Counted from the first letter of the stretch, positions 1 through 64,000 are shown. The stretch is DNA of 64,000 nucleotides from a virus (IMGVR_UViG_3300045988_147738:38432-102431), one strand, 5' to 3'. Program-made: numbers and translations. The notes: generated by a model not told the origin, from the sequence alone.

Positions 1-3000
1 GAATACGATTAGAGCAAAAGAGAAATTATTTCTGATTATACTAAACGCGGATAGACACATTATGATAATGATGTAGAATAGATTACTTCTAAAGATCTAG
101 ACACTATTATTAATGCTAAATTACGTAATCCAAACTTAGAAATTGATTCTGATACATTAAAAGATTTAGGCTTAGATTAGAGTGTTATTGATTTAATTGA
201 TAATAATACTGAATTACAAGATGCTATTAAAGAATTGACTATATAGGCACAACGAATTGCTGACACAGAAACTAATGATATGTATAATAAAATGGTTTCT
301 GACGGGATTTTAGAAGATTTAAAAGAGGCAGGAGTTAGTGATGAATATGCCTCTGATATTGCTTATAAAATGGCTGAAGATGCAGCCCGTAATTCTAATG
401 CTATAGATTATACTGACTAGTCTGCTACCGCTTTTAATGTTTTAAATAATTCAAATGAAAATATTCAAGAGTTTTTAAAAGAAAGAGGATATACTTATAA
501 AGACAATAATTTTTGGGGTAATCTATCTAAATTATAGAATGATAAAACCATTGAAGTATATACAGATGAAGATTAGAAAGAGACTAAAAATATTTCTGTT
601 TCAGAATTACGAGCTTGGTTGGAAAATAAATTAGCAGCTGAAGATACTGTGGCTAATATTGATGATTATGTAGGAATAGAAGCCGACAGTAAAACAACTT
701 GGGAAAATGCTTCTAAAGCAAAAGAAACTTGGAATAAAAATCAATCAATTGTAAATGAATTTGAACAAATAAATCAACAGGGGACTCCAAACGAAGATTC
801 TTTTGATAATACAGAAGATTATCAAGCGGCCTATAATAATTATCAAGATTAGTTAAAAGAAAAAGCTCAAGCTATGTCAGATATGTTAAAATAGAATTCT
901 GAAGAATATGCTTCTATGTTTGACATGACTAAAGAAGGTTTCGAAGAATGGATTAGTGATAGTGACAATATTATTGAACATTATGATTTAATTAAGAAAG
1001 CAGTTGAAGGAGACGCTGAAGCTGTAAATGAATTACGAAAATTAACTGGTCTTAATATTGGTACTATTAAAGATATTTAGGATGCTTGGAATGATAACAG
1101 TAAAGAACTAGATAAATATATTGAAAAATTAGAAAAAAATCAAGATTTAACAGAAGCTGAATACGAATCTTTTGGAGATTTTTTAAATGCTAATTCTGAT
1201 AGTTTTGCTTCTTTAGCAGCAGTGAGTGAAGATACATTTGATAAAATGTTATCTCATAACAAAGATTTTATTAAAAAATCTGGTCCATTGATTCCTAAAA
1301 TGATGAAAGGCGATACTAAAGCTGTTCAACAATTTAGAGTAGAAGCATAGCGTCAAATTGTTTTAGATGTTAATAATACTTAGGCTAGAAAAGCAATGGC
1401 CCAATTAGAGGAATCTGCAGGTGCTGCTGCTGGGACCGTTGAATCAGATGTTCAAAATGCTTTTGATTATATTTCTAATTATATAGAAAACAATCCGATT
1501 GAAGTCGGAGCAGAGATTAATGATGCTGGATTTATTGATGCTTGTAATAAAATAATTGCAGCTAGTGGATGGACATCTGAACAAGCACAAAAAGAATTTG
1601 CTAAAATGGGATTTAATTTAGAATTAAATCCTGTTGAACCTCAAGTAACTAAAAAACATTTTGATACATTAGTAGCCACTAATGAAACTGATACCGTTGA
1701 TGGCACTCATCATGTTCCAGGCGGAGTTTTTATTAAATCTTTAGACGGAGAAGATGTAATCGAATATCCTGCAGCAGTTAAGGCTGTAACTGGTGGTGGC
1801 TTAGAAATGGGGGGTGAAGTCACTGGAGGCACAAAACCTTCTGGAGTCACTGGAGGAAATGGTGGCGGTGGTAGTAGTGGAGGGGGCGGTGGAAGCTCAT
1901 ATACTCCCCCTCCTAAAAAAGAATATAAAGATGAAATCGAGCGTTATCATGTAATTAAACAAAAAATTGAAGATTTAGAAGAAGTAATGGAGCATTTAGC
2001 AAAAGCTAAAGAGCGGGCATTTGGCACTTCTAAATTAGAATTAATGGATCAAGAAATTGAGAAATATGATGAAATGATTGATTTATAGAATCAATATCTT
2101 GATGAAATTAATAAATATTGGGATGAAGATAGAGCTTTAATTGCATCTTATGGGGCTGAATTTGATGAAACTGGTGCTATTACTAATTATGATGAAATTA
2201 TGAAGCGCCAGATTGATAAATACAATTCATCTATTGGTAAAAATGAAGATGCTGATAATGCAGCTGAAGAAGCTTATGACGATTTTATTGAAGCTTTAGA
2301 ATAGTATGAAGAAACTAATAATTTGCGTCAAGATGAATTGGAAAAATTATATGATCTACAAACTGAATTAGCTGATGTAATTTTTGAAAAGACTTAGTAT
2401 AAAATTGAAATTAAGATTGCTGTTAAAGATGATGAATTGGAATATCTTGATTATTTATTAAGTAAAATTGAAGATGATGCTTATTCTGCGGCTGAGGCTA
2501 TAGCTTTAATTGGTGATAAAACTTAGAATACTCTTGATAAAATTACTACTTATCAAAAAGGATTAATGAAATTATTAAATAATCATGGTATTGATTCAAT
2601 AGAAGAATTAGAGGGAATGTCTGAAGCTGATTTAAAAGCTAAAGGATTTACTACTAAAGAAATTGAGCAATTAAGAGACTGGCGTTCAGAATTATTATCT
2701 AGTAATCAAGAATTACTTGAAATGCGTAATACAATTCAAGAAAAAGTATTAGATAGTTTCAATCAATTCAGTGAAGATATCGAACATCAAATTGAATTAT
2801 TTGATCATTATCAAAATATTCTAGAAGGTGTTAAAGATATTACATCATTATTAGGAATGTAGTTGGGAGAATAGTCTAAAATAGTAATTCGCAATTTAAA
2901 TCGTTCATTAATGAATAATAGTATTAATAACTTAGCTGGGACTAAAAAAGAATTAGAAGCATTGAAATAGATGCGCGCAGACGCTTAGGCTGAGCGTGAT

Positions 3001-4749
3001 AAAGTGGCAGCTAACGGAGATGAACAAGCTATTAAGAAATGGGATAAAACCTTACAAGAAATTGATGATAAAATTAATGGTGCAGAAGAAAGCTTTTTAG
3101 ATAGTTGGCAAGAAGCATTATAGAGAGCAAAAGATATCTTTGATGAAGAAATGAATAATATTATTCAAGAATTTGAAAAAGGAATTGCTCCTATTCAAGG
3201 CACCATTGATGCATTACAAGAAGCCATTGACCAAGCTAATGAAATTGATGCACAATATTTAAGTGATACTGATAAAACTTATGAATTAAATAAATTAAGA
3301 CGTTAGATTGAAGGTTCTATAGAAGATACTGATATTATCGCCCATAAACAAGCATTGAATAAATTACAAGATGAGTTAAATAAAAAATTAAAAGATGGTT
3401 CTTAGATTAGTGAATATGATTTGAAAATTTTACAATCTAAATATGAATTAGAATTAGCACGTCAAAAATTAGAAGATACTCAAAATAATAGTGAAGTTGT
3501 ACGCTTGACTCGTGATAATAATGGTAATTGGGGATATGTATATAGTGCCGATGAAGATAAAATTGCTGAAGCCGAATAGGCCTATGAAGATAAATTAAAT
3601 GCTTACCAAAAAGCAAATGAAGAATATTTAAAAACTCTTGAAAACAATATTCTCCAAGTGTAGGCGGACTATAAAGAAAAACTTAAAGAAATAGAGTTAG
3701 GATTGGCTGACGGAGAAATAACAAAAGAAGAAGCTGAAGCTAGAATTGCTAATTTGAACGATTGGTATTTAAATAAGATGCAATATCTTGAAGGCGAATA
3801 TAAAAAGTTATTTGAAAATAGTCAAGACGCAACAGAAAAATTCACTTCATATTATTAGACTAATACTGATAATATTAAAAATACATTTGAGAAAACTACT
3901 TTAGCTATTAAAGGTGGATATGAATCATTAGACGCAATGTTCAAACGATTCTGGGAAAGTCATGACAATGTATTAGATAATTCAATGAAACTATTAGATG
4001 ATCTCAGTAAAAAATAGGATGAAATAAATCAAACTGCTGGTATTGAAGGTAGTTTTGCTAATGAGGCCTCTGGTTGGTCTATTAAGATTACTGGTGATTC
4101 TGATAAGGCATTAGCTGATATGGATGGAATAGTTAAGAACGCTACCGATTCCTTCAAAGACGTTATTGAAGCAGCAGGTAAATGGGAAAAAATTTATAGT
4201 GAAAAAATTAATAGTGCCATTGATCGGAATGAAGCTCTCGTGATTAGTCTTAATAAAATGGTTGCATTATTATCTGGAATAGATAGCATCGATTATAGTA
4301 AGTATGGAAAGAAAATAGATTCTCGCGCTACCGCGACGGATAATAATATAATTAGCACTCAACATAATTCTAAAAGCTTTAACAGTACTGATTATATTGC
4401 AGAACAATCTTTCCCCTTAACTTATGATATATTTGATAGATTAGATATGAGTAAATAGATAGATGAATGGATGTAGAGTAATGAATTAACAATTGATACT
4501 GCATTAATTGATAGTTTAGATGTATCAAGTATTTTACAAAGTATAGGATTAAATGTTTAGACTATTGTAAATTATTTATCTAATTTAACTCCTTCTTCTC
4601 TTGGTATTGATAGAATTGCACAAGAATTGATGCAGCAAGTCTCTATTAATGCTGATTTCCCAAATGTGACTGATAGTAATGAAATTATGGAAGCATTTGA
4701 AATGATGGAGAATGAAGCAAGTCAATACGCTAGTCGAAAGACTATTTAA
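1..4749 (+). CDS. Tail tape measure protein, 5'-truncated at the window edge. Frame 1 is open from nt 1 to the TAA at 4747-4749, reading through dozens of in-frame TAG codons. At least 1583 aa.
   Basis: Frame 1 was hand-checked over 1-4749 and contains only TAG triplets, no TAA or TGA. Composition is long, helical and rich in E/K/Q/L, with a Gly-rich linker (GGGLEMGGEVTGGTKPSGVTGGNGGGGSSGGGGG) around 1790-1915. A hairpin terminator follows directly. The four frame-1 ORF-track fragments (619, 1396, 2566, 4120) are all pieces of this one frame. Confidence 0.8.
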
Positions 4750-4756
4750 TTTAAAT

Positions 4757-4789
4757 GGCGAGGTTTAATTACCTCGCCATTTTTTTATT
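4757..4789 (+). terminator. Rho-independent terminator after the tape measure gene
   Basis: Stem GGCGAGGT, loop TTAATT, stem ACCTCGCC, followed by ATTTTTTTATT. Confidence 0.7.
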
Positions 4790-4861
4790 GGTCAAATATA
4801 AATAATAAAATAAGATTTTTTCTTAAAAATTATTAGAATATGAGAAAAAGGAGAGCAAATT

Positions 4862-7669
4862 ATGTCTAATGAATTAAATGAAAAAATATTCCGATCAGTA
4901 GACACAATTGTATCTGCTCGATTATAGAATTTACCATTTGACTAGACAATAATCGGTGTGGTAGAAAGTGTACCTGAAAAATCAGGAGCGCAAAAATACA
5001 TAGTAAATTATAAAGGTGCAAAATTAACAGTATTTGTAAATGATACCGATAAAAAATATGCAATAAATGAAGAAGTATATGTATTAATTCCTGGTGGAGA
5101 TTTTTCAGCTAAAAAACTTATTACAGGTAGAGTTATAAGTGATTATTAGGCTGATGAAAAAAGAAATGAAAATAATTATCTGCCATCATTTAGCCATTGG
5201 GTTTCGTCTGAGCAAGAATATAGTTTAATTGTTGAAAATAGTAATTCAGAATCAACAAAATTAATTTATGAAGTTGCATTAAATGATTCTCCTATTATTG
5301 GTTATACAACCTTATAGTTAGCTTATAATATTGCCGCGGATTTATACAATAATGAAAAAATTGTTGATTAGGGAATATATGGAGTAAGAGTTATTTTAAC
5401 AGCAATTGATTAGAATACTGTTAATACTAATGATAATAATTTAAAACAAGACTTAATATATAATATGACTTGTGATAATATGTTATTAATGAATAAATAT
5501 CGTTCAGGTGGATATACGGCACAAAATTTCAATATTACGATTACTGATAAAATTATTACTAATATAAAAATTATTGCATACCACAATGGAAAATTTTATG
5601 ACAGTGATAATAATAAAATTACTCAAAAAGATGATTTATATGTTAAATTAAAAAATTTCACATTAACTACTGGGTATTTAAAAAAGGATTTAGACAATGA
5701 CAGTAATAGTGATATTGCAATTTATTTTTATTCTCTTAATGGTATATAGTATAAAAGTAATACTAATGAATTAAATGTTACAACAGCATTTCGTCCAGTA
5801 AATAAAGTTACTGGTACTATTATTACCTATCCTATTACTAATATTTAGTTATATAGATATAATGACAGCAATACTATCAATACGTCAGGAGTTGGAATAG
5901 GCTGGGATTTGATTAATAATGTAATTTAGAAAGACACTACATTAAGTTTTAAATTGCAATCTGGCGATTAGATTACAAAAGCGATTTATTGTGTTAAAAT
6001 TAGTTTTAATGTTAATAATATACCAAATGTTTATGCCGTTTCAAATAAATTAACATTTACTAATTAGACTTCTAATGAAAATATTTCATTATTAGCGGGA
6101 ATTACATTAACTCCTAATAATAATAGTAATGTTTTCTACTCTTATGGACAAGACAATTAGTTATTAGCTCGATCTGATAGCGAAAAACTATAGAGAATTG
6201 CTGTATCATTTTCGTCAAAAGATACAGCTGGAAATACTACATTAGTCCCAGGAGTCAATTTAACTTATTATTTACCAGTAAAGAATACTATGATTTTACC
6301 TGTTGATTCTAGACGAGAAATTAATAAAAAAAATCAATAGGAGTATTATACATTTAATAAAAAATTAACAAGCGATGATTTACAATCAAATATTTTTTAC
6401 ATCCCATTTAAAATTGCTAATTTATATAATCCATTATTTAAAAATAATACAATTATTTGTGATGTAGAAATTAATGATTAGACTTATACTCAAAACTTAG
6501 ATTTATTGTTCGGTGTTAGTGGTTCTTCAGGTGCTAATTATGTTTTATAGTTAGAATTATAGGATAGTGCTTCTAATTAGAAGGTAAAATCTATTTTTTA
6601 TAAAGCAACTAATTAGCCCGTGTATAAAATTTAGTATTATTTATATGATTATGCTTGGAATTCAATTCCTAATAATAATTTAAAAAATATTTCATTTACA
6701 TGGTATAATTCAGCATTAAACAATAATTCTAAAATAAAATTAGATAATAAAACGGGAGTTATTACTTTATTACAAGATTTAGTCGCAGAAGATGGAATTG
6801 CTTCTAAATTAATAGTTTAGATGACTGGCACTTATCAAGGAATTGAATTAAAAGGATATATCACAATACCAGTAAGTTTTAATCCTTTATGTGCTTGTAT
6901 TGATGGCTGTTCTATTATTACATATGATATAACAGGTAAAAAACCAATTTATGAAAAAACTCCTTATAGATTATATCAATATTCTGATTCGTTAGATTTA
7001 TAGGTTATAGATGATATAGAGTGGAATTTAATAGATGAAAGTGGATTATTAAAATTTAATTCTATTGATCCTAATGGGCCTAACTCTAAAATTAAAATTA
7101 TTACTCCACCAACAATTTATTCCCCACAAAATAAATCTTCATATATAACGGCTAGTCTAAATAGTTCAATTGTTTGGATATAGCCAATTTTAATGATAAA
7201 TAATACTTATCCAACAGCTATGTGGAATGATATGCGTGGAAATGAAATTAATTTTAATAACAATGAACTTCAATTATTTTCTGCAACTGTTGGACAATTA
7301 GATGCTAAACAAGCAAATGGAGTATTAATGGGGACTTTCATTAATAATAATAATAAAAAACAAGAATATGGGTTATATGCTTTTAGTGATAAAAATATTG
7401 TATTTAAAATTACAGATAATGGTGAGGCTTATATTTAGTAGTCTGAAAAAGCATATTGTTTATCAAATAAAGATGAAAATAGTACTCCATATTCAGTAGG
7501 TAGCAAAACTTAGCCTGTATATTTTGATTAGGGAGTTCCTAAATAGATAGATATTAATTTAACAAATATTAATAATAAAATTTTAACATTAGAAAATACT
7601 ATAAGTAATTTGCAATAGACTATTTAGAGTTTAACAAATAGAATTATAGCATTGGAGAAAAAAAAATGA
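4862..7669 (+). CDS. Large tail structural protein, 935 aa. By position it is a distal-tail or baseplate candidate. Read through many TAGs, ends in TGA.
   Basis: GGAG RBS sits 8 nt before the ATG at 4862. Frame 2 was hand-checked as open, apart from TAGs, through ORF-track fragments 4958, 5465, 6821 and 7193 to the TGA at 7667-7669. The C-terminal end is a coiled coil (LTLENTISNLQQTIQSLTNRIIALEKKK). It lies immediately downstream of the tape measure gene. Confidence 0.6.
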
Positions 7670-7689
7670 GAGTAAAAGGAGAATGATGT

Positions 7690-10600
7690 ATGCCTACAAG
7701 ATTATATCCTCCTCAAATAGCAGGAACATTACCGGCATTTTATAAATCTTATGATAGTGCTACTGGAGTGTTAAAGGAAAGTTCAATCACTATCCCATTT
7801 ACTTCAAGCGCGCTAGTTAGTTCGGCGGATTTTATAGGTTTTTACTTACGTTTGAAAACCTCTTCTACAAATACATATTTATTTCCGCCAATATATTCAA
7901 AAAATTATGATAGTAAAAATTCTACGGTTACATTCACATTAACCGCAGATTAGAGCGCGTTACTAAATGAAGGACAATATTACAAGATCCAAATAGCTTA
8001 TGTGTCTCAATATGTTGAGAGTGAAACTACTGATATTGACGATGATGGAAATATAATTACCAATAGTGTAATGAAAAAATTAACTGGCTATTATTCTACT
8101 ATTGGAATTATAAAATGTGTTCAAGAGCCTAAAGTTTCTATTTAGGGTTATTCAATAGATAGTATTAATTTATTTAATAATGAATTATTTGGTGTTTATG
8201 AGTTATCTTCAAATTTAGATTAGACTGAAAAAGTTTATTCTTATAATTTTTCATTCTATTTAGAAGATGGGGATTTATATTACTCCACTGGAGAGCTATT
8301 GCATAACAATGCTAACGATAATGAATATGGTTTATCTATTGATTCAGTAGTTTTAAGTAGTTTTATAAAAACTAGTGAAATATATAAATTAATTTATACA
8401 GTTACTACAATTAATGGATTGGTAGTGTCTAGTCCGACTTATAGAGTAACTGCGGAAACATTATTAGCTCCTAGTAAAAATTTAAATATTTTACCAAGAG
8501 CGGATTCAGAAACTGGTAGTATTAAAATTAATTTTAAAGGTTTAGAAAAAACTGTTAAAATTGAAAATACAATTAAGGAATTAAAACGCAAGGAAGTATA
8601 TTATAATTATAGTAAATCATTAATTTCTTAGATTAAATAGAAAATCAATCCTGACTATGAATATTAGGGAGAATAGATAACTAATTTAGAATATTTATTA
8701 AAGATAAGTTCAAATGATGGAATGACTCGATTTTTTGTCGCATTACAAAAATTATTAAGAGATAATGCAGGATTAATAAGTGAACTCTGTGGAGTTTCTC
8801 CTGGTTTGTTAATGTCATTAGTTGATATATCAGCAGACTATACTAAAGTGTTAAGTCAATATATTATATCAATTACAAAACCTACAATGGTTGAAAAAGA
8901 TTTTTAGAAGATTAATGATCAATTTTTAAAGAATACTACAAATTATATTCTTACTACAACAGGAGACTATAAAAATTTAAATACAATATTATAGGTTCGC
9001 TTAAACTCTTATGTAGGATATTTATTTAGTAGTATTGCTACTGATGAAACAGATTTTGATAGAATAGTAACAGATTAGAATTTAATTAATTTGGCTCAAA
9101 GTGTTATTACATTAGCTGGATTATCTGAAGAATTGGCTATAGAATATATGAGTATTTTAGGGTATGCGGCTAGTATTGTTGCCACTGAAGAAAAATCTGA
9201 AGATACTTATTTTGGACAATATATTCTTGTGCGCGCGAGTGAAGAAGATGATTATCGCTCTTGGTTAGAATTAAAACGTTTTAAATTAGAAAATATACGA
9301 CCTTCTGCAATTAATTATGTTGATTATACAGTAAAACAAGGCGTTAAATATATATATGGGATTATTCAATATAATTTATTTGGTATTTATTCTGCGAGAA
9401 TTGAGAGTGAGCCAATTTCTGTTGATTTTGAAGATATTTTTCTATATGATGGAGAACGTGTGTTAAAAATAAAGTTTAACCCTAAGGTATCTTCATTTAA
9501 ATCTACCATTTTAGAATAGAAGACAAATACGATTGGAAATAAATATCCATTTATTTTTAGAAATGGAAATGTGAATTATAAAGAATTTCCAATTAGCGGA
9601 TTAATTTCCTATTAGATGGATAATGAATTATTATTTTATAATCGTGAAATTGAAGAATATATTCGTAATTATACTTTTGATTTTAAATCGTTGGAACTAA
9701 AAGAACGTATTGAAAAACAAAAAGAATTTCTTAATAAAATGGATTAGATTTTAATAAATCCTTGTGATTTAGTAGAAGAGAATATCCATAAGGAAAGAGA
9801 TTTTAAAATTGAAGTATTAAATTGGTTAAATAACGGTAAACCTAAATTATTTAAATCAGGGCCTGAAGGCAATTTTATCGTTCGTATTATGAATGTATCA
9901 TTATCTCCTACTGACAGTTTAGGCCGTATGTTACATTCATTTACTGGTCAGTGTGCGGAAATAGCTGAGTTTAATTATAATAATTTATTACGTTATGGAT
10001 TTATTAAAGCAGATATTGTTAGTAAATATGTTTCTTTATGGAAAACTTATTATTTAAATGAATATAAGCCTGGTAAAGATATCGAATTATTATTTGACTC
10101 AGGTATTAATTATTTTGCTGTAGAAGATTTAAAACCTGGTAGTAGTATATTTTTAACTTATGGAGATACAATCGATCGGACTGAAGATGAAATCATAATA
10201 GGTATTACTGGAGCCTATCGGTATGAAAATTCTTCACGAATTATTTCAAAAATTAGAATACCTAATAGTATATATAATCATCCAATAGGAATATTAGAGT
10301 GCCAATATCAAGGTTTAAGATATTCTGATTTTGATGCAATTACTTCAGTTAATTTAAAAACTATAGTAAGTAATCAATATGTTGGTGTTGATCCAATATT
10401 AGAAAATATTAAAGCATTTACTACCGATCCCTCTGATTATGCTAAACAATTATTTATAAAAGCTTTAAAAGCTTTAAATGATCGAATTTTATTAAATGAT
10501 AATTTATCCTATTCAGACTTGCGAGAAAAACTGGTTGAACGAGGATTTGAACCAGGAGATATTGTTTAGCATATTAATTCATCATTTTATAACTATGAGA

Positions 10601-13600
10601 AAGACAAAGTTAAAATATTGAATTTAGAATAGTTAAAAATTAGAGTTAGAGAATTAATTCCTATTTATGCAGTTCCTTATGATTATATTACTCAAGAAGG
10701 ATGGGATAAATTACCAGACTCCGTTGTTTATTGGAATTCTAATGGTATGACTACGAGTTGTTATAAGGATAAAAAAGAAAAAAGATTTAGTCGTAGTGAT
10801 TATGAAAATTTATTTCCTAGTTAGAATTTATTATATTCAGTAACACCTTTTGGTAAACCTTATCCTATTGATGCATTAACTCCATTAGTCAAAGATTATT
10901 TTGATATTAATGATGAATTTTGTGTATTTTAGATGTTTGAATATTCAAAAGAATATCAAACTTGGATGCCGACTTGTCGAAATAATGTTTTTAATATTGC
11001 TACTGGACAATATTATGATTGTTATTGGCAATCTGTTCTTAAAGAGTATGATACATCATATTATATTGGAGAAAAATATCGTTATGAATAGATAGTCGAT
11101 ATCCAACGGGATGAAGAAACACAACGATATTATATTATAATTCAAAATAAAAAATATTATTTATCAGATGAATTTAATTTGTATGTTGAAATAAACGGAG
11201 AGTATAAATTATTAAAAGAAGTATATTTATTCCCAACTGATGAAGATGGATATTATACTATTATTACTAATAATGATTCTCGTATCCAAGATAATAGTTA
11301 TTTAAATGAAGCTGTTCGTTGGAAAAATAAAGATGATTATAACCCTGTTCCTGGGTATAATTTAACTACTAGAACTATTGATGAAAATAATATTGCTAAA
11401 TCAATAGTAAAAGCTTCTGAAATTAAACCATTTTATTTGAGAATAGATAATGCGATTCAATTAAATCAAGGAGATACATAGTATTATACAAATTTAGGTT
11501 CTCCAAAAGTAATAAAAATTGGAACTGGATTAATCGCTGAAGCTACATTTTAGTTAGAAGTATTAGACTATTTTACAGAAAAGAATGATGATAGTACATT
11601 TTTAGCTAAAAATAGATATTTAGAGCGATCTGAAATCTTAAAGAATTTTTATCGAAATTATGAAATTTTAGGAGATGCTGATAATAATTTTTAGAGATTT
11701 TTAACATTGAGTCGTTTTTATAATACGTTATTAAAAGGATTAACTGATAGCAATAATACTCCTTATGAAGATAAAAATACATATTAGTCTAATTTAAATT
11801 CACCATTGAATTATCAGGATAGAACTATTGTAAATGAAATTTTAAATACCGATAAAGACATAGATTTAAAAAATACTGAAATTGCTGATTTATGGACAGC
11901 AGATAATTCTTCACCTGAAAAGAAAAATAAAATCAAGAATGATATTAAAACTACGATAAATAAAATGCAAATAAATAAACGTATGAAAGAAGAATTAGTT
12001 TTACAAGATACTGAAGAAAATGATTTATTTGATTTAATTAAAAATCCTACTAAAGAAGGTATAAATGATAAATTAGCTAAATTAAATGAACTATATGAAT
12101 TATTAAGTTCTAATAAAAATACTACTATTATAAATAACTAGAATATAGCTTCTGATTATGCTTAGAAATTAAAAAATATAGATTTTGCAGTTAATTCTTA
12201 TAATAATGCAATCTATAATTATAAAGCTCATTTATGGTTGTATTGTTTAATTTATCAAAAAATTGCTAAATTAATATATATTGATACAGATAATTATGAT
12301 GAAAAATTATTAACTGAAGATACATTAGATAAAATGGAAGCTAACATTTCAATTTCTAACATTTTAGCTGAAATAAAAAATCATTATAATAAAATAATAG
12401 AAAATAAAAGTGAGAATGCATCTAATGAAGCAGAATTAATAAAATAGAAAAACTATTATTTAAATGCTTATGGAAGTATTTAGAAAAATTATTCTGAAAT
12501 TTTTACTTATAAATCAATTATAAATGAAAAAGAAGGAGATACTGCATTAGATGAATTATTAATAAAACAATTAATGAATTGTTTATTAGATATTTTTTAT
12601 CAATATTCTGTAATGATATAGGCTCGTAAAAATATAAATGAATTATTGAATGGTAAGGCTTAGGATGAAGATACAGATATATTTAAAAAATATATTGGAA
12701 TTAATGAAAATGCTGATTTGGCTCTCAGTAAAGTTAAACAAAAAATTAATACTTTAAAAATTGAAGTCATTAATAATAAAGACAATTTAACATTAGCAGA
12801 TTTATTTTCATAGTATAATTTTTCTAAAGATAATGTTTCTTATTTTAATTCATTAAATTAGAAATTAACTTATTCTAAAAATAATGTTTTAGGATTTTTA
12901 GATAGTCATGCCACTCAAGTAAAAGAATATGTCCAAAAAATTGATTATATGGAGTATATTTATAAAGGTGGTAAAGCTTTAGAATGGTAGCATTATAATT
13001 ATTCTCATTTTATTGGATTTGATAGATTGCCATATCAATTATGGGATTTAAATTCAAAAGATATAGATATAAAAAATTACACTTATGAAATTGAATTTAG
13101 ATCAAGAATTTTAAAATCATTTAGTTATTGGAAAGATAATAATTTTGGAGAAGAAGCTCCTGCTTATATATCTACTATGAGTTCAAATCAATAGAATGAA
13201 ATACGCAGTCAAGTTAATCGTAAAATTATTTTAGATATTAGTGAAGATAATATTAATACTGATGATTTAGATATTTATACAAGTTTTGAATTTGATGGAT
13301 AGATGGACTCAGCTGAATAGAAAGCTATTCAAAAAATTAAAATTCAAAAATTGTTAAGTATTATTGAGACATTTAAAGAGGCAACAGATTATCGTAGTGT
13401 ATTAGATAGTTTAAGTGATTTAATTTCATATATGAATAAAAATACGAATGGGCTTGGAGAAACTTGTTTTAAAACATTATATGGAGTTTCTGGCGATAAA
13501 GATTTAATTACAATACTTACAAATTATAATTAGACTATAAATTCTATTCAAGATGAATTAATAAAAAGTAATGAATTAGATACTTAGTTTATTAAAATTG

Positions 13601-14796
13601 GACAAATTAGTAAAACTGATTTTGATTTTTTCAATCCTTCTAAAGTTTACTATATTTTAAAAGATGATAATTATTAGTTATAGACTGTTTATTCAAATAC
13701 TGCTATTTATTATTTAAAATTAAAAGATTATTTAGTAAAAACTCATTTTGAATATTATAATGCATTAATGGTAGCAAAAGATTATTAGAATATTACAACT
13801 GAATTGATTTATAGTGTTTTAAATTCTTAGAATACTAAAAAAGCAGAATTTGAATTAGGAAAAATGCAATTATATAATTCAAATGGTTTTGTTCCTACTG
13901 TTATCACTAAAGAAAATTATCAAGAGTGTAATAATTTTGTTTATAATAATGTTACGAAATTTGAACGACAAACATTTGATTCAGCTATTAGTTATGATAA
14001 AAAGTCCAAAGATACATTCTTAGCGAAAAATATCACTGGTGGAGATAATGCATTATCAAGTCATAATAATTCAATTAATGCAATTTTAACTAATTATAAT
14101 AATTTAATAAAGAAAAATGGTATCGTAAATAAATTATATTCAACTTATTCAAAATTAGGCAATACCCCTATTGTTTTTACAGATGAGGGAAATAATGCTC
14201 TTAATGCATTAGATTTGTCTAAAATAAATATAAGTATATTAACTGCATCAGATACAACAGCAGTAGGAAAATTTAAACATCTATTATTAATTAAATATTT
14301 ATCTAAATTTATTAATTTGTTCTATTGGTGCAACACTTAGTTGTTTGTTGAATATGATTTAAATATTCGCTTAGCTGAATTATATACTAATTTACCAAAA
14401 CCATGGTCTGAAGCTTCTGAGAACTATCCTTCTATAACTGCTCATGGTATTGTATATTGGTATTTAGAATATGTTTTAAATAAAGCTATAAATGATTATA
14501 ATGATGCATTGGAATAGGCGGAATTATTAAATATTTTTTATACAAACAAATAGACAAACTATAAAGAGAAATAGGCATTATATGAGGCTAAATATAAAGA
14601 ATATTTATAGATTTTTACAGCATTTATGGCTCCTGAATATAAGGAATATTGGAAATATTATAACTCATCTGATATATTTAATAAAAATGAACAAATGAAA
14701 AAGTTAATTGAAGAAGTCAAAAATCTATGGTATGATTTTATTTTAACTCTTGATAAAGGGTTCAAAAAAGAGATAGAGGCGGGTATGTACCAATGA
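7690..14796 (+). CDS. Giant tail or baseplate structural protein, 2368 aa. It is a single frame-1 ORF spanning eleven ORF-track fragments.
   Basis: AAAGGAG RBS, then ATG at 7690. Frame 1 was hand-verified between every fragment (7953-8299, 8631-8722, 8907-9091, 9519-9889, 10569-11179, 11481-11806, 12141-12238, 12447-13351, 13533-13864, 14340-14796). It contains only TAG triplets until the TGA at 14794-14796. No RBS or start follows any internal TAG. Confidence 0.6.
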
Positions 14797-17564
14797 AAAA
14801 TAATCCATTGTTAGATACAAATTTTTTAAAACAGTTAGATTTAGAAAATTAGAAAGAAATATTTATTAAAATTATTAGTCTAAATCAAAATGAAGAACCT
14901 ATTGAAAGTATTGAAGGCCGTGCAACAGGAGGATCCATTAATATTGATGGATCCTCCGCAGTTAGACGAACTTGTTCAATTTCATTGGTTGCTGAAGGAG
15001 TTAATATTACTGATGTATATTGGGGATTAACTACTAAATTTTCATTACAAATTGGATTAAGCAATAATATTAATAAAGAATATGAAAAAATTATTTGGTT
15101 CCCACAAGGTATTTATCTAATTACATCATTTAAAACAGATGTCACTACTAATGGATATAAAATTTCTATTTCAGGTAAAGATAAAATTTGTTTATTAAAT
15201 GGTGAAATTAGTGGTAATTTTCCTAATCCAATTGATTTTGCTATTGAATTAGTAGAATATAATTCTAAAACATTAACAGTTGATGCTATGATTACTAAAT
15301 ATAATTTAGTAGAAAATTTACATTGGAAAGAAAATGAAGGAAAACGATATTTAACTACATTAGGTATTTCTTATATAAATGAACTTACTAATGAAGAATC
15401 TGTTGCAGAAATAATTGATGTAAAAGTTGGAAATAAAGTTAGTAAATATAAAAAAGTAAAAAAATCAATTGGATATATTATTAGAGAAATGATTCATCAT
15501 TATGGAAATGAACCATTCCATAATATTTTAATTAAAGATGTAGATAATAAAGGTTTAGAATTATTAAAATATTCAGAGGGTGATTTTTATGCATTTTTAG
15601 ATAAAACTGGAAAATATACTCATCTAGAATTTATTGATACATTAACTAGATATAAAGCTGATACAAATGTTCCAATTAAATTGAGCGATTTAACTGATGG
15701 AGATTTTTCTACCCCTGATAATCTACGGACAAAAATAAAAAATAATATTAGTGATACTGATTATTATTATGTGAATAAAATTAATGGCACTGACGCTGCG
15801 GGTTATCGTTCAGTCGAATTATATTGGCCTTCTAATGATGGTTTAGTTGTAAATGCAGGCGATACAATTACTTCTGTATTAGATAAAATTTGTTCAACGT
15901 TTGGTGAATATGAATATTTTTATAATGTATAGGGATAGTTTGTTTTTTAGAAAAAATAGACTTATATAAATTAGTCTTGGGATAATATTGTAAAGACAGA
16001 AAATAGTGCAAATCCAGATTTAGATTAGGATATTGATAATATTTATAAAGAAATTAAAGGAGAATATAAATATAGTCAATTATATGAAGAAGCCGCGATG
16101 CTAGCCTCTAAAAGTATTTATAATTTTTCTAATAATATTTTAATTTCATCATTTTAGAATACGCCTGATTTTTCTAAAATTAAAAATAATTTTACTATTT
16201 GGGGTAAACGTAAACCAGCATCGACTAACAGCGAAGGTACACCAATTCGTTTGCGTTACGCGATTGATGAAAAGCCTAAGACTTATACCACTTTTGAAGG
16301 AAAAACTTATCGCACTTATGACCCTTTAGAAACGGGTGAATTTGTTAAAACTCCGAATCCACCAGATACATTGCTTGGAGAGCCTCTTGATGAAAATTGG
16401 TGGGATGTGAAAGATTGGGCGGAATTATATCGAATGTTTATTGGAGAATATCCAAATCGAATGTTAAGTGCCTATTATTCAGACAAAGATGGTGTTTTTA
16501 TTGATTTAAATTCATTATATAAATCAGCCACAAATGAAGAATTAATGCAAAAAGTCTATGGTCGTTCTATTGGAAATTATTTTGGCAGATGGATAAATAA
16601 TTGGCAAGATGAAAAATTATATATTTTTGATTTATTACCTGATAATACTATTGGTTATGTAGGACATGGTTCTTATTGCACTCACTATTGGGATGAATGG
16701 TTTGATCCTTTATACCAAAAGGGTGGTAAAGCATATGTATATAAACCATTAATGCCAGGACAAGATAAAAATACAGTATATTATGCTAAATAGAATTGGC
16801 GAGAGCTAATTTATCAAATGGCATTAGATTATCAATTATATGGCCATAATGATAATTATGCAGTAAAATTAGCTTAGTTAAATCCAGAATATCCTAATGG
16901 CAGAACAGGTTATGAAAGTTATTATGCAGATTTTTTAGCTGAAGACGGATGGCGTAGTATATATAATCCAAAGTCAGAAGATTCTAAAAATTTTTTTGTA
17001 GGGAATATGTTGACTGATAAAGAAAAAGTTTATTATGGCTGGAATAGAAATGTTATAAATGATCCAACTCTTTTAAATTTTTGGATTGATTTTGTCGAAG
17101 ATAGTGAAAGTACTATAGGTAAATATTCTGTTCGAGCAATTGGAGATAGGCCGAAAATTGTTAATAATGATGCTATTAGAGCTATTATTTATAGAGATAT
17201 TCCTAATATAATTTATATTACTCCAGAAAAGTATGAACTGCAAAAATAGTAGAATTTATTACAAGATGGATATGATTATTTACCTTTACCAAATATTTAT
17301 GAGAGTAAATTTTCAATTACTACCAAAGGTAAAAGTGCTTATTCTGAACTTAATGATTTATTATATTAGTATGCTTATATGAATGAAAAAATTAATATAA
17401 AAACTATTCCAATATATTATTTAGAGCCAAATAATATTATTACAGTCGATGATAATAATAGTAATATTCATGGAGAATATGTCATTAATAAAATATCATT
17501 ATAGCTAGCGCATAATGGTATAATGACAATTACAGCGACAAAAGCGCCTCCAAGATTATTATAA
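14793..17564 (+). CDS. Tail or baseplate structural protein, 923 aa. Its start overlaps the previous stop (ATGA).
   Basis: ATG at 14793 overlaps the TGA of the upstream gene. Frame 0 is open through fragments 14985, 16251 and 17007 to the TAA at 17562-17564. The N-terminus reads MKNNPLLDTNFLKQLDLENQKEI. Placement suggests baseplate or tail-associated, but this is only positional. Confidence 0.55.
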
Positions 17565-17580
17565 GAGAGGAGAAGGAGTC

Positions 17581-17925
17581 GTGGCAAAAAAAATTATTTA
17601 GTTTAGATATTTTGGCGAATTAAATGAAAAAAACTATCCACCTACAATTACTAAGACTAAATTAATGTCTGGAGTTGTATTTGATGGATATACTCCAATT
17701 ATTAGATTAGGTATTCAAGCGCTTCCTGGTACTAAATTTAGATTAAATGCAAATCAAGATTATATTATGATTGGTAGTATTGGTTTATATGAATTAGATA
17801 TGACTCAAGGGTCAGGTTCAGTGACTTCTATTAATTTTGATGAAATGTCATTAACTAATATAGATGAGAATGAAGATGCTTATTTGTTGGTTGATATATT
17901 ATATGAATAGGAGGGATCTAAATGA
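17581..17925 (+). CDS. Small structural-module protein, about 114 aa. Start is GTG at 17581, or ATG at 17665.
   Basis: A tandem GAGAGGAGAAGGAG RBS precedes the GTG. The frame 1 ORF reads through TAGs to the TGA at 17923-17925, overlapping the next ATG. Confidence 0.4.
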
Positions 17926-20900
17926 GTTCTTTCTATGGAGACATTAAAGTAAATCCATAGATTTCATTAGTGTTTGATAAAACTTATCCTAATAGAAAAG
18001 CTATGGAAGAGGCTATTTAGAAGAATAATTTAGATGGTTCTTCTACTGGTAATATAAATGGCGATGGTGTTTATAATACTAGATACGTTTTTATTAATTA
18101 TGGTGAACGTAGATATTCATCTTACCATTTAGCAGAAATTTAGTCTTCTTGGTATACTGTGGAAAATGGTAAAAAATATTTTAAATCAATTTCTGAACGT
18201 CCTAGATTATTTATTTATCAAATAGGGACAAACACTTTAACAACTAATAAATCATTGAATGTAGATCTTAAAACTCGACCCTATGGTATATATAAAGAAA
18301 TTGATAGTGGCATAGTTGAATACGAACCAAATAATAGATATTATATCGCCACTGATAAGCTTGTTGGAGGTAATATAATATCTCCTGATGGTATTGATGA
18401 AAATTGCGAATATGCAATTAATAGAGAGATTGATGAAAATGAATATCAAAGTAGCTATGACCATACTGTTTGGCAAAAAATTTGGTGTTCTGTTGGAACA
18501 AGCTCTACAATTACTGAAAAATATATTATGGTAGCCAGCCTTGATGCTAAGGCCCCTAGATTTGAAGTAATTATTGATGCTCCAGCTAGTGATGATGGAT
18601 ATGAAGTAATAAATCATATTCAGAGTGATGGAACTCGAATTCCAATTACACCACTTGGAATATATTATACTCTAAATACAAAAACTAATAAATATGAATC
18701 ATTAGATTTAAATTGTATTAATTAGTGGAATAAAGGAATTGAGAAAGAAAAAATAGATTTTCCTGCTAATTCAGATAAAAATATTTATCAAGGAGAAGCA
18801 TCATTCTAGTATAAAGAAATTTTAAGTGATATTATAGAATATGTTCCATTACAAAAAAATGGAAATCAAATCATTACTGGCAAAGAAATGTTAGATATTT
18901 ATTTAAATTCTGTTGGTAATATTTATAAAAAAATAGAAAGAAATAATGTTATTACTTATACCCCTGTGCCTGTTGGTTCAAAATTTGAAGAAACAGATAG
19001 TGATAATTCTGTTGTCCGGTATTGTCATAAAACTACTAAAGATCCAGGGTATATTTCTGAAGATTTATTTGCTAGATTATTTAATACATCTTAGTCATTA
19101 TATTATTATGATACACAAACTGATGCTATAGTTTAGGTTAAATCAATAGATGAATATGATTCTGATACAAAATATTATAGAAAAGTAAGCCTTAAACATG
19201 GGCCTCATATTGATCCATTAAGAAGTACAGATTTAAATTATAAGTTACACATTCCTCGCAATTGGAAATTTAATCCAATTCCAGAATTTAAATATAATAA
19301 AAAAGGATTCTCTCCTACCGAATAGCATGAAACGAATGGAGAAAATCAAATTCATTTATAGAAAACAAGTTCTAATTCATTATACCCAGTTCATATGGAT
19401 GAATTTGGTCGTAAGTTATATACTAAAAATACAGAGTCTGGAACAATAAAAGGCGAAATTGCCACTGAAGTTAATATTCCAGAAGCTGGATATTATATTA
19501 ATAATGAATTACAATATGCAGAACAATTAGACCAATAGACATTTTATATTGATTTACCTGAATTAGGTAATATGGCATCTCAAATATGGGATATTGTTTA
19601 TCCAAGAGGTAAATTTATTAAATATCCGATAAAAGGCTCAATTACTTATGATGATAAAGAATATACCGCAGGACATTTATATTATAAAGAAGATGAAACT
19701 AAAGAACAATATACATTAATCGGCAAAAATGAGCCTTTAGATAGTAGATAGACTTATTATATTTTTGTCAGAGAAAATGAAGATGGCACTCCAGTAAAAA
19801 CTCGTTATATGTTTATTGGCAATGACCGCGATCCAAAAAGTACTGCAAAATATCCTGAAGCTTATCCAGAAGGCTATCCTAAAACTTTTGGAGAAGCAAT
19901 AAGATATATATACAGATTATTAGGGTTGGAATCTGATAATGATTATTTAGATAATTTTTCTGAAAATACCATTTGGGGAATGTGGAATGGTTTAAGAGAT
20001 TTATTAGGTAATTATAAAGATATTTATGATACAGATAATTTTATACCAATAAAATCTCACCCAAGCACTGTATCTGGTTTTCCTAGCCGGCCAGTTTTTA
20101 GTTATGGTAATGCTAGAGACTTAGTGTTTGGATATTTAAGTGGAGATTGGTTTAAAAAATTAAATAATGCTGCATTTGGGCCATTATATGAAATTTGTTC
20201 AACTAAAGACTATATTATTCAAATATAGGCAAATACTGAAATAGAACCAAATTCTAGTTATCGGTATTATATTTATGATTCAAATACTAATAGTTATATT
20301 TTAGCTGGTTCAGAAGGCATAATAAATGAGTTTGAGCCAGGACAAACTTATTATTATCGAGTTAATCGTAAATGTACAAATTGGATAATAGTTGATAAAT
20401 CACAAGGAGTTAAAAAAGGATTATAGTATTATTTACAAATTAAAAATAATATCTATGAACGAATTAATGATTCATTTGAACAATTTAATCCAGAGTTAGA
20501 ATATTATATTCCATAGATTGAATATAAAAAAGCGGAAATATTTAATTCTACTACTCAATACTATCGAAATATGAATAGTTTATGGGCATTATTAAATGAA
20601 TTCCAAAAAAATCGTGATGAATATCAAGCAGATTGGATTAAAGATAATCCAGGTTCTCCTACTCATATAGTAAATCGGCCAAAAATTATTTTTAGTGATT
20701 TAGATTGGACAGATAAATATGGAGATTATGATAATAAATTAGATTTTGTCTATGAAATCATTGAAGATATTAATTCAGATGAAAGTTTAGCTGAATATTT
20801 AACCGATGAAAAATTTAAAGAGATTGGAAATATTTATTATCAAGAGCAGATAAAAATTGGTGAGACTATAAAAACTGTATATATTAAAGTATCTAAAGAT

Positions 20901-21134
20901 AGTAAATACAATAATAAATATACATATTTTAAAATTACTAAACCAATTGATGTTAATTTAAGTGACTATTCTATTGGAACAAGATGGTCTGGAATAAAAG
21001 TAAATCGGTAGAATACTGGAAAAATAGTTAATTATAATCCTAATTCTGGCACAACTGATACTCAAACTATTACTTTAGAAGAATTAACTCCAAAGAGATT
21101 GGCAGAATTAATTAATATTGTAGAATCTGAATAA
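17922..21134 (+). CDS. Large structural protein, 1070 aa
   Basis: AGGAGGG RBS, then ATG at 17922 in an ATGA overlap. Frame 0 was hand-verified through fragments 18159, 18888, 19809 and 20571 to the TAA at 21132-21134. It contains many in-frame TAGs. Confidence 0.6.
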
Positions 21135-21141
21135 ATAATTA

Positions 21142-21180
21142 TGCTGGTCCATAATAGATAATTATGGACTAGCATTTTTC
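21142..21180 (+). terminator. Rho-independent terminator
   Basis: Inverted repeat TGCTGGTCCATAAT / ATTATGGACTAGCA with a short loop, then TTTTTC. Confidence 0.65.
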
Positions 21181-21250
21181 ATATTTTAGCGATAAGGAAA
21201 AAGATTTTCTTTATAATTATAAATAAATAATTAAAAGAAAGGAGAAAATT

Positions 21251-22162
21251 ATGCCAAATATTAATTATGTTAAGTTTTAGCGTGGTACATTAAAAGCTTA
21301 TAATTCACAAGTTAATAGAAACTTGATTGATAATAATACTTTATATTTTGTTTATGAATCTGCCGCGGCAACTTCTGGTCAATTATATTTAGGTAAAAAA
21401 TTAATTAGCGGAGTTGGCACTGGAACTTCTGTTACTAAATTATCTGAATTAAAAGATGTTATAGCTACTACTGCTGAAAATGGTTCATTTTTAGTATGTA
21501 ATGCAGAAGGTAAGTGGGAAGCAACTACATTAAATGATGTTGCCTCTTTAATCGCTAATCAATTACAAATTAATGTAAATACTAATACATTTGAATTTGT
21601 TGAAGTAAGTGGTTAGAACCCTGAATTAAATTTATTAGGATTTAATTCTGCTACACAGGGTTCTTATGTTAAAGTAGGCGATGATGGAAAGCTTAAATGG
21701 ATAAAACCAGATAAAGATTTTGATGTTATTGCTTAGGAAGTTGGTAATTTACAAACCACTATTGCAGGTTTAGATACTGTAATTGCTAATAAAATTGCTC
21801 AAGCTAATCACTTAACTTATAAAAAAGTTTCTAGTTTAGATGAAATTAAAGAAGCTAATACCATTTATTTAGTTCCAAAAGAAGGTTCAGAAAATGATGC
21901 ATATACTGAGTATATGTTTATTGATTCTAAAGTTGAACATTTAGGAACATTTAATAATGGTGATTTAAGCGGTTATGTTACTACTGAGTAGTTGCAAGCT
22001 GTTGATGGAAAATTTTAGAATTATGTTACAAAAACTGTATTTAATACAACAGTTGGTAATTTAGATGAATTAAATGATTACACTGAAGGTACTACTATTG
22101 TAAATGAAATTAATAACATTTATGATAGATTAGTATGGAAAGAAATTGAAACAGTTAGTTGA
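21251..22162 (+). CDS. Fibre-like structural protein, 303 aa. It shares an N-terminal module with three downstream genes.
   Basis: AAAGGAG RBS. The frame 2 ORF ends in TGA at 22160-22162. The N-terminus MPNINYVKFQRGTLKAYNSQ...TLYFVYESAAATSGQLYLG is paralogous to the N-termini of the genes at 22190, 23991 and 40970. Confidence 0.6.
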
Positions 22163-22189
22163 TAAAATTTTTTAGGGAGGTCTATTATA

Positions 22190-23848
22190 ATGGCTTTAAA
22201 TGATAAAGTAATGTTTAAACTTGGTACTCAAGCCAAGATTGACCAAATGATAACTAGTAAAACTGGTTATAGTGTTGGTACATTTTATTTAACTAAAGAC
22301 AGTGACCGTCTATATGTTGGTCAAGCTACTGGTCTAAAGTTATTAAATAAAAGTGTTCAAGTTGTTGAGACTGAAGCTGGTTTAGAATCATTAACTGCTA
22401 GTTGGGGTACTGACGCACTATCCCATAAAGATGATCTTGCTTATATCTCTGGTAAAAATATTTTTGCCTATTTTAATGGTACTGGTTGGACTCAAATTAA
22501 TCCTGACCATAATGATCAATTACAGTCAGTTCTTGTTAATGTAGAAGACGCTACCAAAGGCGCAAAAGTAACAACTGAAGTTACAGTTGGTAGTATTGTT
22601 AAATCTGATGCTTTTACTGTTACTGGCGCTAATGGAGCAAAAGTTGAAAGAGTCGATGGTAATAATATTAAAGTAACTGGTGATACTTATACTATGGCAG
22701 TCAATGCTGATAAAACTAATGATGTTGACATTGACTTAACAAGTTCATTAGGACAAACACCCAGTAAAGTACACTTAGTTGGTGGTAATAATGTTACCGT
22801 AAGCAAAGGAACTACTGACAATACTATTAATATTGCTGCTACAGATACTACTCTATCTGAAGGAGTAAGTTCCATTGATAATACCGGTAAATTAACTATT
22901 GAGTTCTCTGATACGGCTGGAAATAATCCTTCTACTAATGTAACTCTTGGAGCTTATTTAGATGACGGATTCCATGCTATTGGTGGTAATACTAATGAAA
23001 CTAAATCTCAATGGCCTGTATATACCAAGAGTCAAGTTGATGATAAATTTAAGACTCTAAATCCTATGCGCTATAGAGGCACATTAGGCTCTTCTGGTCA
23101 GCATAATATTACTACTGATTTTAATTTAGTTGATGGTTTAACTGATGTTAGCTCTGGTGATATGTTCTTAGTTAGCGGTTCTGCTAAATATGGAACAGAC
23201 AAAACAGCAAAGTCTGGCGATATTTTAATTGCTAGCGGCACAGAAAATAATGATGGTGTATTTGACGCTACTCATCCAATTACCTGGAATTTTATTCCTT
23301 CTGGCGATGAATAGGCACTAGATACTCAGTATATATTTACCGTTGATAAGAGCACCAATACTATGACTATTTATAGTAACTTAAATGGTGCTGAGAATAG
23401 TGTCGGTAAGATTCAATTATTAGCAGGTTCTGATATTACACTATCTACTACTACCAATGATACTCCTACTGGTGGCGGGGATAAAAATCAACTCTTAACT
23501 ACTATTGCTCACGCTGCTCTATTTGATGCAGCTAAGAATATTAGTAAGAGTACTGCTAATTTAACCCAAGCTAATAATACTTTTAATGCTATTAAAAATA
23601 TTACTGTTAATAAAAATGGACATGTTACTGCCATTGAGACTGAGACTGTAAATCCAATTACTTATACACCTGGCCCTGGAGCTGTTGATGCTATTGACAA
23701 AGGGGTTAAATTTAGTTATAGTCTTAACGCTGGCGATGAGGCAGTGACTGATGACAATGCTTACTTCAATTTAACTTCAACAACTCTATCTGTTACTGCC
23801 GCAAGTTCTGCAACAGCATCTGTTGAATTACTATGGGGCGAGTTTTAA
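22190..23848 (+). CDS. Abundant-looking structural protein, 552 aa (fibre, spike or major structural candidate). It has only one TAG codon.
   Basis: Strong GGGAGG RBS. Frame 2 is open from 22190 to the TAA at 23846-23848, with a single TAG at 23312. The N-terminus MALNDKVMFKLGTQAKIDQM...GTFYLTKDSDRLYVGQ carries the shared module. The protein is rich in T/S/G/N/V/D, suggesting beta structure. A terminator follows. Confidence 0.65.
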
Positions 23849-23908
23849 TTTAAGGACAATCTATAATAATTATATTCGTGGTTTTTTTAAAAATCAACGA
23901 AGGAATTT

Positions 23909-23942
23909 GGGAGAGGAAAAATTCCTCTCCCATTTTTTTTAT
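23909..23942 (+). terminator. Rho-independent terminator
   Basis: Stem GGGAGAGGAA, loop AAA, stem TTCCTCTCCC, followed by a T9 run. Confidence 0.7.
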
Positions 23943-23990
23943 ATATAATTTTGTTTTATATAAAATTTAAGATAGAAAGGAGATACTTGC

Positions 23991-26900
23991 ATGAGCAATA
24001 AACGATTCATCCCTGTTCGTGGTACTGAAGCTAAATTAGATTTAATGGGTTTTAATGATGGGTATGTTTATTTTGCAGTTGATACTGGTAAAATTTTCAT
24101 AGACTATACTCAAGCTGATGGTACAATGGTATCACGAAAGCTTTTAGGAAGCGGTAGTGGTGGTGGCTCAGGAAGTAATTCTGGTATTTATTATGCCAAT
24201 TATACTCCGACTGATGCTGAAAAATTAGAAGATGAAATCAATATTCCAATCGGAGCTATTGAAGGTGGAGAGTACCCTGAAGAAGATGATTTAATTATCA
24301 ATTTAGGTAATAATTGTTTTTATCGTGTAATAAAAGTTCAGCGAGCATTTCAAAATGTGCTATGTCGTCGTTTAACTGTTGCTGGTGGAGGCGGAGGAGA
24401 TGACCCTAGTTCATTGGCTTCTGACATTGAATTAACTGTAGACTCATTACCTACTGTTAACTTAATTAATGGACGCTCTCAAGAAATAACATTTGTTGCC
24501 ACATCAGCTAAAAATAAAAAGGGTAATTCTTATGACTCTATTCTAACAATTAATTGGAAGTTAGAATATACTGATGATGGCACCAATTATAATCAATATA
24601 ATTCAGGAACATTCCAAGTGCCTGATGGTGAGAAATATGCTTTTGAATTTGGTAAATTGGCCAAAGATGATGCTTCTTCAAGATTAGTATTAGTGGCTAG
24701 CCAAACCAATCATCCAAGCACAGTTACTCGTTTGATAACATTTAAAACTTCTAAGTTAGAATTACAAGAATCAAGTAGTTTTTCTAATTTAAGTTATTTC
24801 GAACCTAGTAAATTAGTATTACAATGTAATGTTAATGGTGCTATGGATAAAATTGTTGAATATTATTTTGACAATGAAGATGAACCATTTTTAAGTGTGC
24901 CCTTAGCCGCCAATTCGGCTACATTATAGACTGTTAATGTTTCACAATATACCCCTGTAGTTAATGGTTACCATAAAGTTTGGATTCGTTTATTCCAATC
25001 GATTAATGGCAAAAAAGGAATCGAAGTTAATCCTTTAATTTTTGAAGTAGCTGTTTATGATGGCCTAGACCCTCAAGCTCCTCCAATTATTTGGTTAGGA
25101 GACTATAAAGATGAATATTATAATTATGACACTATTCAAATTCCTTTCCGTGTTTTTGACCCATAGGCTGAAAACCCAGTAGTGCATTTTAAACGTAATA
25201 ATATTGAACTTTCTTATTCTCCTCAAACAATTACAGATTCTAAGAAATTTGCTATTTTTGAAATTGCTAATCCTGAATTAAATGTAATTAATCACTACAC
25301 TATTACTTGTGGTGATGGAGCTCGTGAGACTACTCGTAAAATTGAAATTCGTGTTGTAAATGACCCGACAAGAATAGACTTTGGTATTTAGAAGCAAGGC
25401 TTCTTAACTTATTTATTAAACACAGTAGGTAGTGGACGTTCTAATTCTGAAACGTTGGCTAAACGCACTACTTTAGTAAATTCTTCTACAGCTCTAGGGG
25501 CTGAACCTTGTGCGGCGACGTTTACTAATTTTAATTGGTATAATAATGGTTGGACTACGGATGAAGATAATAAAACTTGTTTACGTATTAGTAATGGTGC
25601 TAAATTATCTATTCCTATTGGTCGCACTGTATTTTCAAATCCTAGTGGCTCTCAAGCTACTGAGCAGTCTCATAGTATTGAATTAACTTTCAAAATTCGT
25701 AATGTTTAGGATTATTCAAATTTAATTCGTACTATTACTCGTTATAAAAATGATGAAAAATTATATAAAGCATTTTATGATGAAGAAACTGGTAAATTTA
25801 ATACTACATACACCAACTATGATGCATTTTTAGCTTGGTATTTAAAAACTTATGAAGTTGAATTTGTTGATAAAAAAGGTAATAAGCGTAGAATGGAATA
25901 TGATGACTTAGAGTTCAGTCATATTGCCAAGCAAATTAATTTAAGTAATGTTATAGGTAGTTACTCTTCTGGTAATACTAAAGCCGTTACTGGTTTATGC
26001 TTAGGACCATAGGATGCGTTTTTCTCTAATGGTACTGATACCGTAAACGTATCTTATGTAGAAAATAAAATTATTACTTTATCTGTTGTATGTAAATATA
26101 GTAAAGAAAAAATTCAAAATTTAATTTATATTTATTTAAATGGTGTACTAACTAGTGTTGTTAGAAACACTCAAGAAAATGGATTTGTTGTAGAAAATGA
26201 TAAAATTGAATTTAACAGTGATTATTGTGATATTGATTTATATAAGGTCCGAGTATATCGCACTGATTTAAACGTTAATGATATTGTCATGAATTATGCT
26301 GCAGATTTTGAGAATGTAAATATTTACGATCAAAATAAATTAGCAGAAGAAAATACTGCTATTGATGAATTCCAGTTTAGCTATACTAATATGATAAAGT
26401 ATAATAATGAACACCCTGATGCCCCATTAATGCCTTATATTATTTTTGATACTACTAAATTAGAAGATAGTGAAAATAAACTTCCTTATTCTAAAAAGGT
26501 TAAATTAAACGTTGGAGTTGAATTTGTTAACACTCCACTTGAAATGTATTATAATAAAGGTAAATTGGAAGAATTGGCTAAGGCTGATAAATTATTTGGT
26601 GATGGTGCGACAGCAGCTGAAAAACAAAAAGCTGTTGAAACTTATTATAAATATCATTGTCCTTCATTTATTAGTGATAGCGCATCAATGAGCGTCCAAG
26701 GAACTTCATCTGAATTCTATCCTCGTAGAAATTATAAAGTTAAAACTAAAAATAACGATGCGGTTGATGGCGAAAAGCGCGTTAATATTTTCTTAAACCG
26801 CGGTCCATTCAGAGAATAGTATAATGCTGATGTATTAGGTTCTACTCAGAAACCTTATATTTTAAGTACAACATTGGGGCCTCTAGTTGATTCTGCTACT

Positions 26901-29900
26901 GGTCAATTAAAAATTAAATATTATGAAGATGAAAATGGTGAAAAGGAAGTTACATTTAGTGAGACTAATCCTTATAAACCTAATACTTTTTATATTGAAA
27001 ATACTGCTTACGTAAAACGTGGCAATGAAAAAACTCGTCAAAAATATTGGTATTTTAATAATTATACTTGCGGAACTCATAAATTTACTATGAAGATTGA
27101 CTACATGGAATCTTCTGGAACTTATAATATGGGATTTGCAAATATGGTTAAAAATGCTTATTCTAAACATCCATTAGACGATTATAATAATGCAAAAGCA
27201 TTTTAGGTTTTAGACCCTGACAAAACTGTTGAGACTGAAACAACTGAGTATGTTCCTGGAACTACTTATACTTATTATAATCATAAGGGTAATCCGAAAA
27301 CAGCAAGTAATGAAGTCTTAGAAGATAATATTGTGATTACCAGCAAAGAAGATTTTGATTTAGGTCCATACGCATTATATCAAAAATTAATGGCTGAAAA
27401 TCCAACTGTTTATTCAAAATTAAAAGTAGCTGATTCAAGTAATCCTAAATATAATAAATGGTATATTATGAAACCTGGATACAGCGATTTTAAGGTTGAA
27501 AATACTGATGATTATCGTACTTCTGTACGAGGGTTCCGTGTACTTGCATTCCATAAAAAGAAACCAGTCGATGGTAGCACAGAGCCTATTTATCAATTTA
27601 TTGGTATATACAATATGCTTTTAGATAAAGGTTCTGATGAAGTATATGGATTCGCACTTGACAGCACTACTGGTAAAGATCCAAAAGCTAAATTTATAGG
27701 CGATGGTACTAAGAGTATGCCTAAAGTAGCAGAATGTTGGGAGTTTGAAAACAATAGCCGCACCTTCTGCTCATATCGTGACCCACAAGACCGCAAAGAT
27801 TTGAAATTTGATGTATTTAATGCTGATGGTTCTCGTGTATTAAATGCAGTTCAATCTGCCCCTGTGGTAGCAGACTCATTTGAATATCGTTATCATAATG
27901 ACGAAGATATTCTTGATTATATTATGGCTCCTGATGGAGAATGTAAAAAAGACCCAACATTAACATTCTCTAAGGATGATATTACATTAAATCAAGAAAA
28001 TCGCGCTCAGCATTTATTGAAAGATTATTCTAATTGGGAACGCGCTGTAGCTTGGGTTTGGAGTACTTGTACTGAAAAAGTTGTATCAAATGGTACTTAT
28101 AAAATTTGTGATGTTGGTGAAGAGTTATTTGATAGTAATAAACATTATATTATGACAACTAATCCATTAACTTCTGAATAGATTTATACCTTAGCTGAAG
28201 AATATATAGAAGGCACTACTTATTATAAAAAGAATCCTGACTATAATCCTAATCAAGAAAATAGTCATGAATATATTGTTGCTTATGTTGGAACAGTATT
28301 ATTTAGTGCTATTAAAACTAAATTATATACTGGTGAAATTGATAAAAATAATAATATTACTTATGTTCCTTGTTATAGTACTGATACATTTAACCCCGAT
28401 AAACGTTATTATACTTTGGAATCTTATAGCGATGAAGAGTTAGATACAAAGGCTGATAGATTAGTTGTTTTATGTAAAGATGAAACATTTGATGCAAGTA
28501 AAACATATTATAATTATGATGGAAATGCTAAATGCGGTAAAGCAGTGACTAAAGCTACTGTAACTGCTGAAACTTATGAGCCAAATAAATATTATATTGG
28601 AACCACTATTATTTATGGTGACCGCTCTTATAAATATGATACACAAGAGTATCGTGGTGATAAATTTACTTATGAATTAAGTGACCACTTCGATAAAGAA
28701 TATATGGCTACATATTTTGTTATGACAGAAATTTTTGAATGTTATGACTCTCGTGGTAAAAACTGCATGATGGCTTCTTGGGGTCCTCAAAAGAAAGGCG
28801 GAGACTATATTTGGTATCCAATTTTCTATGATATTGATACTCAATTAGGTATTAATAATACTGGTATCCCTTCATTTGAATATAATGTTGATGCTACTGA
28901 AGATGGTAACTATTCTACTTCTGATAGTGTTTTATGGAATAACTTCTATAAATATTTTAAAACTGGTTTAATTATCCCTAAATATAGACATTTACGTGGT
29001 ATTACTACTGATGTATTTGATTCTAATTTAAAACAACCACCTTTAAAAACTGTTGATCGTATTGAGTCATATTATTTAACTGATTATAATATAACAAATA
29101 ACTTAGCTGACTTGGGCACACGTCCATTAGTAGCAGTTAATTTAGATGAATATTATAAATATATCACTATTACGAATGATGCTTCTTACTTAGATGGTAC
29201 TACTGGACATATTAGTAGTGATACAACTGGTGTATATACTGTTGATACTAATGGTACTTATTTCTATGCTTTACAAGGAAATAGAAGTCTATCTCGTCAA
29301 CAGTTCCTATCTAACCGTTTAGAGTATATTGACTCTTGGTTAAATGAAGGTAACTATCAACGTGGTGGTGCAAACCGCATTCGTGGTCGTGTTGCTGCGA
29401 ACAATAAAAATAAAACTTCAGATAAATGGATTGAAACTGCTAGCGAGCCTTATTTCAAAGATGAAAGCACTTTAACTAAAAATCATTTATTTGATGCTGA
29501 ATATTGGATGACATTAACTCCAGCCCACTCTTCTTATGTTACTCTTGGTGATGACAATGAAGCCTATCCTTCTCGTAAATATGATGGTGTTCATGCACTA
29601 AGATTTAATATTGATTCTATTGAAAATGGTGTCCGTAAGAGTGAAAATTATCCTGAACAATTACTATATGTTTATGGTATTAATCAAATGAAAGACCTTG
29701 GCGATATGAGTAATCTATATTGGCAAGAGTTTGAAATTTCTGGTGATGCTACTAAATTAACTAGTTTGAAATTAGGATATGATGGTTTGGATGAAAATGG
29801 AGAGCGTTGGCATAATGACAATGTTAACCAATTCAGTATTCCTGCCAGCTCTTCTGATAGTAAAGGCATGCCCTTATTAAAAGAAGTAAATATGAGTAAT

Positions 29901-32165
29901 ATTCAATTTAATGCTGCTTCTCCTATATTAGATTTAACCAGTTGTGAAAAATTAGAGAATTTCCGTGCTACTGGTTCTAATTTAATTAATGTCTAGTTTG
30001 CTAAAGGCGTCGCATTAAATACTGTATATTTACCTACTAGTATTACAAATCTTGAATTAGTTGAAGCTAATTTATTAAAGAATGTAATCACTGAAGATGA
30101 ATATGAGAATCCTATCCGTGATGATGAAGGTAATTTACATGCTAATCCTGGTTTATATCTCCAAGGTTTCTTTGATAAAACCTCAACTGGAGATAAGGGC
30201 GATACAGTAATTGCTTCTCTAAATATTGCTGGTGGTGGCTTAGGCTATGATAGTTATAAACTATTAAAACAATATTATGCTATCCGCAGTCAATAGACTA
30301 ATACTTCTCAAATTTCTATGACCGATGTTAATTGGTGTCCATATGTTTAGATGACTGTTGATGATGAACGTAATCCATCTACTATTTATTATGTGGATAA
30401 TGGACATTATGGACTAGAACCTTATACTTATACTAATTTTGATGCATGGACTATTAAAGTTGAAAATGGTGAAATTTATCGTAAGGATGAAACAATTCCA
30501 GAAGATAAAATAAATCAAATTACTGATTTAGCTATGTTTAAAGAATTTATTAGTGATAAAAAATGGGTTAAAAATTCTAGTAAAAATATTCCTGATATCT
30601 CTGGTATTATTTATATTAATAATACAGAAGTTATTAAAGAATCTGAATTACGTAATATTATTCAAGTCGCTTATCCTGATTTAACAATTTTCTGTGCAAA
30701 CGTTGAATAGGGATATACTGCTAGATTTGTAATTATGAATGAAGATGAAGGTAATGACGGTCGTTATCAGTTAATTGGCTCTATGACTTTAAAAGATGGC
30801 GAAACTTGGTTTGCTGATCCTATTGATACATTTGGTGATGTTAGTGAGAAAAAGCCGAATCATGATTTCTATGGTTGGGCATTGACAAATTCTGCTAGCG
30901 CTGATATTCTTATTAATATTGATAAAAGTATCAATAAATGGAATGAACAAACTCTTGATAATAATATTCATACTTATACATTCTATGCTATTTGTCCTAT
31001 TCACAAATGGAGTGTTAAATATTATTATAAAGATAGTACATTAATTGAAGAGAAAAAAATCCCTCATGGTAATTATGCTGTAATGTCTACTATTATTCCT
31101 TGGAAAGATGATAGTGATTTACCATTGGAATAGACCTATAAATTCTTAGGATATAATCGTTCTGCTACTTCTAATACAGTTATGAAATTAGAAGAATATA
31201 TGATTACTGAAGATACTACTTTCTATGCCGTATTTGATTCTAATCCTATAAGTGTTTATGATGATATCCATACTGAATATTTTGAGCCTACTACTCAAGA
31301 ATATAATTCACTATCTTCTCCATCTTCTTGGATATTTAGCGATCCAACAGAAGGTTTTAATAGTAAATGGTCTGTAATGAGTGATGGTATTGTTTTAGGT
31401 TTATGCAAAAAAGTTAAAGGTAAATTGACAGTTCCTGCATTTTATGAATACAATGGTAAAAAATTAAAAGTTATTGGTATTGATGCTTCATTTAGTTCTC
31501 CTGGTGATGTTACTAATAGTAACCAAGCAACGCCAAATGCTAAAACGATTGGTGGTAATACTATTGTAGCAACTTGTTATGGAGAAGATTTAACTCATGT
31601 ATTCTTCGAGAAGTATACTGATAATGATGGTAATTAGAAATGTAATATTAGAAAATTTAATATCGCTACATTCTCTCATTCTTATGGTTTAAAATGGGTA
31701 GAATTCCCTGAAGGCTTACGAGTAATTGATGCTTACTGTTTTGCTTTAAATGGCGATCGTGATAAAAAATTAGTTGGTTCTTTAGAAAATGCTAATATTA
31801 GTGGAACAATTACTGAAATAGGTTAGAGCGGATTTAAAAATAGTTTTAGTCCTAAAGTTGAGACATTAATTATTGGTCCTTCTGTGAGCTATATTGATGT
31901 TCAAGGTATTGATTTCTGGTCTAATTCAGATTTGAATAAAGGATTAACTGGTGGTATTAATAAAATTATTATTGGTACTCCAGAAGAAAAATCTAAATTA
32001 TATACTTAGAAAAAGCTCGATTATGGTTCAACAGGTATTAGAGGATATAGAACCAATGCTGATCGTAAGATTAATAGTATTGATTGGTATACTACATTAT
32101 CTCGTGATGATACTATTTCAGTCTTTGGTAGCGGTATTGATACCAGTACGGTAAATTATTTATAA
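23991..32165 (+). CDS. Giant fibre or receptor-binding-type protein, 2724 aa. It has the shared N-terminal module and C-terminal BspA-type leucine-rich repeats.
   Basis: AAAGGAG RBS, then ATG at 23991. Frame 0 was hand-verified across all eleven ORF-track fragments (25182, 25455, 26289, 26874, 27333, 28416, 30351, 30735, 31182 and others) with only TAG triplets until the TAA at 32163-32165. N-terminus: MSNKRFIPVRGTEAKLDLMGFNDGYVYFAVDTGKIFIDY. The C-terminal region near 31640-32160 has IG..AF...IxIPxSV-type repeats. Confidence 0.6.
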
Positions 32166-32180
32166 GGAGGAGAAAAGAAA

Positions 32181-32378
32181 ATGACTAAAATTGTGATGTA
32201 TGAATACTTAGGCACAAATGGAACTATTCTTTCTCCCGTTCATTTAGAAGATATATATTATATCAGAAAACTACGTTTAATTGCTGATGTGAATAAACGT
32301 TTGACAAAAAATGATAAAGATTATTGTCAAGCAATAGTTATTCCAGAAGAAGAATTAGATTAGTGGAAAGAGGTTTAA
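32181..32378 (+). CDS. Small protein, 65 aa
   Basis: AAGGAGGAG RBS 8 nt upstream. The ORF reads through one TAG to the TAA at 32376-32378. Confidence 0.4.
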
Positions 32379-32422
32379 TTGGGTAGTTCCAATTATCTAA
32401 TATATAACTTTTTTGAAAAATA

Positions 32423-32450
32423 GAGAGAAGAGATTAATTCTCTTCTCTCT
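32423..32450 (+). other. Perfect hairpin, weak terminator candidate
   Basis: AGAGAGAAGAG, loop ATTAATT, CTCTTCTCTCT. The downstream T-run is poor. Confidence 0.35.
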
Positions 32451-32490
32451 ATAAGGGAAAATTATTTTAGAAAGGAAGGTTTTCTAGTCT

Positions 32491-34461
32491 ATGATTACAA
32501 AGTATAAAGACTCTGTTAAATTAGCTTATTAGAAATTGTATGAAGACATTAATAAAGCTAGTAATGGGGAAATCCAAATTGATAACCTTGAGAGCTTTTT
32601 TGGTAACATACAAGAAATTAGTAAGTTAGATGAAAAGTTTTTAAGACTTCCTTTGGATGAGCCTTTATTTGAAATTGATGCTGATAGTCGTAAAATTACA
32701 GTTCCTTCAAATTTTGCTACTAATGGGTTATCAGTTCAAGGCGATCATTTAGCTGAAACTGTTTTCTTTAGTATTGATAGATATTTTGATTATAAAGATT
32801 TAAATACTTGTAATATTCGTATTAATTGGAAAATTGGTGAGGCTTCTGGCCAATCTATCAATTTCTCCAAAAGCACAGACGCTGAGCCTGGTAAAATTAT
32901 TTTTGGTTGGCCCGTAGCTAAGGATTTAACTGGCAAAAGTGGTACACTTAGTTTTGCTGTTGAATTTTATAATGAGCATAATGGTAATGTTACATATAGT
33001 TTAAATACTCTAATTTCTACCATTAATATTAAAGAAGGTTTAGCATTAATTGAGCCTACCGTAATTAATGTTAATGACGATATTCTGAATATGCTTCAAA
33101 ATAGTGCATTTGGTGAGGGAGATGCAGAAGTCCCTGACTTAAAATGGTTAACTAATGGTTTAGTGTTATCTCCTGAAGATACTGTAACATTTAAAGTTAT
33201 TAATTTAGCTGGTAATGCTACTGATGCTGGATTGGATACTCAAAAGTTATCTTCTGTTCCTGTAAAATTATATGCTCGTGCGCAAGCAGGCGCAGCTGAT
33301 ATTAAATATAGTACTCCTGCAGAACGAGATGACCCTGTTGATGAATATATTCTTGTATCTAAAAAAGATAATGATGGAAATCGTATTAAGTTAGCAGAAG
33401 ATGGAATTTATTACGTAAAAACTAGTGATGGTACTGCTTATCAATTAGCCGAAGCAGATGATATTTTAACTTGGAATAATCCTGATATTATTTCTCCTAA
33501 TAAAAGTGAAATTTATGCTCGCTATACTACTATTATGGTAGAAAAGGCAGGAGAGTATTATGTAAATGCTCAAGGAGTAGTATTTGAAACCGAGAAAGAT
33601 GAAGAAGGACATGTAATAAAACGTAAAATCGGTCAAGGGCCATTAGAAACAACTCCATTCGTTATTTGTCCTGAGCCTGATGCTCCAGACACTATTTCTA
33701 TTAGTTCTGACCATGCTGATTTAACTGGTACAGGATATTCTATTGATTTAGAATTTGCAGATTCTACAGCGTTTTTAACTGATGGAGCTGTAGTTTTAGT
33801 AGCTAAAGCTTCTGGGTATGATAATAAAGATGCTTATGAAGCGCCTGCTGAAGGTATTGAACCAAAAGCGTTAATTCAATACATTTGGTATAAAGAAGGT
33901 TCTGAACAGCCTATTTCTACATCTAAGTGGGTACGTTCTAATGTAGAAGGTTCACTTGAAATTTCTGAGGAAGGTAAATATACTGTTGGTATTAAATCTT
34001 TCTTAAATGGTCATACTAGTGTGGATGAAGTAAAATCTAATCCTTATATTGTATCTCCATTAGCATCTAAAATTAATAATGATATTGCATTTAGTGGATT
34101 AACTCGTAAAAATGGTCAATATTGGATTAATTTAAATAGATATACTGGTGATTCTGATAGAAATGCTACTAAAGAATTTAATATTACATACACTCTTAAT
34201 GGTAATTATAGTGATGAAGTTATTTGTACTTTATTTGTTCGTGAAGATGGTGAAGATGAAGGTTCATCTACTATTAGCCCAGTTACTTCTGCTTCTGGAG
34301 TAAAAATCGTTGTTAAAGATATTGAAGGTGGTAAACACATTACTTTAAGTTCTGGAGCAATTGATAATAAAGAAGGAAATTATTTCATTCGTTTGACTAA
34401 TAAATATAATGGAAGCGCTTATTCAGCAGATAGCGATACATTTTATATTAATATTAACTAA
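32491..34461 (+). CDS. Structural protein, 656 aa (receptor-binding or baseplate-type candidate)
   Basis: ATG at 32491, 45 nt upstream of the ORF-track start and in the same frame, with a GAAAGGAAGG RBS. One TAG lies near the N-terminus. TAA stop at 34459-34461. The N-terminal domain is paralogous to the next gene. Confidence 0.55.
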
Positions 34462-34490
34462 TAAATTAAAAGAAAGGAGAATGAATAATC

Positions 34491-35099
34491 ATGATTACTA
34501 ATTATCAAGATTATGAGAATAAGCTTTGGTCCATTGATAAATAGATGCGAACTTCCAAAGCCATTCTCCTTCCAACTCCACCTAAAGAAGAATTAATCCC
34601 TATCGATTTAAATGAACGTAAAATAAAAGTGCCTAAGTCCTTCATTATCGTCTCTCAGGACCATTCGGCTGAGACTTTATACTTTACATTTGATCGATAT
34701 TTTGATGGCATGGATTTATCTAATACTTGCTGTATCATTCAATTCCAAAATGCAAAAGGTGAAGCTTATTATTATGTAGTACCTTATATGGATATTACTA
34801 CTGATAATGTAAATCAAAAAATTATTATGCCTTGGGTAATTCAAAATGCCGTTACTAAATATGCTGGTACTGTAAAATTTGCTATTAAATTTTTTAAATT
34901 GAATGCTGCAGGACATTTAATGTATGAATTAAATACATTAGTTGCTGAAGCTATTGTAGAACAAGGTTAGAATTGGGATTTAGATAATATCTCTCAAGAA
35001 GAATTTGTTTTTGATAAAGCATTTATTTAGGCAATTCATGATTTAGAGCAAGCACATCAGAAAGGTACATTTGCTTTAGAGTGGATTGATAATTTTTAA
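34491..35099 (+). CDS. Paralog of the N-terminal domain of the preceding gene, 202 aa
   Basis: AAAGGAG RBS. MITNYQDYENKLW... parallels MITKYKDSVKLAY.... The shared core is KIxVPxxF...QxDHxAETxxFxxDRYFDxxDLxxxxC. The ORF reads through TAGs at 34968 and 35028 to the TAA at 35097-35099. Confidence 0.55.
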
Positions 35100-35112
35100 T
35101 AAAATGAAAATA

Positions 35113-35151
35113 AAGGGAAGACTTTAAATTAGTCTTCCCTTATTTTTTTTT
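35113..35151 (+). terminator. Rho-independent terminator
   Basis: AAGGGAAGACT, loop TTAAATT, AGTCTTCCCTT, followed by T10. Confidence 0.7.
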
Positions 35152-35229
35152 GGGTAAATATAAATAATATTTTGATGTAAATTTTTATAATAAATGTATA
35201 TAATTTACAAAGAGGAAAGGAGTTATAAA

Positions 35230-36897
35230 ATGCTTAAAAAAGGCGATATAATTACTCTTGACTTAGGTGATGGATATGGTAATAGAAAATATCGTATTTT
35301 AAAAATAGATGGCCCTATAGCTGAAGTTTTAGGTTTATTTGATTTAAATTATGGACAAGTAATACCTTACACTAAAGATGTATCTCACACAATTACAATT
35401 GGTAATATTACTTTCCAAAATTATAATAACAATGAAATTGATCAATTTATAAATAATGAATGGTATAATGATCATTTATCCAATAAAGCAAAATCAGCAA
35501 TTTAGCCATAGTTATTTAATCAAGATGTTTGGTATTTTACTATTAACGGTTATTTACACAATGGTTCTCCTAAATATAATGGCGCTTATAGTAATGGTAG
35601 TTATCAAATTAGTAATGCTGGTATATTTTCTACTATTGGACCTAAATATATTCGCATCCCAGGAGTCCAAGATATTTTAGATTATTTTGCAGATAAAGAT
35701 TTAAGAGTCGATCCTGAGGGTATATTTTCTAGTAAAAATATTTGGAAAATGTTTTGGGATCAAGATAAGGGCAACTCTGAAATGATGTGGCTGTCTTCTA
35801 GTTCTGCAAATGATTCTACAAAAGTTGGATTTATTGATGGTTCTACTGGATTAGTAAGTATGCAAGGAACTGCTACTTATATAGGTACAGTTCATCCAAT
35901 ATTTACTATTGATTTAACTCAATTTTTACCTTTAGAATTTAAACAGTATATTTCTCCTTATACAAATACAGTTATTTTACAAGATGATGCATTAAATTTA
36001 TTAATGCGTATGACAAAATGTTATCCTATTGCGGGAGATGGTACTGGTATTACTTTGGTTCCTACTCCAGATGATTAGCATATTCAAATATAGAATGCTA
36101 TAAAAATTTATTCAGTCTTAAGTGATGGAACGGCTGAAGAAAAAGAAAAGCATCCAGGATGTATTTGCATTTGGGATACTTCAGCTAGCAAAAATAATAA
36201 ACAATATATTTAGGCTGGTTCATTATTAGATTTTTATACAAGTGAATTATCATCTGGCCTTAAAGGAAAAGACATAAAAGCTAATCAATATGGCTCTTTT
36301 ATTCTTATTAAAAATAAAGATTATAAAAATCCTATTGTCGTTCCTATTAAAGGATTTGACAGCCAAGGAAATTTAATTTTACCAGGAAAAAAAATTCAAT
36401 CTGCTATAATTGAATCTACTGGAGCTATTACGGCCACTGGTAATATTACTTCAAGTGCTATTATCACAGGGAAAAAAGTGCGTGGTGCAGTATTTAATGA
36501 TTATGCTGAGTATAGAGAATCTTATATTAAAGAGCCTGGCCGTTGTGTAATTGAAACTGGTTATGGAGATTTAGAATTGTCAACTAAACGTTTACAATTG
36601 GGCGGCAATATTATTTCAGATACATTTGGTTTCTCTATTGGCGAAACAGATAAGGCACAAACTCCTATTGCTGTTTGTGGTAGAGTATTAGCTTATCCTG
36701 ATGAAAATAAAGAATTATATAAGCCAGGAGCGGCTGTGTGCAGTGGTCCAAATGGAACTGTGTCATTAATGACTCGTGAAGAAATTAAAGAATGGCCTGA
36801 TGCAATAATTGGGTATGTAAGTGAAATTCCTTATTATGATACTTGGGGAACTGATAATATTAAAATAAATAATAGAATTTGGATTAAAATAAAATAA
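35230..36897 (+). CDS. Structural protein, 555 aa. Its C-terminal domain of about 140 aa is shared with the tail fibre at 40970-43693.
   Basis: AGGAAAGGAG RBS, then ATG at 35230. The ORF-track ATG at 35194 lies inside the promoter-like TATAAT region. Frame 1 was verified through fragments 35749 and 36478 to the TAA at 36895-36897. The C-terminus ...AVFNDYAEYRE...DTFGFSIGETDKAQTPIAVCGRVLAYP...CSGPNGTVSLMT...RIWIKIK is paralogous to the C-terminus of the 40970 gene. Confidence 0.6.
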
Positions 36898-36904
36898 AAA
36901 AAAA

Positions 36905-36938
36905 TAGCAGATAACTGAAATGTTATCTGCTATTTTTT
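36905..36938. terminator. Bidirectional rho-independent terminator between convergent genes
   Basis: TAGCAGATAAC, loop TGAAAT, GTTATCTGCTA. The hairpin is flanked by an A-run upstream and a T-run downstream. Confidence 0.7.
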
Positions 36939-38247
36939 ATAATTCAGTTGATATATTTTTAAAATAACTAATTTGATTATTTATATCATATACCCCTGAA
37001 ACAATAATTCTTTTTAATGTAAAATTATCATTTAAATTAGTATAGTCATTAGGAATAAGTGCCTCAAAATTTACATAATAATAATCAATATCTTTATCAT
37101 ATATATGTTGTCCTACATTAATTATTGACCAAATTGTATCTTTAAATTTTATTTTATTAAATTTTATATTATCAAAATAATTTATTGCAATTAAATATAA
37201 TAAATTTGCTGGTGTTTCACGGTGATTAATAGTAAAAGTAGAAGTATTTACATCTCCAAAATACTAATAATTACCTGTCCAAACTTGAGGCATTGTATCC
37301 ATATTAACATAAATTACTTTATTATTATCATATTCCCATTTTGTTACTACAGTATTATGAGTATTTTCAAAATATATGGCAAAAGGTATTGTTATTGGTA
37401 GTGTTATTTTATTAAAATTTAAAAGAAAAGCATAATATAATGTTGTATTATTTTTTGCTGTCTCAAATTCTGTTGCATTTTGGATAGTATGATTGTCATC
37501 TGTAAAATAAAGAGAATAATATCCTTTACTAAGCCAAATATAAAAAATTGAATTTATTTCTAAAGCATTTACTTCTTCTGTTGAAAGTTTAACTAATTCA
37601 GACCCAGAGCGTTTATATATTCTATCCTCATAATTTTCTTTATAATAAGTTAATTCTTCTACAGTTTTACAATTTATATCAATGAAATCAGTATCTGCTT
37701 TAGTAAAATAATAAACATTTTCATTATAACTTTGTTTAGGGTCTACGGGATAAAAATTCGTTTCTTGACTGGTAATATAAACAATATTATCATAATTAGA
37801 ATTATTAAAATACTGTTGAACTTCTTCCAAAGCTAAATAACGATATTTACCTAAATTTTCATTCTGTAAATTAAACAAAGCTGTTTTTAAATTTAAATTT
37901 AATTCTGCAATTTCTTGAGCAGTAGGTAATGGTAATGAATCTTTTAGATTATTTTCAATTGATTCAATTTTATTGGCATTTATACCTGTTGTGGTAATAA
38001 GAGTGCCAATATCACTTTTATTAGAGTTTATTCTGTCATTTAATTTTTCTTGCTAAGTTGATAAATTATCAATAGTATTTTTAAGAGTTTCTAATGATTC
38101 AACAGTTTGCTATAAATTTGCTATTTTATTCTATAAGTCAATAATATCCTAAGCATTGATATCATCAAAATTTAAATTATTAATTTTATTTAAAATTTCT
38201 TGCCACAAAGCTTTAATGCTTTCATCGGTCCAATAATAATTATTCAT
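36937..38247 (-). CDS. Minus-strand late-type protein, 436 aa. Coiled-coil N-terminus and beta-rich C-terminus. Five in-frame TAGs.
   Basis: The ATG at 38247 has a GGAGGA RBS. The frame was hand-verified down to the TAA at 36937-36939, through TAGs that include the one ending ORF-track fragment 37264-37878. Confidence 0.55.
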
Positions 38248-38328
38248 ATTATATTTCCTCCATTCTCTTTATAAAAATAAAAAATATAAATAAAAAATTA
38301 TTTATATCTGTCCAATTTTAATTATAAT

Positions 38329-38357
38329 TTGACATTTATAATTTTTTATGGTATACT
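38329..38357 (+). promoter_or_regulatory. Near-consensus sigma70-type promoter driving the Cys-rich / radical-SAM cassette
   Basis: TTGACA (38329-38334), exact 17-nt spacer, TATACT (38352-38357). An AAAGGAG RBS and the ATG at 38384 follow. Confidence 0.55.
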
Positions 38358-38383
38358 TAAATTATATGAAAGGAGATTTGCGA

Positions 38384-39160
38384 ATGGCAGCGACTGATTT
38401 TTCTTCTTTATTTGCTGGAGAAAAAATAAAAAAAGCAGATTTAATTTAGTTAAAACAAGAAATACGTGAAATGATATTAAAACGTATGTATAATATTAAT
38501 ATTTCACAATATGGTTCTAGTTTATATGATTATACTGATTCTTAGAAAGATTTAACACTTCAAGATGAAGAGATTATTAATGATTATTTTAATAAGATTT
38601 TAGAGCCTATGCAAGCCATTAATCCTACTAAATTAGGATTTAACGAAAAATATGATGCCACCTCTAAAAAAACAACTCTTTTCAAATAGGATGAAGCTAT
38701 TCCAAATTTAAAAGAATTAATTTCATTTTTTTAGATTTGCCAAGCTGAAAAAAATCAAAATAAATTAGATATTAGTAAGAGTAATTGTTTAAATCAATGT
38801 ACTGGCATGTGCGTTAACTTATGTGCTATTGGATGTACTGCACGTTGTGCTAGTAGTTGTTCTGGAGACTGTGAAGGTCGAACTTGCCAAAGTGGTTGTG
38901 ATGCAGGTTCAGGAGGCTCCACTCCAGACCCTGATCCTACACCACCCCCTAGTGGAGGAGGCGGCGGTGGGTGTCCTTGTACTGGAAATTGCACGGGAAG
39001 CTGTAATATTGCTTGCACAACTACTTGTCACGGTGGATGCCATGGAGGATGCTCTGGGTATGCTTGCAGAAATGATTGTAATAACACATGCTCTGGCAAC
39101 TGTGGTCGTAGCACTTGTACGGATATATGTAATGGTGGTACATAGGGCTCTATGCATTAA
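38384..39160 (+). CDS. Cys-rich repeat protein, 258 aa. A roughly 140-aa N-terminal region with 4 TAG codons is followed by a roughly 115-aa C-terminal CxxxC-repeat region. Candidate substrate of the radical-SAM maturase.
   Basis: Frame 2 was hand-verified from 38384 to 38807, and on to the TAA at 39158-39160. The C-terminus reads CTGMCVNLCAIGCTARCASSCSGDCEGRTCQSGCDAGSGG...PPPSGGGGGGCPCTGNCTGSCNIACTTTCHGGCHGGCSGYACRNDCNNTCSGNCGRSTCTDICNGGT. The surrounding ORF-track entries 38794, 38823 and 38909 are GC-rich artefacts of this region. Confidence 0.6.
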
Positions 39161-39193
39161 TATAAAAAAGAGTAAAAGGAGATTTTATTATAA

Positions 39194-39472
39194 ATGATTA
39201 AAAAAGTTCAAATTCCTCAAGAAATTATTTTAGAGGTTCAACGATTATGGTTTGAATATCAATCTAATTTAAATATTTTAGGTTATTTAATGACTTAGAA
39301 TGATATTAATAAAGAATTATTAGCAGAATATAATTAGGATACTAAAATTCGATTTACTGAATGTGAAATGTATAAACAAAAAATAGCAGATTTATATAAC
39401 CCCTTTGATTTTAATTGTCAATATATTTTTGATTTTGATAATAGTTTAATTCAATATAGTAAAAATGATTAA
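39194..39472 (+). CDS. Small cassette protein, 92 aa, translationally coupled to the maturase gene
   Basis: AAAGGAG RBS. Two in-frame TAGs. The TAA stop at 39470-39472 overlaps the ATG at 39465 of the next gene. Confidence 0.45.
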
Positions 39473-40823
39473 AAGAAATAAAATTCAAGAACATTCAGAA
39501 ATAATTCATAATTTATATAAAGAGTTATATCCTAACGCTAATAATATTTTATGTCCTTCAATTACATTTCAAGTAACAGACGATTGTTGTTGTAACTGTA
39601 GCTATTGTTATCAAGGAAATAAAAATAAACATTATATGACTCCTGAAACTGCTATACAAATTGTTGATTATTTATTTGATCTATATGAGAAAAATGATAT
39701 TAATAATTTGATTAATAAAAATACAGCAGGTATTATATTAGAATTTATTGGTGGAGAACCATTGATGAATATTGATGCTATTGATGCGGCTTGTACTCAT
39801 TTTTTAAATTATTGTTTAATTCATAATCATCCTTGGCTACGAACTTTTAGAATTTCAATGATCTCTAATGGAAAATATTATTTTGATTCAAAAGTTCAAG
39901 ATTTTTTAAAACGTTTTCATAATTTTATTTCTTTTGGTATTACTTTAGATGGCCCAGAAGATATACACGACAAATGTCGTAAATATTTTGATGGAACAGG
40001 TAATTTTAAAGATGCTTTTGCAGCATTAAAATACCATAATCAGCATTATAATTAGATTAGAACCACCAAAGTCACTATTGCTCCAGAAAATTTATTAGAG
40101 ATAAATAAATTAATTGATTTCTTTATAAATGAAGCTGGCGCTACTGATATTTTTATGAATCCTGTATTTGAAGCAGAGTGGACTAATGAAGAAGCTTCTA
40201 TTTATTATTAGGAATTAAAAAAAATAGCAGATAAAATGTTAAATGTTAATCAATCAAATGAATTAATTAATAATATAGTATTTGCTGATAATATTGGATA
40301 CCCATTAGAGGATACTGATACTTTAAATTGGTGCGGTGGTACTGGCGCAATGATGAGTTTTGATTATAAAGGGAAAATTTACCCTTGTATTCGATATATG
40401 GAATCATCATTGGGGAAAGAAAGAGAGCCTATTATAATTGGTTCTATTAATACAAATGATAATAATGAAAAATATTTAAAGAATTTAGAAAATTTAAAAA
40501 AAATTACTCGACAATCTCAATCTACAGAAGAATGCTTAACTTGTCCAATTGCTGCTGGATGCGCTTGGTGTTCTGGGTGGAATTATTAGTTATACGGCAC
40601 ACCCAATAAACGCTGTACTTATATTTGCCCAATGCATAAAGCTCGTGTCTTAGCAAATGTTTATTATTGGAACAAGCTTTATAAGATTAAAAATCAAGAT
40701 AAAGTATTTGAGTTAAATCTTCCAAAAGAAGAGTGTTTAAAATTTATTAATGAAAATGAATATAATATGTTGTTAGAATTAATTCAAAAATAGAAGGACA
40801 AAATAAATCAAATAGATAATTAA
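39465..40823 (+). CDS. Radical SAM enzyme with a C-terminal SPASM/twitch-type Cys cluster, 452 aa (peptide or protein maturase family)
   Basis: CxxxCxxC in DDCCCNCSYCYQG near the N-terminus. C-terminal WCGGTGAMMSFDYKGKIYPCIRYM...CLTCPIAAGCAWCSGWNY. Frame 0 was verified through TAGs at 40053, 40209, 40587 and 40791 to the TAA at 40821-40823. Confidence 0.75.
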
Positions 40824-40889
40824 CTCTTTCAAAAATATATATGAAAGAGTAAGATACCTTTCAAAATATTATAATTTTATTTATTTTTA

Positions 40890-40935
40890 TGGGAAAGTCT
40901 TACTATAGGCTTTCCCATTTTATTTTTTTTTTATT
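40890..40935 (+). terminator. Rho-independent terminator after the cassette
   Basis: GGGAAAG...CTTTCCC hairpin followed by a long T-run. A second hairpin, CTCTTTCA...TGAAAGAG, sits at 40824-40850. Confidence 0.65.
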
Positions 40936-40969
40936 TTTAAACTTTTTTTCAGAGAAGGGAGTTTAGTTA

Positions 40970-43693
40970 ATGGCTTTATTTAAAATTAATAAAGGTTTAG
41001 CAACAAACTTAGCAAAGAATATGCCTTATGCCAAAGAAGGCTTTGCATATTTTACTAAAGATGATGGTAAATTTTACATTGATATTGATGGTGATGGTAC
41101 TACTACTAAAGCTGAAATTAATGTCAATCGTATACCATTAAATGCTGCTAAAGCTGATATAGCTACAATGATTCAAGCTACAGCAATGGCAACTGATGAT
41201 AGTAAAGTATATCCTATTTTAGCATTTAATATAACTGATTCTACTAAGAATTTAGTTGAAGCTAAGTATAGCCAAATTGGCATTAAAAATGGCACTCTTG
41301 TTATTCCAAGTGTTGAAGATAAAGATGAAATTCTTATTTCTAATGAGGGCCTTGGCCGAGGTATTGTTATTGATAACAAAGGTACTAATAATGCTATTGA
41401 AATTCTTAATGGTAAAGGTATTAAAGTTGCACAAGATCCAACTGAAAATTTAGAATTAACTACTAAATAGTATGTTGATAATAAATTAGCTAATAAATCA
41501 AATACCGGACATAATCATGATGCAACCTATAAAAAAATTCAAACAGCAGTACCTAGTCCTAAAGCATCTAATACAGATATTTCATTTATTGATACAGTAT
41601 CATAGGATACTTAGGGTAAAATTACTGCTACTAAAAAAACAGTAAGAGATGCTTCAGCTAGTCAATCCGGTGTTGTATCTACTGGGACTCAAACATTTGC
41701 CGGAGAAAAAACATTAAATAATAAAACTCATTTTTCTAAAGGCTTTGATCTAAAAACTGATAACGGAAATGCTTAGTTTAATGCTAATACTGTAAGTGTT
41801 AGCGGTGGTACTGATTATGTTGATTTATATGCCTCTACTGTTGGGGGTGGAAATGACAATAAGGCTAGACCATTAGTATTAAATGCTAATGCAAATGGTT
41901 CTGGTAATGTAGGTATTGGAATTACTTAGCCAACAGAGAAATTAGAGGTAGATGGCAATGTTAAAGCCATTTAGTTTAAAGGTAATGCTGATACAGCTGA
42001 TAAATGGAAAACGGCTAGAAAACTAACAATTGGTTCCACTGGAAAAGATGTTGATGGTAGTGCTGATGTTAACTGGTCATTAGATGAAATTGGTGTAGCT
42101 GCAAAAAAACATACTCATACTAAATCAGATATTACAGATTTTGCCCATACACATGATGATAGATATGTTATTAAGTCTGGCGACACAATGAGTGGAACAT
42201 TGAGAGTCCTTGAAAATGGTATCGGTAGCGATCTTAATAATGATGGAGTATCTCTTGCAAATAATTCAATTCTCTTATGTAGTGGAGGCTATGAGGATTA
42301 TGAATATTTTCAATTGGGAGGAACATCACAGCGTCCTGATATTTTTATAGATCGTCCAGGAAATCCAATAACATCAACTTCATCATTACCGAGAGATGAA
42401 AATATTCCTTCAGAAGCTCCTGCTTTATCCATTCGAGGTAATAATTTACAAAATGGATTTACATTTTATATAGATAAATTAATAGACCCTGAGAATTCGC
42501 TTGATACTGGTATGGGAAAGATATGGCTTCGTTCATTAACCAATCAAGCCGTTCAATTAAAAGGTATTTGCGGTCCAACAGAAGATGAGGATGCTGCTAA
42601 TAAATATTATGTTGACAATTAGATATCCACAAAGAATACTAATTTAATGGGTATAGTTTCTCACACTTATGTTAAAAAATCCGGTGACACAATGACCGGG
42701 GATTTAACTCTTAATAAAAAATTAATAGCAAATAATCTTATAGTTTTAAAAAATGGATAGACTTATGGAACCAGCGCTCCTACCAGTGGCACAACTGGTC
42801 AGTTATTCTTCGCTCAAGATACTAGTGATTCAGATTATTTGCCATTAACAGGTGGTACATTAAGTGGTAATTTAACTCTTAATGAAAAATTATTAATTAC
42901 TAATAAAATGTATGGAACTACAAAGCCTAACAATCCAGTAGAAGGACAAATTTTCTTCCAAGAGAATGATGGCTCTTTAACATTACCTGCTGGAGGAACA
43001 GCTGGATAGTATTTAGTTAAAAATAGTTCTAATGATAGCGATGCTAGTTGGAAGAGTTTACCTGCATTAAATTATTTACCATTATCTGGTGGTACTTTAA
43101 CAGGAAATCTTACTATTTCTCATTCAGATACAAATGATGCTACTGTTCGTGTTACTAATTCAAAAGGATCTATCGGATTATTATCTTCTACCAATCGTGG
43201 TCTATATGATTATACTAAGAGTAAATGGTTAATCTATACAGATGGTACAAAAGCTTCAACTTCTTACGCGTTATATGGCGCAGTATGGAATGACTATGCT
43301 GAATTCCGTGAAGGAGATACTATTGATGCTGGTCGTTGTGTAGTTGAAGTTGGTGATGATACTCTTATTACTTCGACTGAACGTTTGATGCCGGGTGCGA
43401 ATATTACATCTGATACATTTGGTTTTGCTATTGGTGAGACTGAACAAGCTAAAACTCCAATAGCAGTAAGCGGACGTGTTTTGGCTTATCCATATGAATC
43501 TCGTGAAGAGTTTAAAAAGAATGTTGGACGTCCAGTATGTTCCGGCCCTAATGGGACAGTTTCTATTATGACTGATGAAGAATATAGAAATAAAGGTTAT
43601 TGCGCGATTGGCACGATTTCAGCAGTTCCTGATTATGAAGAATGGGGAACTGGAAAAGTTAAAGTTAATGGGCGCGTATGGATTAAAGTGTGA
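40970..43693 (+). CDS. Tail fibre protein, 907 aa
   Basis: GAAGGGAG RBS. The N-terminus MALFKINKGLATNLAKNMPYAKEGFAYFTKDDGKFYIDIDGDG carries the shared module. Fibre-type repeats include SGDTMSGTL, KKSGDTMTGDLTLN, HTHTKSDITDFAHTHDDRY and LPLSGGTLTGNLT. Frame 2 was hand-verified across 41470-42188 and 42622-43385. Stop is TGA at 43691-43693. The C-terminal domain is shared with the 35230 gene. Confidence 0.7.
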
Positions 43694-43714
43694 TAAAGGA
43701 GAGTGAATTAATAT

Positions 43715-45442
43715 ATGGCAACTTATGATTTAGCAACAACATCTCCAAGCTTTACTTCCTTGCGAGCCGGAGATATTATAAATTGTTCATATAGTGGAGC
43801 AAAAAAAAATATTGATCTTCCAGCTGGTACTTATAAGTTAGAAGTATGGGGCGCTTAGGGAGGCAGTAGAAATACTAACAATCAAGGCGGTCCAGGAGGT
43901 TATTCAATAGGTACTTTAACATTAACTACTAAAACAACGCTTTATATTTATAGTGGAGGGCAACCAACAGCAGTAAAAGTTGGAGGATTCAATGGTGGTG
44001 GAGCTGGTTATACCTCTGGATATGGAGGAGGTGGAGCTTCTGATATCCGCATCGCTAAAGATAGTTTATATGCTAGAGTAATTGTTGCTGGCGGCGGAGG
44101 AGGAGCTTGTTATTCAGTTACTTTAAAAGGAGCTGGTGGAGGTACATAGGGCCTCGGAGGAAGTAATAATGAAACAACTATCGCCGGAAGTAATAGAAGT
44201 GGCGGTGGAGGCACTCAAACTCAAGGAGGCCACCCTTACGCTATAAGTGTTACTACTTATCCTGAAGCTGTGGGAACTTTTGGAAAAGGTGGAGCTGGTG
44301 GCGCAGGTAAAATTGGATATAGTTGTGGTGGAGGCGGCAGCGGCTGGTATGGTGGCGGCGGCGCTTATGATAATGACTCTGATTCTGATGGAAAAAGTGG
44401 CGGAGGCGGCAGTGGTTATGTATATACAAGTACGACTGCTGCTAATTATCCATCTGGCTGTTTATTAAATAGTAATTATTATTTAGCTAATGCTTCTACA
44501 AAAAATGGTACTGTTTCATTTGTAAAACCTGCGGGAGGAAATGAAACAGGACATACTGGCAATGGATATGCTCGTATTACTATATTAACTACAACAGCGA
44601 AAACTACTTATACTTTCAATGTTAATGGAGGCGCTTCTACTCCCGCTTCAATTACTGTAAATTGGGGAACGACTAAAACATTACCTTCTGCTATTAATCG
44701 AGCAAGTAAGGGAGTTAATTTTACTACTCTTTGTTACGGTGCAGGTGGTACAGATGTAACAGCTACTGGGCTAAAGACTGCTAATTATACATTTGCTGGA
44801 TGGAATACTAATGCTCAAGGAACTGGGACTAATTATAATGCAGGAGCTTCTATCTCATCCTCATCAACGGGAGCGACGAATTCAGTTACTTTATATGCAA
44901 AATGGAATGTTAGTTATAGTTATAGCGCTAATAACCAAATTAAAACTATTCCTCATCCTACCAGGGCCAATTCTACTACTTCTTTTACTATTAAAGGAAA
45001 CTGTAATGGTGGTATAAATAATACTTCATTAACTGGCAATTAGACTATTTCTTATACTTTTACCGGATGGAATAGTTAGTATGATGGAAAAGGTACGGCT
45101 TATGATATAAATTCAACTGCTACATTTAATGAAAGTACAATGCTTTATGCTCAATGGAATTAGACAATATCTTATAATAATAATACTATTAATTTATTAC
45201 CAATTCCTACTCGGTCTAAATATATTTTTACAGGATGGAATACTGCAGCAAATGGTAGTGGAGGGACTTATCCTAAAGGCTCTACTGAATAGATTAAATC
45301 ACCATAGACGTTATATGCTCAATGGTAGAGAGAAGCTTACAATTATGTTCCGTTTATTTATACAAATGGAAAATGGGTAAAAATGACTCCATTAATTTAT
45401 AATAATGGAACTTGGACAAATAGACTAGTTGATTTAAAATAA
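43715..45442 (+). CDS. Gly-rich fibre or adhesin-like protein, 575 aa, with three Listeria-Bacteroides-type repeats
   Basis: AAAGGAG RBS, then ATG at 43715 in frame 2. This is the frame of ORF-track 44270, not 44247. Gly-rich stretches include GGFNGGGAGYTSGYGGGGAS and GGGGSGWYGGGGAY. Repeats: YTFAGWNTNAQGTGTNY...VTLYAKWN, YTFTGWNSQYDGKGTAY...MLYAQWN and IFTGWNTAANGSGGTYP...TLYAQW. Frame verified to the TAA at 45440-45442. Confidence 0.6.
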
Positions 45443-45449
45443 AAAAAAT

Positions 45450-45495
45450 GGGAAGTGAATCATTTAGAATCACTTCCCATTTTATTATTTTCTAA
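45450..45495. terminator. Bidirectional rho-independent terminator at the end of the + strand late module
   Basis: GGGAAGTGA...TCACTTCCC hairpin between an A8 run and ATTTTATTATTTT. Confidence 0.65.
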
Positions 45496-45828
45496 TCGTT
45501 GCTTAGAATTATCAATATAATGATTTATTTTTTCATTTGAAAAATATGTAATTGGTTTATCTAATTTCCTAGCATAGCAGATTTCTTGATAACCAGTCGG
45601 CCCAATATATTCATTTTCTCCAGTAATAAAATAAATGGCATCAGCCATATTAATTTTATTTTTACTAGAGTTTAACAATCTAGTTTCTGTGTCTGATGAT
45701 AATATAATATTATCTGCATGAGCAAATACTTTAGGAGATAAAACAATATGTCCTTCGAGAGATAGGATTGCTCCTAACTTCTCGAAGGACTCTTTGAATT
45801 TAGTGCTTCCGCACAAACAAATAATCAA
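45460..45828 (-). CDS. Nucleoside 2-deoxyribosyltransferase / DNPH1-like protein, 122 aa
   Basis: LIICLCGSTKF (compare IYLAGP) and ADAIYFITGENEYIGPTGYQEICYARKLDKPITYF (compare aDxvva.ldG...GTxxEIGyAxAlgKPv). TTG start directly after the upstream TAA. TGA stop. Confidence 0.5.
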   Translation of the reverse strand: MIICLCGSTKFKESFEKLGAILSLEGHIVLSPKVFAHADNIILSSDTETRLLNSSKNKINMADAIYFITGENEYIGPTGYQEICYARKLDKPITYFSNEKINHYIDNSKQRLENNKMGSDSK

Positions 45829-46242
45829 TTAATCTTCAACCTTTTTAGGCTGAGCTTTATTTGTGTTGACCTCAGACTCGATTTTAGTAGTAATATATCC
45901 ACTTAAATCACCAAGGGCTTCATCAAGATACTCTTTAGCATCTTCAGTCAGAATACCCATTACGGCGTCATAAGTCTTTTTGAATGCTTCCAATTGAGCA
46001 TTTTTATCAAATGCATTTTGCCCCTTCAGACTTTCAACATATGTTTGATTTGTTGCTAATACACAATCAGTAATTGTTTTATTAAGCATGTCCATATATT
46101 TTTGAAGAGTTTCATCATTGGTTTTAGCCTTCAATTCATTGGTTTTAGACTGAATAAAACGAACCAAGAATAAAGAGACAGCTGTTAGTACTGGAACAAT
46201 AAGAATATTGAAAATTTGTTGTAGCATTTCTAGCCAATCCAT
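45829..46242 (-). CDS. Holin-like protein, 137 aa. N-terminal transmembrane helix and long coiled-coil tail, LL-H-holin-like architecture.
   Basis: AGGAGG RBS. MDWLEMLQQIFNILIVPVLTAVSLFLVRFIQ followed by a charged helical region. No TAG codons. Confidence 0.45.
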   Translation of the reverse strand: MDWLEMLQQIFNILIVPVLTAVSLFLVRFIQSKTNELKAKTNDETLQKYMDMLNKTITDCVLATNQTYVESLKGQNAFDKNAQLEAFKKTYDAVMGILTEDAKEYLDEALGDLSGYITTKIESEVNTNKAQPKKVED

Positions 46243-46375
46243 AAATTATTTCCTCCTATTCTATTTTCTGTATTATAAAATAAATTTTTGGAAAAGTCAA
46301 TAAATGTCAATTCCTATTTAATATGAAAAATATTCTAGATAGTTTTCTCGAAAATAACCAGGCAAAAACCATTAA

Positions 46376-46404
46376 TTGGTCCATCTTAATTTACATTATA
46401 TAAT
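46376..46404 (+). promoter_or_regulatory. Candidate promoter for the 46491-48772 gene block
   Basis: TTGGTC, 17-nt spacer, TATAAT (about 46397-46402), upstream of the operator-like repeats. Confidence 0.35.
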
Positions 46405-46416
46405 GGAGGAGCTTAG

Positions 46417-46465
46417 TAAAATTTTTTACACCATTGTAAAATTTTTTACTCCGCTGTAAAAAATT
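46417..46465. repeat. Operator-like direct repeats. Two copies of GTAAAATTTTTTAC plus the variant GTAAAAAATTT, each near-palindromic.
   Basis: tagTAAAATTTTTTACaccattGTAAAATTTTTTACtccgctGTAAAAAATTTgg lies between the candidate promoter and the ATG at 46491. Confidence 0.4.
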
Positions 46466-46490
46466 TGGAAAGCGAGGTATTTTCTAGAAA

Positions 46491-46931
46491 ATGTATCCAA
46501 ACAGTTATAACTATTATCCTCAATCTCAAAATCCCTACCTGAATCGTTATATGCCTACTAACCAATATACTCAACAACTTCAAGGATTAAAAGGTCGGCC
46601 GGTCTCTAGTCTTGAAGAAGTTCGAGCAACAGGTATTGATTTTGACGGGTCGGTTTTCTATTTTCCAGACCTAGCAAATCGACGTATCTACACAAAACAA
46701 ATCAATTTAGATGGAACAGCTTCATTAAATATGTATGAATTAAAAGCTACTCCTCCTCCAACAGCATAGCCAGAAGCAACACCATCTGACGCTTCTTATG
46801 TAAGCAAAGAAGAATTCGAGAAAACAGTCACAATTCTAGTTAATGAAATTAATAAACTGAAAGGAGCTAACGCAGATGAATCCAAACCAAATGATGAATC
46901 CAATGGCGATGCTACAGAATTTAAATTCTAA
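46491..46931 (+). CDS. Tyr/Pro/Gln-rich N-terminus protein, 146 aa
   Basis: MYPNSYNYYPQSQNPYLNRYMPTNQYTQQ.... One TAG. TAA stop at 46929-46931. Confidence 0.5.
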
Positions 46932-47082
46932 TCCCTTATTCCAATAGGCACAAAGAATGGCTCAAGGAAAATCAGAAGCAGAGATTATTCAAATCGCACG
47001 TAATATCTGCCGAGAAAAGGGAATCAATTTTGATGAAGCTTATTCTATCTTCCAATCTCAATATAATTAGAAAGGAATGTAA
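46876..47082 (+). CDS. Small protein, 68 aa, overlapping the 3' end of the previous gene in another frame
   Basis: A GAAAGGAG RBS lies 9 nt before the ATG at 46876, inside the upstream gene. Frame 1 is open, with two TAGs, to the TAA at 47080-47082. Confidence 0.4.
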
Positions 47083-47087
47083 AAATT

Positions 47088-47765
47088 ATGGCTTTAACTG
47101 AAAACGGATTATCTCCTGCTGATATCATGGCAATGACCCAAGGCGACAATAACAATAATGGTTTTGGCGGCACTTGGACTTGGGTATTCTTCTTATTCTT
47201 CCTACTGGCTTGGGGAGGCGGCGGATTATTTGGCGGCGGTTCTACTCAAGGCGCTTTAACTCGCGCTGAATTAGCTGATGGCCTAGGTCGTCAAGATATG
47301 TTCCGCAATCAAGATATGATCCTTACCGAAGTAAGCGCATTTGAACGTGATGCTACTAACCGTTGGGGTAATATCCAATACGAAGTAATGAAAGGGTTAA
47401 ACGATAATCGTTTCGCCCAGCAAGAATGTTGTTGCACAACTAATCGCAATATTGACGCTGTGAGATATGAGAATGCTAAAAATACTTGCGATATTGTAAA
47501 TACTAGCAACTTAAATACTCGTGATATTTTAACTAATCAAAATGCTGGTGTCCAGCGTATTCTTGATTATTTAACTACCGATAAAATTGAAGGTCTGCGT
47601 ACTGAATTGCAGTCTGCCAACTTAACAATTCAGAACATGAATCAGACTTCTGATTTATTAAATGTCTTACGTCCATATCCTACTCCTGCATATATTACTT
47701 GCAGTCCTTATACTTCAAGTAATATTTATAATGCATTTAGTGGATGCGGAGCTTGCGGTAATTAA
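47088..47765 (+). CDS. Membrane protein, 225 aa
   Basis: AGAAAGGAA RBS. The TM segment WTWVFFLFFLLAW is followed by GGGGLFGGG. No TAG. TAA stop. Confidence 0.6.
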   Translation: MALTENGLSPADIMAMTQGDNNNNGFGGTWTWVFFLFFLLAWGGGGLFGGGSTQGALTRAELADGLGRQDMFRNQDMILTEVSAFERDATNRWGNIQYEVMKGLNDNRFAQQECCCTTNRNIDAVRYENAKNTCDIVNTSNLNTRDILTNQNAGVQRILDYLTTDKIEGLRTELQSANLTIQNMNQTSDLLNVLRPYPTPAYITCSPYTSSNIYNAFSGCGACGN

Positions 47766-47823
47766 TTTATTGAGGGAGGAAATATCCTCCCTCTATTCTA
47801 ACTAAGAAAGGAGTTCATACGAA

Positions 47824-48244
47824 TGAGTACTTGTTCAAATTGCTCTAACCCAATTCTAACGACTACCTCTACAACTAGCTAGACTCTTGCTACGGGTAAT
47901 CCTATTCCACTTCAAAATAATATATTCCAAAGTGGCTGTGGTATTTCTCATATCGCAGGCAGTCCTGCGATTAGTTTAACTCGAACCGGCACTTATTTAG
48001 TTGCAGTTACTGCAACTGGTGATGCTGGCTCTGGCAACACATTTTCAGTCTAGGCTTACAATAATGGAACTGCCATTCCAACCGCAATTGCAAGTCTAGT
48101 TGACACTGGTACAGTTCATTTTACTACATTAGTAAAAGTTCTGCCATCATGTCGTTCTATAAATAACAATGCCAATTTGACATTTGTTAACACTGGTGCA
48201 ACAACCTATTCAACTGTTGAAGTCGATATCATAAAGGTCGGGTG
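47824..48244 (+). CDS. Small Cys-containing protein, 139 aa
   Basis: AAAGGAG RBS. MSTCSNCSNP.... Two TAGs. TGA stop at 48242-48244. Confidence 0.5.
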
Positions 48245-48250
48245 AGTTGA

Positions 48251-48772
48251 ATGGATTGCCAAGAATATATGATTTCTATAATTAAACGCCAAACAGAGGG
48301 AGTAGTTTATCACGAAAATATGACTGACTATTACCGTTTTTTATGTTTAGATGGTTTAAAAGAAATCCATTGTCATCAATCTTAGGAAGAATTAGAAACT
48401 CTTCAATGTATTAAAGATTGTTATGCAAAAATATATTTTTCAATTCCACAATTTGAAATGGAAAACACAACATTAATTCCAGCAGAATGGTATAGTAAAA
48501 CATCTATGGATGTTACCAAAGGAGCCATTAAATCATTAAGTAAAGAAAGTCTCTACCATTGGCTCGATTGGGAGAAGGAAACAGTGAGCATCTATAAAGA
48601 GGCTGCTATGCACTTCAAAGAAAATATGGCATTCCACGAGTTAAAAATAGCTAAAAAATTAATTAAAAATGTTTCCGCAGAAATTTGTGAAATTGAAGGA
48701 TTGATTACAGAAGGGTTAGCTTACGATTTTAGCCCTGAATTTTTAAAATATTATTATAAAATAGAAGAATAA
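48251..48772 (+). CDS. Ferritin/rubrerythrin-like four-helix-bundle candidate, 173 aa. Extends ORF-track fragment 48458 upstream through one TAG.
   Basis: Repeated E..H motifs: EGVVYHE, KEIHCH, ENMAFHE. Frame 2 is open from the ATG at 48251 to the TAA at 48770-48772. Confidence 0.45.
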
Positions 48773-48781
48773 ATTATTATA

Positions 48782-48822
48782 AGCCGAGAATTAAGTTTTA
48801 TTTAATTCTCGGCTATTTTTTA
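48782..48822. terminator. Bidirectional rho-independent terminator
   Basis: AGCCGAGAATTAA, loop, TTAATTCTCGGCT, followed by T-rich sequence. Confidence 0.7.
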
Positions 48823-49314
48823 TTCTTTGTAGGTAGATAAACTATTTCTAAATTTCTATTCTACCATTTGGAATAGTTTATCTCCTGTATGATTTCCATT
48901 CATTTTATTATATGTCTCATGGTCGCTCTCAATTTCTTCAAATTCATCGAGAGTGATTTCATGGTCTGGATTTAATAATTTTCGACAATCATTTTTAAAT
49001 TGTTTTCCCTAAATAGATAAAATACCATCTCTTACAACATCTATTTTATCATTTACATTATAAATTTCTTGTTTTAAACTATCGTTTTCTTGTTTAGATA
49101 AATTTCGCTCAGTTTGCAGTAAATTAGCTGTAGTTTTATGTTCATCACTAATTTTACTTTTTAATTCTTTAATAATTTTTTCATGAGCTTCATCTTCTAA
49201 ACGCTATTTTTCTTTTTTATATAAGTTATAAAAATATTTAGCTAAACCCGTAAGTCCTAATGCGATTATACCAAATAAAAACTCAAGCCAATATTTGGCG
49301 ATAAAATCAAGCAT
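48820..49314 (-). CDS. TM plus coiled-coil protein, 164 aa (lysis-associated or spanin-like candidate). Absent from the ORF track because of 3 TAGs.
   Basis: GGAAAGGAG RBS. MLDFIAKYWLEFLFGIIALGLTGLAKYFY followed by a long charged helix. Hand-translated to the TAA at 48820-48822. Confidence 0.5.
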
Positions 49315-49320
49315 TTAAAA

Positions 49321-49383
49321 AACTCCTTTCCGTAAGAATCTCTATCCATTTGTTCTTACAAATAAGGAGTTATTTTTTTTTGT
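49321..49383. terminator. Extended imperfect hairpin followed by T9. Terminator for the minus-strand replication operon, or bidirectional.
   Basis: AACTCCTTTCCGTAAGAA...TTCTTACAAATAAGGAGTT. The 5' arm is the reverse complement of the RBS of the 48820-49314 gene. Confidence 0.5.
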
Positions 49384-49392
49384 ATTTTGGCC

Positions 49393-49902
49393 TTATTCCC
49401 AATTATACTCTTCTTGAGATTTAGTGAAATATGCAGTATATAAACATATAGCATCACATACATCATCATTAGCCACTATACCATATTTATTTTTTACAAA
49501 CTCAATATCTGCTTGTTTAAGTGCTACTCGTTTTACTTTTGGACCAAGTTTCATTCCAAGTAATTTTCGCCATGATGATGAATTCATAAATTCAATAAAA
49601 TCGTAATCAATGCTAGTATCAATACTATGAGCACCTAATGCCACAGACCCTTGAAGCCACATTAAAACACGTTCAGTATGAGACTTATTCCCATATGCTT
49701 CTGGATGCACATCTTCTGCAACTATTTTACCAACACTATTTTCTTTTATCAAATCTACAATTTTATCAGTCATTTGTTTAATACGTTCAAGAGTATTGTC
49801 TCCTGAAATAGGAATTAATCCCCATTTGAGCATTTCCCCTTTTTCAGAAGATAAACACCATCCAGTAGATTTAGATGATAAATCTAAAAATAATATATTC
49901 AT
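49393..49902 (-). CDS. RuvC-like Holliday junction resolvase, 169 aa
   Basis: MNILFLDLSSKSTGW.... The size, layout and context match RuvC-family phage resolvases. Confidence 0.65.
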   Translation of the reverse strand: MNILFLDLSSKSTGWCLSSEKGEMLKWGLIPISGDNTLERIKQMTDKIVDLIKENSVGKIVAEDVHPEAYGNKSHTERVLMWLQGSVALGAHSIDTSIDYDFIEFMNSSSWRKLLGMKLGPKVKRVALKQADIEFVKNKYGIVANDDVCDAICLYTAYFTKSQEEYNWE

Positions 49903-50459
49903 TAAGTTAGACTAGCTTGATTGGCTTCTGGGCTACTTGTAGTAGAACCAAACCCACCAAGCCGTTGACCAAAAGCATTATCATCATCTGTTGTTAGATA
50001 AGACTTAATAATACCTTGGCCAATTTTATCTCCCTTTTTAAGTTGAATATCAAATGGAGTAAGATTAATTACTTGAAAATAAATATGTCCTTCATTATCG
50101 GGATTATTATAATAATCAGCATCAATAATACCCACTCCATTAGCAAGAATAATCCAATGCTTTAGTGGAGTAGAACTACGTACTGATAATTCAAGATATG
50201 TATCCGCATCAAGACAACATTTAATTCCAGTAGGAATAAGAGTAGGTTTTATTTTTAATTCTTTAGTAAAACTAGCCATTTCAGTTAGAGTATAAGTATG
50301 GCCTGTTCTACCCCATCGAACCATTTCACTCATTTGGTTAGAATAAGATGGGATTACAATATCATCGGCCACAGTAAAATCATATCCGGCGGAATTCACT
50401 GTGCTACGAGTAGGAATTACAGCATCAGGGTATTTAGAAACTCTTTCAAACTTAATCAT
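49902..50459 (-). CDS. dut: dUTP diphosphatase, 185 aa
   Basis: Trimeric dUTPase motifs: AGYD, RSS, GVIDADY, GDKIGQ, GGFGSTT. Confidence 0.85.
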   Translation of the reverse strand: MIKFERVSKYPDAVIPTRSTVNSAGYDFTVADDIVIPSYSNQMSEMVRWGRTGHTYTLTEMASFTKELKIKPTLIPTGIKCCLDADTYLELSVRSSTPLKHWIILANGVGIIDADYYNNPDNEGHIYFQVINLTPFDIQLKKGDKIGQGIIKSYLTTDDDNAFGQRLGGFGSTTSSPEANQASLT

Positions 50460-50710
50460 TAGAAATCAATTTGCTCCCCATATTTAATATTAACAACAGA
50501 AATAGGGTCTTTTTCATCATTGAATTTCTTGGTTAATGAAACTTGATACCATTCATCAATGATTTCTCCCTTCTATTTCTTTTCTTTTTTTACAGAACTA
50601 TACTTAGCTAATTCATACATACTATCATGCTTAGCCTTCTCAATTAAAGAAGCAGCACTAGCTTCATCATCAACTCTATATACTTCAGTTGTACTTACTA
50701 GGTATTCCAT
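50459..50710 (-). CDS. Small protein, 83 aa, read through one TAG
   Basis: Its ATG overlaps the upstream TAA, and its TAA overlaps the dut ATG. The frame was hand-checked. Confidence 0.4.
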
Positions 50711-50952
50711 TATTTTCCTTCTCCACAATCAATAATTAGATTTAAATTTTCATATGCATAATTAGTTTTACAAAATTCCATCATTCTTTGTTTCATTTCA
50801 AATGTGTAATCAGTAATACCTAACAAATGAATTACATTAATATTATTATTTTTGCAGTAGGATGGAACAGCTTCAATCATATCGTCGAACGTACAACTAA
50901 ATGTATCTATGATATTGCCATTATTATCTACTGCATAAATTTGTTGAACCAT
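50710..50952 (-). CDS. Hypothetical protein, 80 aa
   Basis: Intact ORF in the operon. No recognisable motif. Confidence 0.4.
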   Translation of the reverse strand: MVQQIYAVDNNGNIIDTFSCTFDDMIEAVPSYCKNNNINVIHLLGITDYTFEMKQRMMEFCKTNYAYENLNLIIDCGEGK

Positions 50953-50984
50953 ATCAAATGGCTATAAGCTACAAAATAAACGAT

Positions 50985-51530
50985 TCACGAAAAATCCACC
51001 ACCCCTGCATCATATCCAAATAAATAGAACATATAAATATTATCATCAATAGACATCCAAATTTCAATAGCGCCTTGTTCTTCATTCCAATCTAATGTTT
51101 TGATTTTACCAACATCAGCGAGGCAATCTAATACAGATTTACCGAATGAATCAGCAATAATTGTTGGTTCATAATGGAATACAGTATAATAATTATAATC
51201 TCTACATAACATAAGATAATAATTATTATTCACTTTTCGATGATAACTATTAATTTTTTGTTGATAATCTCCTAATGTATCTGTATCGGGGTCTGGTAAT
51301 GAACGCACTAAAGATTTATTTAAATCATATAAATTTAAGTTTAAATTAGCTTTAGTATCATCAATTTTGTCGACAGTACCATAATTTGGTACTTCTTCCC
51401 ATTTATTATCTATATAACAATATACTTTTTTATCATCAGTATATGCTACTACCCCATTTTCAAATACTTGAGGAGAATATTTTAATTCATCAATGGTTTT
51501 TACACCAATACATTTTAATCCATTAGTCAT
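50985..51530 (-). CDS. Hypothetical protein, 181 aa
   Basis: Intact ORF in the operon. Confidence 0.45.
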   Translation of the reverse strand: MTNGLKCIGVKTIDELKYSPQVFENGVVAYTDDKKVYCYIDNKWEEVPNYGTVDKIDDTKANLNLNLYDLNKSLVRSLPDPDTDTLGDYQQKINSYHRKVNNNYYLMLCRDYNYYTVFHYEPTIIADSFGKSVLDCLADVGKIKTLDWNEEQGAIEIWMSIDDNIYMFYLFGYDAGVVDFS

Positions 51531-51557
51531 TTATTATCCTCCATTTTTTATATTATA

Positions 51558-52052
51558 TCACATTTTTTCCCATAAGTCAAATGGAGCATAATAAACTTTT
51601 TGATTGCGTGAGCCACGCATAGGTAAGGTAATATCTCGTTGCTCAATCTTGAATGGGCCGTCAATAATACAGTCAATATTATCAACAATATTTTTTAGAT
51701 GTGGCTCTCTACGCATAGCCAATTCATCCATTGTATACCCAGTCCATAAGAAAATTTTTGTTTTGGGAAGAGCTTCTTTAATATGTTCAATAATTAAATC
51801 TACAAGAAATAGATTTTCTGGGGCGAGAGGCTCTCCACCCATAATACAAAAATCACGATGTATACCATTAGCAGTAAGAGCATTCACTATATCATCTAAT
51901 GTATCTGTAGTAAATTCTTTTCCGCCATTAAAATCCCAAGTTTCTGGATTCTAACAACCTTCGCAATGTCTTGCACATCCTTGAATGAAAAATGAGACAC
52001 ACACTCCAGGAGCTCCAGCAATATCATTTTTAATTATTCCTGCGTATCTCAT
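51558..52052 (-). CDS. nrdG: Anaerobic ribonucleotide reductase activating protein, 164 aa. Extends ORF-track fragment 51558-51887 through one in-frame TAG.
   Basis: The extended N-terminus reads MRYAGIIKNDIAGAPGVCVSFFIQGCARHCEGC-TAG-NPETWDF. It carries the radical-SAM Cys cluster missing from the ORF-track fragment. Its ATG overlaps the nrdD TGA (ATGA). Confidence 0.75.
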
Positions 52053-54298
52053 TCCATCACTCCTACGTGTTTGACTCGATGTTCAACTTCATCTTGCTTT
52101 CCTAAATTAAATGCAGTTTTATAATTACCAGTTAAATAGCCGGTCACACGACGAAGTTGCTGGATTTCTTTACTACCACATTCTGGACATTTATCATTGA
52201 ATTCACCAGTATATCCACACTTGAGACAAGTGTCATTAGGAACATTTACAGCAAAATAAGGAATATCTTTATCCATAGCATAATTTACAATTTGTTCAAG
52301 AGCAGTTAAATTATTAGATACTGTAGAATCTAACTCAACATAAGTAATACAACCGGCATTACTATATCCAGTCAATTGACTCTCAATATCAATTTTGTCA
52401 AATGGGCTCATTTCTTTCCATACAGGAACATGAATTGAATTAGTAAAAAATTCTTTATCACTTACATTAGGAATTTCGCCATACTTAGCCTTAAATTTCT
52501 TCATTGCAGTATAGCAGAGATTTTCCGCGGGAGTGTAATAAACACCGAAGTTTAATTTATATTGTTCCTTAAATTCCGCACAACGCTGTTTAAATAAGGA
52601 TTCAATTTTTTTTGCTAATTCCATTCCTTCTGGAGTAGTGTGGTCAACGCCAATAAGAATTTGTAGAGTTTCTGCTAGCCCTAACTGGCCTAGAGCCAGT
52701 GTTCCATGTTTAAGCGCACTTCTAATTCCTTCTTCTGGAATGTAGCCTGCCATCAAATTATTTTCATACATGAATTTAGCTGAAGCTGGGCTTTGAGAGC
52801 AAATCCAATTAAAACGTTCAATTAATTGATCTTTTGCTTCATGAATTTTTTCATCAAGTAAAGTCATAAAACTTCTAATTCTAGCAGCTTTTGGAATTAA
52901 TTGAAAATCACTGTTTTCAGTGGCTTCTTTTGCCAGCATAGCTAATGTAGGCATAATAATGGTTACTGGACAAATATTTCCACGACCATCTTTTAATTGG
53001 CCTAAGCCGTTAATATCATATCCATTAGCGGTTCGGCATCCCATTGTGCTAAAATAGGTGCGTGGGTTATTAATATCATAGCCAGCATTTTCAGACCAAT
53101 CAACATTCGCATAATTAGGATATAATCTTTTAGCAGTAGATTTTAACGCAAGTTTAAATAAATCATAATTCGGGTCACCTGGTTCTCTATTAACACCCTT
53201 CATGCATTGGAAAATTCCACAAGGGAAAATAGAAGTTTTATGTAATTTACCTAATCCTTCAAGAGACACTTCTAATAGGGCTTTTGTAATCATTCTTCCT
53301 TCTGGAAGAGTACAAGTTCCATAGTTAATAGAAGTAAATGGAAGTTGGTTACCACTACGACTTTGAAGAGTATTTAAATTATGATACATACCTTCAACTG
53401 CTTGATGGATTTCTTTTTCTGTCTGTTTTAGAGCATAATTATAAGTATTTTGATGACCAAATTGACTTTGCAATTCTTTATTAGAAATTTCAATAGGCTC
53501 ACAATCACTCATAATTTGTAGAGCCATACCTTCACTATAATCATCAACATCAGTTAAATAGGCTTTAAAATGTTTTCTAAAACTCTTTTTAACATAAGGA
53601 ACCATAGTCCAATCAAGATGAGTAGCACTAACTCCACCAAACTGTTGAAGAGATTGTAATTGAAAAATAACTGCAACTAATTGGAATGCTGTATTTACTG
53701 AACCCGCTGGACGCACATCTGTTTGACGAGTATTAAATCCATTAGCAAGTAAATCATCAAATGGAATTGATAAACAGTTATGGTCGCCCACAGCATAATG
53801 GTCAAGGTCGTGAGTGTAAATCATATTCTCTTCATGATTACGTTTTGTGCGAGGAGATACGATATAATCAAGGGCATATTGTTTCATTAAGAGACTATTG
53901 GCTTCCCCCATACGCCCACCAAATGATGCTTCATCAACATTAGCATTTTGATTTTGAATATTAGCTCCACGAATTTTTTCACCAATCGCAGTAATAAATT
54001 CAGTTGAATGAGTGCGAGCGACTTCTTTTTTATATCTATAGCGAATATAAGCACGAGCAATATCAGGACGCTCTGATGCCATTAACGCTTCTTCAATCCA
54101 ATTTTGGATGTCTTCAACATTAACACTTCCATCGGGGAAATGACTCGCTCTATATTCTACTTCATCAGCGATGCTATTAATACTATCTGATTCAAAAATA
54201 TTTTTATCTACAGCAATAAATGCTTTAGTAATAGCATCAATAATTTTTTGTTTGTTAAATGGCATTACATCGCCATTACGTTTAATTATATAAAACAT
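52049..54298 (-). CDS. nrdD: Anaerobic (class III) ribonucleoside-triphosphate reductase, 749 aa
   Basis: C-terminal Zn ribbon CLKCGYTGEFNDKCPECG and glycyl-radical-type RRVTGYLTG. Length and nrdG coupling match the family. No TAG codons. Confidence 0.85.
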   Translation of the reverse strand: MFYIIKRNGDVMPFNKQKIIDAITKAFIAVDKNIFESDSINSIADEVEYRASHFPDGSVNVEDIQNWIEEALMASERPDIARAYIRYRYKKEVARTHSTEFITAIGEKIRGANIQNQNANVDEASFGGRMGEANSLLMKQYALDYIVSPRTKRNHEENMIYTHDLDHYAVGDHNCLSIPFDDLLANGFNTRQTDVRPAGSVNTAFQLVAVIFQLQSLQQFGGVSATHLDWTMVPYVKKSFRKHFKAYLTDVDDYSEGMALQIMSDCEPIEISNKELQSQFGHQNTYNYALKQTEKEIHQAVEGMYHNLNTLQSRSGNQLPFTSINYGTCTLPEGRMITKALLEVSLEGLGKLHKTSIFPCGIFQCMKGVNREPGDPNYDLFKLALKSTAKRLYPNYANVDWSENAGYDINNPRTYFSTMGCRTANGYDINGLGQLKDGRGNICPVTIIMPTLAMLAKEATENSDFQLIPKAARIRSFMTLLDEKIHEAKDQLIERFNWICSQSPASAKFMYENNLMAGYIPEEGIRSALKHGTLALGQLGLAETLQILIGVDHTTPEGMELAKKIESLFKQRCAEFKEQYKLNFGVYYTPAENLCYTAMKKFKAKYGEIPNVSDKEFFTNSIHVPVWKEMSPFDKIDIESQLTGYSNAGCITYVELDSTVSNNLTALEQIVNYAMDKDIPYFAVNVPNDTCLKCGYTGEFNDKCPECGSKEIQQLRRVTGYLTGNYKTAFNLGKQDEVEHRVKHVGVME

Positions 54299-54310
54299 TT
54301 ATAACCTCCG

Positions 54311-54354
54311 CACTAAATATAGTGGAAAAAATTAGGATATCCACTATATTTAGT
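54311..54354. promoter_or_regulatory. Perfect 16-bp inverted repeat immediately 5' of the nrdD RBS. NrdR-box-like operator pair, or a leader hairpin.
   Basis: CACTAAATATAGTGGA (54311-54326) and TCCACTATATTTAGTG (54339-54354). Each arm fits the near-palindromic NrdR-box shape CwAtATaTwG. Confidence 0.4.
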
Positions 54355-54370
54355 GTTTGTTGTAAATAAA

Positions 54371-54967
54371 TTAATAAGTTGTGTCCAGATGCTCCGGCCA
54401 CTGAGACAGAAATAATGCTAAATCTTTATATATACATTCTAATTCCGCGGGAGTATTATTTATATATAACCAATTACATAAATCATCAGCGTCTTCAAAA
54501 TCAAGTTTATCTGTTTTATATCGACGAATAATTTCATCAATATCCGGGTTAGCCTCTCGATTTAGCTATCTAATTAATCGAATTTTATCATCTGCGTGAA
54601 TATAAACGATAATTAAATTTACTCGTTTATCATGTAATAAAATCTCTGCGCCTTCTGGATTAAATACTCCTACATTGATAGCGCCTTCTTTGACTGATTC
54701 AATTCCTGTGCCATAGCACCATTCATTAAAAACAGTAGCTTCAAACATTTGATTCTATAAAATCATTTCAGCAAATTTTTCTGCTGAGATAAAATGGTAG
54801 TTAATACCATCCACTTCTTTTTCTCTTGGAGGTCTTGAAGTATAACTTATAATTTCATGTAGAGGTAATTTACCATTATAATAATGTTTTGTATCATCAA
54901 TTAGTTTACGGAGAATGGTATCTTTACCACTCCCCGCTTCACCAATTAATGCTAATATATTATACAT
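54371..54967 (-). CDS. P-loop (d)NMP / guanylate-kinase-like protein, 198 aa. Joins ORF-track fragments 54755-54967 and 54566-54748 plus a further segment through two TAGs.
   Basis: P-loop GEAGSGKDT in the first fragment, Gmk-like ...FNEWCYGT... in the second. The TAGs at 54755-54757 and 54566-54568 fall inside the conserved fold. TAA at 54371-54373. Confidence 0.65.
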
Positions 54968-57900
54968 TAATTAGCTCCTCCATTGTATCTTTCATCTTTT
55001 AATTCAATATCACCATTATCTAAAATTTTATCAATTTTATACAACTGGTGACCGCCAGAACTAGCATACTTTTTTGCTATAAAATTATCGCCTTGACGAA
55101 TGCCTTGAACAGCAATCATATTACCACGATTAAACCAACTTTTTTCCATTACTTTTTTAGTGCCATCAATTTGTTTTTCTGAAATCTGTTTATCAAATAA
55201 TGAGAAATATTCTTTTCTAAATTTAACTTCGACAACTCCAGAAGTAGTAAGTAATGTAACTGTAGATTTAGTTTTATTTTTAGCAATACAAGTTCCGCAA
55301 ATCTTATGTAATTTATACATAGTAATTGTTTTATTGCCTTTAGAAAATGTTTTATCAATAATGGGCTCTTCTGGCAGATGGAAGAAATCAACAAATCCAT
55401 ATTTACTATTATTTACATGGGCTAATTCATGCTCATGATAATAGAAACATAAGACTTCCATTTCCCACGCTGAAATAGATTTAGATGCATATTTATCCCA
55501 ATCTTCTTTAAATATTTTATTATTTAATTTATTTAAAATAATATCTTTATTTTCTGCAATCCAAGTTCGGAATATATCCATATATTTTTGATATACTTTA
55601 TCCCAAGCTTTAGAATCTAATAAATAACAACTACCAATTAAATCATCGCAACCAATTTCAATTAAAAAATTAATCGCTCGTTCATCAACTTTATAGATAT
55701 TACCATCTTTACAAACAGCTTTTAAATATCTATTAAATTCATAAACTCGTCTTGCCATTACATATTCATCTTTATCTTCTGGTAATAAATTATAACGAAT
55801 TAGAGTTGCTAAATTTTGTAATGTTAAACGAGATTTTTTATCACACGTTTCCCAAATATACCAAATCATTAAATCTTTACGGTCCATCATTTCATCAAAT
55901 GCACCGCTTTTAATCAATGAAATCATTGCTTGCTTACTTGGTTTAATACGATAATAAAAATCTTTCACTGATATATACGGACGATTTGCAATAATATTAT
56001 TAATCAAATCATCGCCAACGTTCAACAATCCTTTTAAGCCAAATAAAATTTGGTTATTTTCAACATCAGGCGCAAATCCAAATCTAGCTTTATTAATATC
56101 AGCCAAACTTACTTTAATACCAGCTGACTGTATATCTCCAATAGCTTTTGCGATTTTACCATAATCAGTGCTAGCTACTTTTTTATTTTTTGATTTATTC
56201 TCCATTATATCTTCTGGAGACGCACCACAATATTCTTCACCGGAATAATCATAATCTTCATCAGTTATTTCTTCTGGTTTATTTTCTAACGCTCCACTGT
56301 TTACAATTAAACAAGCGCAATTCCAATAAATAGGATTGAAATTAATTGCCAAATAAATCATTTGAATTGCAACAAATGAATAAGGAAGAGAGTGATTTAA
56401 GCTAAACGCATATCCTAACTGAGGAGCGATCGCATTTTCCCAAAAATATTCAGCATTATGTTCATTAGTAAATTTACTAAATACTTGCTCTTTTAATTGA
56501 GGAATTTTTGCCATTTGCTTTTTAGCAACAACTTTACGCGCGCTATTTGCTTCGCCTAATGTAAATCCAGCGACATCCATAAGGATTTCCATCATTTGCT
56601 CTTGAAGTGGACAACATCCATAATATCTATCACAATGCTTGTGCATTTTTTCAATCATTTCTTCTGGCAAATGATTATCTTTCATTTCTTTATCAAAAAC
56701 TTGAATACCAGCTTTTTGGATTCGATAATATCTATCTTGCTGACTTTCTTTGCCCTTTTCACTCATTAGACGCATCATAGCGTTTGCAGCGGTCATTTCC
56801 ATAGGATCTTTTGGTTTCAATTTTTTAGCAATAGCTAAACCTACACCAGTAGAGAATTGGAATACGTCAAGAATATCTCCTGCCGCCAAGTGTTCCCAAA
56901 TGCGTTTATCAGAAGTATCTATTACTTCTGGATGAAGATATTTATTATAAAAATCACGTAGACCAATATCAGGGATTTGATTATCTTCTTTTAATAAATT
57001 ATAGCATTGAATAATTTTATCGCAAGCTTCTGTTACCAGGAAGTCATATTTAGTATCTCCGGCGGCTTCGGCTTTATGTAAGTCCCAACAAGTAATTAAA
57101 TCACCACTAGGAGTTTTCATAAATGATGCAGTTTCAAATGGGTCTTCACCATATAAAATAACACCAGAAGCATGAGAAGAACGTTTATTAATAATTCCTT
57201 CAATATATACAATAATATCCAATAAACCAGGATATTGATTTACCTTTTGGATAAATGTAGTAACTGGCTTTCTATCTTTATCAGGATTACCATTTACCAC
57301 ATCTTTCATCGGCCATAAAATTCCACGTTCCTGCGGGATTAATGAAGACATAAATTGAGCTTCATCTACATCAATACCATTGGGATAATCATCACTTCTA
57401 TAGCCACGACAAGCAGTTAAGATTGCTTGCTTTGTTCCTTCAGTTCCAAATGTTGCAACTTGAATTAAACCTAATGTTCCACGTTCTTTACGAATAGCAC
57501 TAAAAATTGCAGGGCGTTTACTTGGCGCAAGATCGATATCAATATCAGGCAATTCCGCGCGCTCTAAATTTAAGAAACGCCAATATGGTAATCCCCAACG
57601 AATTGGATCTAGCTGAGTAATTCCTAATAAATAATTAGATAAGAAACCAGTTGCTGAACCTCGACCAGGACCAACAATACTCCCGCACTCCCAAAATAAA
57701 TCAATATAATGTTTAAATGTATTAAAATAAGCAAACAAACAGTCTTCAAGTTTTTCGCCAATATTTTTAATTACATTAGCTTCAGTTTCAAGACGAGATA
57801 TATATATTTCATTCTCATATAATTGTTTTTCTTGCAAGGCTTTAATACATTCATTTACCCAATATCGTTCTTGAATATCATCACTATTAATTAATGAACA

Positions 57901-58938
57901 AATAACAGGATATTTCTCAAGCCAATCTGCTGGAATAAATCCTTTTTTATAATCAATTACTTCTACTCTTGGAATTTGTTGTTTACGTTCCAGAGAATAA
58001 AATTTTATTTTCTTTTGAATTTCTAATGTATTGTCAAAAATCCAATTCATAATCTCTTGAGGAGTTTTATCTTTATCCCAAGTATCCATATATGGTAGCA
58101 TTAATTCTTCTACTTCATCACTATTCATTACATAAGCAAACTCATAGAATGAATCAACTTCACGCTCGCCATCTTTAGAATTTAAATAAGCTTTATGAAT
58201 TGGTCTATCTTTCTTTGTTAAATAATGAGCATCGGTTCCAATTACCATTTTTAAATCATATGCTTTTGCTACTTGATAAATCTTTTGATTTACTACAAGT
58301 TGGTCTTTCATGGTAGATGGAGCGCACTCCAAATAAAAATCATCTTTACCAAAAACATTTATACAAAATTCAATGAATTTAACAACATTATTATAATAAA
58401 TGCTTTTAGTTTGCATATCGCCTACTACTTCAGCCTCATACATTGGATATAAATTAGAACCTAATTCACCACCAATGCAAGCTGTTGTTGCGATAACATG
58501 TCCTTTGTATTGTGCCATTACATTTTTTAATTCAGACTTTAATGTTGGCACACGTTCCATTTTTCTATCAGTATAAGAATTAATCCAAGCAATTGAACTT
58601 AATTCTTTTAATGCTTTATAACCAATTTCATCTTTTGCCAATAGAATAAAATGATAATACTTTTGACCACAATCTCTTGTATCAGTTAAATAAATTTCAT
58701 TACCTAGCGCAATAGTAAAATCAGGATGCTCTTTTAAAAAATCTTTTGCAAATTGATTAACTTCCATATGAGCAGATAAACAGTCATGGTCAGTAATTGC
58801 TATACCACTTAATCCTAATTTTTCTGCTGTTTTAATCAACTCTTCTGGTCTATTAATAGAATCTAATAAACGCAGATTTGAATAGTGAGTATGGTTGTGT
58901 ACGCCAAAATATGGTCGCATAATCCACCTCTTTCTCAT
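54967..58938 (-). CDS. DNA polymerase III alpha subunit (DnaE-type, N-terminal PHP domain), 1323 aa
   Basis: N-terminus ...HNHTHYSNLRLLDS...GLSGIAITDHD. Length and architecture match Pol III alpha. No TAG codons. AAGAGGTGG RBS. Confidence 0.8.
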   Translation of the reverse strand: MRKRWIMRPYFGVHNHTHYSNLRLLDSINRPEELIKTAEKLGLSGIAITDHDCLSAHMEVNQFAKDFLKEHPDFTIALGNEIYLTDTRDCGQKYYHFILLAKDEIGYKALKELSSIAWINSYTDRKMERVPTLKSELKNVMAQYKGHVIATTACIGGELGSNLYPMYEAEVVGDMQTKSIYYNNVVKFIEFCINVFGKDDFYLECAPSTMKDQLVVNQKIYQVAKAYDLKMVIGTDAHYLTKKDRPIHKAYLNSKDGEREVDSFYEFAYVMNSDEVEELMLPYMDTWDKDKTPQEIMNWIFDNTLEIQKKIKFYSLERKQQIPRVEVIDYKKGFIPADWLEKYPVICSLINSDDIQERYWVNECIKALQEKQLYENEIYISRLETEANVIKNIGEKLEDCLFAYFNTFKHYIDLFWECGSIVGPGRGSATGFLSNYLLGITQLDPIRWGLPYWRFLNLERAELPDIDIDLAPSKRPAIFSAIRKERGTLGLIQVATFGTEGTKQAILTACRGYRSDDYPNGIDVDEAQFMSSLIPQERGILWPMKDVVNGNPDKDRKPVTTFIQKVNQYPGLLDIIVYIEGIINKRSSHASGVILYGEDPFETASFMKTPSGDLITCWDLHKAEAAGDTKYDFLVTEACDKIIQCYNLLKEDNQIPDIGLRDFYNKYLHPEVIDTSDKRIWEHLAAGDILDVFQFSTGVGLAIAKKLKPKDPMEMTAANAMMRLMSEKGKESQQDRYYRIQKAGIQVFDKEMKDNHLPEEMIEKMHKHCDRYYGCCPLQEQMMEILMDVAGFTLGEANSARKVVAKKQMAKIPQLKEQVFSKFTNEHNAEYFWENAIAPQLGYAFSLNHSLPYSFVAIQMIYLAINFNPIYWNCACLIVNSGALENKPEEITDEDYDYSGEEYCGASPEDIMENKSKNKKVASTDYGKIAKAIGDIQSAGIKVSLADINKARFGFAPDVENNQILFGLKGLLNVGDDLINNIIANRPYISVKDFYYRIKPSKQAMISLIKSGAFDEMMDRKDLMIWYIWETCDKKSRLTLQNLATLIRYNLLPEDKDEYVMARRVYEFNRYLKAVCKDGNIYKVDERAINFLIEIGCDDLIGSCYLLDSKAWDKVYQKYMDIFRTWIAENKDIILNKLNNKIFKEDWDKYASKSISAWEMEVLCFYYHEHELAHVNNSKYGFVDFFHLPEEPIIDKTFSKGNKTITMYKLHKICGTCIAKNKTKSTVTLLTTSGVVEVKFRKEYFSLFDKQISEKQIDGTKKVMEKSWFNRGNMIAVQGIRQGDNFIAKKYASSGGHQLYKIDKILDNGDIELKDERYNGGAN

Positions 58939-58957
58939 TTATTTTATTTATAATAAT

Positions 58958-58986
58958 ATTATATCATATAATTTATTATAAATCAA
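58958..58986 (-). promoter_or_regulatory. Candidate sigma70-type promoter for the polymerase operon
   Basis: On the minus strand: TTGATT, 17 nt, TATAAT, just upstream of the RBS. Confidence 0.35.
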
Positions 58987-58991
58987 TTGAA

Positions 58992-60188
58992 TTATTTTCT
59001 AATAAGAACTAAACGCTCTTTAGCTCTTGTGGCTAAAGTATATAGATATTTTTTATGAGTTTCTCTATCATATGGAGGAGCTTCTTCAAATCCTAATACT
59101 TTATTATATTCACTACCTTGGGCCTTCCAACAAGTAATAGCATAGGCATATGAAAAATCAAATGGAGGGTCAGGACAATTTTTATTCTTTTTAATTTGAT
59201 AAATTTGTTTTCCTTCAAATGTTCTTTTGCCAGTTAATAATTGATTATAATCAATAGGGACTCCACAAAATGTATCATTATCATCAAGTCTTAATTGAGC
59301 ATACATAAATGGTACAGGATTTTTATAAATCCAATATGGGAATCGTATGTCTTCGACATAAAAATCTTCTAATGTTCCAATAGTCCCATTAGTTAATGCC
59401 CATGTATGATTAGAAGATATAAAATCCCATTGATTATGTAATCCAATTAATTTATCTCCAATACAAGGCCGGGCTGGGTCATATCCTTTTTGAGTTCGGA
59501 TTATACGATTAATATCATTTCGTTTTTCATTTGTTGAGCAAATAATTTGGTCTGCCCAATTATACATCTAAGGAAGCATTTCATCCCATTTAAATCGAAT
59601 TAAAACTTGCTCTTCAGTGCCTTTATATGAAGAAATTGGTTTGTTATCACGAATCCACATTGAAAATCTAATAATTTCACTATCTTGAGCTTGACGCATA
59701 ATTTCATCAAGGAAAACATGCGGATTGTCGAGCACATGATTATTATCTTCATCGACTATTGGCGGTAATTGACCGGGGTCTCCAGTAGCTAAAATATAGA
59801 TGCCATGAGATAAAAGCAATTCCCACATAGCTTTAGGGAGCATTGAAACTTCGTCTACTACAATTACTTTATAGTGTACTATTTCTTCTCTCGGTCTTGG
59901 AAAAAATTTATATGTTCCATTAGGGGTAATCCGTGCTTTATATAATAACTAATGAGCAGTAGTTGCATTTGGGCAACCTTTAGTCTAGAGAACTGTAGCT
60001 GCTTTACCCGTAAATGCCACATAACAAACTTCTTCTTCTGGATTTACTCCCAAGGCAGAGATAATAAATTTAATTAGAGTTGATTTACCACTTCCAGCAT
60101 AACCTGCTATTACTGTATATCGTTCTTTATTTTTATATCGTTCTACTGCTATCTTTAATCCTTGTTCTTGTTTATTTGTTAAAATCAT
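58992..60188 (-). CDS. SF1 Dda/RecD-like DNA helicase, 398 aa. Joins three ORF-track fragments through 3 TAGs.
   Basis: Walker A IAGYAGSGKST, TGKAATVL, T-A-H-(TAG)-L-L, VIVVDEVSM, and GDPGQLPPI in the middle fragment. TAGs at 59985-87, 59949-51 and 59568-70 were hand-verified as in frame. Confidence 0.7.
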
Positions 60189-60216
60189 TTATATCACCAT
60201 TTTGGTATAAAAATTT

Positions 60217-60420
60217 TTAAATCACTTTTTCATTTTGGATTTCGGTTCTCAGAGCCATAAACGACTGAGCGAAATCTTTTGGTGTTGTAAGGAATGTCTC
60301 TACGAAAATTTTACTAATTTCAAATACTTCATTATATATCTCATTATTAGATTTTTCTGTATTATATAATAAATTATGTAAGTCTTGAGTAATATCCCAA
60401 GCTAATTTAAATTCTGTCAT
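60217..60420 (-). CDS. Small hypothetical protein, about 67 aa. The longer ORF-track version runs through a terminator hairpin.
   Basis: Internal Met of ORF 60217-60504, after the hairpin. No RBS. Confidence 0.25.
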   Translation of the reverse strand: MTEFKLAWDITQDLHNLLYNTEKSNNEIYNEVFEISKIFVETFLTTPKDFAQSFMALRTEIQNEKVI

Positions 60421-60431
60421 ATTATTTCTAT

Positions 60432-60476
60432 AAATGAAAATAAGGGTTATATGGAGAAATACCTCTCCATATAACC
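60432..60476 (-). terminator. Hairpin plus T-run terminator on the minus strand after the lipoprotein gene
   Basis: GGGTTATATGGAG, loop, CTCTCCATATAACC. Followed on the minus strand by TTATTTTCATTT. Confidence 0.5.
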
Positions 60477-60484
60477 ATATATAA

Positions 60485-61315
60485 TTAAGATGCAAAATAT
60501 TCAAAAGCGATTAAAGCATTTGATTGTCTCACATCATAAGAACCTGATCCACAGCGCTCATAACATTTAGCAAATGCTAATGCAATTTCTTCAATATCAG
60601 TCATTTCAATAAAATCATCATAATCAAATCCTGATTTATATTCACCACCAAATGAATTAAATTCATTTTCAATAGTTTCAACTAAATATTGACATTGTTC
60701 AGATAAATTCATACCTTTAGTATTACTATATTTTAAACTCCATTGACATATGCCATAATATCCTGGATGAGTATTGGTAGTATGTTCAATATCTAAAGTA
60801 TGCCCACCAACCTCAGCCATTATATTGCCAAGGATACCCGCGCATATTTCATCGCTATACCCTTGATCGCTTAAATATAGCCAAATACTAGAAGCAGTTG
60901 GATATTTCTCAATTCGAATTTCCCAACATTTTTGTTCTAACCGATTTTCATAAATTGTAATCAATTCATTTAATTGTTCAATTTCAGCGGTTGTTGTTTT
61001 AACTACTGGATGTTTATCAGTGTATCCTAAATTATCAGCCAATACTAGCATTTGTTCAGCGGATTCTTTTAATGTTTTACACTCTTGGATTAGTGTTCTT
61101 AATTCTTGTGTATCTTCTGTTTTAGATATATTTCTAATTTGTTTATACTCAATAGTAGTAGTAAGATCTACCACAGAAGACATTTCAGAAGGGATGTAAG
61201 CTTCCGAAAGTGCATTTCGAGTAATAGCTGACGCTTCAACGATTTTAACGCTGCATCCAATAATTAATACACAGCTTAATGCAATCAGCCATTTATTCAA
61301 AATAGTATTTTTCAT
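60485..61315 (-). CDS. Secreted lipoprotein, 276 aa, with a lytic-transglycosylase/lysozyme-like C-terminal domain
   Basis: Signal peptide plus lipobox (LIIGCSV). C-terminus ...MAEVGGHTLDIEH...GYYGICQWS resembles SLT-type E...GxxQ motifs. AGGAGG RBS. Confidence 0.5.
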   Translation of the reverse strand: MKNTILNKWLIALSCVLIIGCSVKIVEASAITRNALSEAYIPSEMSSVVDLTTTIEYKQIRNISKTEDTQELRTLIQECKTLKESAEQMLVLADNLGYTDKHPVVKTTTAEIEQLNELITIYENRLEQKCWEIRIEKYPTASSIWLYLSDQGYSDEICAGILGNIMAEVGGHTLDIEHTTNTHPGYYGICQWSLKYSNTKGMNLSEQCQYLVETIENEFNSFGGEYKSGFDYDDFIEMTDIEEIALAFAKCYERCGSGSYDVRQSNALIAFEYFAS

Positions 61316-61368
61316 AATTGTAATTCCTCCTAATAGGTTTTTGGTCTATTAGTCGTAAGTGTCAATTA

Positions 61369-63114
61369 TTAAAAATAATAATTTGCCCTATCTACAATTT
61401 CGTAATCTTTAATCATAACTTGAGGACTAATTTTATTATTCCAAATATTTCGTTCGCATTCACCAACGATATTAATTGTCACATAACCTAATTCAGAATA
61501 TAGTTTATCATATTCCTCTTCAGACGACCTAAACTTCATAAAATTGATGCCGTTAGGCAACATTATCTTTAGAGTAGGATTTTTATCTGGCGATAGAATA
61601 CGTATATTGTCCTTGTGGACTTTAATACCTTCTACAGCAATTTCAGCTTCTTCTACTCCTTGACCCCATAAGCTTTTCATTCCTGCGATGTCAATAACTT
61701 CATCAGGAGTTAGCTCATCTGATTTGTAGATAAAATCTACATTATAGATTGGGGTGAAATCAAAACCATCTAGAGCAGAATTTGTAGATGCAATAAATGC
61801 GCTAATATCTTCATCTTTAATGCCAATACCAAATGCATTAGCATGACCTTCAGCATACATAACGTATTTATTATTTTCTAAAAATCCTCTAAAATCTTTC
61901 AATCGAGATTTGTCGTATCCTCTACCAGACCCTTCCCAAGTTATTGTACCATCTTCATTTTCAATTTTATTTAAGATTAAAACAGGTCTTTGATATTCAC
62001 TCATTAATTGATTTGCTATTAATCCAGTTAGGTTGCGGTCAGTAATCAAATCATCTAATTGAACGATTAAGATTTTATTACTCAATAAATTTTGATTTAC
62101 TATTATCTATTCAATTCTTTCTAAGCTATTGTCTCGAATTTTGGTTTGTCTACTTTTAATATTGGTACAATTTCGACAAGCTTGTTCTACTCTCGTCTCT
62201 GCTTGACCTTTACATCCACGTTTCGTTGATGGGACAAGTTCGTATCCCCGAAAATCAAGCATTGATTCAAATAGCATGAGCTTTTCTTCTTGCGTTCCGA
62301 CGCGAGTTGTCGCGTTAATTAATGGAGCAATATAAAAAGCTACTCCAATAGGTGTAATCTCATTTGTAAAATGAAATTGGTCTTTATCAATCGCACCTCT
62401 GAAGTAAGGATTGCGGATTTGTTGAAGTCCTTTATCTATTAATCTTCTTGTTTCAAAATCTCGCACATCCATCATGTCGGCCACCAATCCAAGAGCCACT
62501 AAATCTAAAAACTTCTATGCATGGTCAGTTTTTAATAATATATCAATATAGCAACAAAATTTCCAGACCATTGCTACACCAGATAATGATTTAGTGGGAT
62601 AATCACATAACTAATTATTAATTATACAAGCATACTCAGAAATGTGATCGGCTTCATGGTGGTCTATTACCAACACGTCAACTCCACTCAAATTTAAATA
62701 TTCATGTACTTCATAATCATTTGAACTTGAATCTGGAGCAATTACTAATTTAACATCTTCCGGAATTGTATCTGGAATGATGCCGTGCTGTTTTCCCATA
62801 TGGACACGATAAGAAATGTTATTATTCACAAAACTGGGAAATAGACAATATAAGTAATTCATTAATAATGCAGCGGAAGTATATCCATCACAATCACTAT
62901 CTACCTATATCAGAACTTTGTCATTTTGTGAAATATGTTTAATAAGCATTTTAGCGCCTTCATCCAAGTGCGGTATTAACCGAGGGTCTAAAATGTCATT
63001 ATCAGTAGTGTTTAAATAATGATTAATCTAATCGTAGGGTATTCCACGATTTACTAGCACTTGTTCTACCGGTGTATATATCGGGAACTCGGGTGCTCTT
63101 AGGCGGTATTCCAT
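61369..63114 (-). CDS. DHH/DHHA1 RecJ-like phosphoesterase or nuclease, 581 aa. Joins ORF-track fragments 62611-62862, 62107-62499 and 61369-62085 plus an unlisted N-terminus through 5 TAGs.
   Basis: Motif I VDSDCDGYTS, DHH motif VLVIDHHE, DHHA1 YAEGHANAFGIG. GGAGGG RBS, ATG at about 63114. All joins were hand-checked as in frame. Confidence 0.7.
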
Positions 63115-63186
63115 AGAATAGTCACCCTCCTTTCATTAAATCACTACCTATATATTTTAATTTTTTTATTAAATTTATTATTTATA

Positions 63187-63498
63187 TCAGTCCTTTTCTG
63201 GATAATAATATTCAAACCCATGATAAGGAAAATCAGTGGTACAAGGTTTAATAATAGTATCAACAATATCATCAGCAATTTCACGATCAATATAAGAAAT
63301 ATTACATTTATATCCTCGACTATTAGTATTACCTCGTATAGCTCTCCAATTATCTCCATTTTCATAAGTAATTGTATATTCATTTTTAGTTTTAACTATT
63401 TGAATAGGGCTAATATGGAGATATTCATATTTTAGTGCTATCTAATCTAATTTATTTACTGCTGAAATCCAACGATTACCCCAAACGATACCTTTCAT
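63187..63498 (-). CDS. Hypothetical protein, 103 aa, one TAG
   Basis: GGAGAA RBS. Coherent hand translation. The ORF-track entries in this region (63144-63383 and 63220-63435) are low-complexity artefacts in other frames. Confidence 0.45.
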
Positions 63499-63652
63499 AG
63501 TGTGATTCTCCTTTTATTACTTTTCCACAGTTGGGACATTTATCATATTCTTCTTTAAAACTTTTATAACATAATGGACATTGATATCTTATATCTGGGA
63601 ATGGATCTAAATCTGCGGCTGCATTATATTTATTCCAATGTAATTCATTCAT
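63476..63652 (-). CDS. Small zinc-ribbon protein, 58 aa
   Basis: CPLC...CPNC. Its ATG overlaps the primase TAA. Its 3' end overlaps the next gene's start. Confidence 0.4.
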   Translation of the reverse strand: MNELHWNKYNAAADLDPFPDIRYQCPLCYKSFKEEYDKCPNCGKVIKGESHYERYRLG

Positions 63653-64000
63653 TATATTATAATCCTTTCTTTAAATAATTTCAAGAAAATATCTTTACCA
63701 TCATCGATTGGTGAATCCTTATAGCCAAGCAATCCTATTTTATCAAACATAAATGATATTGTAGCATAATTTTTAAATTTACTTCTTGCTTTTAATAAAT
63801 TTAATTTAAGATGTTTAAATTCATCATCACCAAGTTCTTTAAACTGTCTATCGAATGCAATAATAATTTCTTCAACTCCACAGTCTAATAATAATTGAAC
63901 TTGATGGCTAGATAAATTACTCCCGCAACAGGCCACAGATATATCATTATTAAGACCAAAATAAGTTTTATATTTTAAAACAGATTTTTCTCCCTCAAAT
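63652..64000 (-). CDS. DnaG-type primase, C-terminal Toprim region (partial, continues beyond the window)
   Basis: ...VEEIIIAFDRQFKELGDDEF... is a Toprim-like acidic motif. The frame stays open to the window edge. Confidence 0.5.
   Translation of the reverse strand, partial: FEGEKSVLKYKTYFGLNNDISVACCGSNLSSHQVQLLLDCGVEEIIIAFDRQFKELGDDEFKHLKLNLLKARSKFKNYATISFMFDKIGLLGYKDSPIDDGKDIFLKLFKERIII

Follow-up and report, generated by a model that had tools for sequence, protein, structure and literature searches.

A putative NrdR operator directly ahead of the nrdD-nrdG operon in a TAG-recoded gut phage

That phages make use of host regulators is already known: PhoB boxes stand before cyanophage pstS and phoA, and Fur boxes before Shiga-toxin genes. 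The LexA boxes of phage GIL01 are a further case in which a host regulator is used by a phage (PMC6182141). In bacteria, tandem NrdR boxes lie upstream of the ribonucleotide reductase (RNR) operons nrdAB, nrdHIEF, nrdDG and nrdJ (Rodionov and Gelfand 2005; Rozman Grinberg et al. 2022, PMC9110341; PMC12051234; PMC13584703). An NrdR site is made up of two partially palindromic 16-bp boxes with conserved positions C4, A6, A8, T9, T11 and G13 (PMC13584703), separated by a linker that is canonically 15-16 bp long, with 15 bp predominant and 14-17 or 24-27 bp tolerated, and binding needs both boxes (PMC13584703, PMC12051234). With such a linker the box centres stand some three helical turns apart. 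NrdR forms a DNA-binding tetramer with dATP and ATP, and oligomers that do not bind DNA with ATP alone (PMC9110341). NrdR, present in 77% of bacterial genomes, also recognises operators of species other than its own (PMC13584703). In the Listeria nrdDG operator, whose boxes overlap the site of RNA polymerase, 13 bp separate box 2 from the ATG (PMC12051234).

Here we analyse a 64,000-nucleotide stretch (hereafter the window, meaning the whole of this stretch of DNA) of a phage genome, in which 47 bp of the minus strand (54356..54310) directly ahead of the nrdD-nrdG operon probably constitute an NrdR operator. The site shares with bacterial NrdR operators its 16-bp partial palindromes, the six conserved positions, a 15-bp linker and its place 5' of an RNR operon, and its layout resembles the tight one of Listeria nrdDG, as 11 nt separate the end of box 2 from the nrdD ATG. 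It differs from them in lying on a ~197-kb TAG-recoded gut phage genome with no nrdR gene seen nearby, in having boxes that are exact mirror images of each other (16 of 16 positions, including a flanking base, against about 10 of 16), and in a box 2 that directly abuts the ribosome-binding site (RBS), GGAGG. As in the LexA, PhoB and Fur cases, a phage gene would be tied to a host sensor-regulator of cell state; unlike in those cases, control would fall to the dATP/ATP sensor NrdR and would concern an auxiliary operon of nucleotide metabolism. A full-text literature search returned no paper on NrdR boxes in a phage genome, and while host regulators have been used by phages before, we did not find this arrangement described.

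The genes around the site all lie on the minus strand (Table 1). The nrdD stop and the nrdG ATG overlap (ATGA), and the genes upstream of nrdD overlap or abut one another. The 73-nt gap between the stop of the guanylate-kinase-like gene and the nrdD start (54371..54299) reads on the coding strand tttatttacaacaa ACACTAAATATAGTGG atatcctaatttttt CCACTATATTTAGTGC GGAGG ttataa ATG, so that the TAA stop of the kinase-like gene is followed by 15 nt and then, in order, by box 1, linker, box 2, GGAGG and ATG. The initial annotation had placed the repeat arms between an operon promoter region and the nrdD RBS; a sigma-70 scan found no convincing promoter upstream of nrdD. Sigma-70-like matches occur near the site at background frequency (7 found, 5.8 expected), and in the weak match listed in Table 1 the TATATT -10 candidate falls within box 2, from which transcription would start at about the GGAGG. 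By eye, the 15 nt that lead from the upstream stop codon to box 1 contain no conserved -35/-10 pair, and a scan for terminators between the upstream genes and nrdD found none.

Table 1. Coordinates of the putative operator, the neighbouring genes and other features of the window.
Feature	Position	Strand	Description
NrdR box 1	54341..54356	minus	ACACTAAATATAGTGG; C4, A6, A8, T9, T11 and G13 all present; score 20/22
Linker	54326..54340	minus	atatcctaatttttt, 15 bp; box centres 31 bp apart
NrdR box 2	54310..54325	minus	CCACTATATTTAGTGC; C4, A6, A8, T9, T11 and G13 all present; score 19/22
Perfect inverted repeat	54311..54355		16-nt arms, 13-nt loop; formed by the two boxes and a single flanking base pair
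nrdD Shine-Dalgarno GGAGG	54305..54309	minus	6 nt ahead of the ATG (54298-54296)
Weak sigma-70-like match	54316..54343	minus	TGGATA (54343..54338), 16 nt, TATATT (54321..54316); 9/12 matches
nrdD	52049..54298	minus	class III anaerobic ribonucleotide reductase, 749 aa; Pfam NRDD 1.8e-147
nrdD, extra domains			Pfam N-terminal ATP-cone 3.9e-21; Gly_radical 1.4e-09
nrdG (activase)	51558..52052	minus	Pfam Fer4_12 3.6e-36, Radical_SAM 5.7e-09; TAG read as Gln
Guanylate-kinase-like gene	54372..54967	minus	upstream of nrdD; Pfam Guanylate_kin 5.8e-20
Pol III alpha-like polymerase gene	54967..58938	minus	upstream of the guanylate-kinase-like gene
Example ORFs for uneven TAG use	4844-7669; 7687-14796; 52049-54298; 54967-58938	plus; plus; minus; minus	
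Other perfect inverted repeats	36899-36938; 45445-45483; 32420-32452; 60445-60476; 48782-48814; 4753-4782		at gene boundaries

A repeat search confirmed that two 16-mers at this site, 54311-54326 (CACTAAATATAGTGGA) and 54340-54355 (TCCACTATATTTAGTG), are perfectly (100%) complementary as first reported, with 13 nt counted between them rather than the 12 originally given. The arms had also been described as each nearly palindromic, and indeed six of the seven pairs in their 14-nt core, CACTAAATATAGTG, are self-complementary when read off the sequence. A search of the whole window with CACTAWATWTAGTG, allowing up to two mismatches, returned two matches only, the two arms. In 100 Markov-1 random sequences of 64 kb (loops of 3-30 nt) the longest perfect arm averaged 11.6 nt and was never longer than 15; the 16-nt perfect repeat exceeds chance.

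Scored over the whole window with a consensus-weight matrix, the box pair reached 39 of 44, compared with 31 for the next-best pair and 33 for overlapping alternative registers of the same site, and box 1 has the top single-box score in the window. The best pair in 300 Markov-1 random 64-kb sequences scored 31.8 ± 1.0, with a maximum of 35, so that in the comparison with shuffled AT-rich background, which had been set beforehand as a refutation test, the site stands at 39 against 35. A single match to the six positions is frequent in this AT-rich window (24 seen, 22 expected). For a second matrix we took box 2 of NrdR-like pairs from metagenomes, selected on the six invariant positions alone, and counted only the 10 non-imposed positions: both boxes, in either orientation, took ranks 1-4 among the 48 six-position matches in the window, with 4.0-4.5 bits against 0.8 bits for the next candidate. 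Both matrices were made for this analysis and are separate from the published 935-sequence NrdR-box HMM. The two boxes come closer to the consensus than do the E. coli operators with experimental validation that PMC13584703 lists.

An NrdD search in IMG/VR gave 485 relatives, of which the best 80 (69-99% identical, on contigs of up to about 200 kb) were kept; in dozens of related phage contigs NrdD is 69-77% identical to that of the window. Most of these best 80 of the 485 loci have the same order of elements, namely an upstream stop, ~15-20 nt, box 1, a linker of 14-17 bp, box 2, GGAGG or GAGG, and the start, and box 2 abuts or overlaps the GGAGG or GAGG in almost all related operators. When 21 distinct phage operators were aligned, the invariant columns were the box positions and the linker was variable. 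The boxes and their spacing have been kept across 25-30% NrdD divergence while the linker diverged, which indicates purifying selection on the boxes. In L043, L044, L048 and L139 the boxes are spaced by 26 bp and lie ~90 nt upstream of nrdD, a spacing that is longer by one helical turn and matches the long-spacer class of Streptococcus operators (PMC12051234). Across 1.28 Mb of fetched loci, pairs scoring at least 35 lie nearly all directly upstream of nrdD; in L043, L044, L048 and L059 a second high-scoring pair lies inside or next to an ORF for a membrane protein. The core pattern CTAAATATAG-N20-24-CTATATTTAG is present in 39 of 2.9 million IMG/VR contigs, once in each, and in 35 of the 39 it stands 7-16 nt before the NrdD start. 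Since only one box is left in some relatives (the 14 loci of the L042 group, L011 and L014), the two-box operator is common but not universal in related phages. A search from the L050 NrdD, aimed at variant linkers, returned almost the same loci. A loose pattern of paired six-position boxes matched mostly terminase and portal genes in IMG/VR; these are chance matches, and the pattern is therefore uninformative on the spread of phage NrdR operators.

The palindromes upstream of nrdDG had been called NrdR-operator-like in the initial annotation, and this description held on every sequence-level criterion that we applied: we identify the site as a putative NrdR operator because of its box match, its spacing (boxes joined by a linker of the predominant length), its position 5' of an RNR operon, its statistical excess over background and its conservation across related phages.

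The host of this phage is likely a member of the Bacillota, which are favoured by the Pol III alpha (39% identity with its counterparts in SPbeta-like Bacillus phages and in Enterococcus phages), by the NrdD (69% identical to that of a Thomasclavelia (Erysipelotrichaceae) phage and 66-68% identical to Erysipelotrichaceae and Clostridia genes) and by the frequency of Shine-Dalgarno motifs, which precede 30 of 38 coding-strand ORFs. A megablast of 8 kb against cultured phages found no close relative. The boxes are absent upstream of nrdD in the nearest cultured or deposited phages (TR-TP1, phiCD211 and Phass-1) and within 220 nt upstream of the nearest cellular NrdD genes (Erysipelotrichaceae, 66-67% identity); the gut Clostridia loci L112, L132 and L088 do have them. 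Thomasclavelia phage TR-TP1 (L160, locus 2495-5618) carries the nearest cultured-phage nrdD, which an inserted HNH endonuclease gene splits into two annotated CDSs and which overlaps the upstream gene. A blastn search of the 80-nt region against cultured phages gave weak matches (E = 0.02-8), and the recurrent one among them, to the Lactococcus 949 group, is a chance match inside the nrdI 3' end on the opposite strand; boxes are absent from the nrdH upstream region of that group. Phage-type nrdD was also seen on contigs binned to MAGs of very different phyla, in L081, L082 (labelled 'uncultured Mollicutes'), L120, L128, L133, L138 and L139 together with the phage-type operator and in L083-L085 and L118 without it. 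These are probably mis-binned phage contigs, and the taxonomic labels of the MAGs are therefore unusable for host assignment. As NrdR binds across species, the exact identity of the host is not critical, and NrdR proteins already available would suffice to assay binding to a synthetic 60-mer.

By analogy with the bacterial systems, we infer that the host possesses NrdR, that NrdR binds this site and by which route it represses. The NrdR tetramer of the infected cell, carrying dATP and ATP, would bind both boxes and cover 47 bp ending 11 nt before the ATG. If a promoter overlaps the boxes, bound NrdR could occlude it and so block nrdDG transcription; alternatively it could stop polymerases reading through from the polymerase and kinase genes. 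Because the upstream genes follow one another without a gap and the scan found no terminator before nrdD, such roadblocking is equally plausible. As phage DNA synthesis drains dATP, NrdR would change its oligomeric state and leave the DNA, and the reductase would be made. The phage reductase would then probably be produced only when the DNA building blocks of the infected cell run low. A rise of nrdDG upon a drop in dATP would agree with what was seen in S. pneumoniae, where phage infection strongly induces the NrdR regulon of the host (PMC6755750). The phage NrdD keeps an ATP-cone, and the enzyme may for this reason also be under feedback control through its own ATP-cone. If host NrdR does bind, an auxiliary nucleotide-metabolism operon would be wired to the dATP/ATP sensor of the host, with the enzyme made only once phage replication has drained the deoxynucleotide pool, and this would be a clear case in which a phage borrows a regulatory circuit from its host rather than bringing a regulator of its own. 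It would also constrain host prediction for uncultured TAG-recoded gut phages of 100-240 kb, whose host must then have NrdR.

At the RNA level, the locus can be set beside the RNase III processing hairpins of T7 early mRNA and the 5' stem-loop stabilisers of Bacillota, with which it shares a stable stem-loop between co-oriented genes just 5' of the RBS. It departs from them in its AT-rich 16-bp stem and 13-nt loop, in arms that coincide with predicted protein-binding boxes, in being a predicted fold only, and in being missing from some lineages that keep the boxes. It is possible, though somewhat doubtful, that the sequence has a dual use, in which the boxes of a read-through transcript pair into a 16-bp hairpin 5' of the RBS in addition to their role as operator, and in which this hairpin could serve as a processing site of the nrdDG message, as a 5' stabiliser or as an insulator. 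The overlapping or abutting upstream genes and the lack of a terminator call before nrdD favour such a transcript, whereas a promoter overlapping the boxes would give one without the 5' arm. Folding of the leader, proposed as a check in the initial annotation, predicts a stable structure (93 nt, -24.6 kcal/mol, z = -5.7, none of 200 shuffles as stable), and the operator alone folds at -21.9 kcal/mol (z = -10.8). Rfam 15 gave best matches of 13-23 bits (E 0.5-0.7) against gathering scores of 53-140, which speaks against a known RNA family.

Comparison of the 21 distinct phage operators also lends some support to pairing between the boxes. Box-to-box mirror pairing reaches 80% against 74 ± 1.3% in shuffled sets (0 of 500 shuffles reach it), and the covariation score is 0.176 against 0.096 in shuffles, although the operators are related by descent and these shuffle tests therefore overstate significance. 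Within boxes there is neither excess pairing nor covariation. Inverted complementarity exceeds direct identity in 19 of the 21 (12.3 against 9.5 of 16 positions), whereas the two are equal (10.3 and 10.2 of 16) in 32 context-validated bacterial operators, a control set of metagenomic loci next to an RNR large subunit or nrdR that were kept after context filtering; a fold z of -3 or lower is found in 62% of the phage operators against 19% of the bacterial ones. Positions 2 and 15 switch together, being C...G in the window type and A...T in the L017 type, a change that breaks the within-box palindrome and keeps the between-box pairing. In 4 of 20 operators (L034, L050, L082 and L138) the linker extends the stem significantly, and NrdR binding is indifferent to linker sequence (PMC13584703). 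The window linker, on the other side, adds nothing to the fold, and uncompensated stem changes occur, such as C, T or A at position 3 of box 1 against a fixed T in the L007 group. Several lineages (L005, L024, L039, L071, L080 and L133) have good boxes with little or no hairpin (MFE 0 to -8 kcal/mol). Template-switch correction of quasi-palindromes can perfect repeats without selection, and could in this way explain the perfect repeat.

The mirror symmetry is not needed for NrdR binding, because synthetic boxes in direct repeat bind NrdR well, and five validated bacterial operators are far from mirror-perfect (PMC13584703). Something else may therefore also act on the sequence. The two-fold symmetry of the NrdR tetramer, which we considered as the cause of the mirror repeat, is disfavoured by the lack of mirror excess in validated bacterial operators, by the binding of direct-repeat boxes and by the asymmetry of L005, L024 and L036 in flipped orientation. 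The 5'-UTR hairpin that had been offered as an alternative to the operator is thus upheld in part: a stable fold and a mirror excess exist in this phage group, and against it the boxes persist without a hairpin in several lineages, for which reason the hairpin is not the conserved core. We regard the putative NrdR operator as that core, and a selected RNA or DNA structure as a possible, if somewhat doubtful, extra layer in this lineage. In the L050-L052 operator (locus ~3935-3985) box 2 is degenerate, with the conserved G13 displaced, and yet few hairpins of the set are stronger (-22.6 kcal/mol, z = -8.3), the stem being prolonged into the linker by GGCA/TGCC; the structure may have outlasted the operator in this lineage.

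Since NrdR can do without the mirror symmetry, one may ask whether a single sequence acts at both the DNA and the RNA level. In the fullest version of this idea, which we think unlikely, a sink for the host repressor and an RNA leader hairpin are combined in the same sequence and the mirror symmetry has been selected for both. Each copy of a high-copy phage genome would carry a near-consensus, two-fold-symmetric site and would titrate the small NrdR pool, so that the host RNR regulon would be derepressed and feed phage DNA synthesis, and the same 47 nt, when transcribed from upstream, would fold into a hairpin in the leader by which the nrdDG message is processed or stabilised.

A regulator encoded by the phage itself, be it an NrdR of the phage's own or a dimeric repressor unrelated to NrdR, is a very unlikely reader of the site. 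The window covers only 64 kb of the ~197-kb genome, which leaves room for such a gene and makes the searches for nrdR weak tests, and carriage of nrdR by some gut phages (PMC10294663) favours it. Against a phage NrdR, tblastn gave no nrdR match in the window and 147 loci, a weak test with the approximate query of E. coli NrdR, and a back-translated NrdR C-terminal motif occurred in 9 IMG/VR contigs, none of them of this phage group; N-terminal patterns of NrdR matched 3 unrelated loci only and were uninformative. An unrelated repressor would hardly be expected to require the exact NrdR consensus and spacing.

It is highly improbable that the operator is a relic that arrived with nrdDG from a bacterium and is now non-functional in the phage. 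The loss of a box in the L042 group, L011 and L014 would fit a relic, and nrdD has no in-frame TAG (0 against 33 CAA/CAG) in a TAG-recoded genome, which fits foreign origin or early expression. The persistence of boxes and spacing at 25-30% NrdD divergence beside a diverged linker argues against it, as do boxes nearer to the consensus than validated E. coli operators.

The window has further perfect inverted repeats at gene boundaries (Table 1), with arms of 12-17 nt and loops of 5-11 nt, mostly flanked by A- or T-tracts and several of them between convergent genes, and these look like intrinsic, partly bidirectional terminators. A purely structural origin of the nrdD-leader repeat, as terminator or processing site in RNA or DNA with a coincidental likeness to NrdR boxes, has next to no probability in our estimation: its stem is stable like that of a structural element and it has such neighbours, but these have short loops, G+C cores and the A/T-tract flanks typical of terminators where its own loop is 13 nt long, its stem AT-rich and its sense strand free of a T-run, and pure structure would neither fix C4, A6, A8, T9, T11 and G13 in both arms, nor hold a spacing of 14-17 bp in lineages without pairing, nor match NrdR preferences specifically at the non-imposed positions. 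An intrinsic terminator in particular was rejected, as the terminator scan made no call at this loop and stem, and CGGAGGTTATAA comes next on the sense strand.

The phage reads TAG as a sense codon: over the whole window, ORF coverage rises from 43 kb in the standard code to 71 kb when TAG is taken as sense. No tRNA gene was found in the window. The use of TAG is uneven, with up to 30-45 in-frame TAGs in each of the plus-strand structural genes and, as in nrdD, none in the Pol III alpha gene (45 CAA/CAG). The guanylate-kinase-like gene has in-frame TAGs at 54566-54568 and 54755-54757 (minus), and gives ORFs of 70 and 60 aa in the standard code and a full-length guanylate-kinase-family protein of 198 aa with TAG as Gln. 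In nrdG the only in-frame TAG (51953-51951, minus) is codon 34 and immediately follows the radical-SAM cysteines of the CxxxCxxC motif. NrdD could thus be translated in the standard code, whereas its activase would need the suppressor tRNA, and the nrdG TAG may act as a second timing control on the nrdDG operon. Two giant ORFs with TAG as sense, 23964-32165 and 7687-14796, both on the plus strand, have 2734 and 2370 codons.
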